From Trichoplax sp. H2 (taxonomy: Eukaryota): 64,000 nt of DNA. The DNA is taken from positions 682,001 through 746,000 of the forward strand of contig NOWV01000018.1 of assembly GCA_003344405.1 (NCBI GenBank), given 5' to 3'. The notes below the pieces were generated by a model that saw only the letters and a list, made by a program, of their open reading frames with translations, made no database searches and had not been told where the DNA came from. The position numbers were made by a program, and so were the translations under genes. Positions 1 through 64,000 of this stretch are shown piece after piece. Each line of letters starts with the position of its first letter. The stretch's first letter is position 1.

Positions 1-3000
1 CATTAAGATAGTCTACGCTTAAAAATCGCAAATCCAATAAACGCTGGATTAGCTTTGTAGTGCTTGCATGGCGAATCTATAAATAAATGCAGCAAAATAC
101 TTATTTAAACAGGAATCATTTCTTCAATTCGTGCAAATAGTAATCGAAAGCGGAAGAATAATAACGAATATAAATCAAGCTGGAAGCAACTTTTCCACCA
201 ACAAAGTAAAATATTAATTAAGAATGGTGTGATTTGATCAATTTTATACTAATAATTTGCTAAGAGACACTACAGTAATGATTAATAATGATTAAGAAGA
301 AAAATTTTTTCTAGCAATGGAGTGAGGTACGAATTTAAATTGGATTTTATGAATTTTGCGCAATTAATATTTAGCTAAAAGATGCTAATAATTAAGAATT
401 ATTAAGATAGAGATGGCTTCTATCGGTGGAGTGAATTACTATTTAAATTGGAGTAACTTGGACGAATTTTGCTCCAACATAAATAATTTATAATAATCCA
501 GATGGAAATAATCTTCTATATACGTCTATAAAACCCATGAAAATCTGTATCTAGCGACTTTACCTGCGGCACTTTATAAGAATTTAATACTTTACTGAAT
601 CGAATATCAGAATTATCTTCAAATAAGTCGGGATCAGAGCTGAAAAGTTCAAGACAGATAGTAACATTAGAAAGAATCATTAGTTCATTGTTTTCGTTCA
701 AGATGCAATCAAGGAAGATAGATTAAAGATTTAAAGCTTACTTGAGTGAAAAACGAGGGGTAGAATCTTCTGCAGAGTATTGATTTGATGATAAATTTTC
801 AATACACTATAAGTAGAAAGATTTAAAAGTCATTTACGGCTATAGATTTCTACGTAAATAGTCAGAAATAAAATTGGGCCTGCAATGAGTTCAAGCCAAT
901 CCATAGATTGGCATTCGCTAACCTGGCCAATATCGGTTGTCCATGCTGCTTTCTCTCTTTCCGTGGCTGCAGCAAATACAACTGAATATGGCGTTGAATT
1001 GCTAGGATTAATCGTCAGTTTAAATTGTAAACTGGTATCATTTTCTGAAATAATATATCCAATTGCACTGGCATTAAATCATAGTAGAAACGTCAATGAA
1101 GAGGTCATACAATCAAATATTCTCAGGATTTTCCGTTATACCTTACTTGGCATTTAAGATTAGAAGTACAATTTGCTTCTATTGAATACATAGAGTATCT
1201 TACCGTCATCATCGAGTTCTTCTTCAAGTATTGCTTCGGACAATTGAATTTTACCACATTCCTATGATGGAATTATACGTGCAATTCAAAGCTTGAGATA
1301 TTTAATAGATTTATATTTAAAAATGAGAATTTGATGACAGGATTACAGTTTATAATTGGACATTTAACTGTACCCATAAATTTATGCCTGAAGTGATAGT
1401 ATTTAGATAGAATTACAGTTTTTAAATTTGACTTGTACAGAAAATTAATTTTTGAATTCAATATAATATTAACCAAGCAAAGTTAAATAATTAATTCTAG
1501 TGGTAGAACTGCAATTTAAGGTTTTACATCATATAATTCACCGTTGCAGTCTACACCTTGTATAACTCATCATAAAGACTGCTGAGATTGTAAGTTACTT
1601 TTACTGAGTATATTGGAATAACAATTATAAGCTAACAGCTCTATTAAATTCTTTCTCTTACTTTAACAATATGGAGACGGCCACTTTGTAAATGCGAGGT
1701 AATAATTAAATGTTTGGTAAATAGGAAGCATAATCGAATGGATGGGTTATTTTTATCGCCAAATTTAGTCTTTGCTGCTAATTTCTTTTTTAAAGTCGAG
1801 ACATCTTTGGTTTTTTCCAGCGATACTTGAATGAGAGGACCTGATCATCCATAAAATAAAGGGAAATGAAGATTTAGTTTCACTGTAACGTAGAGATAAA
1901 ATGGTTCGCTTAACTTTAATGACGTAGTTATAAAAGTAAGATTGATTATACGCGTTTATTTGCAAACTGGAGAAGTTCCATAGGCATACTATGCAAAGGA
2001 ATTGAATGCATTTTTAAACCAAAAGAAAGGTAGGATGGGCTATAGATGAACAGTAAAGACTCATATAACAAGAAATTGGGAAGATAATGCAGTCGTAAAA
2101 ATGACCGACTCCGCTTTGATAGTTCTAAAAGTTTGACTAACTATATCGACTACAAAATTAAACTGTCTTTGGAGCTAATATCTAAATTCATTAAATATAA
2201 TTTAAATAAAAAGAAAAGATAGCAGAGAATGACAGGAAATGACCAGCTTGATTTTGATAGTTGTAATACTAAAATCGAATAAGGTAATTTAATTACAGAA
2301 TTAAAGTTTGCAAAGCATAATACTATTAATATTTAATATTTAAAGTAAATAATGGTAGTCCAGAAAAGGAGAAAAGAAAGATCGATTCATGCAAAGAATA
2401 AAACAAACAGATGATGATCAAATAATGCTGCCTTAATGCTGATAGAGGTTAAACCGAGATTGAATAGAATCATTAATTAAAAAATGAAATACCATAAAAG
2501 GTAATGACACCTTTCATGTTGAATATTTAACTTCGACTTTACCTTGACGAAGTAAGCATTGTTCTACATCCAATAAAATATCGCATCCTTCCACAATTCT
2601 TCTTTCGATGGAGAGATTCTTTCGGATACTCTCAGTTTCACTGACCTCATCTTGCATTACCTTTAGGAAGTTTATAGACAACAAATGAGATGATTAGTAC
2701 GTCAGAATTATTTTATATGGATCAGATATTCTTATAACATTAATCATATATCTTATCTCAACACATTTGTTTATTTGTCAGCAAATTAAGCCTTTTATCA
2801 ATTTCTTCCATATTTTAAACCAGCAGTGACTACTTACCCTAGCAATTTCATTGAGTACACCCTGAGCATTTTCTAATGATTTCCTATCAACATGGCCAGG
2901 AGGTGTGAAAGCCAATAGCTTGTGCAATGTAACAATAATATTGGGTACCTAATAAGATTATAGTTCAATTGAGTATAAATAAATAAGATGAAGTGCATAA

Positions 3001-6000
3001 AAGCTTTCTTCAAAATAGTAAAATATGAATTTACCTCGTGCATAGGGTAGGTTAAGTAATTTTCTAATTTAGCTCCCAAGCAGGCTGGCTTTTGCTCTAA
3101 CTGGCACAATAATTTATTGAAAGTTGGCCTAATTTTACATTCAGCTAAGACCTACGTTTTAAAATCATTATAGATGAGACATCATGTTCAAATCATGCTT
3201 ATAATAGCACCGTAATTCTACCATTGTTATTACTTACTTGCAAACTATAATGATGATTGCGGACATATTCTTGATAAATGGCTAATGTGGGCAGAAAAAC
3301 ATCCAACAAATTGCCTAGGTATATTACAAAAGTATCATTTATTATGCATTGGTATTGTTAATGTAGTAGTATTTTAGCACTACAGGATATATTTTCTGTA
3401 TACATATTTCTAACTAAAATTAATTTGTACTAGGCTAGCAGACGTTATAGAATTACCAATTTGTAAGGTAGGCCAGTTTTCTATTCTGGAGTGAAGAATT
3501 TTCAAGATAATTTGATGAAGAAATAAAATGGTTTCGCTAATAAAATACAAGTTGATTAGTTTGATACCTTTTGAATTCGGATATGACATATATAAATGCA
3601 ATTACAAATCAATTTCAACAATCCAAACTTGAATTTATTTAGCAGAAATTTAGTTTAGAAGGTATAAATTAGGACATAAATTATGTAATACAATTACGAG
3701 GTCAATTTTATTACTCTAAACTGGAATATATATTCAATAGAAATTTAGTGCATAAGAGTAGAAGGCACAGATAAGAATATTGAAATTATAACGCAGTTTA
3801 AAATAACTTTAATGCTGTAAACTTGAATATAGTTGTCGTAGTGAAATTTTAGTATATGCGATTAGAAGATGTATGCGTAAATTAAGATATTAAGGATGGA
3901 AAGCAATTGCAAACTCAATATCAGTACACGAACTTGAATATATTTAGCATAAATTTAGTCTATATAATTAAATACGTGAAAGAGGATATTAATGGTGTAC
4001 AGTAATTATAAAATCGATTTCAATACTCTGTACTTTGATTATACAGTATTTATCAGAAACTTAGTATCTACGTGTAGAAACCACTGATTCAAAAACTGAC
4101 AAATTCATTCTTACCAATTTAGAAAGATTGAATTAACTTCATCATGAGTAACCGAAGGCTTTTTAGAACTTGCCGCCATCTTTAAAGGTCTCAAATAGCA
4201 AGATACAAGAATGGACATTTGTTGTACATAATTTCGTTCTGATTCGTACAATTGAAAGAAAATGCCATTCCGTTTCTTCAAAATATCACTATGTTCTGAA
4301 CTGACATAATTCTGGACGATCGCTTTCCATTTCCTGCGGCATAGCCAGCCACGAATAAAACTTTGAATCTAATAAGGTATTGAATAGTTATGTTGAACTT
4401 ATTATTAGAGCTACAAGAAATTATATATCAGTATCAATTGCAAGTAAGAGATACAGGTAGTTTATAAAACCGTCATTTAGGTTTCATTTTATGAAAGCTA
4501 TGAATATAATTTACAGTTACTATCAGAGCCATATTATATTATAAATCGATATTAAGTCCAGGAGATACATGCACGTTATAAAACTGTTATTTTAGTTTCA
4601 TTTTATGAAAATTTTCAATCTAATAGGTAGTGAATAGCTCTATAGAGTTGTTATCAAATCAATATGAAATTATAAGCCGCATTAGATCTAGGATATACAA
4701 TAGTTATAAAATTTTGTTTAAATATCCTATACTATTTGAATGTAATCAAATTATCACCACAGCAAGCCAATCTAATAAAGTTACCTTTTTGATCTTTTGC
4801 AGTTCTTCTGGTTCATTTTGAGTGCTTAATTTCAACTCACATCGTAAGCAGTGCATCTGAAAACAAGGTAATCTTAGCTTATTTAACAGGATGAACGAGT
4901 CTCAAGAATGTAACATTACCTCTCCCTTTAAATTTCGAATTTCCATTTCTTGATTCTGACATAGCTGGCGAAGCTGTTTTTTCTCAATCTCTTCATTTTC
5001 CATAATTTTCGTTAAATGATCATATTTTCTATCGATTTGGTTACGGGCAGTTCGAATATCTTCATAACTGTAGACATTAGAGCAAGCTGTTAGGGTTCCT
5101 TTAATCGAAATGTTTATTTAATCCATGTAATCCTTTCGACTGTATCAGACTGATTAATGAACAAGTATGACATTAATGATTATCGGGCGAACGACTTCAA
5201 ATGGCCATAAATTATCCTATAATTTTGGTCTCTAAATGATAACAATATCTTACCGGCAACCACGGATATTGTCGACCCAAGCTCTTAAATCATCGTCAGT
5301 GTCAGCAGCAAAGGTAAATTGTTTCTGGCCATGGCCAGATAGCTCAATTGTGAAGATATGCTAGAAAGGAAAAGATAAAGTATAACAGTCAGAAATTGCG
5401 TCGTTTCTTTGCCTGGTAGATGGAACAAATAATTAGACCTTTTGATAGATTTTAAAGTAAATGATTAATACAATAAGAAGGTAAAGTTTAAAGTAAACGA
5501 TTAACACAGTAGGGTGAAATATAAATAGTCATGAATTCATAAATATGTTACAAATTTCAGTAATTTCTTATGGTTAATCTCGGCCATAAAAGATCAAGGC
5601 AATAAACAATATTGGTGATATTGGCTGACAGTAAGCATCTCTTATCCTTATAGTTAAATTTTATCAAAGGTAAGAAGAAACTAATGCTATGATATTAATG
5701 TTATTTTTAGTGAGCAGTTAACAACTCTTATTTTCACTGATGAATATTATTGGAAACAACAAGCAACCATGCTATCATCAATTTTATAATAGTACTAAAA
5801 TAAATAATTTATAGAAAGGCGAATATCATCTCCGACATGGCAAATTAATTATTTTGTTGTTATGATTGTCTATACTAGCAAAATGGATAATAAGTGATAG
5901 ACCTTAAAAGATTCAATCAATCTGGAAATGAAAATTGATGATAGCCGTAATCATGAATCATTAATAGCACATTTCATATCTGATACAAATAGAAAAGCAA

Positions 6001-9000
6001 CAAAAAAGTTGAATACTAGTTTTACCCAGCTTACCAAGAAATACAATTGAAATAGTGCAGTGGATTATAGAATTAGGCAAGCAAAGTAATTAGTCTTGGT
6101 TGTTGTATAGTAACAGTAAATCAATATTCAAAACTTTGTGATCATAGTCAGACTCCTCAACAAAATATTAAAATTTCATTGCAAAATCTAGCCTATGTCT
6201 ACATCGATCTAGACCTCTAAAAAATAATGTCTAGCTGAAAATGAAACCCTCCCACGTAAACTACGCAAGTTTGCCAGACAAGAAATATTTCTTGTAAAGT
6301 TAGAATCTATGAGGAAGAAAATGGAATTGGATTGAAATCTTTCCGCTGATCTAAATCCAATTGTACCATCGAAATTGAAATTATAATCTTGGTGTTTGAC
6401 TCGTTATTCAATCTCGGATATTTCTATCGATTTAAATTTAGATCGAAATTTTGACTAGTTCATTTAAAACTATATCCATCTAAAAATGGAAGCATAATCT
6501 TCCTGTTTGGCTATTAACTTTAATTTCTGCTATTTGTTGAAATATTGATCAGTAGGAAAGGAAATGGAAAATTGATTAAAAAAATTCTGATTAGTCCATC
6601 TACGGTAGGTTCTAAACCAATACCAGAATTATGTCTAGACAAATTGGAATCGTAATCCTTTTGACTAATTAGTTATCCTATCTGCACATTTTCCAGATAT
6701 AATCATACACAAGATAGGAAATAAAGAATTGCATGACCGAATAGCGCTATTCTATCTCAATATCACTTAATCTCTGTCAATTATCCTTACTCCTTTTCAA
6801 ATTCATATTTCAAGTATGGTTTCGTCTCAAGATTTGATATAGAGTACTGGGTCACAAGGATTATGATTACCGATTTACTGAAATGAGAGATACATCTGCC
6901 AGATCTAGCATTTAAAGTAGCTTAATCAAGGTAATTAGGTTGGAGGCACTAAAACGATGAGATCTAATGAGATTAGGCTAGTGGGAGCAAAGGTGACAGA
7001 TGTTAGCTGTAAATTATTAATCCAATGGAAATTATTCTCAATTAGTATTCTTATACGTTATAGCCTTCCAAAATAGCATCTAGTTCAAAGTTTGGGTTAA
7101 TAGCATCATCAACATGCTATTAAATACGTACGCATATATCAAGTGCTTGAAGGAAATGTTGTCTATCATCTAGATTTTAGAATATAATATACGGGAGATA
7201 CAATCACTAGGGACTATGAAAATAATTTAAAGATGATCTATATGACTACAATATCATCATGGAATCAAGTGCTTGAAGGAAGATCTTCCTTCATCTTGAT
7301 TATCATGACAAGCATAGCTATCTATAAAGTAATCATGACATCAAAATATACGTATATGGATTTATAGCGGTAAAAGAATATGATGTAAATACTCGTGCGG
7401 CTATGCATATACTTAATCGGCCATTTTCAATACTTATGCATGCGTATCATCATTCTGAAATAAAATTGTTACCAACCAATCGTAAAAATAAACCAAAGTT
7501 ATCTACTGGCACTGTACGCGTAGATGGATACTACTGTAATAGTGATCATGAAATCAAGGGCGTGAAGGAAACTTTTCCTTCATCTTGATTATGCCATAAA
7601 ACCCTAGCTAACTATGAGAAATAACTAGAATGATCTAGTGTGTTATATTACTAGGTATATAATCTTGATCATGAAATCAAGGGCTTGAAGGAAAAGTTTC
7701 CTTCATCTTGATTATGCCACAAAATCCTAACTAATTATGAGAAATAACTAGGATTATCTCGTGATGATATATTAGTAATATTACTATGCATATAATCTTG
7801 ATCACGAGATCAAGAGCTTGAAGGAAAATTTCCCTTTATCTTGATTATGTCGTAAAATCCTTACTGACTATGAGAAATAACCAGAATTATCTACTGGTGT
7901 TAAAGCTTGAAATCATTACTAACGATAAAAATGTAATCAGAACGAACTGCATGGATACCACTGTAATATTATTATCAAAGCTATATGAAAAAATATCCAG
8001 AACCGAGCTAGAATCAATGTGGGATATTTCTTCCTATTCAGTTACTCCATAAATAGATGCGAGTATTGTGAGGATCAATAACTGTGCAAAATAATATGTG
8101 ATACTTGGACTAGTTTCTCCTCGTCGATTATTTCTTGGCTCAAGATGGAATAAATATTCTCTTTCTTCCCAAGCCCAGCTGACATAGTAACGATAATAGC
8201 ATAAAACAGAGTCGTAATCGGATCAGACAATGCTACTCTAAGGTCTGATTATGTTGTTATTCTTCTCCTTATATAAAATTTCAATCGCTTGATCAAATTT
8301 AAACTATTGCAATGGAAAGACCTGAAGGCATTGACAATTTTCCTTATTGCTTGGATTAGTGTAGGCGAATGAAATCTAGAGCTTTGTATATTGTATTGTA
8401 TGTTGCAAATAAGTCGTTTATTGCTTGAACAAATCTTTTCCTTTATCATGACAAGAGTTGGCGTTAATTAAAACAGCATTGGAGATGTTGGTCATGATTG
8501 AAGGTCATGAGAAGAAAATCGGAACAGTGGTAGTGAACAAATAGCATCATTTTAGTGATTCATGTTCAATCAAAAAATTAAATCTATGTCCCTTTGAAGT
8601 GATAAAAGTTCATACAAGAATTTACATGTTAAACAGATGGAAAATGGAAGCTTAATTCAAACCTATTGGTTAATTAAGTTTGTTGATTAATTGCGTTTGT
8701 TGATTTAATCGTCAATTGCAGCCTATAAAATAAGCCCAGTGATCACCTTTTTTTTAATTTTTTTCCTTGACAAATTTACAGTAGTGACTACTAATAATCT
8801 GTATTTTGATGCTTATTGCCCTATGAGGAGATGGAAACGAATTGGATTGTGACATGCTGTAGTTGCTATCCAATTAGGATTGTTTTGAAATTTACATTCA
8901 TATTGATGAGGAATTGAACGACATATTCGTATGCTGCTAATTTTATGATTCTTATTCTTTCTAGAGTTTCTCTCCACTCATTTCCTCCATGATATTAGAA

Positions 9001-12000
9001 CAACGATATAAGTAAACTGAGGGGAAATACAAGTAAGAATATCGAGGATAAATTGAGTTCATTTTACCATAAACTTTACATTACTGGCATGATTGAGCTC
9101 TAGAGTATAATATCTGGGACCAATTAATTTGATTGTTGTAATTGACTCTTCATTTCTGTTATGTTAGTAAATCAAGAGTGCAGAACGCAGAGTGAGTTAG
9201 ATCAGTAAAAGCAATTTAAGCCGAATTTTCAAGAACATAGCTAAATCATGATGATATTACTCTAGTTCATCTTATCCTCTCCTAATCAATAGATTGGACA
9301 TTGTGGCAAGAGTAGCTCAGTTTAGCATCTATACTCTTTCCCGATTCCCTATCCATTTCTTCGACGTTAGTAAAGCAAAGATGTTAAAATAAAGGACGAT
9401 TACAATCCGTTTATGAAAAGCAATTTTATATAACAATTTACATAGTCAGCAACTTTGACACTGTCGTAAAAATGGATTTAAGTTCACGTTGGTATTCTTT
9501 CTTGATTTAGCCCCCTATAAATTTCTTGTACCCGCCATTGGCAAAGCAACGATACCAAAATCAAGAGCAAATTAGATCAATAAAAGCAATCTACAGTATC
9601 GTTAGTATTTTATCCATCTACAACTCCAATATTGCGGTAAAAATGACTCTATCCATCATTAAATGATCAAGCACCATTATAAAATCATCTCCTTGTCGCT
9701 AACGTTGGCGATTTTTTAATAACCATAGGGCTATAGTTAATCACAGGCAATCAATTGCCTATTGACTCGTATTACATACAAAAAAAAATGACCATTAGAT
9801 TAAGGGGATAATAAATAGTTTCAATATAAGCATTAAAACAAATTAAACGAATATCAATTGGTCAAAAGCATTACAGCAACATGTATAACGACATCATGTA
9901 GACAATGTATCGATCTATTGCCATGAGAAATGATGCCAAAGGAATCGGTCCATTTATTTTAGACATGATACATTTAATTCTAATTTCTTCTGTTTTCAAA
10001 TCGATCTATGCGTTAAGGTATTTTCATACACTTTATTCAAGGTTGCAGATGGGAAATTGTTTTCAATGTCTTAATTTTTAGGGGGGACAAGAAATGAATA
10101 GTTAAGAGATATTATTATACAGTTTCCTTTTTTTTCAATCGGATATCCTATCCAAAAGGGATTTCTTAAATAGGTAACAGCGAGACAATTTACAACTATC
10201 ATGATTGGATGATTATTGGACAAGCTTTATCATGATTAATCTGCGCCCATAGAAATATCAAAAAGAAAGTGCTACTGAATTTCTCTTTCCAGTTTTTGTC
10301 AGTTTCTTTCTGATCTTCCTTTATGATTATGAAATAGGAGCCAAGCTTGGAGACTCATTCCTCAGTGGTAGCAATAATATGAGCCCCTATCGCCTCTAAA
10401 AATAATACTACTACCCATCACGCTGAGTATCGGTCTATTCATTTCGATCAGATTCTTCATTAATCACCGGGAAAAAGGATAGAATCAAATATTGATTCTC
10501 CGTAATGACTATATAACGTCTATAAACGAGAGAGAAAAAAGAAAATTCCTACAGAACCCTAACCCTTCCTAAACGTATTCATCTTTGCTTGTCTGCAATC
10601 TATTTCAATGTTACGACAGTGATCATCAATCCGAAAAATTTCGACTTCATTAACCGTAAACTAATACAACATTCCATGGTTAGTCCACCTAGTCTATAGG
10701 GTAGTTGTCATCATCATCAAGAAAACGTTAGGGAATTAAACGTGGATTCTCTTCAATGATAATTACGTAACAGAAGAGGAAGAAAATTCTAGCAGAGCTG
10801 AATTCTTAATCTACTGTATCTGCGCTCGTATTCAATTTGTTTTCAGGTAGGAATCAATCAGTGCTGTAGCAGCTGTCGTGTGCCAGAAAAATAGAAATGA
10901 CGGCAAGTTCTATAAATAATTTTGCTCATCTAGATAGTATTCTCCATATCACTGAGAAGGTATTACACAACCGAATACTGATTCTCATCCATGATAACCA
11001 CCTAAAAAAGAGAAGAAATTCCAGTAGATCTGAATTCTTAATCTACTGTATCTCCGCTCGCATTCAATCTATTTTTCATGCAGGAATCATTGAATGCTAT
11101 CTTGTGCCGGAAAAAAAATACTCTACGGTACATTCTGTAAAATGTCCGCTCATTTTTGTGCTATTCTCCATCATCACGAAAATGTTACAGAATTACCTAT
11201 TCTCCTCCATGATTGTTCTATGAAGGGGAGAAAAAGTTCTAGCACAGCTGAATTTTTAATAAATTGTATCTCGGCTCGTATTCAATTCATTTTTTTTTCA
11301 CGTGGAAATCATTTAATGCTACAGTAGCTATCCTATGCCGAAGAGGAGAAAATTGACCACAGCACATTCTGTAAAGAAGTCCGCTCATCTCGATGATATT
11401 CTCCATAATCCCCAAGAAAATATTATAGAACCAAACCTTAATTTCTCTTCAATGATAATGACAGGTAGGGGTGAGAGAAAAGAAAATCACTGCACCACAG
11501 AATTGAGCTGTTAGTAAACTATACCTCCGCATGTCTTCAATCTAATTTCGCCCACTCTAGTCCTCATTTAACCTGGCGATAGCCATCATTTATTTTCTCC
11601 TATCATCATTGTAATAAAACAGACTACTGAATAAGATTACTCGATATAGAAGTTCATTTATTTTCCAAGTATAATCCAATCTATTCTTCATGTCTGTGGA
11701 AAATGGTACTCTATGGAATTCTTATTCTCCTCCAGGATAAAATATGTAAAATGGCAAAGATTCCTACTTCACTGAACTATCCATAATCACATATTTTCCT
11801 CCATTTCCAATCTCTTGATAATACGTCATCGTCTATTCTAGCCTAAATAGGGATGATAAAGTGGAAAAAATTTCCTACTGTATCCAAATGGACTACAAAA
11901 TAATATCGTTCATTTTCCAAGCTATAGTACGACCCCAAATGGCTGAAGATTAAAATTATACCCGTAGCCCTTGGTAGTTGTAAACGAACCTAAATCATCG

Positions 12001-15000
12001 AGTACTCATTCTCCTCAAGGATTAAAAGGTAAGATGGACAATGGTTCCCACTTCATTGAACCATAATCTCATCTTTTCATCCATTTCTAAATCCCTTCTT
12101 GACAATATATCATAGCCTAGTCTACAAAAAAAACGACGATGATAAAGTGAGAAAAACTTCCACTGCATCCAAATTTATTTGAAAATATAATAATATTCGT
12201 TCATTTCCAGGTAAAAAAAAGTCCAACCTATTCTTTCTCCTTCCTCTTCAGAACATTGATTCTCCTCCATGACAACTTGGAATGGGGCAGAATAACTATC
12301 TAATCGAATTTTTAAATGCATGCTTGTTCATTCCCAGCCCCTTCTTGACTACAGTCATGAAATGCGCGCTGTGTCCATTTTCTACTCTCGTCCATGACAA
12401 ATGAAATAAATTACTCTGAATTTACCGTAAGTGGATGGACACGTTCATTCATTTTTACGGTAAGGTGCAATCTATTCTTTAATATTCTTGAAAAAGTCTA
12501 TTATCCTCATTTTGACAATCATCCATGATAGGGAAAAGCGCCACCCAATCTGACTATCCACTAACACCATCCATGTGCCCCTCCACTTTGGCTCTATTCT
12601 TCATCCTGATCAAATACTATTGAATTTGATCGCCTATTTTCTCTCAATAACAGCCATATCAACGAGAAAATGATAACTAAAGTAACCGTAGAAAATTAAA
12701 TCTTTTCAATTAATACTAGTCTTGATCATGGTGAAATGCTACTACATTCGATCGTCTATTTAATATCAATGGCAGCCATGTCAATGGGAAAATAATAACT
12801 AAATTAAACATTTGAAAAATTAATCCTTCCAATTCTAGTTTATCGAATCGTCATCATGATGAGAATACCAGAACTACACACTCTCTCTCAGTAGTCCCTG
12901 AGAATACTGCGGCACTATCCTCTACTCTTCTTGACAGGAACCATAAAAGGATTACAGAATGAAACCTTAAAATCCATCCGCTCTATCTCTTGTTTACATG
13001 ATATTCATGATCATGAGAATGCTACGATTTCCATCATCTTTCCTCCCAATAGCGATCGCATAGACAGTATAAGCATGACTGATGTAAGCCTAAAATTTAT
13101 TCTTTTTCCTTCGTATTTTATTTTTCATTTTTAAAGGAAAAAAGACTACCTATTGATACTGTTTCAATATAGAGGTATCGGTTTAGCTGCAAGGAAATCT
13201 TAATTCATGTTGTGTCATGATGGAAATATCCCTTACACTGCAAGCAATCATACTCATAGCGTGAAGAGGAGATCTTTCTTAGCGACGATGTGTTTTCCTA
13301 CTTCAAATCGAAATTATCAGTGTAAAACGGTAGGATCTATCTAATATTAAAGATGGAATCGATCGATAATGCCATCAGCCAATCTATGATATATTAAATT
13401 AATATCTACGCTATCGCATGTTCATGGGCACAAGTTTAAGTTGTGTAAAATTGTGTTCAATTTTAGTTGTGTTATATCATCTAGCGAAAAGCAAAGTGTT
13501 TCCCCCTTATAGGACAAATGCTAGAAGATGCGCAGTGACAACATTAGGAAAGATCGAAAGAGATGTTTCTTTGTAGCCTTTTGCAAATTTAGGTCAAAAT
13601 AAAAAGAGACTGAAAAATTCGTCGTCAACTTGTGACTGACAAAGTAGCAATCAGTTGGCGAAATAATAACCTAACGATGACAGAGATCTAATGACAAAAT
13701 ATTTCTACTTTAGAAACAGCTTCCTATCGATTATTATTTCTTGACTAAACGTCAATTCTAAGAATAGAAATTCTTACAAAGATATATTACTCTTGTTATT
13801 AGTAAGTAATTTTACTCCATAGGATAGTAAAATGTATTCTTGGATCGGCTTTATAAGTAAAAGCGGATTTAATTATTATTTCATGTTCCAACTATGACAG
13901 GCGATCAATGAAAGACTAAATGACGATCGGGAAACAGTTACAATTTTCAGAAAATTAGCATTAAACGACCATTTCACAAAGGTTATGCATGTCTAGCCTT
14001 TATTTATCCCTTATGACGGTGACAGAAAATCGATTAAAGACTAAATTTCTATTGCGAAACGCTTCTAATTTTTCTGATTAAATAAGCCATTTTAAAGATC
14101 ATGCATGTCTAACTGCTATTATAAATTATCGATATTACGATTGCGAAATGGTAAAATTCTTTCAAACACTAAGATTAAACAGACTCTTTTTCTATAAGAG
14201 CATGCATATCTAACCCGTTATTCATGATCATTAGAATTATAACAGAAAGTAAATTAAAGAGTAAATGATAATTGTGAAACGGCCAAAAAACTAGGATTAA
14301 GTTAAACAGACCATTTTACAAAGATCAAGTATCGCTAACTGATCATTAGAACTGGGATAGAAAGTCAATTAAAGACTAAATGACGATTGTGAAATAGTAA
14401 AACTACAAAAGCGTAAGATTCAACAGATCATTTTGTACAGATGCATGCAGGTCGAACCCTTATTGACCATTAGAATCGTGATAGATGTCAATTAAAGACG
14501 AATAAATTACGATTGAGATAGGGTAAAATTCTCGGACATGTAGATTTGAAAAGAGAACTTTACAAAGGCCCCTAGGTTATCCTTTCTTTAGCGCCATTTT
14601 ATTTATAGATTGGATCATGATTGATGATAGCTCCGAAGGTGCGGTAGTAATCATCGATTTGATGTTGATAGACTTTAAAACTGGATAGGTAAATACTGCC
14701 ACGTCTCACTTTTTTGCACTAGTTTTTGTTTTCAACAGTCAATAAGGTAGCTGCAAAAGATGCGGTAGTGCAGTATAGTAGAGAGAATTGTTGACCATCA
14801 TCGCCGTTAGGGTAGGCCATTGGATACTCATTGTTTATAGTTGATTTGAATGGATATTATAAACTAATAAAAATTACTCCAAGTAGACAAGTTGTATAAG
14901 TAACGGTAAAAGTAGAAATAATATCTAGATAGGGTTCTATCTGAAATAAAATGATCGCTTTAAATACTTGTACTATCTTTATTACAATCTTATAGCGCAA

Positions 15001-18000
15001 AGGGAAAAAATGAAGTTTATCAAAGTGATAATGTCTTGTTAGCCATTCTTGCTAGCACAATATGGTTGTAACACAGTATTGGTACTAGCTAATTTAGTTA
15101 TTGAAGTTAATAAATTGTGGCAAGTTTGTTCAATGTCAATGGTAAATATCTCTATTTCAAAAATGAGCAATTCATTATTGCTTCTATTAGCTTCTAATCT
15201 TATGTGAGATCCACTCGCTACACTGTATAATCATATTAATGTTTAAGAGTACTCTTCTTATTTCTTGTATTTTTGATCGACAGGCCTTTAAGCTGTAGTA
15301 CAATTCGCTTAATGAACCCTCAAATTTTTATCTAAAACGACATTGCAAACCCATAGCCTATACTCTTATATAGCACTGATTTTTCCATTTCTGGTATTTC
15401 TTGATAGTAAAAGCATTTCAACTCGAATCAAATTGACTCTATAGTTACTTTCTCTTCAATTTTTGAATTTTTTTCTTTAAACTTTGATAGACAATACGGT
15501 AGTCAATCTTCATTTTACAGTACTTTATTTACTCTATATAACCTACTGTACACTTTCATACAGCACTGTTCTTCTTCTTTCTAGTATTTATTGATTCTAA
15601 AGTCTTTAAATTCTAGTAAAATTCACTGAATAGCCAATCTCTCTTCAATTCTTGAACTTTTTTACCTTAAGACTTGTGTAAAACTCATTACACAGTAAGT
15701 CTCCATTTGCTAACGCAAGGCCTGTCCTCGATTCCTACAGCACTACTATAAACTTTCAATTTCTCGTATTTCGCATTCTAAAAGTCTTTAAGCTCTAGTA
15801 AAATTTATAAAACGATAAATGTCTCTCTAAATTTCTAGAATTTTCATCCTGAAGCTTCTACAAAAGTCACTACACACAGTAGTCGATCTTTTACTTTATC
15901 TCCTCTATTCCCATAGTACCATTATTGCACTTCTTACATTTTTAATTCTGTCTTGAAACTCAATAGAATTCACTCAATAATTAATCGATCTTTGTCCATT
16001 CCTTGGAATTTTTAACGACTAAACAACCGTAAAAGTCTTTCGGTAGTTTATCTCCACTTTTATCCTCTCTCTTGGTTATAAATTATGTCTGTATTTTTTT
16101 CATTATCGGTATTACTTGCAGTTGTAAATCAGTTGGATTATTCCCACCCCCGACTTGGGAGACTGCCTGTAGTAGTCAGCATGGACAACATTTAATTACA
16201 GTACGTCATAAATTGATGTGTCTAGCCTCCGCTTCTAATATTTTTTAAAAGAGATTGTAATAACTTCATTCAAAATTTAAGTAGAGCAATAACTTGAATA
16301 AATCATGTATTAAAAAAAGAATCTGACTAGTAATCATTTCATCATTAATTTACCAGGTATCGGTAATCAGTTCAATTGCAATCACCATCTTGTTAGAGTT
16401 GTAATTATCGTAACCATGTCTACACTTTTCTACAACTATCAAAAGATTGTAATGTATAATCATGCTCCATTTTTAGAGATCAACAACAGGCATTTTATAG
16501 CGTTGTAACATCAGAGGAGACTATAGTCCTCAATAGTGAAGAATGATTTTAATCATGATAATTAGACTTGTAATTTGTTATGACGCTATTTGCTTTATCA
16601 ATAACGCCTAGTATTATTTTTTGTCTTGCAAAACTAAGTGAATTAGGACTAAACTAGTCTACTTGACGATAACAACTCTGCTTTAACTTCCGTTGTAGTT
16701 CAAGCAAGAATTGGATGACTGAATTTTTTAAAAAATTGCCAACATGAACGTGTTACAAAATGATCAATCATTCTCTTCCATTACTTTTCAATAGGACAGC
16801 CAGTTAAAAATGTCATCCCCAACACAGTGGAATATTAAGAAAATGTTTATGCTATCCATTCCCAATATTATTCTTGAGTGCATCAACTCGGTTGGAATCT
16901 ATCATGATGATTGCATAACGTATAATATATCCTTATGATAATTACATTACATTAATAATATTCAACTGGGCAAAACATATGATCGATGATATTATAGAAT
17001 TAAATAAGCAAATTGAATTCTCTATCCATTCTTTCGAAAATGAAATATCATTAATAAAACAAAATGAAGCAGAATGGTCAAACTTGATTTCATGTTTTTT
17101 AACCGGAAAGATTTCACCCAAAACTCCAATGAAATACTGGATAATATGCATGAAGAATAGAAATATGCATCATTAGGCCATGATCGATTTTCTATCCATG
17201 CAATAAAATACGATGAAATAGACGTGTAGCCGATATAGGAGTAAAAAGTAGAAAAACTGCACTTGGATAGAGTGGCTAACTCTAGCCATAGACTACTCGT
17301 AGGCTAGGATTGCATTCTATCCTTTTCATACACTGTACATTGATTGGCAAAATTTGAAGTTCAAATCTACTAAAGGAGATGTGAATAATTTAGCCATATT
17401 ATGAATTCAATCATTGACAGTTGTCATCGTTATTCGAAATAACTTGATCGTTGAGTATTTACCAAGTTAATGTTTTCACTTTAACTTTTCAATCATGGCT
17501 CGAGCAATAGAAGTAATACAATCTAGGTTCAATCTAATTTATCCACTTTACTGTATTTGGTTAGCTGTGCAAAAGATAGAGTAGCATTACCATACAGTCC
17601 AACTGGATTCTGTTTCGACTCAATATGACAATATTAACTTGTGATAATGTCCCTATCAATTAGCGTTTACAATGTTCAACGGACCGCTACAATCATTGAA
17701 ATCTTTGATAAGCAAGAACTGACATGGAATGAAGATAACAAAATAATCATATAATTCGCCATTTTACAGAGAAAGAAAAATGATATAATCGGTTCAAATT
17801 CATACCTGCTTCTCGTTATCCTTATTCCTCGGTACACATAACACGGGTTCGCAACAGCTGTTTTCCAGTAAGATAATTCCAGAGGCTTTATTGGAATTTT
17901 CACTTTCATAGCTGAATAATATATTTTGATATAAAACATACCAACGAGTTTGCCATTTACTTTTACCTGTTACTTGATCCGTAGTCACCTTTCGATGTAA

Positions 18001-18090
18001 TCTACCACTCGTTGTTGATTGAGTTCTAGCATTAGCTGACAACCAATTTAATTGGGCTTCGTTAACGCGCAATGATGGCGGGAATAGCAT
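1..18090 (-). CDS. RASGRF: Ras guanine nucleotide-releasing factor (RasGRF-like: PH-CC-IQ-DH-PH-REM), 3' part beyond window start
   Basis: Spliced GT-AG exons: 18090-17806, 5360-5254, 5067-4920, 4856-4785, 4368-4115, 3536-3457, 3314-3238, 3151-3035, 2948-2838, 2660-2543, 1840-1662, 1261-1204, 1044-923, 806-742, 639-564, 76-1. Translation gives PH ([18 protein letters not shown]), IQ motif ([15 protein letters not shown]), DH ([45 protein letters not shown]), second PH ([11 protein letters not shown]) and REM start ([33 protein letters not shown]), all matching remembered RasGRF1/2 motifs. Confidence 0.95.
3600..4080. repeat. Degenerate ~100 bp tandem array (~5 copies) in RasGRF intron 5
   Basis: Recurring AAACTTGAAT..(T)AG(C)A(G)AAATTTAGT near 3625, 3718, 3819, 3930, 4031. 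Confidence 0.7.
4366..4784. repeat. Degenerate ~120 bp tandem array (~3 copies) filling RasGRF intron 4
   Basis: Recurring GATACA..TTATAAAA..GTTTCATTTTATGAAA, plus AATCTAATA(A)G near 4366, 4617 and 4769. Confidence 0.7.
7137..7890. repeat. Tandem array (~125 bp unit, 5 recognisable copies) with an inverted-repeat core
   Basis: ATCAAGnGC(T/G)TGAAGGAAnnnnTTCCTTCATCTTGATTAT near 7138, 7264, 7553, 7676, 7809. Confidence 0.85.
10740..11540. repeat. Degenerate ~235 bp tandem array (3-4 copies)
   Basis: AGAAAATTCTAGCAGAGCTGAATTCTTAATCTACTGTATC..GCTCGTATTCAAT variants near 10781, 11014, 11230 and a decayed copy near 11481. Confidence 0.85.
11650..12240. repeat. Degenerate ~285 bp tandem duplication
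   Basis: ATTCTCCTC(C/A)AGGAT..TTCC(T/C)ACTTCA(C/T)TGAAC..GATGATAAAGTG..ACTG(T/C)ATCCAAAT near 11724 and 12008. Confidence 0.8.
13890..14580. repeat. Degenerate ~120 bp tandem array (5-6 copies)
   Basis: TTAAAGACTAAATGACGATTG(T/C)GAAA..AGATTAAACAGACCATTTT..ATGCATGTCTAAC variants near 13911, 14036, 14256, 14371, 14494. Confidence 0.85.
15350..16090. repeat. Degenerate ~185 bp tandem array (~4 copies)
   Basis: A(T/C)AGCACT..GTATTT..AAAGTCTTTAA..TAGTAAAATT..TCTCTTCAATT..GAATTTT variants near 15370, 15560, 15738, 15913. Confidence 0.8.
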
Positions 18091-21000
18091 ATTGACTTCT
18101 TTCTACTCGATGCGTTATCGGCACACTAAACCACGATAGAAATTGACTGGATGTTGTCTTCCTTCACAAAAGCTTGAAAACACAGATGTGTGTACAAGAT
18201 TGCACATATGTAGACGAAATTGCAACGATGAATTAATAATCACAATAGTCCGACAAAAAAATTTCGACGGCGTGGATGAAAAGGGGAGAAAAAAAATATT
18301 TGCAGGTTAATCTCTCTTTCTCTTTCTCTCTGTTGGAATAATTCTGTGGTATGACAAAATTGAAATAAAGCTAAATGGACTAGCCTAAAGGCGAAAAAAT
18401 AGAGATAGGTTGGATTATAAACGTGCAAGACAATAACTCTTTGAGTTAGTAGATACTTAAAAGTGAAATACCACTGTTGTGGATATCTATTACTGCGATG
18501 TACAGTAGACTATAGAGTAATCCAAGCTAACGGGTCAAAAAAATGGAATAAGGAAATACACTACAGCTTTGTCAATACAACGCATGAACAATATCAGCTA
18601 CTGTAGTTGTATAAAAAGCAGTTTGAATTCTAATAATAAATAGGTAAAGTATTAAGAATGTAGAATAATAGCTACAGTTTACTTTACCACCTGATTTTTA
18701 CCAAATTGTTTTCTCTGCAAGTTAATTCTATTAATTATTATTATAATTATAGAAAATTGTAGATACTGTGCCTTTACAGTATGGAAGTTCTCAAAAAAAA
18801 AAAATGGCCATTTCAACGATGAAAATGCAATTGATCGGATTTTTAACCATCTTGATTGAACTAACGGTATTGTATGTTTACGCTGAATAGGATCGATGAA
18901 AACTGCCGGTAGTACAGTGTTGAAAATTGGAAATTTGGTTAGCATATTGTCATCATTTGTATTTTTATTTTCCATAGCTAAATGGCTACAATACCGTTCT
19001 ACTCCTATCATTCATCGATTCATAACGGGTATAATACGATGGTAAGGAGAGACCACCGAGGTAAGAAGAAAACGAAGAGGGGGGGGGGGAAATAAACTAC
19101 ACAATCTTTATCCTTTCTTTTCTACTAGTATAGAATGTAGACATCGATGGAATGCTTACATCATTCCTAATTTGAACTACTCAATCATTTAACGTAGTAG
19201 ATCGTTGATTTAATCAGTAGGCTATAAAATATCAACAAAAATATCCATACCCTAAATTGGACGCGCTAAATTTTACCGGCTGTCCAATCCGTAATATCTT
19301 GAAATAGTTTTACAGCTTGTTTGCCTACTTGGATAGCCTTGGAAAGTGTTACTTGCTTGCCCTTGTTTTCTCTCTCTCTCTTCACTTTGAAAAGTTGGAA
19401 ACTGATAGTGTTTTATATTAAACAGATTAGAAAATATGTAAATGAAAATAATAGCAAAATAGAAGGGGATACCTATTGTTGTCAAGAGGACAAAAGGCCA
19501 TGATGGCGTAATCTGTTCTTGGTCAAGAAGCTTTCACTGATTTTACTCTTTATAGATAGAGTCTAGTATAGCTTAAAGAGTAGTGATTGATAACCGAGTT
19601 GTTAAATTCAATTGATTCTAGCCATGATAGCTGGAATGGAGAGAAAAGATCTCTTTGTGTTTAATTATAATTAGTACTTTTGCCTTAGGCTGGTTAGCGA
19701 AAGCGTAGTTACAAATTTGATTATGCCAAATGAGTCAATTCAAGTCATTCTTGTAGACGTATATATTACAATCTACTCAATTTAGTATGGTGTTAGCTCA
19801 CCATGATACCTTTTTCATCAAATCGATCATGGGTTTCTATACAAATTTTTAACTTAGTCAGGGAGATTATGCCACAATCACGGCTAAACACCATCCTACT
19901 CTACCAATGCGTACACGGTACTTTACAATGGATATAGACTATATAAGATATAGTATACGATGATGGCACTACTCAGTAAACTATATTTACTGTTATATAA
20001 TTTTAATTGAGCTACCTGCATACAAGTAACATTTTTCGCTCAGAAGATTTCCCTCTCCCTCCCCCCCCCCAAATAAAAAGAAGAAAAATTCTTATACGTA
20101 AATATCCAACTCTGGGTCGCATACAGTCTTAAAGCTATTAATGTGATGGATTGGAACCCCAATTTACTTTATAGAGAGTATATTATTAAGGGTATAAAAC
20201 CCTGTTGGCAATCGTAATATTTTATTTTGCAGCTACAGCCTCCGTATCTATTAGGAAACGATGTACAACATGTATTCCCAAATGAGGTTTGGCTCTAAAC
20301 TGAACGTAGTCCTAGTTTCACCATTGGTGAAAAAAAATATCCATTTTTATCCAAGCTGAAATCTAACATGCAGCACCTTTTATGAATTCTATCCAACTTG
20401 ATAGGCAACGATAGGCTTTTTATAGTAGTATATTATTTATTCATTTCTAATGATAAAGCTCTCATAGCGAACTAGAAGGCTTATATTGGCATATTAAAGA
20501 CGATGGTACGATAGTTTGTCTATTAATAAAGCTCTTTATATACTGTAGACATAGGAATTCAATACAGATAAATTGCAGCAGTAGTATCTTTACAAGCGAA
20601 ATCGCGATCCACGTAGCAAAGCCCAAATAGTTGGAGATGTAATACGCTTATGTTATGATGACGGTGCAATAAATGATCTTTTATTTTCCACTGCTAAGGA
20701 AAGAATGCTCTATCTTACTGGTAATAATTATAAAATAAGCATCTATAAAGTCAAATTTGAGTACAATGCTAACGTTGATTCGCCGTAGCTCGATGATATT
20801 TGACATGCTATAAACTATCGGAAGAAGATAGACGAAGTATTACATTACAATGTACAATAAATCATAGATGAGAAGGATTGTCCGCTAGCTGAATATATAT
20901 GATGCACTTTAAGTAGTTTTATACGAGAAGATAAATCCTATCCTGCACAATTTATATACAGTGTCTGCAGCAGGACATTTTATCTATTCTATCAATTTCA

Positions 21001-24000
21001 GTACTAGAGGAAAACTCTTATTAAACTTGCCAGTATAGCATATTAGAAAGATTACTTTTCAAACCCTGTGGCTGCACAAAACTACATCCATAGAGTAATT
21101 ATAAATCATAGAATCAATTATTCTAAATCTAAATACCCAAGTTGACTGTGATTATAACATAATTACCATTACTGACTAATAACTATTACTGCAGTAACAA
21201 TCACCATCATATGCTTCGATAATTAACATTAACAGGTACAATGACTCTTTCTTTACTGCTTTTAAATATTTAACATCTACTGCAACAATATTAAATTCAC
21301 CGATTGAATCAAGAAGAGTCATAACATTAGTGATGGAAGGATTAAAATCATTTCATTTGTTTATGGCAAAAATAGGCTGACATCACCACCTTCCTTGAGG
21401 TGGAAGAAAGAATAAGTTTCTGGACTCTAATCTGTGAATCACTAATATCATTCCATCTATGAAATTTCATCAAAATTGATACTAAAGAGGAGAATGTATA
21501 CGCTTGATGAAGATAGTTATATTTTACAATTTGTATGACAGAATCTTTGCATTTCACATAATGACATTCATCTTTACAACGCCCTTTAAGCATTCGAGAC
21601 ATCCAAATTTCCAACAGATAGAATACTAGAATAGTAATCTTTTATTAATTAGGGTTACAAAGTACTTGGAGTATAATTGTATATTCTATCGTCATCATTG
21701 CGTTTATGATAGAAAGCATAATAGAGATTAATTCATTTACCCCATCTGACTTATACATTAGTAGAAATGAAAGAACTAACTCAATGGCAGAAATCTTTAC
21801 CCTATAGAAAGGTATTGTATACAAGTTTATTTTCGGTTTATGCTATTGCAATCTCAATGCTATTAAAGAATATCATGTCCATCTATTTATTCGGCTATGG
21901 CAAGAATCTAAATTGAATTATCAATGACAATAATACAGTACGCGCGATACTAAAAGTTTTTCTTCCATATTCCCTTTTGCTGGCGACTATCTATATTATG
22001 ATATACTAAAGTTCTCAATTCTCCTTAACCTTATATTCGGCATTGGATATCTGTGGACTCGTTAACTTATTCAGTATCCGATTGATGATCAACAAATCTG
22101 TTAATTATAATGAGTACAATTCTTATTTTACATACACAACAATACAAATAATAAATAATCACGTTGAAAAAGTTAAATTCTTTCTGCCTATTTTGTCGTC
22201 TGTCTACGCAAAGGTGTCATTTTGGCCTTTATTCTTTCACTTGTCTATATAGAACTGATCCTTTCTATCAGAATAGATCAGTTTTTCTTTCAAGTATTAC
22301 AGATAATGAAGCAAATGTACGAAGTATCATCATTGTTGAGTTAAGCTAATGAAATGGGCATTTTTTTCCTTGATCATCTTTTTTCTCTACAAATACGATC
22401 ACCTAAGATAAAGTTACAAGTTCTTGAAGATATAATAGGTAGAGAAATGAGATGATCGTAGATCATAAAGCAAATGCAATGCAACAAACATAATTAGACT
22501 TATTGGATCCCTGTTTTTTCTTTAGGGCATATTAAATATATCGTTATTAGAAGTACGAGAAGAGAAGGAGAATTGAATACAGAATAATATAGTATTTTAG
22601 ATAATGAAAGCGTTACGAAATTATCGTAAGCTAGTAGTGCAGCAATTATAGTAGTAGTGTTTAAATATTGATTAGTCCATTTTCTCTTCTACTTTACAAT
22701 TGCCATTATTGCGATACAATACTTGCAATAATTGGAAAGATAAAAAATGAAAAGCTCACGTAAAAGGTTGCTGTTTCTGGCATCTATCTCTGAGATCTCC
22801 AGAATTTACATAGTGGCAAGAAAATTGAGGGTAACTACAAATTATTTTTACCAAGAATCAGAATAATAGCAAATTTATACGGTATGGGCATAATATATGA
22901 TACTTGATAAAAATCGGATAAAGGTCAAATTACTAGCATACCCGCATATACGCGTATGTAGTGTACATGCACTTTAGATTACTTAAATAAAATCATCGTC
23001 CATCATCAACTCGGTACACTGTCCTCGCTAAGCATAGAACACTGTATAGACTATAACTATCTTGACCTTCTTATATCGAGAACAACTGAGAATGTCCACC
23101 CATGCATGCATATGCATAGTTGAAACAGATGAGAAATAAAAAATAACAAAGCATCAATAGCTTAATAATTACAATTAATTATATCCAACTGTTCAAATCT
23201 ATCCTACGATGGTCGACAATTTAATTTTTAGAATCAATAATAATAATTTGATTGATAACGTCACCAGCCACCTGGTTGTGATGAATTGAGTTTTGTCTTG
23301 TACTTTATTATAATAATTTCAAAATCAGAACAATTTAGAAATTATAAACGATACATTCTAGTATAATGTATCACTGTAATTGTTCAAAAAATGATGACTG
23401 GAATGATATTAGTATCCCAGCCATCTATAGATCTCGAAATTTTTTATGGACTTTAAAAACGATCTTATTATTTTGCTAATGTATATAAAATTAGCAATAT
23501 ATTAATATCATCAGATTTAAAATATTGTGCAGTTGTGTGGTTTATTTCAGTCCTTGCTAAGAATTTGCGCTTAGAACAGGGAGCATTTTGAGTAGCGAAA
23601 TTGCAGTATATGAATTAGTCTAACTCTAATGATATAATATATAGAGATTTGTTTTAATACGTATGATTAGTTTATATTCTACTGATGTGTTAGTAGTAGC
23701 AGGTTTTGCATCCTGATAGTCTCGTATACCATTTGTTTTACATTGCTGTTGTTGATTTTATCATACCACGTATATACTGAAAGCTATTGTTTATATCAAA
23801 TAAGAAAATAGTATGCGTTTAGAATATGATACTGATAACTAGATAGGATCAAATAGAAATTGAAATGTAGATGTTGCAACTTTGGCTTATAGGAGATGTA
23901 ATGCGTTAATTACACCTAAGAAGTCAATCTACTATACGATGACAGGGCATGAGAGCAGTCGTTAATGGATGCTATCTATAATTGGATGGCAAAGATTAGG

Positions 24001-26483
24001 TAGCCAATAGCAAATAAATAAATGTAATTTGATAATATTACAAAGTTGATGCAATTAATCTACTATACTGTATTCAAATATTAAAGTATTGTAATGAATC
24101 GAAGATACATTTTATTATTTTAAAAACGATTGTAAAGAATCTGTAAAGTTAGAAATTTTAATTTAATAGCAGAAAGAAATATCAAGTTATATATAATATT
24201 ATAATGAATAAACGGGTAAAACATTCTTGCAAAATACCAACATTAATTACAATATAATCTAAGTTTCCTCTTCGTTTCCAACTAAACGTTTTTGTTTTGG
24301 CATCAATATTAGATTAACACTATTGTTAGAGCCAATATACAATCTTAACGTATAAAGCAAAATACAAGGGTTAGTATGCGGGTAAGGAGATTTCGCGAAT
24401 TCATCTTGTCGGAGGCTCAAATCAACGTTTAATATTTAATACATATACTTTTAGTATGAGTCTAGAATGAGTAACCCTTAATCAATATTGCTGATACTTA
24501 TGAAGGACTGATTGCAATAAGAGTATTTAATTATACTACTGAATAGTGAGAATTAATGAAATATGATAAAATATAATGTTACTCTTTCAGACATATAGAT
24601 TTTATCTTTTAAATTTTTTATCACTTTACGATACAGCAATTTAATTTTACTTTACATAATTATGACAACATATATTATCAAAGATTAGTCATTATCTTCT
24701 ACAAAATTATAAACTAAAAGTGAATCTGCCCTATAAATTTACCGTCATAATTTAAAACAACATTAAAGTTGTAAGCATGTATATCACTTATGATTAACTT
24801 ATTATCATCATTTAAGATATGATGTAGGGGAAAATGTCTCCATTGCTGAATTATTACTAAATTTACATTATTACTCATTCTAAGAGAAATTATTCTTCAG
24901 GTAAACAAAAGCCATAGTCGCCATTATTTTACTTTATTCCGTGAACTCTTTAAGGCGAAAGCCAGTAGCATTTTGATAAATGATCATTCCTGGAATATAG
25001 CTACAACTTCTTGTAATTATTGCATTAATTATAATTAATAACTTAATCAGCGATATACAGTATTAAGTTAAGTAGTATTGTATGACACGTTGCTTTATGT
25101 TAAGGATCACTGATAAAAGTGAAGGCCTTAACATGATGTAATTAGTCCTTGACTAGATACTTTTTGGAATATTAATTATAGATATAATTTAGAGCATGAT
25201 ATATTAAATTTTGCAAAATTAAAATTAAAATTTCGTATTGTCTCCTTTATGTAGTTCTCAGTGTTTCACTTAGTCAAGTAAGCAAGCTGTTGTAACATGT
25301 AGCATTTGTAAATCAATCCATTTACTGAAAAATAGGGTCTTAAGCTGTCATAGTTGCATAACAGTAAAATGAATGTCAATAGACTTATTCCTATCATTTT
25401 ATGGAGGTTTTGGAGGCTAATCATTGTGATTTAGTTGTTTACTATACGTACGTTCGAGCAATATTATAGGTTTTTATTTGTTCTATTTAACTTTTATTGA
25501 GAGGGGTGGTGGGAAAGGAAAGTTTTTAAAGCACAAATAAACGAAAGCAATTTGGTTTATTAATTAAACCTTCATATAAATACCTATCATAATATAGTGT
25601 CCTGTTATTATTTTAATTACTGTCTATATACGAGTACAACACAGTATACCATACATCATTGGAATGCTTTACGTAATACAGTGCTGTAAAACAAGTTTTA
25701 GAATGTAATGGAAAAGCGCTATAAGAAGTTATTGAGAGAATTCTTTGAGCAATGACTGCATAATGATCATTTTGGATTGGCTGGCAATTTTAGTACATCA
25801 GTCCAGCTTGTATTGGCATATTTTTGAATGTTCACTATTATAGCACATTACTGTTATATTAATTATTAGAACATCATTTCACATATATCAATCATCTCAC
25901 TAGACTAGCCTATGATAAACGAAGATGATTGTATTCCTAACAATTAGTCATTTATTGCAGCTTAAATCCAATCTACTGCTGTCAGAACTATTTACAACGC
26001 TGTTACAGCATGCTGTATTCCGGGCCTAATACAATTCTAATTGGAAGCCAGTTGTGTGGTATTCTCGGTTAGTATCTTATTAGTTAAATGCTTAATTGAT
26101 CATGTAAAATTTTGCATTTAATATATTGGCCATCTAGTATATCGTATAACATAACGAGGCAAGTCCAGATTAATAAATATAATAACAATAACGTTATATT
26201 ATAATTATGCACGTTATTATCAGTAAAATATATCGTGCATGTTGTTAACGGGAATCACTGCTCCTAAAGTCTAATACGCAACGTATGAGATGATGATATT
26301 CCGTTTGCTATTGTCGGCTAATCACAGACATACTGTACTCGTATACGTGTGCAATGTATACCGAAAAAAAGGATCATATAGTGACTAATATCCATTTTAT
26401 TTATTTATCCTGCCACTCAGTAATAATGATTGCATGCATGCTATATAATACTGTAGTCCAGAGGAGATGAAGCAAAAAGATAG

Positions 26484-26500
26484 AAAAAAAAATTAAAAAA
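26484..26500 (-). terminator. Pol III oligo-T terminator of tRNA-Ala
   Basis: Minus strand TTTTTT-AA-TTTTTTTTT lies 2 nt after the discriminator base. Confidence 0.85.
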
Positions 26501-26502
26501 TT

Positions 26503-26575
26503 TGGAGAATCCGGGTATCGATCCCGGTACCTCTCGCATGCTAAGCGAGCGCTCTACCATGTGAGCTAATTCCCC
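26503..26575 (-). tRNA. tRNA-Ala-AGC: tRNA-Ala (anticodon AGC)
   Basis: Minus strand reads GGGGAATTAGCTCACATGGTAGAGCGCTCGCTTAGCATGCGAGAGGTACCGGGATCGATACCCGGATTCTCCA. It forms a 73 nt cloverleaf with the G3:U70 alanine identity pair, anticodon stem CTCGC/GCGAG around TT-AGC-AT, and A/B boxes. Confidence 0.98.
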
Positions 26576-26649
26576 TTCCTGATAATACTGTAAAAAATTT
26601 TGTATATAATTAGTATGAAATAAGTGCACCTATTGACACAAGCTTTGTT

Positions 26650-26752
26650 ACCGAGTACAGTACTGGCAGTCAGTTATACAGTACAGTACTGTAGCTGTAC
26701 TGTACTGTACTGTACAGTGTACTGTAATAGTCCATGGTACAGTACCGTATCG
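26650..26752. repeat. TA(CAG/CTG)TA concatemer between tRNA-Ala and IDH (putative transposon-excision footprint cluster)
   Basis: ATACAGTACAGTACTGTAGCTGTACTGTACTGTACTGTACAGTGTACTGTA..GGTACAGTACCGTA. The repeat is seen directly; the footprint origin is inferred. Confidence 0.7.
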
Positions 26753-27303
26753 TAACGGCCGTCCGGCCGGCTTGGCGAATCTCGAGCAAAAATGATGTCA
26801 TTATACTACAGAGAGGAGAGATATCTACACTTACAGCAATTGCTTATTAGGTGACATTATTTTTGGAACTAGCCTTCAACATGATCGTGTTCGACTAGTC
26901 CTTTGTGTTCATATTATTTTGCCACTACCGGCGACGGCTAGCTGATGTAAGCAAACTCAAGCAGGTTGGCAACATGGCGATGATGATTCTTGTTTGTTTA
27001 TTTATTTTCTTGCGCGTTTTACTTATTATTAGTTAGTCTAATTAGTGTGCATGGAATGTAGGTTAACGTGATTTGGAAGTGATGATCAAATTAGTGCCTA
27101 ATTTAAAATAATGAGAGCGGAATCATAATGAAAAAATGATGTCTAGGATAGCATGAAGCAGTAGTAAATTTTAGTACATAGGTGGCTCATCATCCGTAGA
27201 TGACGGTTATTCTTTCTATTGCAATAGGAGAGAAAAGACAAGCCATCAATATTTGCAAGCGTAAGAGGAACAATTCTTATACATTTAACCGACTTGAAAC
27301 CAA

Positions 27304-30299
27304 ATGGCAATGATGAGGAAAACGAGCACAGTTATGCAACTGATGAAGCGTGCCATGGTAACCCAATCGATCACATCGATTAGACGATCATGTACGTAAG
27401 TTGGACTAGTTATTATGTAGTACTCCATACAGGGCGAAGTGGTGATGGAATAATGTTGGCATTCTTTATCCCTTCTTGCTAGTATACAGTAGAATGGATA
27501 TGGTAATGTCCTAGTATTATCTGTTACTAGATATGCGCGTACAGTAATCCGTCTAGGTAGATAGTATTAAATCAAATTAGTACTTCTAAATATTACCATG
27601 CAACATTTTATGTATGTATATAGATTCAACACGGATTAAGGTTGCCAATCCCGTGGTTGAGCTAGATGGTGACGAAATGGCTCGTGTATTATGGGAAAAG
27701 ATCCGAGAAGAGGTCTATTACTTTCATTTTAGTAGCATCATTTATTAAACGATAACAATTTATTGCTTTTGTAAGACTGGAATTGATATTAATCAGTTAT
27801 GGTATTTATGCATTAGTGTATAACTATAGTTTTGCTAGAACTGATATAGAGATGATAATATACTAATGTAAGTAGACTGTCAACACATTTTACCTTCTTT
27901 AAGATATTTGCACAGACTTTGCAAACCGTAAATTTGTATTTGCTACACTTGTAAACATTCCGTTACCTCAACGACACGTTATTCACTGCTACTGAATTGT
28001 TTATGGCCTTAGCTAATCCTACCATATGTGGAGGTAGAAAGGAAGTACTTTGATCTTGGCTTACCAAATCGTGATAAGACAGACGATCTAGTCACAGTTC
28101 AAGCTGCTGATGCTATCGCGAAATATAATATTGGTATTAAGTGTGCTACTATTACGCCTGACGAAAATCGAGTTCAAGGTAAATTCTACTAGCAATGTAC
28201 GTTAAAGTGATTCAGGAGTTAACATCATCAGAATTTCACCTTGATGACTTTAAGTTGAAATTATAAACTGAATACACTAGTATGTTCGATTTAAAACTGG
28301 GCTACCAAATAAACATGTGTATACTAGAGGTCACAAAATTGGCTATGCTTTGAAGAAAGCTAATATTGGTAGATCACTGAACAAGATTCATTAGTTATAT
28401 ATCAGAAAATAATCAAATGTGATAACATGGGCGATGCAATTTTATACCTTGTACTTAATCCAATGTATTTGCAATACAGTGTTACTGTACTGCTCACCGG
28501 TATATACAGTAGGTGCGACTTTGTATTGCTAAAATAATCTTCATAATTAATCCACTGCAGAATTTGGTTTAAAAGCAATGTGGCGTAGTCCCAATGGTAC
28601 AATACGTAACATTCTTGGAGGAACCGTATTTAGAGAACCAATTATATGTCAATCTATTCCGCGATTAGTTCCTGGGTGGAAGAAATCAATTATTGTGGGT
28701 AGACATGCCTTTGGTGACCAGGCAAGTAACTCAAATACGTTAATGTTGTATTTCATTAAATTCTAATAATTTTATGATAGTTGAAAACGTTTATTATGAT
28801 CTGTTCACAAACAGTAATTAGTCGTTGCTATTTTTCATTTCTAGTATAAAGCAACAGATATTAAGATTAATGGCAAAGGAACATTAAAATTGATATTTGT
28901 ACCCGATGATGGAGATAAATCACAAGAACAATCAGTTGATATTTACAAATTTGAGGAACCTGGTGTTGCTCTGGGAATGTACAACACTGATAAGGTGAGC
29001 AGTCTATTAATAACAAATTGATGGATTACATCCTCAAGATACATCTTAAACTTCTAATTTCGCATTTTCTACAGTCTATTACAGAATTTGCCCATAGCTG
29101 TTTTCAATATGCGTTGCTTAAACAACAGCCACTTTATTTAAGCACGAAAAACACAATTCTCAAGACATATGATGGAAGATTCAAAGACATTTTTCAAGAT
29201 ATTTACACGTACTTTTAGTTAGAGTAATTGATAGTCAATGTTATAGGTGATATAGAACCAGTTACAAGATATTATCGTTTTATGATTGTAGAAATGATTA
29301 CAAGTCAAAGTTTGAAGAAGTAAATCTTTTCTATGAGCACAGACTGATCGATGATATGGTAACTTTACCCAATGTTTACTTAGTCTGTACACCTATTATT
29401 TCCTTTACCAGAAGGCTTAACTGTAATATACAATTAGTTTAAGAATTATATTAATTCAAGTGGTGGGATTACATAATATCATAGGTTGCACAAGTCATGA
29501 AATCTTCAGGTGGTTTCATTTGGGCTGCTAAAAATTACGATGGAGATGTCCAATCAGACCTATTAGCGCAAGGTAACGAACTTACTTCTTTTAATTCGTT
29601 GCTGTATACTACGACATTGAATCTTTTGTTATCATTTTTAGGCTTTGGATCGTTGGGCTTAATGACAAGTGTACTACTGTGTCCTGATGGGAAGACGGCC
29701 TTAGCTGAAGCTGCTCATGGTACCGTAACACGTCACTATCGTCAGCACATAAAAGTAAATAATTATTTATAGCCTTATTGCAATGATGTTGGCATAATAT
29801 GATAGTTTTCACTTCAACAAAGGTCTGTAATAAATTATTTAGGGTCACGAAACGAGTACAAATCCCATTGCCACCATTTTTGCTTGGACAAGGGGTTTGA
29901 TATCCCGGGCCAAATTAGATGGCAATAAGGACCTTGAACGGTAATTTCGAGGCATTTTTGAACCATAATAAATTGACGTGCACAAACGATCAGGTGCCAT
30001 TACGCCATTATAAATATCAATTTACTCACTATCCTAATATGTAGCTTTGGTAATCTTTTGGAGAAAGTTTGTATTGATTCTGTTGATAGTGGACAAATGA
30101 CGAAAGACTTAGCAGGGGCAATTCATGGAATGCAGAAGTAATACCAATAAAATTTGTCGTAAGGCGTATTCTGATTTGTATTAATTTGCTTTTATTTTTA
30201 TTTTAAATTTAATAATACAGTGTGACGAGAGAACATTACTTGAATACTTCTGAATTCTTGGATGCTATAAGAAACAATTTAAAGAAAGCTCTGTCCTGA
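27304..30299 (+). CDS. IDH2: NADP-dependent isocitrate dehydrogenase, mitochondrial (IDH2-like)
   Basis: Exons: 27304-27391, 27624-27712, 28013-28178, 28561-28721, 28845-28994, 29075-29208, 29292-29358, 29485-29572, 29642-29754, 29843-29940, 30045-30137, 30221-30299. Motifs: [71 protein letters not shown]. The N-terminus [31 protein letters not shown] is Arg/Ser/Thr-rich with no acidic residues, like a mitochondrial presequence. There is no C-terminal SKL-type signal. Confidence 0.95.
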
Positions 30300-30785
30300 G
30301 TATTAATTGGCAAGACAGAGAATTTTCATACATGCTTTGGAAACTAATTATTATGTTGTCATTTATCGATTCAAAAATTAACAATAATCTCGTTTACTTA
30401 TAGTTTAGTAATTTATCAAAATTGTATATTATTGTATCTCCATTTTCATCATTTAAAAACTTAAAAGTCCTACAATGATGCCATTACATCCTTATAGGAT
30501 AAATTTGATACTGTTTACGTATTCTATTTTTCTCCTATTTAATATGATTTAGCGCTGTGTTTTTATTGTACAATCTGCAAATAAATGATGCTGTATAAAC
30601 ATAACACAAAACGAGGAATCACTAATCCCAACGTAGTATACGCGTGTGCTAATTAATGCACAATAATTGCTAACATAGCTAGCCAGTAATGATTTACTGA
30701 TGAGTTATAAGTCAAAATCATTTTAAATTATTGTATATTGCACATTAGACTGGCTTAGTGATATAATATTGCGATGTTATTTCTC

Positions 30786-33066
30786 TTATTGAAGCTGCAA
30801 GCATCTGTCCCGATAGATATTCTTAAATACTTCAAAATGATGATTTAAACCCTCGTGGACATGAATTTTGTATCGACTACCGAGGGCCCCATACTCTTTA
30901 TCTTCTACTGCATAGAATACTCGCTTAATTCTTGAATGTACCAAAGCCATGGCACACCTGTATGAAAGGATAAAATGTTAAAAAATGCGCAATATCGCGA
31001 TGTCATTTTAGTGGCAATATAATATTAACAGATGTTTAATTTTGATAACATACATGACACAAGGCTCCTTCGTAACATAAAGATCATATCCAGTACAAAG
31101 ATAACCACGTTGATTGTTAGATTCTTCATTAGGCAATTTAGAAGAATTATTGGTATTTTCTACAGCTACATGCATTTTACCAATATCATCAATACATGTC
31201 ATTACGGCATGCTTTAATAAGGAGCTATCAACATTTCTGGACCGGCCATCAGAAGCTTTCGCTAGAACCTTATTACTTTCTGGATCAACCATAACTGCAC
31301 CAATTTTGAACTATTTATCGTAAAAAGATTTGCTGTATTTACTTGATAGATTATTGAGTAGACGCATAAAAAATATTCGCTACTATAAGTGTTAGCTAAT
31401 CCTAGTTATATTTCCTACCATGGAATTCTCTAAAGCCGTAGATATAGCTATATCCATGTTATTATAAATATTTTGAATCACTTCCTGATTAAATAACTTT
31501 CCCTCAATAGCAGTTGAAATTCTGTGAGACATTGGAAAGTTTTTAGTTTGATTAAAGTGTAGCGTTATTATTATAGTCTCCGACTAGGAATTTCCTACGT
31601 TAACTATATACTGTGTACGTGTGTAATACACTGTATATTCTTAATCTACTACTACATAATATAGATTACCTTTTGTCTTCATAGAATGAGATAGGCCAAT
31701 ATTTGGAAGCCACCTCAAATTGTTTTCTCGTTAATGCTGAGGTAGCGGCAACTTGAACTATATAAAGATTGCCTAAATATTCCCAAGAAATAGGCTGGTT
31801 TTTTATCCATTCTTGCATTGCTAATTCCGAAATATCACTCAAGTGTTTGCGTAGGCATACGATGATGGCGTAGTTACCTTTACATCAAATAAAGATTAAA
31901 AGCTTTCTCTTCATAATTAGAATCAACATTTAACATAATATTATTACCACACTGTATTCACATAATATGTATCACTCCGAGTTATAACATTTATTACTGA
32001 GTTTATTTATAGGTCATTTTCTAACCATGTTCATCCTTTTGAATACGTTTAACATGAGTTAGTCCATCAAGAGGTAAGTGATCCTTGAATTGCCTAATAG
32101 CAAGCATGCAGATACTTATAATAGTCTATAATTTATTATAAGATTATTTGTAGTAATTTTAAATCATTTTCGTTTATTGCACAATTATCTTACCTCATTA
32201 AGCATGACAATTGTTTGCAATCTAAAACAGGAGCTGCAATAACCTCAGCTGTCAAGATATAAATAGCAGAAGCTGATTACAACTGAAAAGTCGTATGAAA
32301 TAGTATTAATTAATGGAATCTTGTATGGATCTTGAAAGTAACGAATGTAAAGTTATTAGAGTTATCATAACAACTATTTATTGACGATATCAATTGGTTC
32401 ATTAGTAGCTTGGATAACTCAGTAATAACGTATTTGAGATCTATAAAACGTCTTCTGCTAAGCTTATAAGCATACGCAATTTGTTTTGAGCTCTAGTTTA
32501 GCATCAGTACTGTTGCAATTATTATTATTAATTTAAAATACTGTACTTAGTTCGATTGCTGCTGTATATTTATCTGCCAGTACAGCAATAGGATGAGGAA
32601 AGCTTTGTGCAGTCGCTGTCGTACCTATATAAGATATCAATCATGTTGAATAGGAAAATACTTGCGAGGTGCAGCAAGGAGTTTGCAGCTACAATAAGTA
32701 TTTCTCTTATGGCTAGTGTAGTGTATTTCAATCATTTACTATTATATAGCCTGTTTATGGTATATGATGTATCTAATTCTACAATACTGTTCTCTGCATG
32801 TGTTCTCTCTCTAATACTATAAATACTGATGATTTCAGCCTCAGATTTGTTCAGTTGTACTATTGGTAGTAGTAGTACTTCCTGACGTTACTTCACGACA
32901 GCTAGCAATCCATATTACAACTTACAGCGCTAATAGACTAGCAATGTCTATCCAGCACTCCTCTACTTACAGTAGTTTCACAGTCATATTGAATAAGTGT
33001 ACCTATAAAGCATTCATTCCTACCTTCCAGCTTCAGTTTCTTTCTCCTATGGATAGAATCAGCCAT
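30786..33066 (-). CDS. ADAT3: tRNA adenosine-34 deaminase non-catalytic subunit ADAT3/Tad3
   Basis: Exons: 33066-33024 (start least certain), 32624-32547, 32248-32194, 32093-32026, 31877-31670, 31521-31419, 31310-31054, 30957-30786. Motifs: HVKRI, TRKQF..KYWPISF, GAVMVDP, HAV in place of catalytic HAE (Tad3 signature), [27 protein letters not shown], LNHHF. Confidence 0.92.
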
Positions 33067-33416
33067 CACCTTTTCCGTCCATGATCCACTTCTAATCGTC
33101 CATCGACTTATCCACCTCCAGTGGACTTTTATTGCCAGTTGTCATAGTAGCAGCAGATTATAAGAGGAAATGGGTGTGATTTACCCTTGTAGTATATTGT
33201 ATCAAGCGTCGTAGCGAAACGATACACTCTACTGTATCCAGTATAGCAAATTGCAAGCAGACTACTGCCCTAGTGCTTATGCAAAACAATCCAGCTTCGT
33301 GTCTACTCTAGTACAGAATCGGATGAGTCAGCACTGTACTAGTCGACACTATATTCTACCAGGTAAAGAATCCTTCGGTAAACAGTCAACAGCAAAAATT
33401 CTTCAGCCCGAAACAA
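33067..33416. promoter_or_regulatory. Probable bidirectional promoter ADAT3/NUB1
   Basis: The two start codons are head-to-head and only ~350 bp apart. Confidence 0.6.
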
Positions 33417-36400
33417 ATGGATGAAAGGAAAATTCTCATCGAGCGGATACGAAAGCAGTTATTAAAGGACGATATTAAGTTATGGCTGCCGCCATATACG
33501 AAACAAGGGGATGAAAGTAGTCATAGCCTGCCTGAGGTAAGGAAGGACTCAGCCAGTTAGATGATTGTATATCTTGCTGCTGCAATAGTAGAAGGAGTTG
33601 ATGATGTCACTGTTTAGAAAAAGTTTTCCTTAGCAAAAGTTGTGCAAAGTTTATAAATGTTGCTGTCCTAAGAATCATCATGATAAGAAAATGAAATGCT
33701 ATATCATCGTTTAGCCACAGGCTTGTAGAGATTTTCTACTGGTCTGTGGTCTTGCATTTCTAACTTGATATGACTTATTTATACAAATACTCTCTTCGTA
33801 TTTCGATCATGTCTTGTGTCAATGGTCAGTACTACGTGAAAATAATCATAGGTATTCTCTTTCTTTCGTCTTTCGGTGATGTACTAATCATCATTGCAAT
33901 CAGAGAAAGAGAATATCATTGCTCTGCATTTCTGACTTGATACTGTTTATTTTAATTCTCTTTCTCTCGTATTTCTATGTTGCAAGACTAAGTATGCTAA
34001 GCATCATTAGAAATGAGACAAAGATAACATCGTCATCCTATATTTTCGATTTGATACCATTTATTTATGCAAATATCCTCTTCTCTCGTAATTCTGTGAT
34101 GTAGGGCAATGGTCCTGATTAGTCCTGATCATAACGATAACAAAGGAGAATAGCATCGTCTTACATTTCTAACTTGATATCATTTATTGATACAAATATT
34201 CTCTTTTCCTTCACCTATTTCCATAATGTAGGAATTAATCGAGAGGTACTCGTCATTCTTACAAATCTCATCCAAAGATGTAAGCGAAGTTTTAGAAAAT
34301 CTACGTTCTCATGCTTTAAAAAAAATACAAGGCAATAAACGATTTCAACAGCATGGTATCGCTACCTTGAATATTCAAGTAGCCAAGACTGGCCGTAATC
34401 AGAAGTTGACTTCTACATCTACGGCAGATAAATATGACTTTCAACTTGATATTCATTTAAGCAATGATGGAAAGGAATTACGAAAAAGGTAAAATTCTTT
34501 GTTGCAGGACAGCAATTGATCAATGAAGTACGCAATTAACTATGAAAATGATTGATGTTATCTGCCTTACTTATAGCCTCATGGATAAACTTGATTGCCG
34601 TGGCGAAAGTATTAAAATGATAAGCAATGGACGATTAATAGAGGATGGTAAGGAATGTAATTAGTATAATACTTCATATAGAATATAGTATGCAGTATAT
34701 TTAAGATCCTGCCATTCATAGCACTAAAGATTTATCGGTTGCCGTAATATGTATATAAGCATTATGATTTAAATACTCTTTCCTAATATGGTAACTACAT
34801 GATAGGGTGCAACTTAACTGATCAAAATATCAAACATAACGGACGAATTCTCGTAGTTAAGACTGCAAAACTAGATAATACGGAGGATAATATCTCGACT
34901 AAAATTTCACAAGCTAGAAAAGTAGCCACTACATTATCCAAGCGGGCCGATGGTACGGACAAATAATTTGTTTTAATTAAATAATGTACAAATAAGCACT
35001 TTCCTGATCTCAATATCCATCTCTTGATCGCAGTGTCTGTTACTGTTTACTTAGTACTTGTTTATTAACACCATATAAGGATAACTAGATAGTTGTCACT
35101 TACGATTGCATTAAAAGTATGTCCTAAGATTAGAGCGTTCTTTTATTCTACTACATTTAAAGCAATGATTTGAAAGACGCAAATTCGGAGTACAGTACTG
35201 TTAATAATGGCGCCATATTCAAGATATGAGCTTCAATTAATAGCGGCTACTCTTTTCGATTTTATAGATGGAAAGTACGAAGGCCATTACATGGAAATTC
35301 GAGATCAAAATGGAGTGCTTATACCTCTTCAATCAACAACCAAGAAAGTATTACTTTTGGCAGATCTCTTGAACAACTACGTGTATGCTATTTATTTCTC
35401 TATTGATGACGGTGTTTTATTCCCTCTCAGTCCTTAGTGATAGCTATGTCTCTACATGAACTGGCTAGAAGCTATATAGATCGTAAGAACTACACTGAAG
35501 CTTTGCCTCTCCTCTTTGAAGCGGACAAGGAGTTTAAGTAAAATTATATGTAAACTATCATAGCTACATTTAGTATTATTATTTACAAAATGCGTCCTGT
35601 TTTTGTTTAATATTCAATTTTAAGGTATAAGACGCTAATCGAAGTTCTCTCGTTGTTTTATAGCCAATGTGATGCAGATATTTTAAATTGTGTAGATAAC
35701 TACGCTAACTTATGCTTAGATATCGTTTGGTGTTATATGAGAATAAAATGCCTCGATTATTTGTCAGACGCAGGTTAGACATGATTTGGATTACTTAGGG
35801 TATTTTACTACATTGACATAATACAGTACATCCATTTATATCCGACAGAATTGAGATTAAGAAAATGTGCACAATGTTTTTCACAATGTTATGGTCAAAA
35901 TATGGAGCGACTAACAGCGATTAAGGTATAAAATTGAATTATCTCAAGTGATGTACTCGTTTTGGCCAGAATTAATTTCCTAAGTAGCTATATTACTTTA
36001 TACATGTTAATAGTACATGTATCTTATCAGAGTGTTTGAAAATTAAATCACCTTTCTAATTGTAATAAATCCCTGATAGTTACGATTGCAACGCATAGCA
36101 GATTATCATTTCTGAAAATGCTTTACTTGCTAAGCTACTATTACAATTTGCAGATAGTATTTATCTAATTGTCTGCTACACAAACAGGGGTGCCATTCCC
36201 ACGAAATAGCATTATTTGCTCGTTTACATCTTTTACAAGGAGTTGTTGCATATCACAAAGGAGACAAATCGACTTGTCAAAGGTTATTAATACAGGTTGG
36301 TTATAACAGTGATCTTTTATATTACTATTTTTATTATGATAAGTACTGTATATAATATCTTACTAGGCCGAAAACGAAATGGAAAAATTAATGGTTAAAG

Positions 36401-38139
36401 AAGAGAGTTTAACTCAGTGTACGTCTTTAAATTTTATAATAAGAGCTACATTACTTTTGTATCTTTAATAATAATAATCATTTAAAATGGAGCTGATATG
36501 AGATTATAAATTTAATGATGCAGAAACCTCAACTATAATTATTTATCCATACTTGCTCTCTCTCTAGTGATGGTGATGGGATTTAGCTCTGTTGAAGCTC
36601 GCTTAGGTCTGAGGTCATCAAACGGAAATGTAGAAAAAGCTATCGGTTATATAATGGACCGTCAAAGGGTAATTCGTTGTAGCTAACTAATCTATCTCAA
36701 GAAAAATGTCGATTTAATTACATATTTCATGAATTAGGAAAGGAAAAAGAGGAAAGAGATAGAAAGAGAAGAAAGACAAAAGAAAAGAAAGCGAGAACGT
36801 CTGGGCAAAACAGTTCAAGGAGAATGGTATAGAATTTGTCCTATTTATCATAATTTGATTTATGATGCTAAAAGAAAGTTTCTTGAAATTTTGGCCATTT
36901 AGAAAGTGCAGGCGAATTATGCTAATTGCAATATTGTATAAAACACTAGGGTTAATGCAGAGCTATACGATTCGCTAGTTAGTATGGGACATGATAAAGA
37001 GCTTGTAGCGGAAGCATTACGTCAATCAGAAAATGATATAGTACTGGCCTTACAGGTATTGTGCTTAGTATAATCAAATTTATCGCATTTTTGGTAGTAT
37101 ATAGATTACGTATATTTTGAAGGTAGGATGCAACTATATTAATTGCTGTGTTGAAATTTCAGGCTTTGAATGATGGCATAGACGTCCTAAGAGCCTGCCT
37201 TGTCAAGTATGGCGTAAAATGTTAATATTACTTTTTTATTTATACCAGAATTTAAACATGTCTTACATTTACTTTTCAAGTAAGAACAGTGCTAAGAAGA
37301 ATACTGTATCCAAGGAAGCACTGAATCAGGTAGGCAATCATCGTGTGGCATTTTTATACATTGTTTATATCGATTCTTAAGCTTTTTGTGATATTAAATT
37401 AATAGCTGATAAATAGTAAAGCAGGTTCTTATATCTTGTGTAGTATATTTATAGCAGCATTAATTACTTAAGCCTTAAATATATCGTGCTATGATTAATT
37501 ATTTAAAGTTAACTGTCCTTTTTGATCATTTTTATTCGTGTTTATATTTAAAGGGGTGAAAATAATGGATTTATTAAGTTAAATTTTGAGTGTTTGGGAA
37601 GTTACCTTGATATCAGGGATATCAGTTTATTTTAAAGATTGTAACTTACTTGTATTCCTTCTTAGTTAACGGCAATGGGGTTCGATGCAAAGAAAGCCAA
37701 ATCATGCTTATTACAACATAACGGAAATATCGAACGTGCTATAGATGAACTATCATCACAGATGCCTATGTCATCAGGTAATTTCGTTAACACTTTTATT
37801 TAATTTCAAGCAACCCTTATTGAAATAATAATCTTAAGGTAGTCTATACCTACAATAACGGGAGATCCAAATACTCTTTCTAACTACCATTTACTAGGAT
37901 CGTCTACTGATGAATCAGACCTTGAAAAGTCTGCGTTAAATAACATGGATGTAACTGAGGATTTTGATGATGGAGAAGACATAAGTGAAGATGATGAAGA
38001 CAAGGAAGAATTAGAAAAATCTATTGAGACTATTTTACCTGACTTAGCTAAAGACGAGGAGGACTATCTAAACCTGTCTTTGAATGAAGAATGCGAAATT
38101 TTACAGGAATATAAGATTCTTCTGGCGTCCCTGAAATAG
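33417..38139 (+). CDS. NUB1: NEDD8 ultimate buster 1 (UBL plus three UBA-like domains)
   Basis: About 17 GT-AG exons from 33417-33536 to 37898-38139. Motifs: DIKLWLPPYT, GIATL, AMSLHE, VDNYANLCLDIVWCY, YGQNMERL, RLHLLQGVVAYH, UBA-type MGF/MGH segments, and an acidic tail ending EEDYLNLSLNEE. Confidence 0.92.
33740..34231. repeat. Degenerate ~120-170 bp tandem array (~4 copies) in NUB1 intron 1
   Basis: CATTTCT(A/G)ACTTGATA..ATTTAT..CAAATA(C/T)TCTCTT variants near 33755, 33927, 34043, 34164. Confidence 0.75.
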
Positions 38140-40217
38140 AAACCCTAATTATTGAATGCAAATGAAATTGAAATTGTTGTAATGTACCTATTTATCAATA
38201 GGCGGTCTTAATGCAAAAGCATACTGTCATTTAGATTCGTAATATGTTTAAAATTTTGATATGTTCCTGTGAAACCCTTTATTAATTTACTAATTGAAAC
38301 GATTTCTATTTCCATTAACTGTGATATTTACTTGGTACAATGATAATTATTTGTGTTAACATGTCTTTTATACGGATTTTAACAATCGTTTGTGTTGCCC
38401 ATAATGAATATACTAATCGTAACTGATAAAAATTGATCTAATCATCTACAATAGTGTGGCATAAGATTGAATTGAATTCAAAATTAACAAATAATGATAT
38501 ACTACCTTTGTAAGTGTTGTATGGTTTAACGACTTATGAATGAAGCGGATAGTATAATTACTATAGGCTTTGCCACCTGCTGTATAATTGTAGTGCATTG
38601 AGGTCCTAACGAATTCTAGTAATATATTCAATTCTATACTACGACAACACACAATGATTGTGTAATACTGCAGATGATGTTATTATTATACGTATGATGC
38701 TGCAAGTCTTGAAGAGTATTCATTCCTATCTACGATAGAAGACTCCTTTATATCAGAATCTTACTAATTAACTAAATCATTCATGCATGTTTTCAAATTA
38801 TGCATAAGCCGAAACTTGACAAAATTCATACCTGCAACACTAAATGCGTATTCTAACGGGGATAAGTGTAGTACATTAGGTTATATCAAGTTATGTAGCA
38901 TTTATTCTCATAGATGGTAGTATGTATATACAGTTTGCGTACAACATGATGGTATTTACATAATTACATGATCCTATACTGCTGTAGTATATAATTAATT
39001 TATAAATAAAGGTTGAATGCTATTACTAATAATATTCAATTGCATACTAATACGGCCATACCCTAATTTATATTGTGAGTAATTGTTTTATAAATATTAT
39101 TATCATTTGAAGACTTCAGAGCGTATAAATAAGTAGTATTTCTAGCAATATGCTGATTCATATTGTAACTATCTCGTTGGCTGAGTGGCGGACGTTGCGC
39201 TTCCACTCTTAGTCGTTAACGTTAGCACGAGGGACTTTGATACACTCCTAGTAAGCTTACTAAAAGTCTCTTTTATTTAGGATTTACTGCATTTAAAAAG
39301 TATAGCCGTAATGACGTATTATACCCTGATCTTAGTAATTCATTACCTTTCTCTTATGCTAACACATTAGGTGCAGTACAACAGGTTACTGTATTCTTAT
39401 ATACATAACAGCGGACTTCAAACTACGCTAAAACATAGCCTACAGGATATCATCTTGAAGCCATATTTGCTATCATATCTACGACATAAGCTCTAATATC
39501 TTGAGATGAGTGGGCCACCTATTACCGTAGCAATGGTTATGCATCTCCGATAGTAATGCAGTCTGCTAAACATTGTACGAATATATCAAATTTTATCCGT
39601 TTCTCGATCTCATTACTCTTAGATCAAAGAAATTAGCTAATTATTTATAAGTTGTATTCTGTTCAGGGTAGCAGATCGCCATATTGATAAAATTGGATAA
39701 AAGTCCTCCTTACGACACTATATAGCAATATCCTATCTTCTACAGATAGGATGCCATGTTGAACTCTAGAGTTGTCTTACCTTGGTGCAACTTTCTGTCT
39801 ATACATTACAAGGATCGTATAGCATTAAACATCGTATTTTAAACACCTTATAGCAACCCTATTGCCCAAAAGAATGTTTACGACATTAGTATATAAACAA
39901 TATCAACAAACAGTCTAATGTTTATTGCACTAAAATACTATAGTACTGTACATTCGCAAGCATGTCATTCGTACCATAGAAATCACTGTGTAAAATAGAT
40001 CGTCTGTAGTCCAATTTAATGGCATCGATTCATTTTAAATTTGGCGGCAACAAGATCTGCACGGACTTGCAAAAAGGAAAATATTGTCGAAAGCTATCGC
40101 CAATTACTTGGATCGTTATGTAATTTCAGGCTTATTATCCATACCTTAATTGGGAATTAAACTTGGTGATCGTTATATATCGTGTTTTAAACTGTTTTAG
40201 CTATTGGCTGGAGTATC

Positions 40218-43200
40218 ATGGCTTTCAATAAACATTTTATAAGAACTTATGGTGCTAAAGGGAAGAGAACGATTAGTGTAACACCTTTCTCTCCAATTTT
40301 AAATGCAAGACAAGCCGTTAGCCGATCACGATCCGATTTCTCTTCCAAATCGTCATCGAGCTACGAGTAAGTAGAATAAGATCGACAATGGCTTGATTTA
40401 CGTATGATATTCAATCGATCGATTGACAATTGCGAGCAACGTGGTAGTCAGTAAACCATTTTTCCTGCTGAGAATTCATCATCATTGAGTGCAAAGTTTG
40501 TATATGAAATACAACCTTCTTGATATGGTATCATAACGCTATAAGAGATATTCTACTTTGGATTACAGTAGCTGTTATACTGCATATTGGAGTACTTTAC
40601 CCATAATTTTGCCATGCTTAATGCAGATGATCGTCGATTTTGCTAGGTGTTTAGTGCTGTGTACCGTATGTGCATTGCTAGGCAAAAACTAGATCTGTCC
40701 TATAAACCGATATTCAGTTATGAGGTGCTCGTTAAAAAGCTAATTTTGGCTCAATTAAACTGTATTATCCAGTTGGTATGGTGATTTTATGGATTCTGAG
40801 GAGATTTACTGTCACTACATATCTATAATGCTTGAAAAAAAGATAAAAGTTAGAAGCTACTTGTATTTACACTAGCGTTATAAAAATGGTAGTAATATTG
40901 CTTTTACTCAATAAGAGTAGCTTGCACCTCCTTTACTGTTTTCTATATCCTACCCTGATATCTTTAGCAGCAACCGTCCGTTAAACTCTTCTATTGATCT
41001 TGGATCGGAGCCAGATCTGAAAAAAAGTGGTGTTTCGGTAAGACAGCTTAAAATTGGAGATTACGATAATTGTTGATTTACCAAGATTGCATCACCTGTA
41101 ACTTACGACCTATTTTGCAATATATTGTAGTCAATTACTGGCAGCTAATTCATATAACGTTAGCATGATATATAACGTCTTACTTACTTGCATAAATATA
41201 ATGTTAGACCTGGATAACTAGGCAATCGTATCATATCTTCCCAACCTTATTACGTTGTTATAATAGCTATAATTGAGGAAATGCGCGGCTTGAAATAACG
41301 AGCTGCTATCACTCCGCATTTCTGCACCTTTTCACTGTATTATTTTGAAATAATTGCAAAGCCTGGAATAGTCTAGCTTAAATTATCTAACTATTATTGC
41401 TCCACATCTCTACAACTCTTCACTTTATTGTATTGAAATAATACTGTAGCTAAACTTGGTAAATAGCCTAGCTTAGAACAATTGATAGTTTTATTCCGCA
41501 TCTCATCACTTTATTATGTTAAAATCATACTGTAGGAAAATTAGGAAATAGCCTAGCTTCAAATAATATAAGTTATCACCCCTTTTTTCACGTCCATTAC
41601 TCATGCTGTATATTGTATTTGCACGCAGGCTGATATTACGTTCGATCATGGAGGCAATTCAACTTGCAATCTTTTCAAGATGTCATCACCTATTGTGCAG
41701 GAAGGAAAGCAAGCAAATTTATCTAGGAGTATCTACGATGAGTCGAATAATGGCGATAGGACACCTTCAGTAACACTTGATCCTGACATACACAATTCCA
41801 GTATCTTCGAAGGCAGTCTCTCAACAAATGACGTTAGCCAAACTTCTATACTGCGTAAACGTTCATTTGCAGTAAGTACTCTATTAATTAAAGAGACGTG
41901 AATGAAGATTCTATGATAATACTCTTCTAGTTGTGCAACTATGTTGGTTAAAATTTTTTACCAGTTACTCATTAACCATACCGGTCTAGTTATTCCACGA
42001 TAAAACCACTTATTAATTAATATTAATGACATCTTCCTATTCTACTTTTTCTAGGAAAGTTTACTACCTTTAACAAATAGAGAATCGAATCTTGATTTGC
42101 CTGATATATATCATAAAGTACTAGAAGAATGCAATCAAACGGAAGCTATAACGCTGGAACAGTATCTTGTTAATAAGTACTGTATTACCACATAGATGCA
42201 ATTAATACTCAATCAGTCAATACCTTGTTTCATGCCCGCATAATGACTGTACTGAAAATCTTAATTATGATACACTTCCAATATGCGTAGTCATTTAAAA
42301 TTTGATAAACACAATAACTAAAGGAATCAATAAATTATTCTAGAGCATTTGTAAAACTTGGTGAAGGCACCTTTGCCGAAGTATTTCGATGTAGTAATAC
42401 AGAAGGAAAGGAATCCATCATAAAGGTATTTAAGAGTATTAGCAATGTACGTACCATCATATAAATAGATAAAGATCAAAATCAGTGTTATGCGTATTAA
42501 CTTAAGAATTACTAGCACAATGGCTAAAGTATTATTTTATTTTTCAAGTAATTTCATCTCTTGTATTAGATATGTGCGCTATTTAGCTTATTCACAAAGT
42601 AGATGCCCATTATTAATGGATAGCCATTTTATCTTTATCTGTATAGGTTTTATTTAATTTATTACATACTAATCCTCATTTTAGATTATGCCTGTAGAGG
42701 GAAAGGAGTTAATTAACGAAGAAGAACAAAAAAAATTTGAAGATATCTTGGCGGAAATAGTCATCGCGCGGTAAATTCTACTGCCATATGCTAATGTTTT
42801 GTTGATTATTGGTAATCTAGTAACGACTATATATTTTCTCAATCTATCTATTTGGCAGGGAATTAAGCTCATTAAGGCACAAGGTTAGATGCCAGGCAGC
42901 CATGAGTTACTATTTGACTTTTCATCTAAACTGAGATTTGTATAATTCTTGCATAGGATATTACAGGCAGGAATCAAACGAATAATTTCATTGAGTTGCT
43001 TAGGTAACAACTACTTTAAATCAGAGATGATCTTACTTATTTATTACAGTCTTACCAATACTGTTGTATAATTACATAGTTTACGAGTATAATATCGCCA
43101 ACTCTTTTATTTAAAGTGTTGCCTGTTGCCGCGGTCGCTACCCTCAGAAGTTACTTTTGGCATGGAAAGAATGGGATAAAAAATATAAATCAGAAAATGA

Positions 43201-44391
43201 TTGTCCCGGTAATAACATGCAGTAGAACCAATAAGTAATTCACGTGCACATCATATAGAGACTGCAGAAAAATATACTCATTACTAAACGTTGTTGTTGT
43301 ATTATTCTTTAGACATATTTAATAAGGATCAGTACTATATTGTAATGGAATTCCCGTTTGGTGGTGTCGATTTGGAACATTTCCCAGTAATCATATGTCT
43401 ATATTTCCACAATAGTAAACTATTTAAGCGATACAAAATCAATATTAAAACCACATGACATATCGCTATTCTAATTTCTTGCATAGATCAAAAGTACAAA
43501 GCAAGCTGAAAGTATTATCCAACAAATTACTTTTGCTTTGGCCGCTGCAGAAGAGGTATTAATTAGTTAAGAGTTGAGCCTAAAGTAACTTATTAAGCGT
43601 CTTGTATTAACTCATTTGATTATACACGGCTAGTCATCTTTTTTATAATACGGCATCTACTATGTAATCTTCGCTGAAGGCATTGTTGTTCGAACATCGA
43701 GATTTACATTGGAGCAACGTATTGATTCAAGAAACAGAAATGGAAACCTGTGCTTGTGTGATCAATGATCACAAATACGAAATACCAACGAATAACGTCT
43801 ACGTCAGTATAATTGATTTTACGTTGTCAAGACTAGAACAAGGTGATATAGCCAACGATACATTTTGTTATCCTCTCATTTAAACATTAAGTCTTTCGAT
43901 AATTTTAAAATAATGTTACTTAGCAAATATCATTGAAATCTAATATTTTAAATTCGACTCCCATCAGATGGTTGTATTTCGTTCTTTAATTTATCGGAGG
44001 ATGATGAATTATTTAAAGGTGAAGGGGACTATCAGTTTAAAATCTATCGTATGATGAGAGAAAAGAACGAGTAAGTATTATCATTCCAAAATAAATACGG
44101 TAGTAGCGGTTTGACGAACATAAATAGTAGGTTATCCAGAGGTTGGATATAACCATCTTTGCTTTGCTCGGAAATTGAAGAAATAATTTAATCATGTATA
44201 GGAACGAATGGAAAAGCTTTCATGCTAAAACCAATGTCTACTGGCTACACTATCTAACTGATAAGCTAATTAACGAAAAAAAATATCCAAGAGGAAAGAA
44301 AAGGAAAAAATTTTTAAGTCGGTTATATGATAACCTTTTGAAACATGAATCTTCTTACGAAGTGGTGACTGGAGAACTACTTACCACATAA
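40218..44391 (+). CDS. HASPIN: Haspin histone H3-T3 kinase
   Basis: 14 exons: 40218-40366, 40968-41037, 41629-41871, 42055-42176, 42344-42425, 42685-42770, 42859-42883, 42957-43003, 43117-43208, 43313-43386, 43487-43555, 43680-43842, 43968-44070, 44202-44391. Motifs: N-terminal RTYGA, KLGEGTFAEVF, KIMPVEG, SENDCP, FGGVDLE, FEHRDLHWSNVL, IIDFTLSR, GDYQFKIYRMMR, TNVYWLHYL. Confidence 0.95.
41200..41628. repeat. Degenerate ~90-150 bp tandem array (~4 copies) in Haspin intron 2
   Basis: GGAAATAG(C/T)CTAGCTT..ACTCCGCAT(C/T)TC..CACT(T/G)TATT variants near 41277, 41365, 41459, 41543. Confidence 0.7.
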
Positions 44392-46689
44392 CGATTATAT
44401 TAATATACCTCGATGAGAACAACCTTTTCAACTATAAAACGAAATCGAAAATGTTCAATTGCTTCACTGTCAAATCAATCTCTGATGTTTTACGCAGTGA
44501 TTCTAGTAATATTTTTGTTGAAGTTTTAGTTTTACTGTGCCTATATAAATGATAAAATCTATGGAATAACTAGAAAGCTGTTGGCGTAACGATCGCTATT
44601 AAAAGTTTTAAAATTGAAATTGCAAGTATATCTCATTTTGAGAAACAAAAATTTTTTCTAATTGGTATTCTTAATCTGTTTAAAAGACTAACGATCTTAT
44701 TTCGTACTGCGATCTATAATAACCAAATCTATCATATCGATTAGTTATGGATTGACGTAGCATGGACTCCAAAGATAACGAAGATATTTCTTAAATGTTA
44801 TTATCTGATATTTTTATAACCTGAAAATCTGTAAAATAGGCTACTGCGTCGTTTTATATTAGATTATACCTTCCGTTTTATACGACACAACAATAAATAA
44901 GCAAAGCAATGAATTTCTTTGCTAACGATTTTAACTGCAACGCAACAGTTGTAAGACTTAAATATCTGCAAGAGTCATTTCTATTGCTACCTTCAATTAT
45001 CGATAACAAGATTGTAGTAAATGATCCCATTGAGCAACGCCATCGCTATTAGTATACGTTTATACACCTACTTATATATAATTGGTCTTCCACCAAATTA
45101 CTGTACGTTATTACGTGCAGACAGAGTTAGTAAATTTCAAAATCATTTCCGCCACTCTATTAAATGATTCAATGATAGCAGTAAATCATAAATTTAAATC
45201 ACTTCGTATATGGAGCAACTAGAGTTTCCAAATGATAGCTGGTGCGATCTATAGTTTCAAGATTGTATCGATATACACAATAGTTATTTATATTAGATAA
45301 TTAATCAATACAGAATCAATTATTACATTTATGTAGTTATAATTCCTTAGGATTTTTTTATCGTGATAAAATTAAAACTTTATAGCAGTGTTACACTAAT
45401 TAAATAATGGAACTAGTAAAAAATCTTGTACTTAATTACATTATACGTAACTTCTACATTTACCCAATTTCAATCTCATGACAAAAAATTGCGGTACATT
45501 AGCACTACGCATAATTAAAATCCTACGGATTTTATCCGAGACGTTTAAGTAACTAATACAATAGCAATGAAAAAATTGCCATTTCATGCAGTATAGTGCA
45601 AAGGAAAAAGGAACTCACTCTCTAAATAAACAGACTAGTAAATAAAATTGATAACTGCATAAGTATCTCCGTTAATTGAATCAAGTAAACTTCAGTATGA
45701 CTTACGAAGACATTAAATTTAGGTATGGAGATGAAACTATGTATCAGAGTAGCTGGAATATTAAACAAATTACATAGGTAGCGATTACTTGAGCAAGTCG
45801 AGCCCATAAATGATCACTCTAACAATCTAACTATCCTACATTACACAAACTGTAATTGGCAAATTCGTAGAAATGTTTACCGAGATATAGGCGAAACGAG
45901 CTCGTGTAATTAAAAGTAGTAGTAAACTGCTATAAATAGTCAAAACTTTAACGTTTAAACCATAAAATCAATGCAATTACAGACTGCAGTATAATAAAAT
46001 CTTTTATATTACGAGTAGTTACGAGGGCTTTGTTCGTGTACGAGCGCATCAAATTACTGTCATTAATAAAGAAATAACAACGTCAAATTTCAAGTACCAT
46101 ATTATTCAGTGTATTAAGAGACAGAATGGAATATATATTTCTAGATAGATGTATCTTCATAACCATATCTTTGTTAGATAACTTCGCATCTTTGCAACAG
46201 ATATTCGTATTTAAAAGCAGACAGAGACAGATATAATTACATGAGTAAAAAGCAAGGCCATTAGTCATCCGGGATGCAAATAGAGTACAGAGATCAAGCT
46301 TTTACGTAAAGGCAGAAATATACAACGGCGATCATAGCGAAATATGCTGATGCTATAGAAAATTAAAGGCAGACGATAGCTCCGTTAAAAGCTATACACG
46401 CAAGTTGAATGAAAATAGTCATACATCGACAGATGAATATCGATACTAAGCGCATAAGCTAACAGATGCATGTGGAAACAATGATACAGAAATGCTACCA
46501 AACTATTAATAATGCCTAACGTAACTTTTTTGCTAGGAATTTTATTCACCAGGTACTGATAATTAATATCAAAATATCAATTTTTTCGACTAACGATCAT
46601 GATATAAACTACACTTTACTTGTATGCCAGAGTAGCAGTATATTTTCGTTATGACGGTCGTCTAACGGGTATACACTGATTCCACATTT

Positions 46690-49600
46690 TTATTTTACTT
46701 TATGCAGCTCTTTCAATGCCCATGCACAAACTTGCTTGGTTTTGGTTTCTTTAGATTTTAAACCCTCTTGCAACATGCCTTGTATATTTCCTGTTACCAG
46801 GCTCTGGATCTCATTACTTCCGTACGCATCACATAAGTCGCTGTGTTTTAATAAATTTTTATTTTGTATTAGCCACAACAGCGGCAAAACTATATATACG
46901 TAAATGTGTGTGGTGTAAATACATACCCTATTAAACCAGCGCTTGTAGAAATAGTCCCATCAGAATGATCCTCATCAATAGCTATGCTATCAATAAATTG
47001 CATAATACGTGGCACTTCTGATCGTAGAATGTTTATATCGACTGACCATTGAAAAATCGAAATACTTGGTATCAGTATTGAAAAAGCTGTCTGATGCATT
47101 TTATAGTTTACATACCATTTGGATTATCACCGCTGCCTTTCAAACCCTGTGCTATGCCCGTATAAGTTTCTAAGCAAGATTCTCTCAATAAATTTAGATA
47201 ATCAATCAGATCAAAATCCTCCTATTAGATAAGAAAATCAACATATATTAAAAAATGCAGTAAGATAATAACATAAAATTAGTAATACAATCGATTGATG
47301 TACCACTTTTACCTTTTTAACTTCTGTTTGACTAGCTTGATGGAGAATACCAAATACTATTTCTAAATATACTTTAAAGTTTCCTTCAATAGCCATTGCA
47401 ATATCTCCAATTGTTGAAAATATGTGAGGTTTAACAGATCGATCCAGTGAAGCATCCTATAATTAAATAACCCAACGGTTTCATATACACTGTATCGTAA
47501 ATAAACTATTAATAATATTAACATGACCGTAACATTAACTTACCCCTAAATTTTTAATAAGAATAGACATGATTTCATCAGCGTGTGGTACAAAATTGTG
47601 GCCAAAAGCTCGACATAAATCGCTAACTATTCCGACTGCAGCCAAACATACCTTTAATATTTACAAAATAAAAATGAAGACATACCTACAAAGGTGCAGA
47701 TTTTACATGAATTTGATGCTATGAACAAGGACTTACTTGATGCTCCATAACATTCTTTAGTCCCATAAGAAGAAAAGGTTTGAACGAATCCATATATATC
47801 ATGAAATTAATTCCCGTAACTAATTTAATAAAGTATTAATAAAACCAAGACATTAATTACAATTCGTACGTGTACATTGTTAGAAGCTGATTATGTCGTA
47901 AGTAATTCTTGGGTTAATGTGATAATTAATTGTTAAACCTTCAACGAGAGTCCCAACAGTCATTAAAGCATCTTCCTGTATAGTACCAGTTCTACCCGTC
48001 GACGAATTGAACATTAATAACAAAATCTTCATAATGGAATCACACCACTGCGAAACATCACTTGGTTGAATCCTTCGCAATACGCTCTAAAAATAAAAGA
48101 ATTAAATGTTAGTTGTGTAGAATGTTTAAAAATTGAACGCCATCGCATTATATTTTTATGATAAAATCGTATTCTTACCTGAAGTGTAGCGCATAATAAA
48201 CATTGCAAGTCAACAAACTGAGATCTGTCAGCACTCTGCACAGTACCCTATAACGAAGAAATAGCACTTTTACGTTCTACGCATATGAGCATCGATTTTT
48301 AATGAAGTAACGGATTACAATACTTACTTCCATACTTAATACAGCCTGCAGCCTCTGCATAATCTCGTTGGCGACTAACTGGATAGTAGGATAACAATCC
48401 TAGATAACATTCATATCATATTGAATTTATCTAACTTCAGATTCTACTGAACAGGTTTCTTAAGCAACTAAAAAGCTATTACTAACGATCAATGTTTACT
48501 TAAAAACCCCGAATCTATAATACCTTAGCACTATTTTTTATCAATTCCATAAGAGATTCGTATGCTGCACTTCTCAAGTTAGAGCTATTTGCTTCTTGCC
48601 TAATAACGTTAGAAATAATGGATACATATTCATAACAAAATAGCTATACTATCAAAATATTTTTAATTAGTTAAAAATACTTATGGCGTAGGCGAGATTA
48701 CCTGGTCGTAGTTTTCAATAAATGATCAACTATAGCATTGTAGTAGGGCGATAGGCAATAACTGTCCGGTCGTTCTGAATCCGAACCTTCCTCATTATCA
48801 AAGGCTGCTTCTGCTAACGATGATAGCGCCTTTACGTAATTATAGTATGTTAAAAATTAACAGTTTACCTAGATAATGATCTCGTAAAAACATTTAATTT
48901 AGTAAGACTGTACCCAGCAAACATTTGAGGCTACACGTGGTTCCCCTGCTAATCCTTGCTTGAGAACCCCTATTAGGGATTCTATAACATCCGGATTTAT
49001 CGCAACTTCCGGCAATAATTCGCAAATTCGACCAATTGTCCACGCGACAGAGTCACAAACAATAATGTTATTATCATTTTCCATCAAACCAATTAGCAGT
49101 GGCATAGCCTACCAAATTGTAACGATCACATTTCAATTCGTATCATAATTTTTTTCATTGCTTCATAATAACTGTTGATAGCTACAATCACACACAGTAC
49201 CTGATTCATAACAGGTAAAAGTACAGCTGGATCAGGCCCTTCTAAAATAGAACCTAAATTGTAATAAAATTAATATTTAAATAACGAAACCGGTTTCATT
49301 AACCAAGATAATGATACAGACAACAGACCTAAGGCCATTACGGCGGCGTCTCTGTATTGCCAATCAGAATGTACTATATTCTCTTTAATAAAGGGCAGTA
49401 TATACCCAATAACGTCATTTTCACAACACGACGCAACCAGCATTAAGCAAACTCCAGCAGCCTTACACGGGTTCCAATCATCTTCATCATCAAGTTCAGA
49501 CTGTATGATAACATCGAAGAGTATTTAATGTCTGTAATATGACATAATAGTAGTAATAGTAAAAGACTAATACGGTTAGCGTAGTTTACCTGTTTGGTCA

Positions 49601-52600
49601 ATGTTTGTAGTAATATAGGCACCAAATAACCTAAAGCACCCTTGACGTAATGTTTACTTGTTTGCTCTGGAGGTCTTCCAGCTTCTGCAGCCTTTTATTC
49701 ACAATCGTTAGTGAAATCGATTAGTGAAGATATTCTAACATAATTTTTTTTTAACCGCTCTGCTGTGGACTTACATCGGCAGCCTCAATAGCTAAATCAA
49801 CCTCTTCGTCACAAATGCTTGACCAAAATTCAATACCTTGTAAAGCAACCGCATCTTGATGAGAAGTCATAGCATCTATCGTAATCTAAATGATAGAATA
49901 AAGTATTTCGAAATGAGTAGATGACAAGGACGATTAATATTTAGAAGCAAGTAATATAATAACAATCATTTACCGCAAATAACGCTGGTCCCATGTAATG
50001 TTCCATATACTGGTAATATAATGTGACAATCCTGACTAGGTTTTGAAGGGCAGCAACACGGATCTATGATTGTATAATAATCATATTTCATTTTCTACTC
50101 ATTTCCTGGGAATTAGAATCAAGGCAATGAATAAATGACCAGAGTTTCTCATACCTGCTCATCAGGGCTTTGCGTTGCTTCGCATAGAACTTGCATGATA
50201 TAATGTCTCTCACTCTGTATGTGTTAACATAATTGCAAGTTACTCCTTTTCTCAATGCAAATCATACTAATGGTAAAATCCTTCATTGAATATTTACTGT
50301 TTTCTCAAAGTTTGCTTTGGTGAATTCTAAAGAATTTAATAAGGCTTTTGCAGCGGCGAGTCGGACATAATTACTAAAATAATTTAAAATAATAATCGCT
50401 ATGAATGTCTATTATATATATAATAAACCGATTACAAACAGATTCAATTTTTTAGCATTTCATTTTATGGAAGATTCTAGTATCTCGATATCTAACCTGG
50501 GCTCTTCCTTTCGCATTCCTAATATTATCGCCGTTAAAATGTCATTAGATTTTGACGATATAACATCAGGGTCCTACCATTGAAAGTAGTAGAAAATCAT
50601 ACAGGTAAGTTCATTATTAGTCTTTAAAAGTTATAGCAAAATATTAATTTTAGGTTACAAGCGCTATATTAGAAAACAAAAACAAAATTTTGTGCAATTA
50701 TATTTTGCAATAATGAAGATCTTCACCACATCCTTACTTACAGCGATATCGCTACAAATGTAGCCTATAGCCTCTAATGAAGATTCCTTCAACGCTTCTG
50801 TACTATGTTGATTAGTGACGTTTCGAACTAATGTGGGTATAACCTCAGGCCAAACATTAAATGGCAATTCGACGCAAGCAATGCTAGCAACACACTAGAA
50901 TTTTAAGATGAGTTCAAAGATAGTTACTAGTTAAACAATTAGTTAATATCATTGTAATGATTCATTTACGGCTTCTATTGCATCATTTCAACAATATCGT
51001 TAGATACGAGGAAAAATCTATAATAACTACAATAGAAGGTCACTATTTAGTTTAACGTATATCAGACTGTGAGAGCTGCCTAAACCTATTCTACAATCAT
51101 AATTATATTTTTTGCCCGTTTGCCTATAGAAGAAATACAGCTAACCTGAGCGGCAGATGAAGGTCGTGAAGGTTCAGTTCCCAAGGTTTGTAAAACCTGA
51201 ATTAAAATGAAGATGTTAAAATTAGCTACGGCTACAGCCAAAAAATTGCACTCTACTTCTGCAGTATTAATGATACAATTCTCCTATCCATAAAGCATCT
51301 TGCGGTATCGCTAAATCTTACAGTAATTCTAAATTATGCGATTTAAATACTAGTAAAATCTCACCAAGTTTTTAATATGGTAGCGAACATCATTACTAAA
51401 TGTTTTCCATCTTTCTTGATACTGTAACTTGATAGCGGGGTCTTTAGATGTAAAAGAATTTTTTAAATTGATTCCAGCAGCCATTCGAACGACCTGAGAT
51501 TTATCGGTATTGGCCAATATATTGACCAAGGCCACCAAGAATTCCGGCTGTGTACATGGTAATGAAAGATAAATTTTAAGATTAGTTACGTTATTAATCT
51601 TGTTTACGAATATAATGTAGTACCAAAATCTCCTCCGAATAATTAATTTGATAGAAATTATATGACATTTAATGGTAAAATTACAACTTGTATGCAGTAA
51701 GATAAAAACGAAACTGTTATGATACCACTAGCTAATCTATACTTTAAATCTATAAGTCACTGATACATAAAAATTAATATGTAAAACCCTCTGATCTGTC
51801 ATAGTATTCAAAGGGCAAGTATGATAAATGGTTATGCTGCACTTACCAGATTTCTTTCTGCGGCTTGTTCCACATATTTTTGTGCAGCAATTAATTCATT
51901 ATTGTCTGTTGCAAATTAGAATGAAAGAAATTTGCTACCTTAATATCATGTACTATACTTTGCAAGAAATAGTGCATTATAAACTATCTTTGGTAAGAAT
52001 TAGCATATATCATCCTATAAATTTAAAGATGCATGAATTCCATTAATGTAGTGTTTGCTCGTAATCCCCTAGTACTACTAGATTATGAATACAACTATGC
52101 ATTTCTAGTAGAATTCTCGCATTATGTATAGTACAATAAAATAAATATAAGAAATGATCATTTTAATGGCCACTTTCATCTCGGCTAATTTTAAATATAC
52201 AAATATGTTAAGGTGTCCGTACTAGATTGCAACATTAGTTGTATTATTATAACTATCAACCATAAATCGGTCTACACCACATAAAATAACTGAGTTTCTA
52301 CAGTGTACGATAGACCATTAAACTTATACATTCATTGCTCCTAGGCTGCTTAACCGTACTTTATGTTTGATCCAATCGTAATGCAGACCGTCGAAGTGTT
52401 TGTAATATAATCATAGAGTCAAGTATGCTAGCTAGCCTGCATTGAATCTTACTTACAATTCGTATCTGTATGCTTATTGGTGCATAACAGATTAACATGG
52501 TGGATGTGCACAGTCAACCAACACTCATGTATAAATTTACATCTACTTTGGTTCCATTTCTGTATTGTAAACTCGATCTTATCACTTGGCAAAGCTAGTC

Positions 52601-54845
52601 ATTAATTGAAGTGCTGGACTACAAGCTGAATGCAGCATACAACATTGGCAATCGAAAGTAAAGTCGTCGAATTACAAAAGCTTTGATGTCAATCTGAATC
52701 GCAAGATGTCTTAGGAACATTATACGAGTCCATAATAATTTTTAGTCACGACGTGTCATAAAACCTTTGGCTAAAAATCATCATCAGCTTTTAGCAAGGC
52801 TGTTAACAACCTACAGGTCAATTGGAATTCACTCTACGAGTACGTAGAGTAAAAGTAAACGAAGTGGGGAGATGTTCGAAGGATTCAAACACATCCCTAG
52901 CATATACTGTACAGGGATCAAGTTGAATCGACGTACTCAGTATCGATTGTACTGTCCATAAAAATGTTGCCAAAATATACGTGCAGTACTACGACCTCGG
53001 CCAAGAAGATGGGTGCAGCAGCACTATTCTGGTATACTGTAGTATCTTCGTCCATTGGGCTTCATGTGGCTCCAATTCGAATAAAAAGCCTACAGCCTGA
53101 CTGTGCAATTATGAAACTAGCATCTACTGTACTATACATTGTAAAATGTAGTGCACAGTACTTTACAATACTGTAGTAAACTCGACTGGCCGTACAGTAC
53201 AATCTGTGTACAGTCAATTTTTCTTCATTTTGCCGTATTGTATAGTGAACAATACAACATGCAGTACTGAATCCGTACTGTAAAGTTTCAAAGACCGTAA
53301 AAGTAGGCCTCCCGCCAAAGCAAAAAAAAAGGTGAAGAGCAACGTGCTATCAGACTTTTACTTTCAATAAATGTACCAAAAAAATTCGACCGATGGCATA
53401 ATAGAACTAGGAGATATTAATTACTAATTGAAGATCAGTAATTTAGCATCACGAGCAGTAAATTTTACATCAATCTATCTGTTATCACATGAAATCATAG
53501 CAAAAAGTAATAACGGCAGTCAGACTAGACGATACAGCGTAAGGATGAGACATGACAGTAGCCTAATCATTACAGTACAGTCCCTAGTACACAGTTTGCT
53601 GGCACTCACTGGTCGCTGCCAAGCGATGTTGCTAAATGAATTAGTATTCTAGATTATCGGTGAATGCAGACATTTTAGTTTATGATATATTCCACCACTA
53701 TCATTCAGCAGTCAATAGTTCACAGCAAGATTTAAGAAATCATTTCTTTATCAAATACTGCTGCCTAACTACATTGCTGTCGTGGTAGATGAAAGTAGCT
53801 CGCTCAATGCATTACTACATACTGTACAACGTCTAGCAAATGCATTGTATTGTATTGTATGTATACGTCCAGCACTACTACTCATATCTACCTACATTAA
53901 ATCTTTTATCGTTGAATTTTCATAACCCGTGGAATAGTGCTACTATCCATGTATTGTACATTAAAATGATCTACAGTTAAAAATTACACTCTATCAAATC
54001 AAGTTATTCTAAGCAGGAACATGGGCAAATAGAATAAGCATAGGAATAAGGGTACCATCTCAAACAAATAGCAATTCAGAAACTGCTAATTTACTGCTGC
54101 TGGTAACGAGCGATCTTCGCCCATTCATGCATTAATTCTTGGTGAAGTAAAAGTGCAAAAAAGCAATATTCATGCACGTCAGGCTACGACATTAGGCTAT
54201 CATAGGGATTGCTTTAAAAATAATAGGAAACTGCGCAACGAACACAACGTGTCCATTGGTCTGTAGATTATTGTGCGAGTATAGCATCAAGAACCAAACA
54301 GTGTGCAGGTTTGAGGCTAATCCATTGGTACGAAATTCAAAATGCAGTTGAAATCTGGCTGTAGACACTACCGTCCTGGGCATGATTGCGATTGGAGTGG
54401 AATAATGCGTATAATATTGAAATTGCAAGTTTTTATGAATGCCTTCCATGGTCGCTGAGAACGGTATCTTACAGTATCGTTCCATCAGAGTTGGTGGATA
54501 GTAGAAGCTGACACAATAAAAAAACCAACTATTGGCAGTGACGAATTGACTACAGTAAAGTAGGCATGAGCACTTTCAGAGAATAACATGTTTGAAAATT
54601 CTACTGTATTCTAGTGCACTTGGCTGACACATGGTCCATGAAATTAAAATAAAACAGATACATTGACATTATGTAGTAAAATAGGAGAAGATATTTCTTG
54701 ACAAGATCGAACAAGGCTAAATGCAAGGATGATTCAAGTGCAACAGCAACACTGACTGAACAGTGTATCAATACAAGATGACATTGGTTGAATTTTTTTT
54801 TTTACCGTTGGAGACCGTAGCTTGTAGAACTTTTTCCAAATCCAT
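46690..54845 (-). CDS. KPNB1: Importin subunit beta-1 (karyopherin beta-1)
   Basis: About 25 GT-AG exons. Exon 1 is 54845-54806 ([13 protein letters not shown]), followed by a 2.9 kb intron, then 51905-51847, 51547-51365, 51196-51146, 50894-50742, and on to the last exon 46840-46690. Motifs: [87 protein letters not shown]. Confidence 0.96.
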
Positions 54846-55299
54846 TATGTGTTAATTTATTGTTACTGGCTCTAACTTGTACAGAGATTGAATGCCTAAT
54901 GAATCAGTAAAAGCGTATGCAGAAAAAGGAATTCCAAAACTAAATTGCTTTAATTCTGTACAGGAAATGGTTGACGTCTGCAGACTTTATACATGGTACG
55001 TACTACGTCCAGCCAGTACGAACAACAAACGCTGCACTGAGCTTAGTACAGTAGTTGTGAAAGGATGGATGGTAAGTTGAAAGACTATAAGTCCTTTTCC
55101 ACTCTAGTCTTTCATCAGTGTGGCCGATACCGTACTGAGTACTGAGTAGTACGTCAGTGGCAGGTCCATGGTTCAGTCATAACGCAATCGATAAACCCTA
55201 CTGGGAGCTGTACTACATTGTACTGTTTGAGTTCGTCTACTTTCCAACTCTGTACCATGTCGTCCGTGGCATGGACTTGCATCAGTCAACTTGACTCAA

Positions 55300-56535
55300 C
55301 TCTGCCTTCCCCCCGTTTGCTGTCACTGGCTTCAACTTGCTAATGCAGTCGCCTGGTGTACACTGTACACTGCCATGTCATGAACTGCGATACTCGACCG
55401 TGAAGTTCACACATACAGTACAGTGTACTGTACAGTACATGAGAAGAGAGGAATTCACCGAACAACGATACAGTACTGTACAGTGTACTGTACTATACTG
55501 TACTGTACGTCATTCTATCTGTCTTTCACTGCACAGTACAGTGAAAACCAACTCGCTACAGTACATACTTTCAGGGGGTGACAATTGGGTTTGTAAAGGC
55601 TGTACAGTACGTATTTCACTCACCCACAGTATTTTGCTGTCACTGGCTTCAACTTGCTAATGCAGTCGCCTACTGTACACAGTACAGTACACTGCCATGT
55701 CATGAACTGCCATACTGTACTCGACCGTGAAGTTCACACATACAGTACAGTATCTGTAGCGTACAGTACAGTGTACAGTACATGAGAAGAGAGGAATTCA
55801 CCGAACAACGATACTGTACTGTGTACTGTACTGTACAGTGTACAGTACTGTACGGTATTTCACTCACCCACAGTACAGTACAGTACATTATACAGTATAA
55901 TAATAATAATAATTAATTATTATTATTAACAATACAGTACACTAATGCCGTACAGTACGTTGCTGTGCACTGTGTGCCTATACAGTATTACAGTATTATT
56001 ATTATTAATCAAGTTTAATGTTAATAAATTTAATTTTACTTTTACAAAAGGTTAATATTATTTTTATTTGAGCTTGCTCTGCCCCCCCCCCCTTTTGCTG
56101 TCACTGGCTTCAACTTGCTAATGCAGTCGCCTGGTGTACAGTACTGTACACTGCCATGTCATGAACTGCCATACTCGACCGTGAAGTTCACACATACTGT
56201 ACACTGTACAGTGTCTGTAGTGTACAGTACAGTGTACAGTACTGTACATGAGAAGAGAGGAATTCACCGAACAACGATACAGTACTGTACAGTACTGTAT
56301 TTCACTCACCCACAGTACTGTACTGTACTGTATAATAATAGTAATTAATTATTATTATTAACAATACACAAATGCCGTACAGTACTGTACGGTACTGTGT
56401 AGTGTGTACTGTACAGTCTGTGTGTCTACACTGTACACTGTACTGTACAGTATTACAGTTTTATTATCAAGTTTACTGTTAATAAATTTAATTTTACTTT
56501 TACAAAAGGTTAATAATATTATTTGAGCTTGTTCA
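55300..56535. repeat. Three-copy high-identity tandem repeat (~320-460 bp units) interrupted by TA(CAG/CTG)TA insertions
   Basis: Copies start near 55316, 55632 and 56093 with TTTGCTGTCACTGGCTTCAACTTGCTAATGCAGTCGCC. They share CTCGACCGTGAAGTTCACACA and CATGAGAAGAGAGGAATTCACCGAACAACGA. Confidence 0.95.
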
Positions 56536-56957
56536 ATATTCAAAGTAACACAGTTGAACAGTGAATACTACACAAGTAGCCCGAAACTGAAGCCCTCAAA
56601 GCTATTCAATGCAGTCTAGAAATAGCCACACGAGTATACTGTACTGTATATAGCAATCACATCTCTGATTTCTCATCATTCCAAATGTGGCTGTATCGTC
56701 CTCGACTGTACTGTACTAAAATTTTGCAAGCCCGCTTTTTTCCCTGGCTTCGGTCTTTCCACATTCACCTGAATGAATAGTTGATACTGTACTGTACTAG
56801 TGCACATCTGAGGATCGTATTGTAGTCACAATTCCTCACAATAAGTAGAAGACAGCAGGGGACACAACGCATCCTTATTAAAAGGGTTATGGTCAGGGTT
56901 ACTCTCTCCGACGGATCAACACTTTGAACGACACGCACGTCTTAACCTCATCTCACC

Positions 56958-57106
56958 TACACTACAGTGTACAGTACAGTACAGTACAATATTGCAGAAC
57001 ACTATTCTGGCTGTACAGTACAGTACTGTACTGTACTGTACAGTGTACAGTATGTACAGTACTGTACACCCGTTGTCTAAAACTGTACCTTGTACAGTAC
57101 AGTACA
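56958..57106. repeat. TA(CAG/CTG/CAGTG/TG)TA concatemer
   Basis: For example CTGTACAGTACAGTACTGTACTGTACTGTACAGTGTACAGTATGTACAGTACTGTACA. Confidence 0.8.
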
Positions 57107-58673
57107 ATTCTGAACAATTGTATTACGTCAGTATTTCATGCGGGGTGGTCGACTAAAGAGCGTGCTGTTCAGGGGCGATGCTCCCCTACTGTAGCAAGAT
57201 CACACTTTTTCTCAACCCTGCTATGACTGCATAGTATATTACTGCCAGGGCGTCCACCATGACCCGACCCACTGGCTGACTTTGGCCCACAGTAGAGTTC
57301 ATATAGGCAAAGGAGACGATTAAGTACCCTAGCACTAACAACTGCCCTACCCAAAGTTGTCAGCAAAATACGAAAGTACATCATTAGTTATACGATAATT
57401 TGGAAGAATCGTCCTTAGCTTATTGCGCCAATTGGGTTTAACGATCTTCTACAGGTAAGTTGAAATTGCCACATGATTGATCTGGACTCATTCTGTATGT
57501 TTTATTGAGTCGTTAATGATGCTATTGAAATGGAACGAATGGACATGGTGCGTTTAGTTTGAAGTTATTTTTTTCCTTTTTCTTCATACTTGGATGATAT
57601 AGTCGTGGATGAGCGGCGCATACCGCTCACTACTGACAGTAGTATAGACTGACGTAGCTAGAGACACCCTATTGTATTGCTACACATAGTAGGAATGGAC
57701 ATGAGGAAATAAAGCCATGGCAGATACTATGGCTGTAATTCTTGTCTGAATCATTGGATAATCAATGATCGCTGATATGGACATGGCGACATCTTTTACG
57801 TCCATCTTCATCTTCAATTCAACTATCTAGTTGAACAGGAGTCATGGTATGGAGAAGTCATTTCCATCCTGTTGGAGCAATGACCATTGCCCTGATAAAC
57901 GTGTTGTCACACCGCACGGGTAGCTTCCCAACTTTTTCACTCTACGGTCAAGAGCATATTTGTATCTATCGCAGCCAGTAGTAGATCGTCTAGGGAGGCA
58001 AACAGAAAGTAATTTATCTTCATGACTAGACTACGCAGAATAGTATAGACACTTTTTGAACTAACTGTTCGTTCATTCTCCTTTCCACCAAGACAAGGAT
58101 CGATCAAGTATGGTACTTGATCGATCGATTGGTCATTGCATGATCAAATTGTCATTCAGTGCAATCACTACAGTACACTAGCAGGGACGAGCGTCTGATC
58201 CAATGGAGCCGGTTCCTTCAACCAATTCGTGGACAATTTTATTGTCATTGAAAGATTCTTGTTAATGCTAGGATACTACCCAATTAATTTCACTGCCAAT
58301 GTATTAGTTCTAGTACTAGTTTGCTTTCATCTTGCAATATCCAACAGTTTACTCATTTTCTTCATGAAAATCGACGACGCGTTGTAGTATTGACGTACAG
58401 CCTAGTAGACTACTGTACAGGCCATATACGACGCAAGCGGCAGATGTAAAGTCAATTTTACAATCAACGAACAGATTGCTATTTGTCAATCAATTCTATC
58501 ATTAATGTCATAAAAATCATCGACGTAAGCTGTACTATTTTATTTCGGGGAATTTTCAATTCTTTCATTATCAATTACTATACGATATCGCTGTTATTGT
58601 CGCTTTGAATTGAAAATGTTCTCTAATTTTGGCACTTGTTTTGCTTATAGGAATTCATCACCAATAACATTCG

Positions 58674-61600
58674 ATGGCTTCTAGAGGGCAACCTCAACGT
58701 CCTAATGGTAGTGGACAATCTAAAATATGCCAATTCAAGTTGGTTTTATTAGGTAATTCATTTTTCTACGCGAAAGCGTTATTGTACCAAGAGGAGTTTT
58801 TTAAACGTGATATATAAATCCTAAAATCTACTATAAACACACAGTATGTCAATAGCCGACGACAATCGTGTCTTTCGCAATATCGGAAGACGATACTCGA
58901 TAAGTGAAATCTTCTTATCATCATACGAGTTGGAAGATTGCCTTCCTTTATGCGTAGCTTGATGCTTCCGCATTTGGATAGTACTCCCCCATTAAACTTC
59001 ACGCTGATCGACAGAATGATGAACCATTTTTCCCCATCATACTCATAACGTCCACTGCATATTGCAATCGTACCTTCATATTCATACGAATAATAACCAG
59101 CATAAATTTCGAAAGCATGCAACTGTCTGAATCGTATTAATTCTATGCTTTCGTTATTTAATCATAATCAAATTTGAATATATTCTAGTCTAAGTGATGA
59201 ATGAATATTTTACCACTACTATACTTTATTATCAGACGTATGCAGTTCGAGCTTGGAATACGTCTTCAACCTTAGTTCTATCGTGCTGATCATAACTGTT
59301 ATTTTAGTATGTTGTTTTATGTAAGTTCACATGCGATATAGAGACTCTAGACTTTAGAGTGAAAGTTACGTTCCCATAGTGTTTAACGCTAGTATTTTTT
59401 ATGACGTCACACTTAAAATTAAAACTGAAGACAACATTGACTAGAGTATTGCATACTACAGCATACTACAGAATTGTATGAAAACAGTAAACATCCTGTC
59501 TCATCGATCTCAAACAAGCAAGGGGAATGGATCATGATGGCTGCACAAGATCAATCCTTTTTTAAATTTAATCGTTACTTACATTTACTGTACACCCATT
59601 TGGATGGTAAATTAAAAGATGTAATTGCTAGAAAAAGAATTTTTCGCACTTTTTCTGTCGGTGTACACATTACTATTTACCTTGATAAATAGCAAAAAGA
59701 AACTATTTCAGCATTGATTTTCCTCTTTTGCTTACTTGATAATTTGTAAAATTTTAAATTTTATAAATTTATCCTATGTGAATTATAATATGTATAAATA
59801 TTACGAATTCTATCGGCCGAAATATTAGGTGCCTCAGTAGCATGGGTGATTTAAAAATTCGAATTATAAAGGTTCTGAATTTTATGAGTTTATCAAAGAT
59901 AAATTATATTATCTTAAGCACGTATATTGCTCACTCGCATAAGCTGGCCGGTAGTAAAATGTCATAAGGTACATGTTCTACTACTGTACAGTAGAATCAA
60001 TTAAAAGTGACACTGAGAGTGGTTACATTTGTCTGATCATATTATTCCAATTCGTATATTCTGCGATCTCAGCAATATAATTTCAATTTATTCTGCTAAA
60101 ATTGTATAGGTGTGTCTACATGGCTTATAATGGCTATAATTTTTAAATAAACAGATAAATATTATATCTAGTGAAAGCTGCGTACAGTAATCGATTGGTC
60201 CTTAACGCATTGCATTCTTAGCAAAGACGAAAACATAAACTACTTGCAATTTTTATGCAGTGCGTGATCGTATTACGTAATATAAACCCGCTTAGAAGAT
60301 ATCTGTAGTTGAACTTAGAACGTTCTTATACAATACTTTAACTATATTTGGGGTTGCCCTCAAAACCTGTATTACTCATGGTCGGAATTACGTTCAATCG
60401 ATTTAAATCACTCGCGGTAGACTTTTTATACGTATACAGGATATAAATTACACTATCGACAAGATTCTCTCGATAATGATTAAAATTAAAAATAACGTAT
60501 AATAATCATTAACGGTTTATCCAAGTTTGATCCTGTAGCGTAATTTTATATACATGTATACAAAGGAATGAATTAATTTATGCGAGTTATGGTCGTTAAA
60601 TTTACGCTATTACAAAATATGCGAATTCGAATACTTCAAATTGCCATATAAGAAATATAAGCGGCGAAATTAACATAATATTGTGTATTTGATAGGTGAA
60701 TCTGCTGTTGGCAAATCAAGCTTAGTCTTGCGATTTGTTAAAGGTCAATTCCAGGAATATCAAGAAAGTACTATAGGAGGTAAGAAAAGCTCTTCCATTT
60801 GGAGAAATTACACTATCCATGACACAAAGATGAAACTGATTTAATTACTCAATTTAATCGAAAACATTACGTACTAAAATAATTCTACACTACTGAAAAT
60901 ATGTTAGACTAATGGTTGAAGTGTATAAACAATTTTAATCATAACATTAATGATATGATTATTACTTCTATATAGCTGCCTTCCTTACGCAGACGGTTTG
61001 TTTAGACGATGTTACTGTCAAATTTGAAATTTGGGATACAGCTGGACAAGAAAATATCTTTTTGATACTTCCATGTTGCGATTCTGTTCTCTTAATTTAT
61101 ATCTACAATTATGAATAGATCAACTTTATAATTCAATTCCTTGACTGCATTTTGTCGATATTTACGATATCATAGCTTGGCCCCTATGTACTATCGTGGA
61201 GCTCAGACTGCAATTGTTGTATATGATATATCCAACGCGGTAATATATATAAAGCAATAGCGACACCATCGAATTTGAATACTAATAATTATTCCTATCC
61301 CAATCCATTGTAGGAATCATTTCAACGTGCAAAAGCATGGGTTAAGGAATTACAACGTCAAGCTAGCCCTAACATCGTAATCGCATTAGCTGGTAACAAG
61401 GCAGATTTGGCTAATAAAAGGATGGTTGATGCTGATGTAAGAGTTAAAATCAATAATCATAAATATTATGATTCAGTTTTCACGCTAAATATTATATCTA
61501 CTGTATGATTAACCATAGGAGGCACAGGTTTACGCTGAAGAAAATGGGCTATTGTTTATGGAAACCTCCGCTAAAACTGCTATGAATGTAAACGAAATAT

Positions 61601-61797
61601 TTTTAGCTATCGGTAAGGACTACGTACTGAAAACCTCAACTAAGTGATCAAGTAATAATTTACAATCTTCTTTTTAAGCCAAAAAATTACCAAAATCTGA
61701 GCAAGGTGGTGGTGGCGCTGCTACTCAAGGTGGTGCGCGTGTTGTAGATATTAACAAACCTGCAAATAATTCTGGAGGAGGTGGTTGTTGTAAATAA
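58674..61797 (+). CDS. RAB5: Rab5 small GTPase
   Basis: Exons: 58674-58752, 60696-60779, 60976-61053, 61166-61239, 61314-61436, 61519-61612, 61679-61797. Motifs: [92 protein letters not shown], and C-terminal GCCK prenylation signal. Confidence 0.98.
61054..61165 (+). other. U12-type (minor spliceosome) AT-AC intron in Rab5
   Basis: The 5' end is ATATCTTTTT, the branch site TTCCTTGAC is at 61137-61145, and the 3' end is TTTAC. Removal restores GAA A|GA TAT CAT = E-R-Y-H. Confidence 0.95.
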
Positions 61798-63134
61798 GTT
61801 ATCAATGACGAAAGTACAAGGCTATCTATAGGGAGAGTAGATTGACGATAAATTTATTTCATATGGACAGTTTGCCTTATGCTGTATAATTTTCTTTCTT
61901 CGAGTCTCGGTTTCATGTAGCGAATGGATAGCTATATACCTATTCCTGCGGATATTATAGGAAATCTACGGTGTTAGTGATAAAATAGGCAACCTAAAAT
62001 TCGTATGCGTGCTTCACTTGATTGTATGGTTCTTCAATAACTAATTATATTAGATACTATAATAATACTGGAAGTGATGTTATAAACGGATTTTGCTATC
62101 TTACTACTAATTAAAGTAAACAGTCACACATACTATAAAAATTGTAACAGGTAAGATCATACTTGTGCTATAGTTGTAAGTCCTACTGTTCAATATCAAA
62201 TACCTATTGTAGTCATTACTAAAATTAAAATTTATAGTAGCGCTACCTTGACCTATTCTACGCATTTCATTACAATTAATATACTGTATGACTATCTTAA
62301 TAGCTGTCTAATATGAAAGTGTATTACCCAATGTTGTTATTGGGCTTCTTAATTGTATATCGAAATTAAAGTTACATTTTTTTAATTGTCATTCAAATGT
62401 AAGTGTTGCCAAGAATCTTTCTACTGCCGTAAAAATTCAGTATATTGTAGCTGTCTCAATGTAATGATTGGTAATCTGATTAAGATACTGAGGAAATAAA
62501 ATTGAATACCAAAAATTGGTACGTCACCCGTACTACTTATAAAAATAGTATACTTAACGTTAGGACAACAATATCAGATTCATAAATGGTGTTAGTATTT
62601 TATTTAATACTCGTTTGACCTTCATTGATCTAGCTCCTGATGTACAGTAAATTAGATTCAGCTCGGAAAGAGTTGATAGTAACAATTTTAAATATGCCCG
62701 TAAATTAATATTGTACAGCGTAATTTTACTCTACTGTATATCATGAAATAATATCCAATCGAAAAGTCTGGCCAGCGAGTCTTTAAGATTTGCTGACTTG
62801 TTAGATGTTATAATGATACGATAATAGATCCACAATAAAGCATTAACTGCATAGATGCATAGAGTTGCTATATCGATAGTAGCAAACAGCCCGCATCAAA
62901 CTACCGTATCATTGCCCATTATACAGTACAGAAGAAAGAAGGCATATGTAACTATACAATACATGCGCCCATGTATTCGCTAAATTGACATTACAATACT
63001 CAAATGTCGTTAAACATATCGTATTTACAGGAGTAGTTCATGGCATTTAGTGATCCGCGTAATTACATAATTTCTTCATGTTGAATCGTATGCATAAAAA
63101 TTATATACTTATTATCTCATAAAAATTGTTACTG

Positions 63135-64000
63135 CTATTTACCATCAACACCAAATATTATCTGAAACATTTCACCTAAATCATGATCTTGTAAATATTG
63201 AGAAAATTGTCCCAAATCCATATGATAATTACGACCTCCATGAACACTAAAAGCTACTTCTTCAAAAGATGTAAACTTTCGCTGTAAAGTATAGCTATCT
63301 TCACGATGCCTTGAAGTGATTCTTTTCCAATTCAGCCGTCGCAACCTAGCGAAATAATCCGATACAGCTTTTTCGTCGCCTTCAACACACAAAACGCCTG
63401 GCTTTCCGGGGAGACAAAACCCTATGTAAATTGAATACGATTAACTTCAGCTAGTGGCTGTGATTTCAAAGACTGGATCTTATGAGAATTACTATATAAA
63501 ATACAACTATAATCCAAATTCATATTATTTGTCCTCCAAAATGACAGCGCCTACAGTATGTTTTATCTAACAGTGCAAGCGTTGTATATGAGCTCGATCA
63601 ATTTAGACTAGTAAGAAATCGAATAAGCAAAGGATCTACAATGACTGCTACAGACTTGCAGTATCATGGTAGTATCGTTACACTTCAATACTCAGATCAT
63701 AAAGACAACTGAAACGCAGTTAATGCGCGTACTAATACAATTTTATATGAATTAGTAAATAAATTATTTTTATTTACCAGTAAGATTTAGCTCCTCTGCC
63801 CATTCAACTATGACTTTACGCTTGGTTTTGCTGTAAATATGATGCATATACAATAATAATCGGCTTAATTTGTTATCGCTTTCCGCTGAGATGGGTTCTT
63901 TTGGCAATGTTTTACTTGTACAGGCTGCACTATGGCTGATATAATTTGATAAATTTTCCTGTATCCACTGCAAAGTAGGTACAATGCATAATTCGCCAAG
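63135..64000 (-). CDS. RWDD2: RWD domain-containing protein 2-like (RWDD2A/B), 5' part beyond window end
   Basis: Exons >64000-63778 and 63421-63135. Motifs: LLLYMHHIYSKTKRKVIVEWAEELNLTG|FCLPGKPGVLCVEG, RLRRLNWKRI, FEEVAF, HMDLGQF, FQIIFGVDGK. Confidence 0.9.

Follow-up and report, generated by a model that had tools for sequence, protein, structure and literature searches.

The promoter DNA between two housekeeping genes of Trichoplax sp. H2 is crowded with the heptamers TACAGTA and TACTGTA, and the question is which process placed them there. An earlier note on this DNA interpreted them as stacked footprints of Tc1/mariner cut-and-paste transposition. We examined this proposal in the window, that is, the whole 64-kb stretch that was analysed, using alignments of repeat copies, unit counts, control loci from other organisms and contig mapping.

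Genomic setting of the repeat region

The repeat-rich stretch is the interval between an importin-beta gene on the minus strand (ATG 54845) and a Rab5 gene (ATG 58674), and the distance from the importin-beta ATG to the first repeat copy is 455 bp. The genes, and a second cluster elsewhere in the window, are located as follows.

54806..54845, minus strand: exon that probably opens the coding sequence of importin-beta (KPNB1-like), with ATG and 40 nt, then GT
57455..58676, plus strand: probable Rab5-like 5' region, with a donor consensus at 57455 and the ATG at 58674
26677..26749: a further cluster of such arrays, smaller in size and 100 bp away from the tRNA-Ala gene
26503-26575: tRNA-Ala gene, the sole Rfam match

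A downstream exon of importin-beta (frame 51350-51727) matched Pfam IBN_N (E 5e-10), and we infer that the importin-beta exons form one gene. The downstream exons of the Rab5-like gene matched Ras (E 9e-9 and 7e-7), and an untranslated first exon, possibly ending at donor 57455, is suggested by the splice consensus. The ATG positions and the Pfam matches agree with the earlier note that this is a housekeeping-promoter setting, the repeats occupying upstream DNA common to both genes. A Pfam search of the ORFs overlying the arrays gave no match at the cut-off. The GC content is 31-33%, and animal proteins match at 60-64%; both values, like the motif itself, fit Trichoplax.

The region 55290-57130 contains 65 TACWGTA heptamers, or 35 per kb, compared with 0.8 per kb in the gene-rich DNA of 1-26300 and 26900-51870, and 11 of the window's 13 perfect ACAGT-class repeats longer than 12 bp lie in 55300-57110. 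The repeat and its promoter bias have been known since 2010, without an origin. In Trichoplax adhaerens, (ACAGT)n was described as perfect runs of the same pentamer (>12 bp) upstream of housekeeping genes, with 5624 such repeats genome-wide in a table (Wang 2010, PMC2871265). The ATGs at 54845 and 58674 flank the present cluster within the distance used there (1-5 kb upstream). As this repeat has been published as the microsatellite that dominates in Trichoplax, the term "cryptic satellites" in the earlier note is not appropriate. Its authors regarded the repeat as a microsatellite that might serve as a factor-binding site, and the accessible parts of the paper say nothing of an origin, of TA anchoring or mixed orientation, or of lone heptamers and the 7-base unit.

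Repeat copies differ by units added at TA

Between the two genes, a unit of 320-460 bp is present in three partial copies. Copy 1 is partial, so the arrangement is not a simple triple tandem. The copies and their parts are listed below; site positions are those of copy 2.

55316..55631, plus strand: copy 1 (partial), with the shared core, array sites A-D and an extra segment; 13 collapsible units
55508..55602: segment found in copy 1 only, about 95-100 bp (96-101 in alignment), with unit arrays on both sides
55633..56076, plus strand: copy 2, core followed by an AT-rich right arm; 24 collapsible units
55671..55689: site A, units CTG, CACAG and CAG; hairpin with 8-base arms
55713..55719: site B, single TA-CTG-TA; bare TA in copies 1 (55391) and 3 (56172)
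55741..55780: site C, equivalent to 55414-55437 in copy 1 and 56195-56246 in copy 3
55812..55857: site D, 8 units of mixed orientation; 4 units in copy 3 (56278-56299)
55901..55928: perfect AAT/ATT triplet palindrome of 28 bp; TA sites inside it without CAG/CTG units
55933..55939: site F, single TA-CAG-TA; bare TA in copy 3 (56365)
56077..56531, plus strand: copy 3, core from 56094; 24 collapsible units; 8 of 34 TA sites occupied
56637..57104: single-copy arrays beyond the duplication, at 56637-56648, 56785-56796, 56963-56986, 57014-57052, 57055-57066 and 57093-57104

The copy comparisons quoted in the earlier note (sites B and D) match the sequence exactly, including the unit order. A 5-base gain over a bare TA at the same position is seen at sites B and F, and site B is the cleanest footprint-like gain; its direction was inferred from two of the three copies, and site F is unpolarised. 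At site C, copies 1 and 3 each carry a CTG unit that is missing from copy 2, at different TAs. The forms of site A in copy 1 (55354-55367) and copy 3 (56132-56148) are unlike that of copy 2.

When TA-anchored CAG/CTG-type units were removed, copies 2 and 3 converged in their cores to 149 matches in 150, with 1 mismatch and two 5-base gaps. Copy 1 compared with copy 2 and with copy 3 gave one mismatch each, together with an 11-16 base block and the copy-1-only stretch. Whole-unit identity of copies 2 and 3, with the right arms included, rose from 78% to 87% on collapse. The convergence anticipated in the earlier note was therefore obtained for the cores and less so for the right arms. Its statement that the copies differ mainly by TA-anchored units is borne out by the unit gains but does not cover the 5-base difference at site A or the copy-1-only segment. 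A deletion between arrays probably removed this segment from copies 2 and 3, or else it was gained. It has no terminal inverted repeat above the chance level, and it was dropped as a candidate relic element, having no inverted ends. Turnover between copies 2 and 3 is extreme, which counts against footprints: four sites differ by no fewer than 15 unit-level edits, compared with a single substitution over 150 bases.

Older tandem repeats in the window were compared in 16 pairwise and three multiple alignments. Position 15544 is one plausible older gain from TA to heptamer, and the heptamer at 41442 is present in two of three copies. The difference at 11320 resembles a 9-base loss, that at 11876 is a point change, and those at 7532, 3998 and 4042 are ambiguous.

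Orientation and composition of the units

After splitting at TA, the units in the region were CAG (34), CTG (31), CAGTG (7), CACTG (4), CTGTG (2), CGG (2) and CACAG (1), and unit lengths were sharply 5 or 7. Orientation flipped between adjacent units in 14 of 31 cases (p 0.72 against one half), or in 11 of 24 when copies 1 and 2 were left out. ACAGT-rich loci from other organisms flipped in 164 of 1517 cases (Fisher p 2e-6); each of these 34 metagenome-contig loci had been picked for at least one flip. Of 44 partial units at array ends, 19 agreed with the last unit. In a growth simulation, orientation-random additions of 40% or less were rejected (P at most 0.02), whereas 50-100% were accepted. 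The even counts, flips, array ends and simulation uphold the earlier view that the irregular CAG/CTG order goes beyond slippage of a single unit; new units do not copy the orientation of their neighbour, as the earlier note had expected of slippage. The unit acts as a 5-base insertion that duplicates TA, converting TA to TA-CAG-TA or TA-CTG-TA with equal probability. As the units are TA-anchored and their orientation is memoryless, slippage as the sole mechanism is refuted, and it is still a contributor. Junctions from CAG to CTG and from CTG to CAG numbered 10 and 4, too few to use.

Outside the clusters (57.8 kb), TACWGTA nearly always occurs as a single unit. It was found 51 times against 17.3 expected, a threefold excess (p 4e-11) that ranks first of 32 TA-N3-TA classes. 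Slippage cannot make single units. The bases outward of lone heptamers are background-like (T33, G24, C21, A20), and their flanks are palindromic at the chance level (4 of 75, against 5.2 expected). One-mismatch neighbours of the heptamer are raised as well (346 against 271 expected), as for an ageing heptamer population.

The 7-base unit CAGTG/CACTG is commoner in this DNA than in the controls, with 17 beside 143 here (12%) compared with 14 beside 2753 there (0.5%). Outside the clusters it ranks first of 512 TA-N5-TA classes (5 against 0.72, p 9e-4 uncorrected). The excess of CTGTG/CACAG over CAGTG/CACTG was tried as a discriminator of slippage and failed, as the controls ran 14 to 2 the other way. 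Two side claims of the earlier note fared less well. CAGTG/CACTG had been explained as repair variants of footprints, but the 7-base unit that recurs here is absent from the eight footprints in the accessible part of the Sleeping Beauty paper (10.1101/659086). The second transposon family proposed for CCG/CGG units is unsupported. The region has 2 of these units; outside the clusters they number 11 against 5.8 expected (p 0.035, uncorrected), and point changes generate them in ordinary satellites too (228 beside 2753).

Search for an element or transposase

As the earlier note stated, no transposase is present in the window: a Pfam search found none in any of the 14 ORFs that reach 100 aa. A TA-CAG...CTG-TA element with inverted ends was sought in the 64-kb window, and the best of 739 pairs had 17 of 25 matches, within the shuffled maxima of 15-18. 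For Trichoplax, the accessible text of Wang 2010 (PMC2871265) lists 11 mariner/Tc1 relics, none intact, of which three have putative full ORFs but are single-copy and lack TIRs, besides one MITE family with about 20 members. Kamm 2018 recorded TcMar as short fragments only, and no ORF of Tc1/mariner/pogo type in Pfam. The supplements of two Tc1/pogo surveys, as far as accessible, contain no placozoan entry. The low element count need not contradict footprints, since a cut-and-paste jump could scar DNA without raising copy number.

Excision footprints as the proposed origin

The transposon-footprint interpretation is partly supported. TACAGTA and TACTGTA are, as the earlier note said, the canonical footprints of Sleeping Beauty, and the chemistry is established in such systems (10.1101/659086, from the accessible part). 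The heptamers are identical, both orientations occur, and each adds 5 bases at TA. Sleeping Beauty leaves single scars at a donor site of an identified element, whereas dozens are stacked here and no element was found in the window. Six non-canonical footprints make up over half of the events in that assay, and these (TACATA/TATGTA and TACTA/TAGTA, together with TACGTA and TATA) were at or below expectation in the window outside the clusters (e.g. TACATA 50 against 84 expected, TACTA 264 against 273), although a spectrum from human cell lines may not transfer. In the literature searched, mostly open papers and partly available text, no proposal of a footprint origin for the ACAGT repeat was found.

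The TA anchoring, memoryless orientation, lone-heptamer excess, fast unit turnover and placement between two gene starts are observed; from these we infer a transposon as the agent, its targeting of open chromatin and a self-feeding growth of arrays. The agent would be a TA-targeting cut-and-paste element with CAG...CTG ends, either of Tc1/mariner/pogo type or a MITE mobilised by one. Such an element would enter open promoter DNA and excise later, and its two 3-base CAG overhangs would join over a central A:A mismatch that could be resolved either way. Each scar would provide an extra TA, so that sites could be hit again and scars would stack. Slippage and inter-unit deletions may contribute as much as roughly half of the changes in length, and arrays may also be retained for a regulatory role. 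We give about an even chance to the explanation that the arrays start and grow through excision footprints, to which slippage is added.

A transposon has also been brought into this setting by Kim et al. 2025 (PMC12221973), whose accessible text ties an enriched motif at housekeeping promoters to a DNA transposon on the basis of Mutator TIRs called by EDTA; that their motif is the present heptamer is a guess. Homology-based annotation yields only 93 MULE-MuDR fragments (4955 bp). At this locus, 144 inverted-repeat pairs with arms of up to 52 nt were found in 4 kb, all of them array-to-array matches. Since orientation-scrambled arrays yield many false inverted-repeat pairs, the Mutator calls may be these arrays. 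Mutator elements have long TIRs and a 9-bp target duplication. If the units are footprints, the Mutator assignment of the placozoan loop motif would be due for a re-check.

Alternative explanations

The main alternative, which we consider possible but doubtful, involves no transposon. Template switching in replication, or templated insertion during the repair of breaks, would use TAC/GTA microhomology to copy a neighbouring unit off either strand, and slippage would expand it; this process, too, randomises orientation. The two orientations of the quasi-palindrome TAC-W-GTA are one base apart, and open promoter DNA would break or stall more often. Such events insert inverted copies of nearby sequence and require short homology. 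At both sites B and F the first two bases of the new unit repeat the two bases 3' of the TA, and other units lie within about 30 bp. Occupancy in the clusters favours the G-TA-C context (9 of 38 sites, against 10 of 209 in other cluster DNA), and the sparing of AT-rich TA runs, where 2 of 20 TA sites of copy 3 without G/C flanks are occupied, is a point against footprints and fits copying by microhomology equally well. The perfect AAT/ATT palindrome, the hairpin-shaped arrays and the mixed or folded-back ACAGT loci of some other organisms are also in line with template switching, which needs no element, as in the published TE surveys, and explains the very fast turnover. However, it does not readily produce the lone heptamers far from arrays at background-like flanks. 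Template-switch mutations are usually of variable length and run into the flanks, whereas the units here are of fixed length, with lone ones at ordinary flanks; palindromes extended into unique flanks at 5 of 17 multi-unit sites, against 2.8 expected (p 0.09), and at no single ones. Most long ACAGT satellites elsewhere are about 90% uniform although templates abound.

It is improbable that the heptamer is simply the binding site of a placozoan promoter or loop-anchor protein, varied by mutation and slippage and retained by selection. A nearly symmetric site could be kept in either orientation; 54% of ACAGT repeats lie no more than 1 kb upstream of genes (Wang 2010, PMC2871265, accessible text), the motif of Kim et al. 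2025 (PMC12221973, accessible text) is at loop-anchor promoters of housekeeping genes in several placozoans, and of the present clusters one lies between two gene starts and the other next to a tRNA gene. The copies differ by whole units while their spacers are nearly identical, so unit number and order are not conserved, which argues against this explanation. Gains of 5 bases in one step at a bare TA are not something that selection provides, and the heptamer is also enriched in red-alga-like DNA; binding can account for retention and not for generation.

It is very unlikely that this is an ordinary microsatellite made by slippage, with its middle base changed by point mutation: the 11 perfect repeats and the mostly uniform three-unit pure arrays (7 of 8 pairs) fit it, but it is opposed by the flips, the simulation, the lone heptamers and the near absence of C/G middles (2, against 65 units of A/T type; in controls, 228 against 203 minority-orientation units).

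A different concern is that copies 2 and 3 are two alleles set in tandem by the assembler, which would change the meaning of the copies and not of the arrays. Contigs of four runs were mapped to 52500-64000, with 4642-5192 contigs placed per run, mostly on arrays; thousands from other parts of the genome match the single-copy arrays at 56637..57104. No contig among those listed crosses the copy junctions, and the summed depth at 56372 is 1.5, 1.2 and 0.5 times the flanking depth in three of the four runs. In the X3 run, however, this depth is about twice the flanking value. In three of the four runs the contigs end at 55345, 30 bases inside the start that the copies have in common, and there is a second break at their common right end, which is the pattern of a true repeat. 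Three copies with a nested junction are present, and a scan of the window letters for N found none, so that there is no N gap. The three copies are likely a true duplication, and tandem alleles are very unlikely. The indels listed from the mapping (12 of 579) all lie within arrays.

The same heptamer in DNA from other organisms

Scanning viral, metagenome and prokaryote collections for the motif gave 125 loci, none of which was recognised as placozoan by GC and unit spectrum; a 31-base unique spacer had no match in metagenome contigs. The 34 ACAGT satellites used as controls share the pentamer but are long, mostly of one orientation (11% flips) with a mixed minority, and rich in point-mutated units. 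Three loci, L013, L055 and L074, chosen by motif and possibly from different organisms, contain 36 heptamers against 5.3 expected (p 2e-18) in 49.7 kb with the selected match masked, and L013 is red-alga-like. No transposase domain was found in the 40 of 394 long ORFs of the outside loci that were scanned.

We suggest, tentatively, that the commonest placozoan promoter repeat, possibly a loop-anchor motif, is no slippage microsatellite but a self-feeding pile of excision scars. These would come from a domesticated transposase or from a TA-targeting transposon of low copy number that is active now or was so recently, and the same process would place the heptamer in intergenic DNA of unrelated eukaryotes such as red algae. 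If so, promoter sequence would be built by transposons of which hardly any copies stay behind. Should the units be footprints, a genome thought free of active transposons would bear thousands of recent scars at housekeeping promoters, and repeats would be born by a route other than slippage, leaving a countable record of transposon visits. Even if a footprint origin fails, an insertion that randomises orientation is required, and this is absent from microsatellite models.

Mixed-orientation ACAGT loci of other organisms (L020, L025, L051, L066, L093, L103 and L107) had flip rates of 0.38-0.75, and L048 and L092 fold back as blocks. One integrase-core match was seen, in a Polinton-like contig among the outside loci. 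L074 carries a 128-bp TA-flanked element (MITE) with perfect inverted ends beginning CAGTG, present in one copy 7 kb from the array.

Setting of the repeat region

The window consists of intron-rich, animal-type DNA with a GC content of 31-33%. Named animal proteins are homologous to the RWD-domain exon at its end, the nearest being cnidarian (60% identity). In the 57.8 kb outside the dense array clusters, depletion is slight for TpA (observed/expected 0.97) and mild for CpG (0.88). The flanking genes and repeat copies are located as follows.

54845, minus: probable ATG of importin-beta (IBN_N Pfam match)
Ending at 57455, plus: possible untranslated first exon of the Rab5-like gene (splice-donor consensus)
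58674, plus: ATG of the Rab5-like gene (Ras Pfam matches)
55316, 55633 and 56094: starts of the three core copies

The names KPNB1 and Rab5 are putative readings of translated exons, Pfam supporting the families only. The region lies between the importin-beta (minus) and Rab5-like (plus) starts, so the description "promoter DNA" is fair as a putative label taken from gene positions. In each of the three copies a splice-donor consensus for importin-beta (minus strand) adjoins site E of the array positions compared (55619, 55863, 56305), and an untranslated first exon may lie inside the duplicated unit, which would give importin-beta three alternative starts. A 131-aa open frame without a Pfam match (58766-59161, minus) lies on the opposite strand within the first Rab5 coding intron.

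Turnover of array units between copies

The region holds 65 TACWGTA heptamers (TACAGTA or TACTGTA) in 1841 bp, compared with 0.8 per kb in gene-rich stretches, and the strings quoted in the earlier note are all present. An AT-rich right arm is common to copies 2 and 3; copy 1 is cut short and contains about 100 additional bases. That note asked whether the copies converge once TA-anchored units are collapsed; the cores did so, the right arms less well (whole unit, 78% to 87%). After unit removal, the cores of copies 2 and 3 were, apart from two 5-base gaps, identical at 149 of 150 aligned bases, and copy 1 differed from either by one mismatch. Copies 2 and 3 are separated by at least 15 token edits over four core sites (20 including a fifth), and turnover is therefore much more rapid for units than for spacer bases. 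Contigs from living material covering the copy-3 arm agree with this in two pieces (gap letters/substitutions 16/0 and 26/1), although two others gave 1/1 and 19/11.

The segment at 55508-55602 occurs in copy 1 only, contains a short inverted repeat, arranged head to head, around 55527-55547 and has no second copy elsewhere in the window. An AAT/ATT triplet palindrome is present at 55901-55928 and 56333-56360; it has a single orientation switch, unlike the adjacent scrambled CAG/CTG arrays. Many old, non-coding local tandem duplications (90-400 bp, 70-85% identity) occur in the window:

7245-7902
10712-11458
11713-12206
12594-12834
14225-14528
15140-15900
33749-34205
41312-41570

Origin of the units

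We give an about even chance to the reading that excision footprints seed the arrays and chiefly supply new units, slippage and deletions contributing as well. Canonical Sleeping Beauty footprints arise from 3-base overhangs with one central mismatch, and TACAGTA and TACTGTA are the two canonical forms described in the available text of 10.1101/659086, as the earlier note states. Between copies, a bare TA faces a filled TA at sites B and F. Measured against the heptamer, the 7-base unit (CAGTG/CACTG) is commoner here (17/143) than in outside control loci (14/2753) by a factor of about 23; if the 3-base overhangs overlapped by one base, they could produce it, a step we infer ourselves and which is absent from the available text of 10.1101/659086. 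Against this reading, non-canonical footprints are not enriched.

The array units resemble Tc1/mariner footprints in behavior and are candidate members of that class. Further results count against a footprint origin. No transposase was found in any of the 14 long ORFs, in agreement with the earlier reading, and the 64-kb window contains no TA-flanked CAG...CTG element. In T. adhaerens, Wang 2010 (PMC2871265) reports 11 mariner/Tc1 relics, with three putative full ORFs that are single-copy and lack TIRs, and one small MITE family. Kamm 2018 (PMC6057997) lists only short TcMar fragments, with no Pfam-positive ORF of the Tc1/mariner group, and concludes that the genomes it examines are not currently shaped by transposons. 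The available supplements of two Tc1/pogo surveys (PMC7386202, PMC7325037) have no placozoan entries, and the available text of Eitel 2018 (PMC6067683) gives no indel spectrum.

Template switching plus slippage is a rather doubtful, though substantial, alternative. The region contains hairpin-shaped arrays and the AAT/ATT palindrome, perfect across 28 bp in copy 2, and inverted copying may therefore act at the locus; elsewhere, certain ACAGT satellites are of mixed orientation or form blocks that fold back. Both clean gains (sites B and F) repeat the two bases following TA, with units close by. For the footprint reading, the older repeats of the window supply one plausible gain and several ambiguous cases. 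Within the repeat unit, AT-rich TA runs are empty and G-TA-C sites are favored in clusters; this bias could reflect a target preference by which stacking feeds itself, microhomology used in template switching, or the decay of units where arrays end. As the generator of units, selection for a bound site is improbable, though it may yet explain their retention.

Slippage alone is very unlikely. Orientation flips in 14 of 31 adjacent CAG/CTG pairs (11/24 when copies 1 and 2 are omitted), against 164/1517 pairs in control loci that were all selected for containing a flip (Fisher p 2e-6). Of 125 fetched loci, the 34 that held 30 heptamers or more served as controls. The duplicate L058 was excluded, and so was L026, which comes from the opposite end of the same contig as L027 and in any case fell short of this threshold. 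Partial units closing an array were the same as its last unit in 19/44 cases. A growth simulation, run on the 16 arrays left after de-duplication (34 pairs with 14 flips, counting 7-base units), rejected models in which 40% or less of additions are orientation-random (P at most 0.02) and accepted 50-100%. Flip rate, end matches and simulation together bear out the earlier claim that slippage alone would not produce mixed CAG/CTG arrays. Outside the clusters, where an order-2 Markov model predicts 17.3 heptamers, 51 occur; the heptamer ranks top among 32 classes and is almost always a lone unit with ordinary flanks. The object is therefore TA + CWG + TA, not just a tandem pentamer.

The least credible alternative is that the tandem copies are an allelic artefact: none of the contigs listed spans the copy junctions, and depth at 56372 is 1.5, 1.2 and 0.5 times flanking depth in three runs, but it is twofold in a further run, the sequence has no N and contigs break at both repeat edges, so the three copies are probably a real duplication.

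Relation to the known ACAGT repeat

In the available text of Wang et al. 2010 (PMC2871265), T. adhaerens has 5624 ACAGT repeats, which make up 78% of its pentanucleotide microsatellites and for which no origin is proposed. Of these, 54% fall in the 1 kb, and 85% in the 5 kb, that precede a gene. The repeat and its promoter bias are therefore not new. By the criterion of that study the region has 11 perfect ACAGT repeats, and its arrays are, as judged from sequence, members of this class. The next commonest pentamers with two or more G/C in its table are ACCGT (95) and ACTCT (61); both fit the TA-NNN form.

Kim et al. 2025 (PMC12221973) describe a motif that placozoans share where promoters of housekeeping genes serve as loop anchors, and place it inside Mutator TIRs identified by EDTA annotation. 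We suspect that these Mutator calls are the present arrays, because only 93 MULE-MuDR fragments are listed in the accessible part of Kamm et al. 2018 (PMC6057997) and scrambled arrays yield many false inverted pairs; that the motif is this repeat is a guess. No proposal of a footprint origin was found in the literature searched, most subscription papers lying outside its coverage. The locus contributes a three-way paralogue comparison and a slippage control from outside loci.

A tRNA-Ala gene and, 100 bp from it, a second array cluster together occupy 26503-26749, with 12 heptamers in 600 bp. The exons downstream of them are, judged by eye, putatively those of isocitrate dehydrogenase.

Contigs from other organisms

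The signature recurs beyond placozoans, in red-alga-like DNA (L013) and beside a CAG-ended MITE (L074). Among motif-selected outside contigs, three with a common record prefix (L013, L055, L074; 49.7 kb in total, selected match masked) contain 36 heptamers where 5.3 are expected, and here too the heptamer is the top class. The nearest named relatives of a protein of L013 are red algal (Chondrus 52%, Gracilariopsis 53%). At L074:3096-3223 lies a MITE-like element of 128 bp with TA on either side, whose inverted ends are perfect over 22 bases and start with CAGTG. It is of the type that the footprint model needs, but belongs to another organism, as one copy 7 kb from an array. The flanks of its target are symmetric too, and it is single-copy among all fetched loci.

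Among loci longer than 8 kb, lone heptamers are in excess (p<0.001) in 7 of 21, counting L057 and L058, which are one satellite locus, and the excess is absent in 14. L013, L015, L053, L055 and L071 are gene-dense eukaryotic contigs with a strong lone-TACWGTA excess (16 against 1.5 expected in L013, 7 against 0.4 in L015) and short mixed arrays. In L092 and L048, the ACAGT satellite is a CTG-unit block facing a CAG-unit block; in L092 the inverted match runs on into the flanks, a clear fold-back duplication. L026 and L027 are the two ends of one contig, which has a Polinton-like gene set (A32-type ATPase, integrase core); each contig end bears ACAGT arrays.

What the first reader, a model, noticed from the sequence alone, without database searches (positions are those of the whole stretch)
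61054..61165. Minor-spliceosome AT-AC intron inside the Rab5 G3/switch II motif
Seen: a 112 nt phase-1 intron with ATATCTTT donor, TTCCTTGAC branch site 20 nt from the AC end, and exact restoration of [16 protein letters not shown]. All other Rab5 introns are GT-AG. Established: these are U12-type signals, and U12 introns are rare and can be rate-limiting. Inference: this organism has a working minor spliceosome that gates its early-endosome GTPase, and automated models probably mis-annotate this exon. I cannot say whether the intron has been reported.
Basis: partly seen in the sequence, partly recalled or inferred. Interest (0 to 1): 0.7.

Follow-up and report, generated by a model that had tools for sequence, protein, structure and literature searches.

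The report
U12 AT-AC intron in placozoan Rab5
The Rab5 gene of a placozoan (Trichoplax) really is interrupted, in the middle of its GTP-sensing switch, by a rare minor-spliceosome (U12-type, AT-AC) intron that transcripts remove exactly as predicted, that both public gene models get wrong, and that also sits at the same spot in Rab5 genes of other, distant eukaryotes.

Summary
A complete seven-exon Rab5 gene (216 aa) lies at 58674-61797 (+). Its third coding intron (61054-61165, 112 nt, phase 1, splitting Arg81 after DTAGQE) starts ATATCTTTT, carries TTCCTTGAC with the branch A 21 nt from the end, and ends AC. The other five coding introns are GT-AG.

RNA contigs of 3 of 3 RNA runs laid (all from one study) join 61053 to 61166 exactly.

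The exons match Rab5 of Trichoplax sp. H2 and T. adhaerens exactly, so the window is placozoan. Published work already reports all four minor snRNAs in T. adhaerens. Both public protein models are wrong at this intron: one skips exon 4, the other inserts 13 residues into switch II.

The same AT-AC intron, same site and phase, was found in 15 of 15 metagenome loci matching a WDTAGQE+donor pattern, all of them Rab5-family. A matching signature appears in 7 of 120 short genomic ORF fragments.

Human and mouse minor-intron tables and an insect list contain no Rab5, and I found no paper describing this intron.

It is a new member of a known kind. The "gating" idea is untested, and no intron-retaining contig was seen.

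The parts
58674..58752 (+). Rab5 coding exon 1 (Met1 to the first base of Gly27). RNA contigs show the transcript already covered from about 58417.
   Evidence: model; table 8 (contigs 58417-58678/58754) and joint 58749->60693, GT..AG
60696..60779 (+). Rab5 exon 2 (P-loop GESAVGKSS ... ESTIG)
   Evidence: joint 60777->60974 GT..AG in 3 of 3 RNA runs
60976..61053 (+). Rab5 exon 3 (AAFLTQ...[11 protein letters not shown] plus the first base of Arg81)
61054..61165 (+). U12-type AT-AC intron, 112 nt, phase 1, inside the G3/switch II motif
   Evidence: RNA joint 61053->61166 with AT..AC ends in X6, X7, X8
61054..61062 (+). 5' splice site ATATCTTTT. It matches the U12 consensus ATATCCTTT (consensus recalled) except T for C at +6.
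   Evidence: The same 12-mer (AAAATATCTTTT) is listed for the human SMC3 minor intron in the MIDB supplement.
61116..61118 (+). In-frame TAG inside the intron. A retained intron would end the protein 21 codons after Glu80.
61137..61145 (+). Branch-site motif TTCCTTGAC. The presumed branch A is at 61144, 21 nt before the last intron base.
   Evidence: TCCTTGAC occurs 174 times among curated mouse and human minor-intron branch sites.
61164..61165 (+). 3' terminal AC
61166..61239 (+). Rab5 exon 4 (last two bases of Arg81, then [24 protein letters not shown]). This exon is missing from the public Trichoplax sp. H2 model.
61314..61436 (+). Rab5 exon 5. It is 100% identical to both named Trichoplax Rab5 proteins.
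61519..61612 (+). Rab5 exon 6
61679..61797 (+). Rab5 exon 7, with the C-terminal CCK prenylation tail and stop codon. The 3' UTR continues to about 62488-62513 in RNA contigs.
   Evidence: table 8

Best explanation
Intron 3 of a placozoan (Trichoplax) Rab5 gene is a genuine U12-type AT-AC intron removed by the minor spliceosome.

Inferred mechanism, from the established U12 pathway:
1. The U11/U12 di-snRNP recognises the ATATCTTTT donor and the TTCCTTGAC branch site together.
2. U4atac/U6atac.U5 then catalyses removal of exactly 112 nt.
3. This rebuilds codon Arg81 and the switch II sequence [16 protein letters not shown].

Shown here: the exact splice in RNA, the motifs, and the same AT-AC intron in other Rab5-family genes. 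Inferred: which spliceosome acts, and which adenosine is the branch point.

The intron is constitutive as far as contigs can show. It is best read as an old Rab5-family minor intron kept in placozoans and some other eukaryotes. It is absent from the human/mouse minor-intron tables and the insect U12 list checked. Gene predictors that assume GT-AG mis-model it.
For: 1. Sequence: AT...AC ends, donor ATATCTTTT, TTCCTTGAC 21 nt from the 3' end, and exact frame restoration.
2. RNA: contigs in 3 of 3 RNA runs laid (one study) join 61053->61166 with no positional ambiguity. The likely DNA run X1 is contiguous.
3. Both motifs occur in curated minor introns. In MIDB supplementary file 1 the counts are ATATCTTT 4 (against ATATCCTT 302) and TCCTTGAC 174 (against TCCTTAAC 243). 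The window's 12-mer donor equals the human SMC3 entry.
4. Orthologous introns: a pattern for WDTAGQE followed by [AC][AG]TATC[CT]TT found 15 metagenome loci. All 15 are Rab5-like and all have ATATCCTT. In 14 of 15 the intron is complete and ends AC exactly before G[GA] of the Arg codon. The fifteenth is cut by the contig end.
5. Of 120 short genomic ORF fragments homologous to exon 3, 7 read DTAGQE-NIL..., which is what A|ATATC(CTN or TTR) encodes.
6. Minor snRNAs U11, U12, U4atac and U6atac are reported for T. adhaerens, with U4atac expression verified (PMC2655684 passages; PMC2396436 passages).
7. The window's exons are identical to both named Trichoplax Rab5 models over all shared residues: 80+111 and 80+136.
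Against: - The donor has T rather than C at +6, a rare variant (4 against 302 occurrences in the MIDB file).
- The branch A is 21 nt from the 3' end. That is longer than the 11-13 nt optimum I recall, though within the range I recall as functional.
- No formal U12 score (intronIC) could be computed.
- The snRNAs could not be sought in this assembly.
- All three RNA runs come from one study and are assembled contigs, not reads.
- Which spliceosome acts has not been tested.
Confidence: 0.9

Rival explanations
1. It is a U2-type (major-spliceosome) AT-AC intron that only happens to resemble U12 signals.
For: Rare U2-type AT-AC introns exist (recalled knowledge). The donor departs from the U12 consensus at +6. 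The branch-site to 3' end distance is 21 nt.
Against: The donor shares ATATC.TTT with the U12 consensus and not the ATAAGT-like U2-type AT-AC donor (recalled). A near-perfect TTCCTTGAC lies in the right zone. All 15 orthologous introns have perfect ATATCCTT. There is no evident polypyrimidine tract before the AC.
Confidence: 0.05
2. Beyond being a U12 intron, it acts as a rate-limiting switch. Slow or regulated minor splicing, with retention leading to a premature stop, would set Rab5 dosage.
For: Minor introns have been proposed as switches controlled by unstable U6atac (PMC3728624; search listing and abstract only). A retained intron would hit an in-frame TAG at 61116-61118.
Against: Depth in bin 60974-61290 (64.8, 71.5, 49.8) equals the exonic fraction (152 of 317 nt) times the spliced contig depth (134.2, 148.2, 103.3). 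By contrast, low-depth contigs do cover parts of intron 1. Contigs drop rare forms, so this is weak evidence.
Confidence: 0.12
3. The apparent intron is an artefact: either a pseudogene or assembly error, or the spliced contigs come from a retrocopy or another organism.
For: The RNA runs are labelled metatranscriptomic and all come from one study.
Against: The open frame is complete. The same contigs splice all six coding introns at the modelled sites and run into the local 3' UTR. A likely DNA run covers the intron contiguously at single-copy depth. Two independent public assemblies give identical exons.
Confidence: 0.01

Closest known systems
U12-type (minor spliceosome) AT-AC introns, as catalogued in U12DB, MIDB and IAOD. 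Examples are the human SMC3 and RASGRP3 introns with ATATCTTT donors.
   Same: AT-AC termini. The rigid donor /ATATC.TTT. The branch motif TCCTTGAC near the 3' end. No evident polypyrimidine tract. A single minor intron among GT-AG neighbours.
   Different: The host gene differs. No RAB5A, RAB5B or RAB5C entry appears in the 8 MIDB supplementary files. 'Rab' does not occur in the one held supplementary file of the insect U12 paper. T at +6 is the minority form.
Minor introns in other Rab-family genes of mammals (RAB6A, RAB6B, RAB41, RABL2, RABGGTA in MIDB)
   Same: Small-GTPase or Rab-pathway genes carrying one U12 intron.
   Different: The RAB6A donor context is ACA|GTATCCTTT (mouse) or ATA|GTATCCTTT (human). 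That is the GT-AG subtype, and the exon does not end in GA[AG]A, so the site is different. In the metagenome scan the WDTAGQE|AT-AC position was found only in Rab5-like genes, 15 of 15.
Public Trichoplax Rab5 models: Rab-5B of Trichoplax sp. H2 (P0002) and TRIADDRAFT_22550 of T. adhaerens (P0003)
   Same: The same gene. 80 N-terminal residues, and 111 or 136 C-terminal residues, are identical to the model built here.
   Different: P0002 reads 11 codons into the intron ([11 protein letters not shown]), uses a GT at 61086 and skips exon 4, so 25 residues of switch II and beta4 are lost. P0003 carries a 13-residue insertion (NIFLILPSFCRYL) made of intron sequence. The RNA-supported model restores the canonical [16 protein letters not shown].

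Membership tests
U12-type (minor) intron, AT-AC subtype | AT at the 5' end and AC at the 3' end of an intron that is really removed from RNA | tested here: met
   Joint 61053->61166 with AT..AC ends in 3 of 3 RNA runs laid
U12-type (minor) intron, AT-AC subtype | Extended conserved donor /RTATCCTTT | tested here: met
   ATATCTTTT matches 8 of 9 positions of the consensus (recalled), with T at +6. The variant is present in curated minor introns, 4 occurrences against 302. Orthologous loci have ATATCCTT, 15 of 15.
U12-type (minor) intron, AT-AC subtype | Branch-site motif TCCTTRAY close to the 3' splice site | tested here: met
   TTCCTTGAC at 61137-61145, with the A 21 nt from the intron end. 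There are 2 copies in the window against 0.33 expected. The distance is longer than the optimum I recall.
U12-type (minor) intron, AT-AC subtype | Removal depends on U11, U12, U4atac and U6atac snRNPs | not testable with these tools
   No genome is held for the window. The snRNAs are reported for T. adhaerens in the literature. Dependence of this splice on them is inferred.
U12-type (minor) intron, AT-AC subtype | Formal classifier score (intronIC or MIDB position-weight matrices) | not tested
   No classifier or matrix was available. Only motif comparison with the MIDB table was done.
Rab5 subfamily GTPase (host gene) | Ras-fold GTPase with Rab5-type P-loop, switch II ([16 protein letters not shown]) and C-terminal Cys prenylation motif, and closest similarity to Rab5 | tested here: met
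   216-aa model. Pfam Ras domain. 141-144 of 159 core residues identical to gecko, sponge and starfish Rab5. Hits are named Rab-5A, Rab-5B or Rab-5C.

The most novel reading that the evidence does not exclude
This is an ancestral minor intron of the Rab5 family that predates animals and may be as old as the last eukaryotic common ancestor. It has been kept at the DTAGQE|R site, always as the AT-AC subtype, in placozoans, in some other animals and in at least three divergent non-animal-like Rab5 genes. It has been lost from vertebrates and insects. Annotation-based minor-intron surveys miss it because GT-AG-bound predictors mis-model the exon.
Probability: 0.4. Interest if true: 0.5.

Novelty: new member of a known kind. 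Interest (0 to 1): 0.35.

Why it matters
- It corrects the Rab5 protein of a key early-branching animal. Both public models have a corrupted switch II, the region that contacts effectors and exchange factors. Anyone using them for phylogeny, structure modelling or reagents would be misled.
- It shows how annotation-based surveys could undercount minor introns. Both Trichoplax species appear in the species list of a 2023 pan-eukaryotic survey (supplement), and neither public model has this intron. That such surveys inherit annotation errors is my inference.
- The same AT-AC intron occurs in divergent Rab5-family genes, while Rab5 is absent from the human/mouse and insect lists. This adds a clean case of an old minor intron lost in the model lineages. 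It gives a simple marker (WDTAGQE followed by ATATCC) for tracing minor-intron loss.
- It does not change what is known about how minor splicing works.

Tried and rejected
- Minor snRNAs in the window's own genome: no genome is held. Rfam on the window gave only tRNA-Ala.
- Earlier notes of this scan: nothing on this genome. Word and sequence look-ups gave nothing on Rab5.
- Literature: 'U12-type'+'Rab5' gave 7 papers, 'AT-AC'+'Rab5' gave 3, 'U12'+'ARA7' gave 3 and 'U12'+'Vps21' gave 1. By title and abstract, none concerns an intron in Rab5.
  - PMC10639083 and PMC11347168 main texts: no Rab5.
  - PMC2846911 main text and 2 supplements: no Rab or Trichoplax.
- Naming the other carriers:
  - A homology search with the longest exon of locus type C gave 2 unnamed hits.
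  - The protein atlas gave only generic Ras clusters.
  - Their taxa therefore stay unknown.
- Other U12 introns in the window: the only other close donor and branch-site pair (3989 to 3896, minus strand) lies inside a GT-started intron of a neighbouring gene. I rejected it as chance.
- A GT-AG alternative for intron 3: none restores the frame.
- Parts of the laid stretch without RNA cover (for example the interior of intron 3) are not evidence by themselves.
- Only 120 of the 255 fragment hits were visible.
- Only one metagenome scan was allowed, so U2-type introns at the same site could not be sought at the DNA level.

Full report
**What is there**

The region 58674-61797 (+) holds a complete seven-exon gene. 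The exons are 58674-58752, 60696-60779, 60976-61053, 61166-61239, 61314-61436, 61519-61612 and 61679-61797. Together they give a 216-residue protein with a Rab5-type P-loop, the switch II sequence [16 protein letters not shown] and a C-terminal CCK.

Five of the six coding introns are GT-AG. The third is the exception:
- It spans 61054-61165, is 112 nt long and is phase 1.
- It begins ATATCTTTT and contains TTCCTTGAC at 61137-61145.
- It ends AC.
- It splits the codon of Arg81 as A|GA.

**Is it more than chance, and is it used?**

No GT-AG pair restores the frame. Reading through the donor gives [21 protein letters not shown] and then a stop at 61116-61118. TTCCTTGAC occurs only twice in the window on both strands, against 0.33 expected. 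RTATCYTT occurs only 7 times.

Direct transcript evidence came from public runs. In 3 of 3 RNA-labelled runs laid (X6, X7, X8, all from one study), an assembled RNA contig joins 61053 to 61166:
- It skips 112 nt with AT..AC ends.
- There is no positional ambiguity, and 73 nt lie on the shorter side.
- Contig depths are 134, 148 and 103.

The same runs show joints at the other five modelled introns. In X6 all five have the modelled GT..AG ends. X7 shows a variant joint at intron 5 (61437->61522), and no intron-5 joint is listed for X8. Run X1, with even depth of about 105, is probably DNA. It is contiguous across the intron and shows no joint there.

These are contigs, not reads, and they come from one study. 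They show that the spliced form exists. They do not show its level.

**Which organism**

- Exon 5 is 100% identical to Rab-5B of Trichoplax sp. H2 and to TRIADDRAFT_22550 of T. adhaerens.
- Over the whole protein, the first 80 residues and the last 111 (H2) or 136 (T. adhaerens) residues are identical to my model.
- Starfish, sponge and gecko Rab5 are 141-144 of 159 identical over the core.

The window is placozoan.

Minor spliceosomal RNAs in this genus are already published. Hertel et al. [quoted passage not shown] Dávila López et al. 2008 (PMC2396436; passages read) also list Trichoplax among metazoa with minor snRNAs, and they note an unusual 'CC variant' of U6atac there. I could not search the window's own assembly, because none is held. 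The window itself holds only a tRNA-Ala.

**Mis-annotation**

Both public models fail exactly at this intron.
- The H2 model (202 aa) reads 11 codons into the intron, takes a GT at 61086 and joins to exon 5. It drops all 25 residues of exon 4, and Pfam sees its Ras domain in two stretches.
- The T. adhaerens model (229 aa) carries a 13-residue insertion, NIFLILPSFCRYL, built from both ends of the intron.

**Classification as U12-type**

The donor differs from the consensus ATATCCTTT (recalled) only at +6. In supplementary file 1 of the Minor Intron Database paper (PMC6717393; supplement searched; mouse and human columns together), the motif counts are:

| Motif | Occurrences |
|---|---|
| ATATCCTT | 302 |
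| ATATCTTT | 4 |
| GTATCTTT | 35 |
| TCCTTAAC | 243 |
| TCCTTGAC | 174 |

The four ATATCTTT entries are RASGRP3 in both species, human ACTR10 and human SMC3. The SMC3 12-mer equals the window's. The branch motif is therefore mainstream and the donor is a documented minority form.

The branch A lies 21 nt from the intron end. That is longer than the optimum I recall, but within the range I recall as functional. No formal classifier could be run. Which spliceosome acts is inferred, not shown.

**Conservation**

I used two indirect samplings, because no eukaryotic genome collection was available.

*First sampling: short ORF fragments.* I searched the protein collection for short ORF fragments homologous to exon 3 plus its read-through. 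This returned 255 hits, of which 120 were listed. Such fragments are exon-sized ORFs called on genomic contigs. Among the 120:
- 111 continue DTAGQE-R[YF]..., meaning no intron at this site. Of these, 108 run on through YDIT.
- 7 read DTAGQE-NIL..., which is what A|ATATC(CTN or TTR) encodes at the same site and phase.
- 2 read DTAGQE-RVFI, which suggests a GT donor two bases downstream.
- None shows the Ser codon that a GT at the same site would give.

*Second sampling: metagenome DNA scan.* One scan of metagenome contigs used a pattern for WDTAGQE followed by [AC][AG]TATC[CT]TT. WDTAGQE is, as I recall, shared by most Rabs. The scan returned 15 loci, all Rab5-like and all with ATATCCTT. They fall into four sequence types.

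In 14 of the 15 the intron is complete and ends AC exactly before GG or GA of the Arg codon. Exon 4 then reads [20 protein letters not shown] or RYRCLTPMYF. The fifteenth locus, an animal-like type, is cut by the contig end.

Two lines of evidence place three of the types outside the animal Rab5 cluster:
- Pieces of the two tested types match Rab5A/B/C, plant RABF2b and yeast YPT51 best in the PDB.
- These three types are 63-69% identical to the window's Rab5 over the positions covered, a rough underestimate. Sponge, starfish and gecko are 89-91% identical.

They are therefore probably non-animal genes or old paralogues. Their taxa could not be named.

RAB5A, RAB5B and RAB5C are absent from all 8 MIDB supplementary files, which do list RAB6A, RAB6B, RAB41, RABL2 and RABGGTA. 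'Rab' is absent from the one held supplementary file of the insect U12 paper (PMC3291851; section 9 and supplement read).

The most economical reading is an old Rab5-family AT-AC intron lost in vertebrates and insects. How old it is remains open.

**Function**

Nothing here supports the idea that the intron 'gates' Rab5. Depth in the bin holding exons 3 and 4 is 64.8, 71.5 and 49.8. That equals the exonic fraction (152 of 317 nt) times the spliced contig depth.

This is weak evidence, because contigs drop rare forms. A retained intron would truncate the protein after 21 extra codons.

**Novelty**

Four literature searches and several supplements gave no report of a U12 intron in Rab5 (28, 29, 33, 58). 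Supplements of bioRxiv preprints, and database dumps such as IAOD and U12DB, could not be seen and may list it.

The kind of element, the presence of minor splicing in Trichoplax, and the pattern of lineage-specific minor-intron loss are all known. This is a new member of a known kind. Its practical value is a corrected protein, plus modest evolutionary interest.

Noticed in passing
window, whole: The U12-donor-like octamer RTATCYTT is under-represented. There are 7 sites on both strands against 21.7 +/- 4.5 in dinucleotide-preserving shuffles, and all 100 shuffles have at least 7. This could be avoidance of cryptic minor donors, or merely higher-order composition.
   Followed up: no
L001, L002, L005, L012, L014 (type A) and L004, L006, L010, L011, L013, L015 (type C): In these orthologous AT-AC introns the only TCCTTAAC motif lies 37 nt (type A) or 50-55 nt (type C) from the 3' end, far beyond the usual U12 spacing. 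The interval is G/T-rich. Either a weaker proximal branch site is used (for example GTTGAC about 10 nt from the end in type A), or the spacing rule is relaxed in that organism.
   Followed up: partly
P0124, P0127: Two genomic ORF fragments read DTAGQE-RVFI.... This fits a GT donor two bases downstream (phase 0 after Arg) rather than the AT-AC donor. It could be a U12-to-U2 conversion with sliding, or an independent intron.
   Followed up: no
window 55300-57250: A block of TACAG/GTACA-type short repeats (periods 5, 10, 15, 17, 19). In the likely DNA run X1 it shows very high summed depth (up to about 33,900 against about 105 elsewhere) and many joints and loose ends. This points to a high-copy dispersed repeat.
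   Followed up: partly
window 61437-61522: In run X7 the contig joins intron 5 as 61437->61522 with two extra letters (TA..AG). X6 uses the modelled GT..AG 61436->61519. This is a minor alternative acceptor or an assembly quirk.
   Followed up: no
window 26503-26575 (-): A tRNA-Ala(AGC) gene (55.6 bits in Rfam). It is the only Rfam hit in the window.
   Followed up: yes
window 51353-51727 (-): An exon-sized ORF with an importin-beta N-terminal domain (Pfam IBN_N, E = 5e-10). It belongs to a neighbouring karyopherin gene.
   Followed up: partly
window 3896-3989 (-): ATATCCTCT, and 93 nt further on, CATCCTTAAT followed by ...TTTAC. The pair mimics a U12 AT-AC intron but lies inside an intron that starts with GTAAGA at about 4113 in a neighbouring gene. 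Probably chance.
   Followed up: partly
literature (PMC2396436): Trichoplax U6atac is reported to carry a '[GU]CCGA' variant in place of the AAGGA element thought to pair with the U12 donor. This may bear on tolerance of T at +6 in this donor.
   Followed up: no
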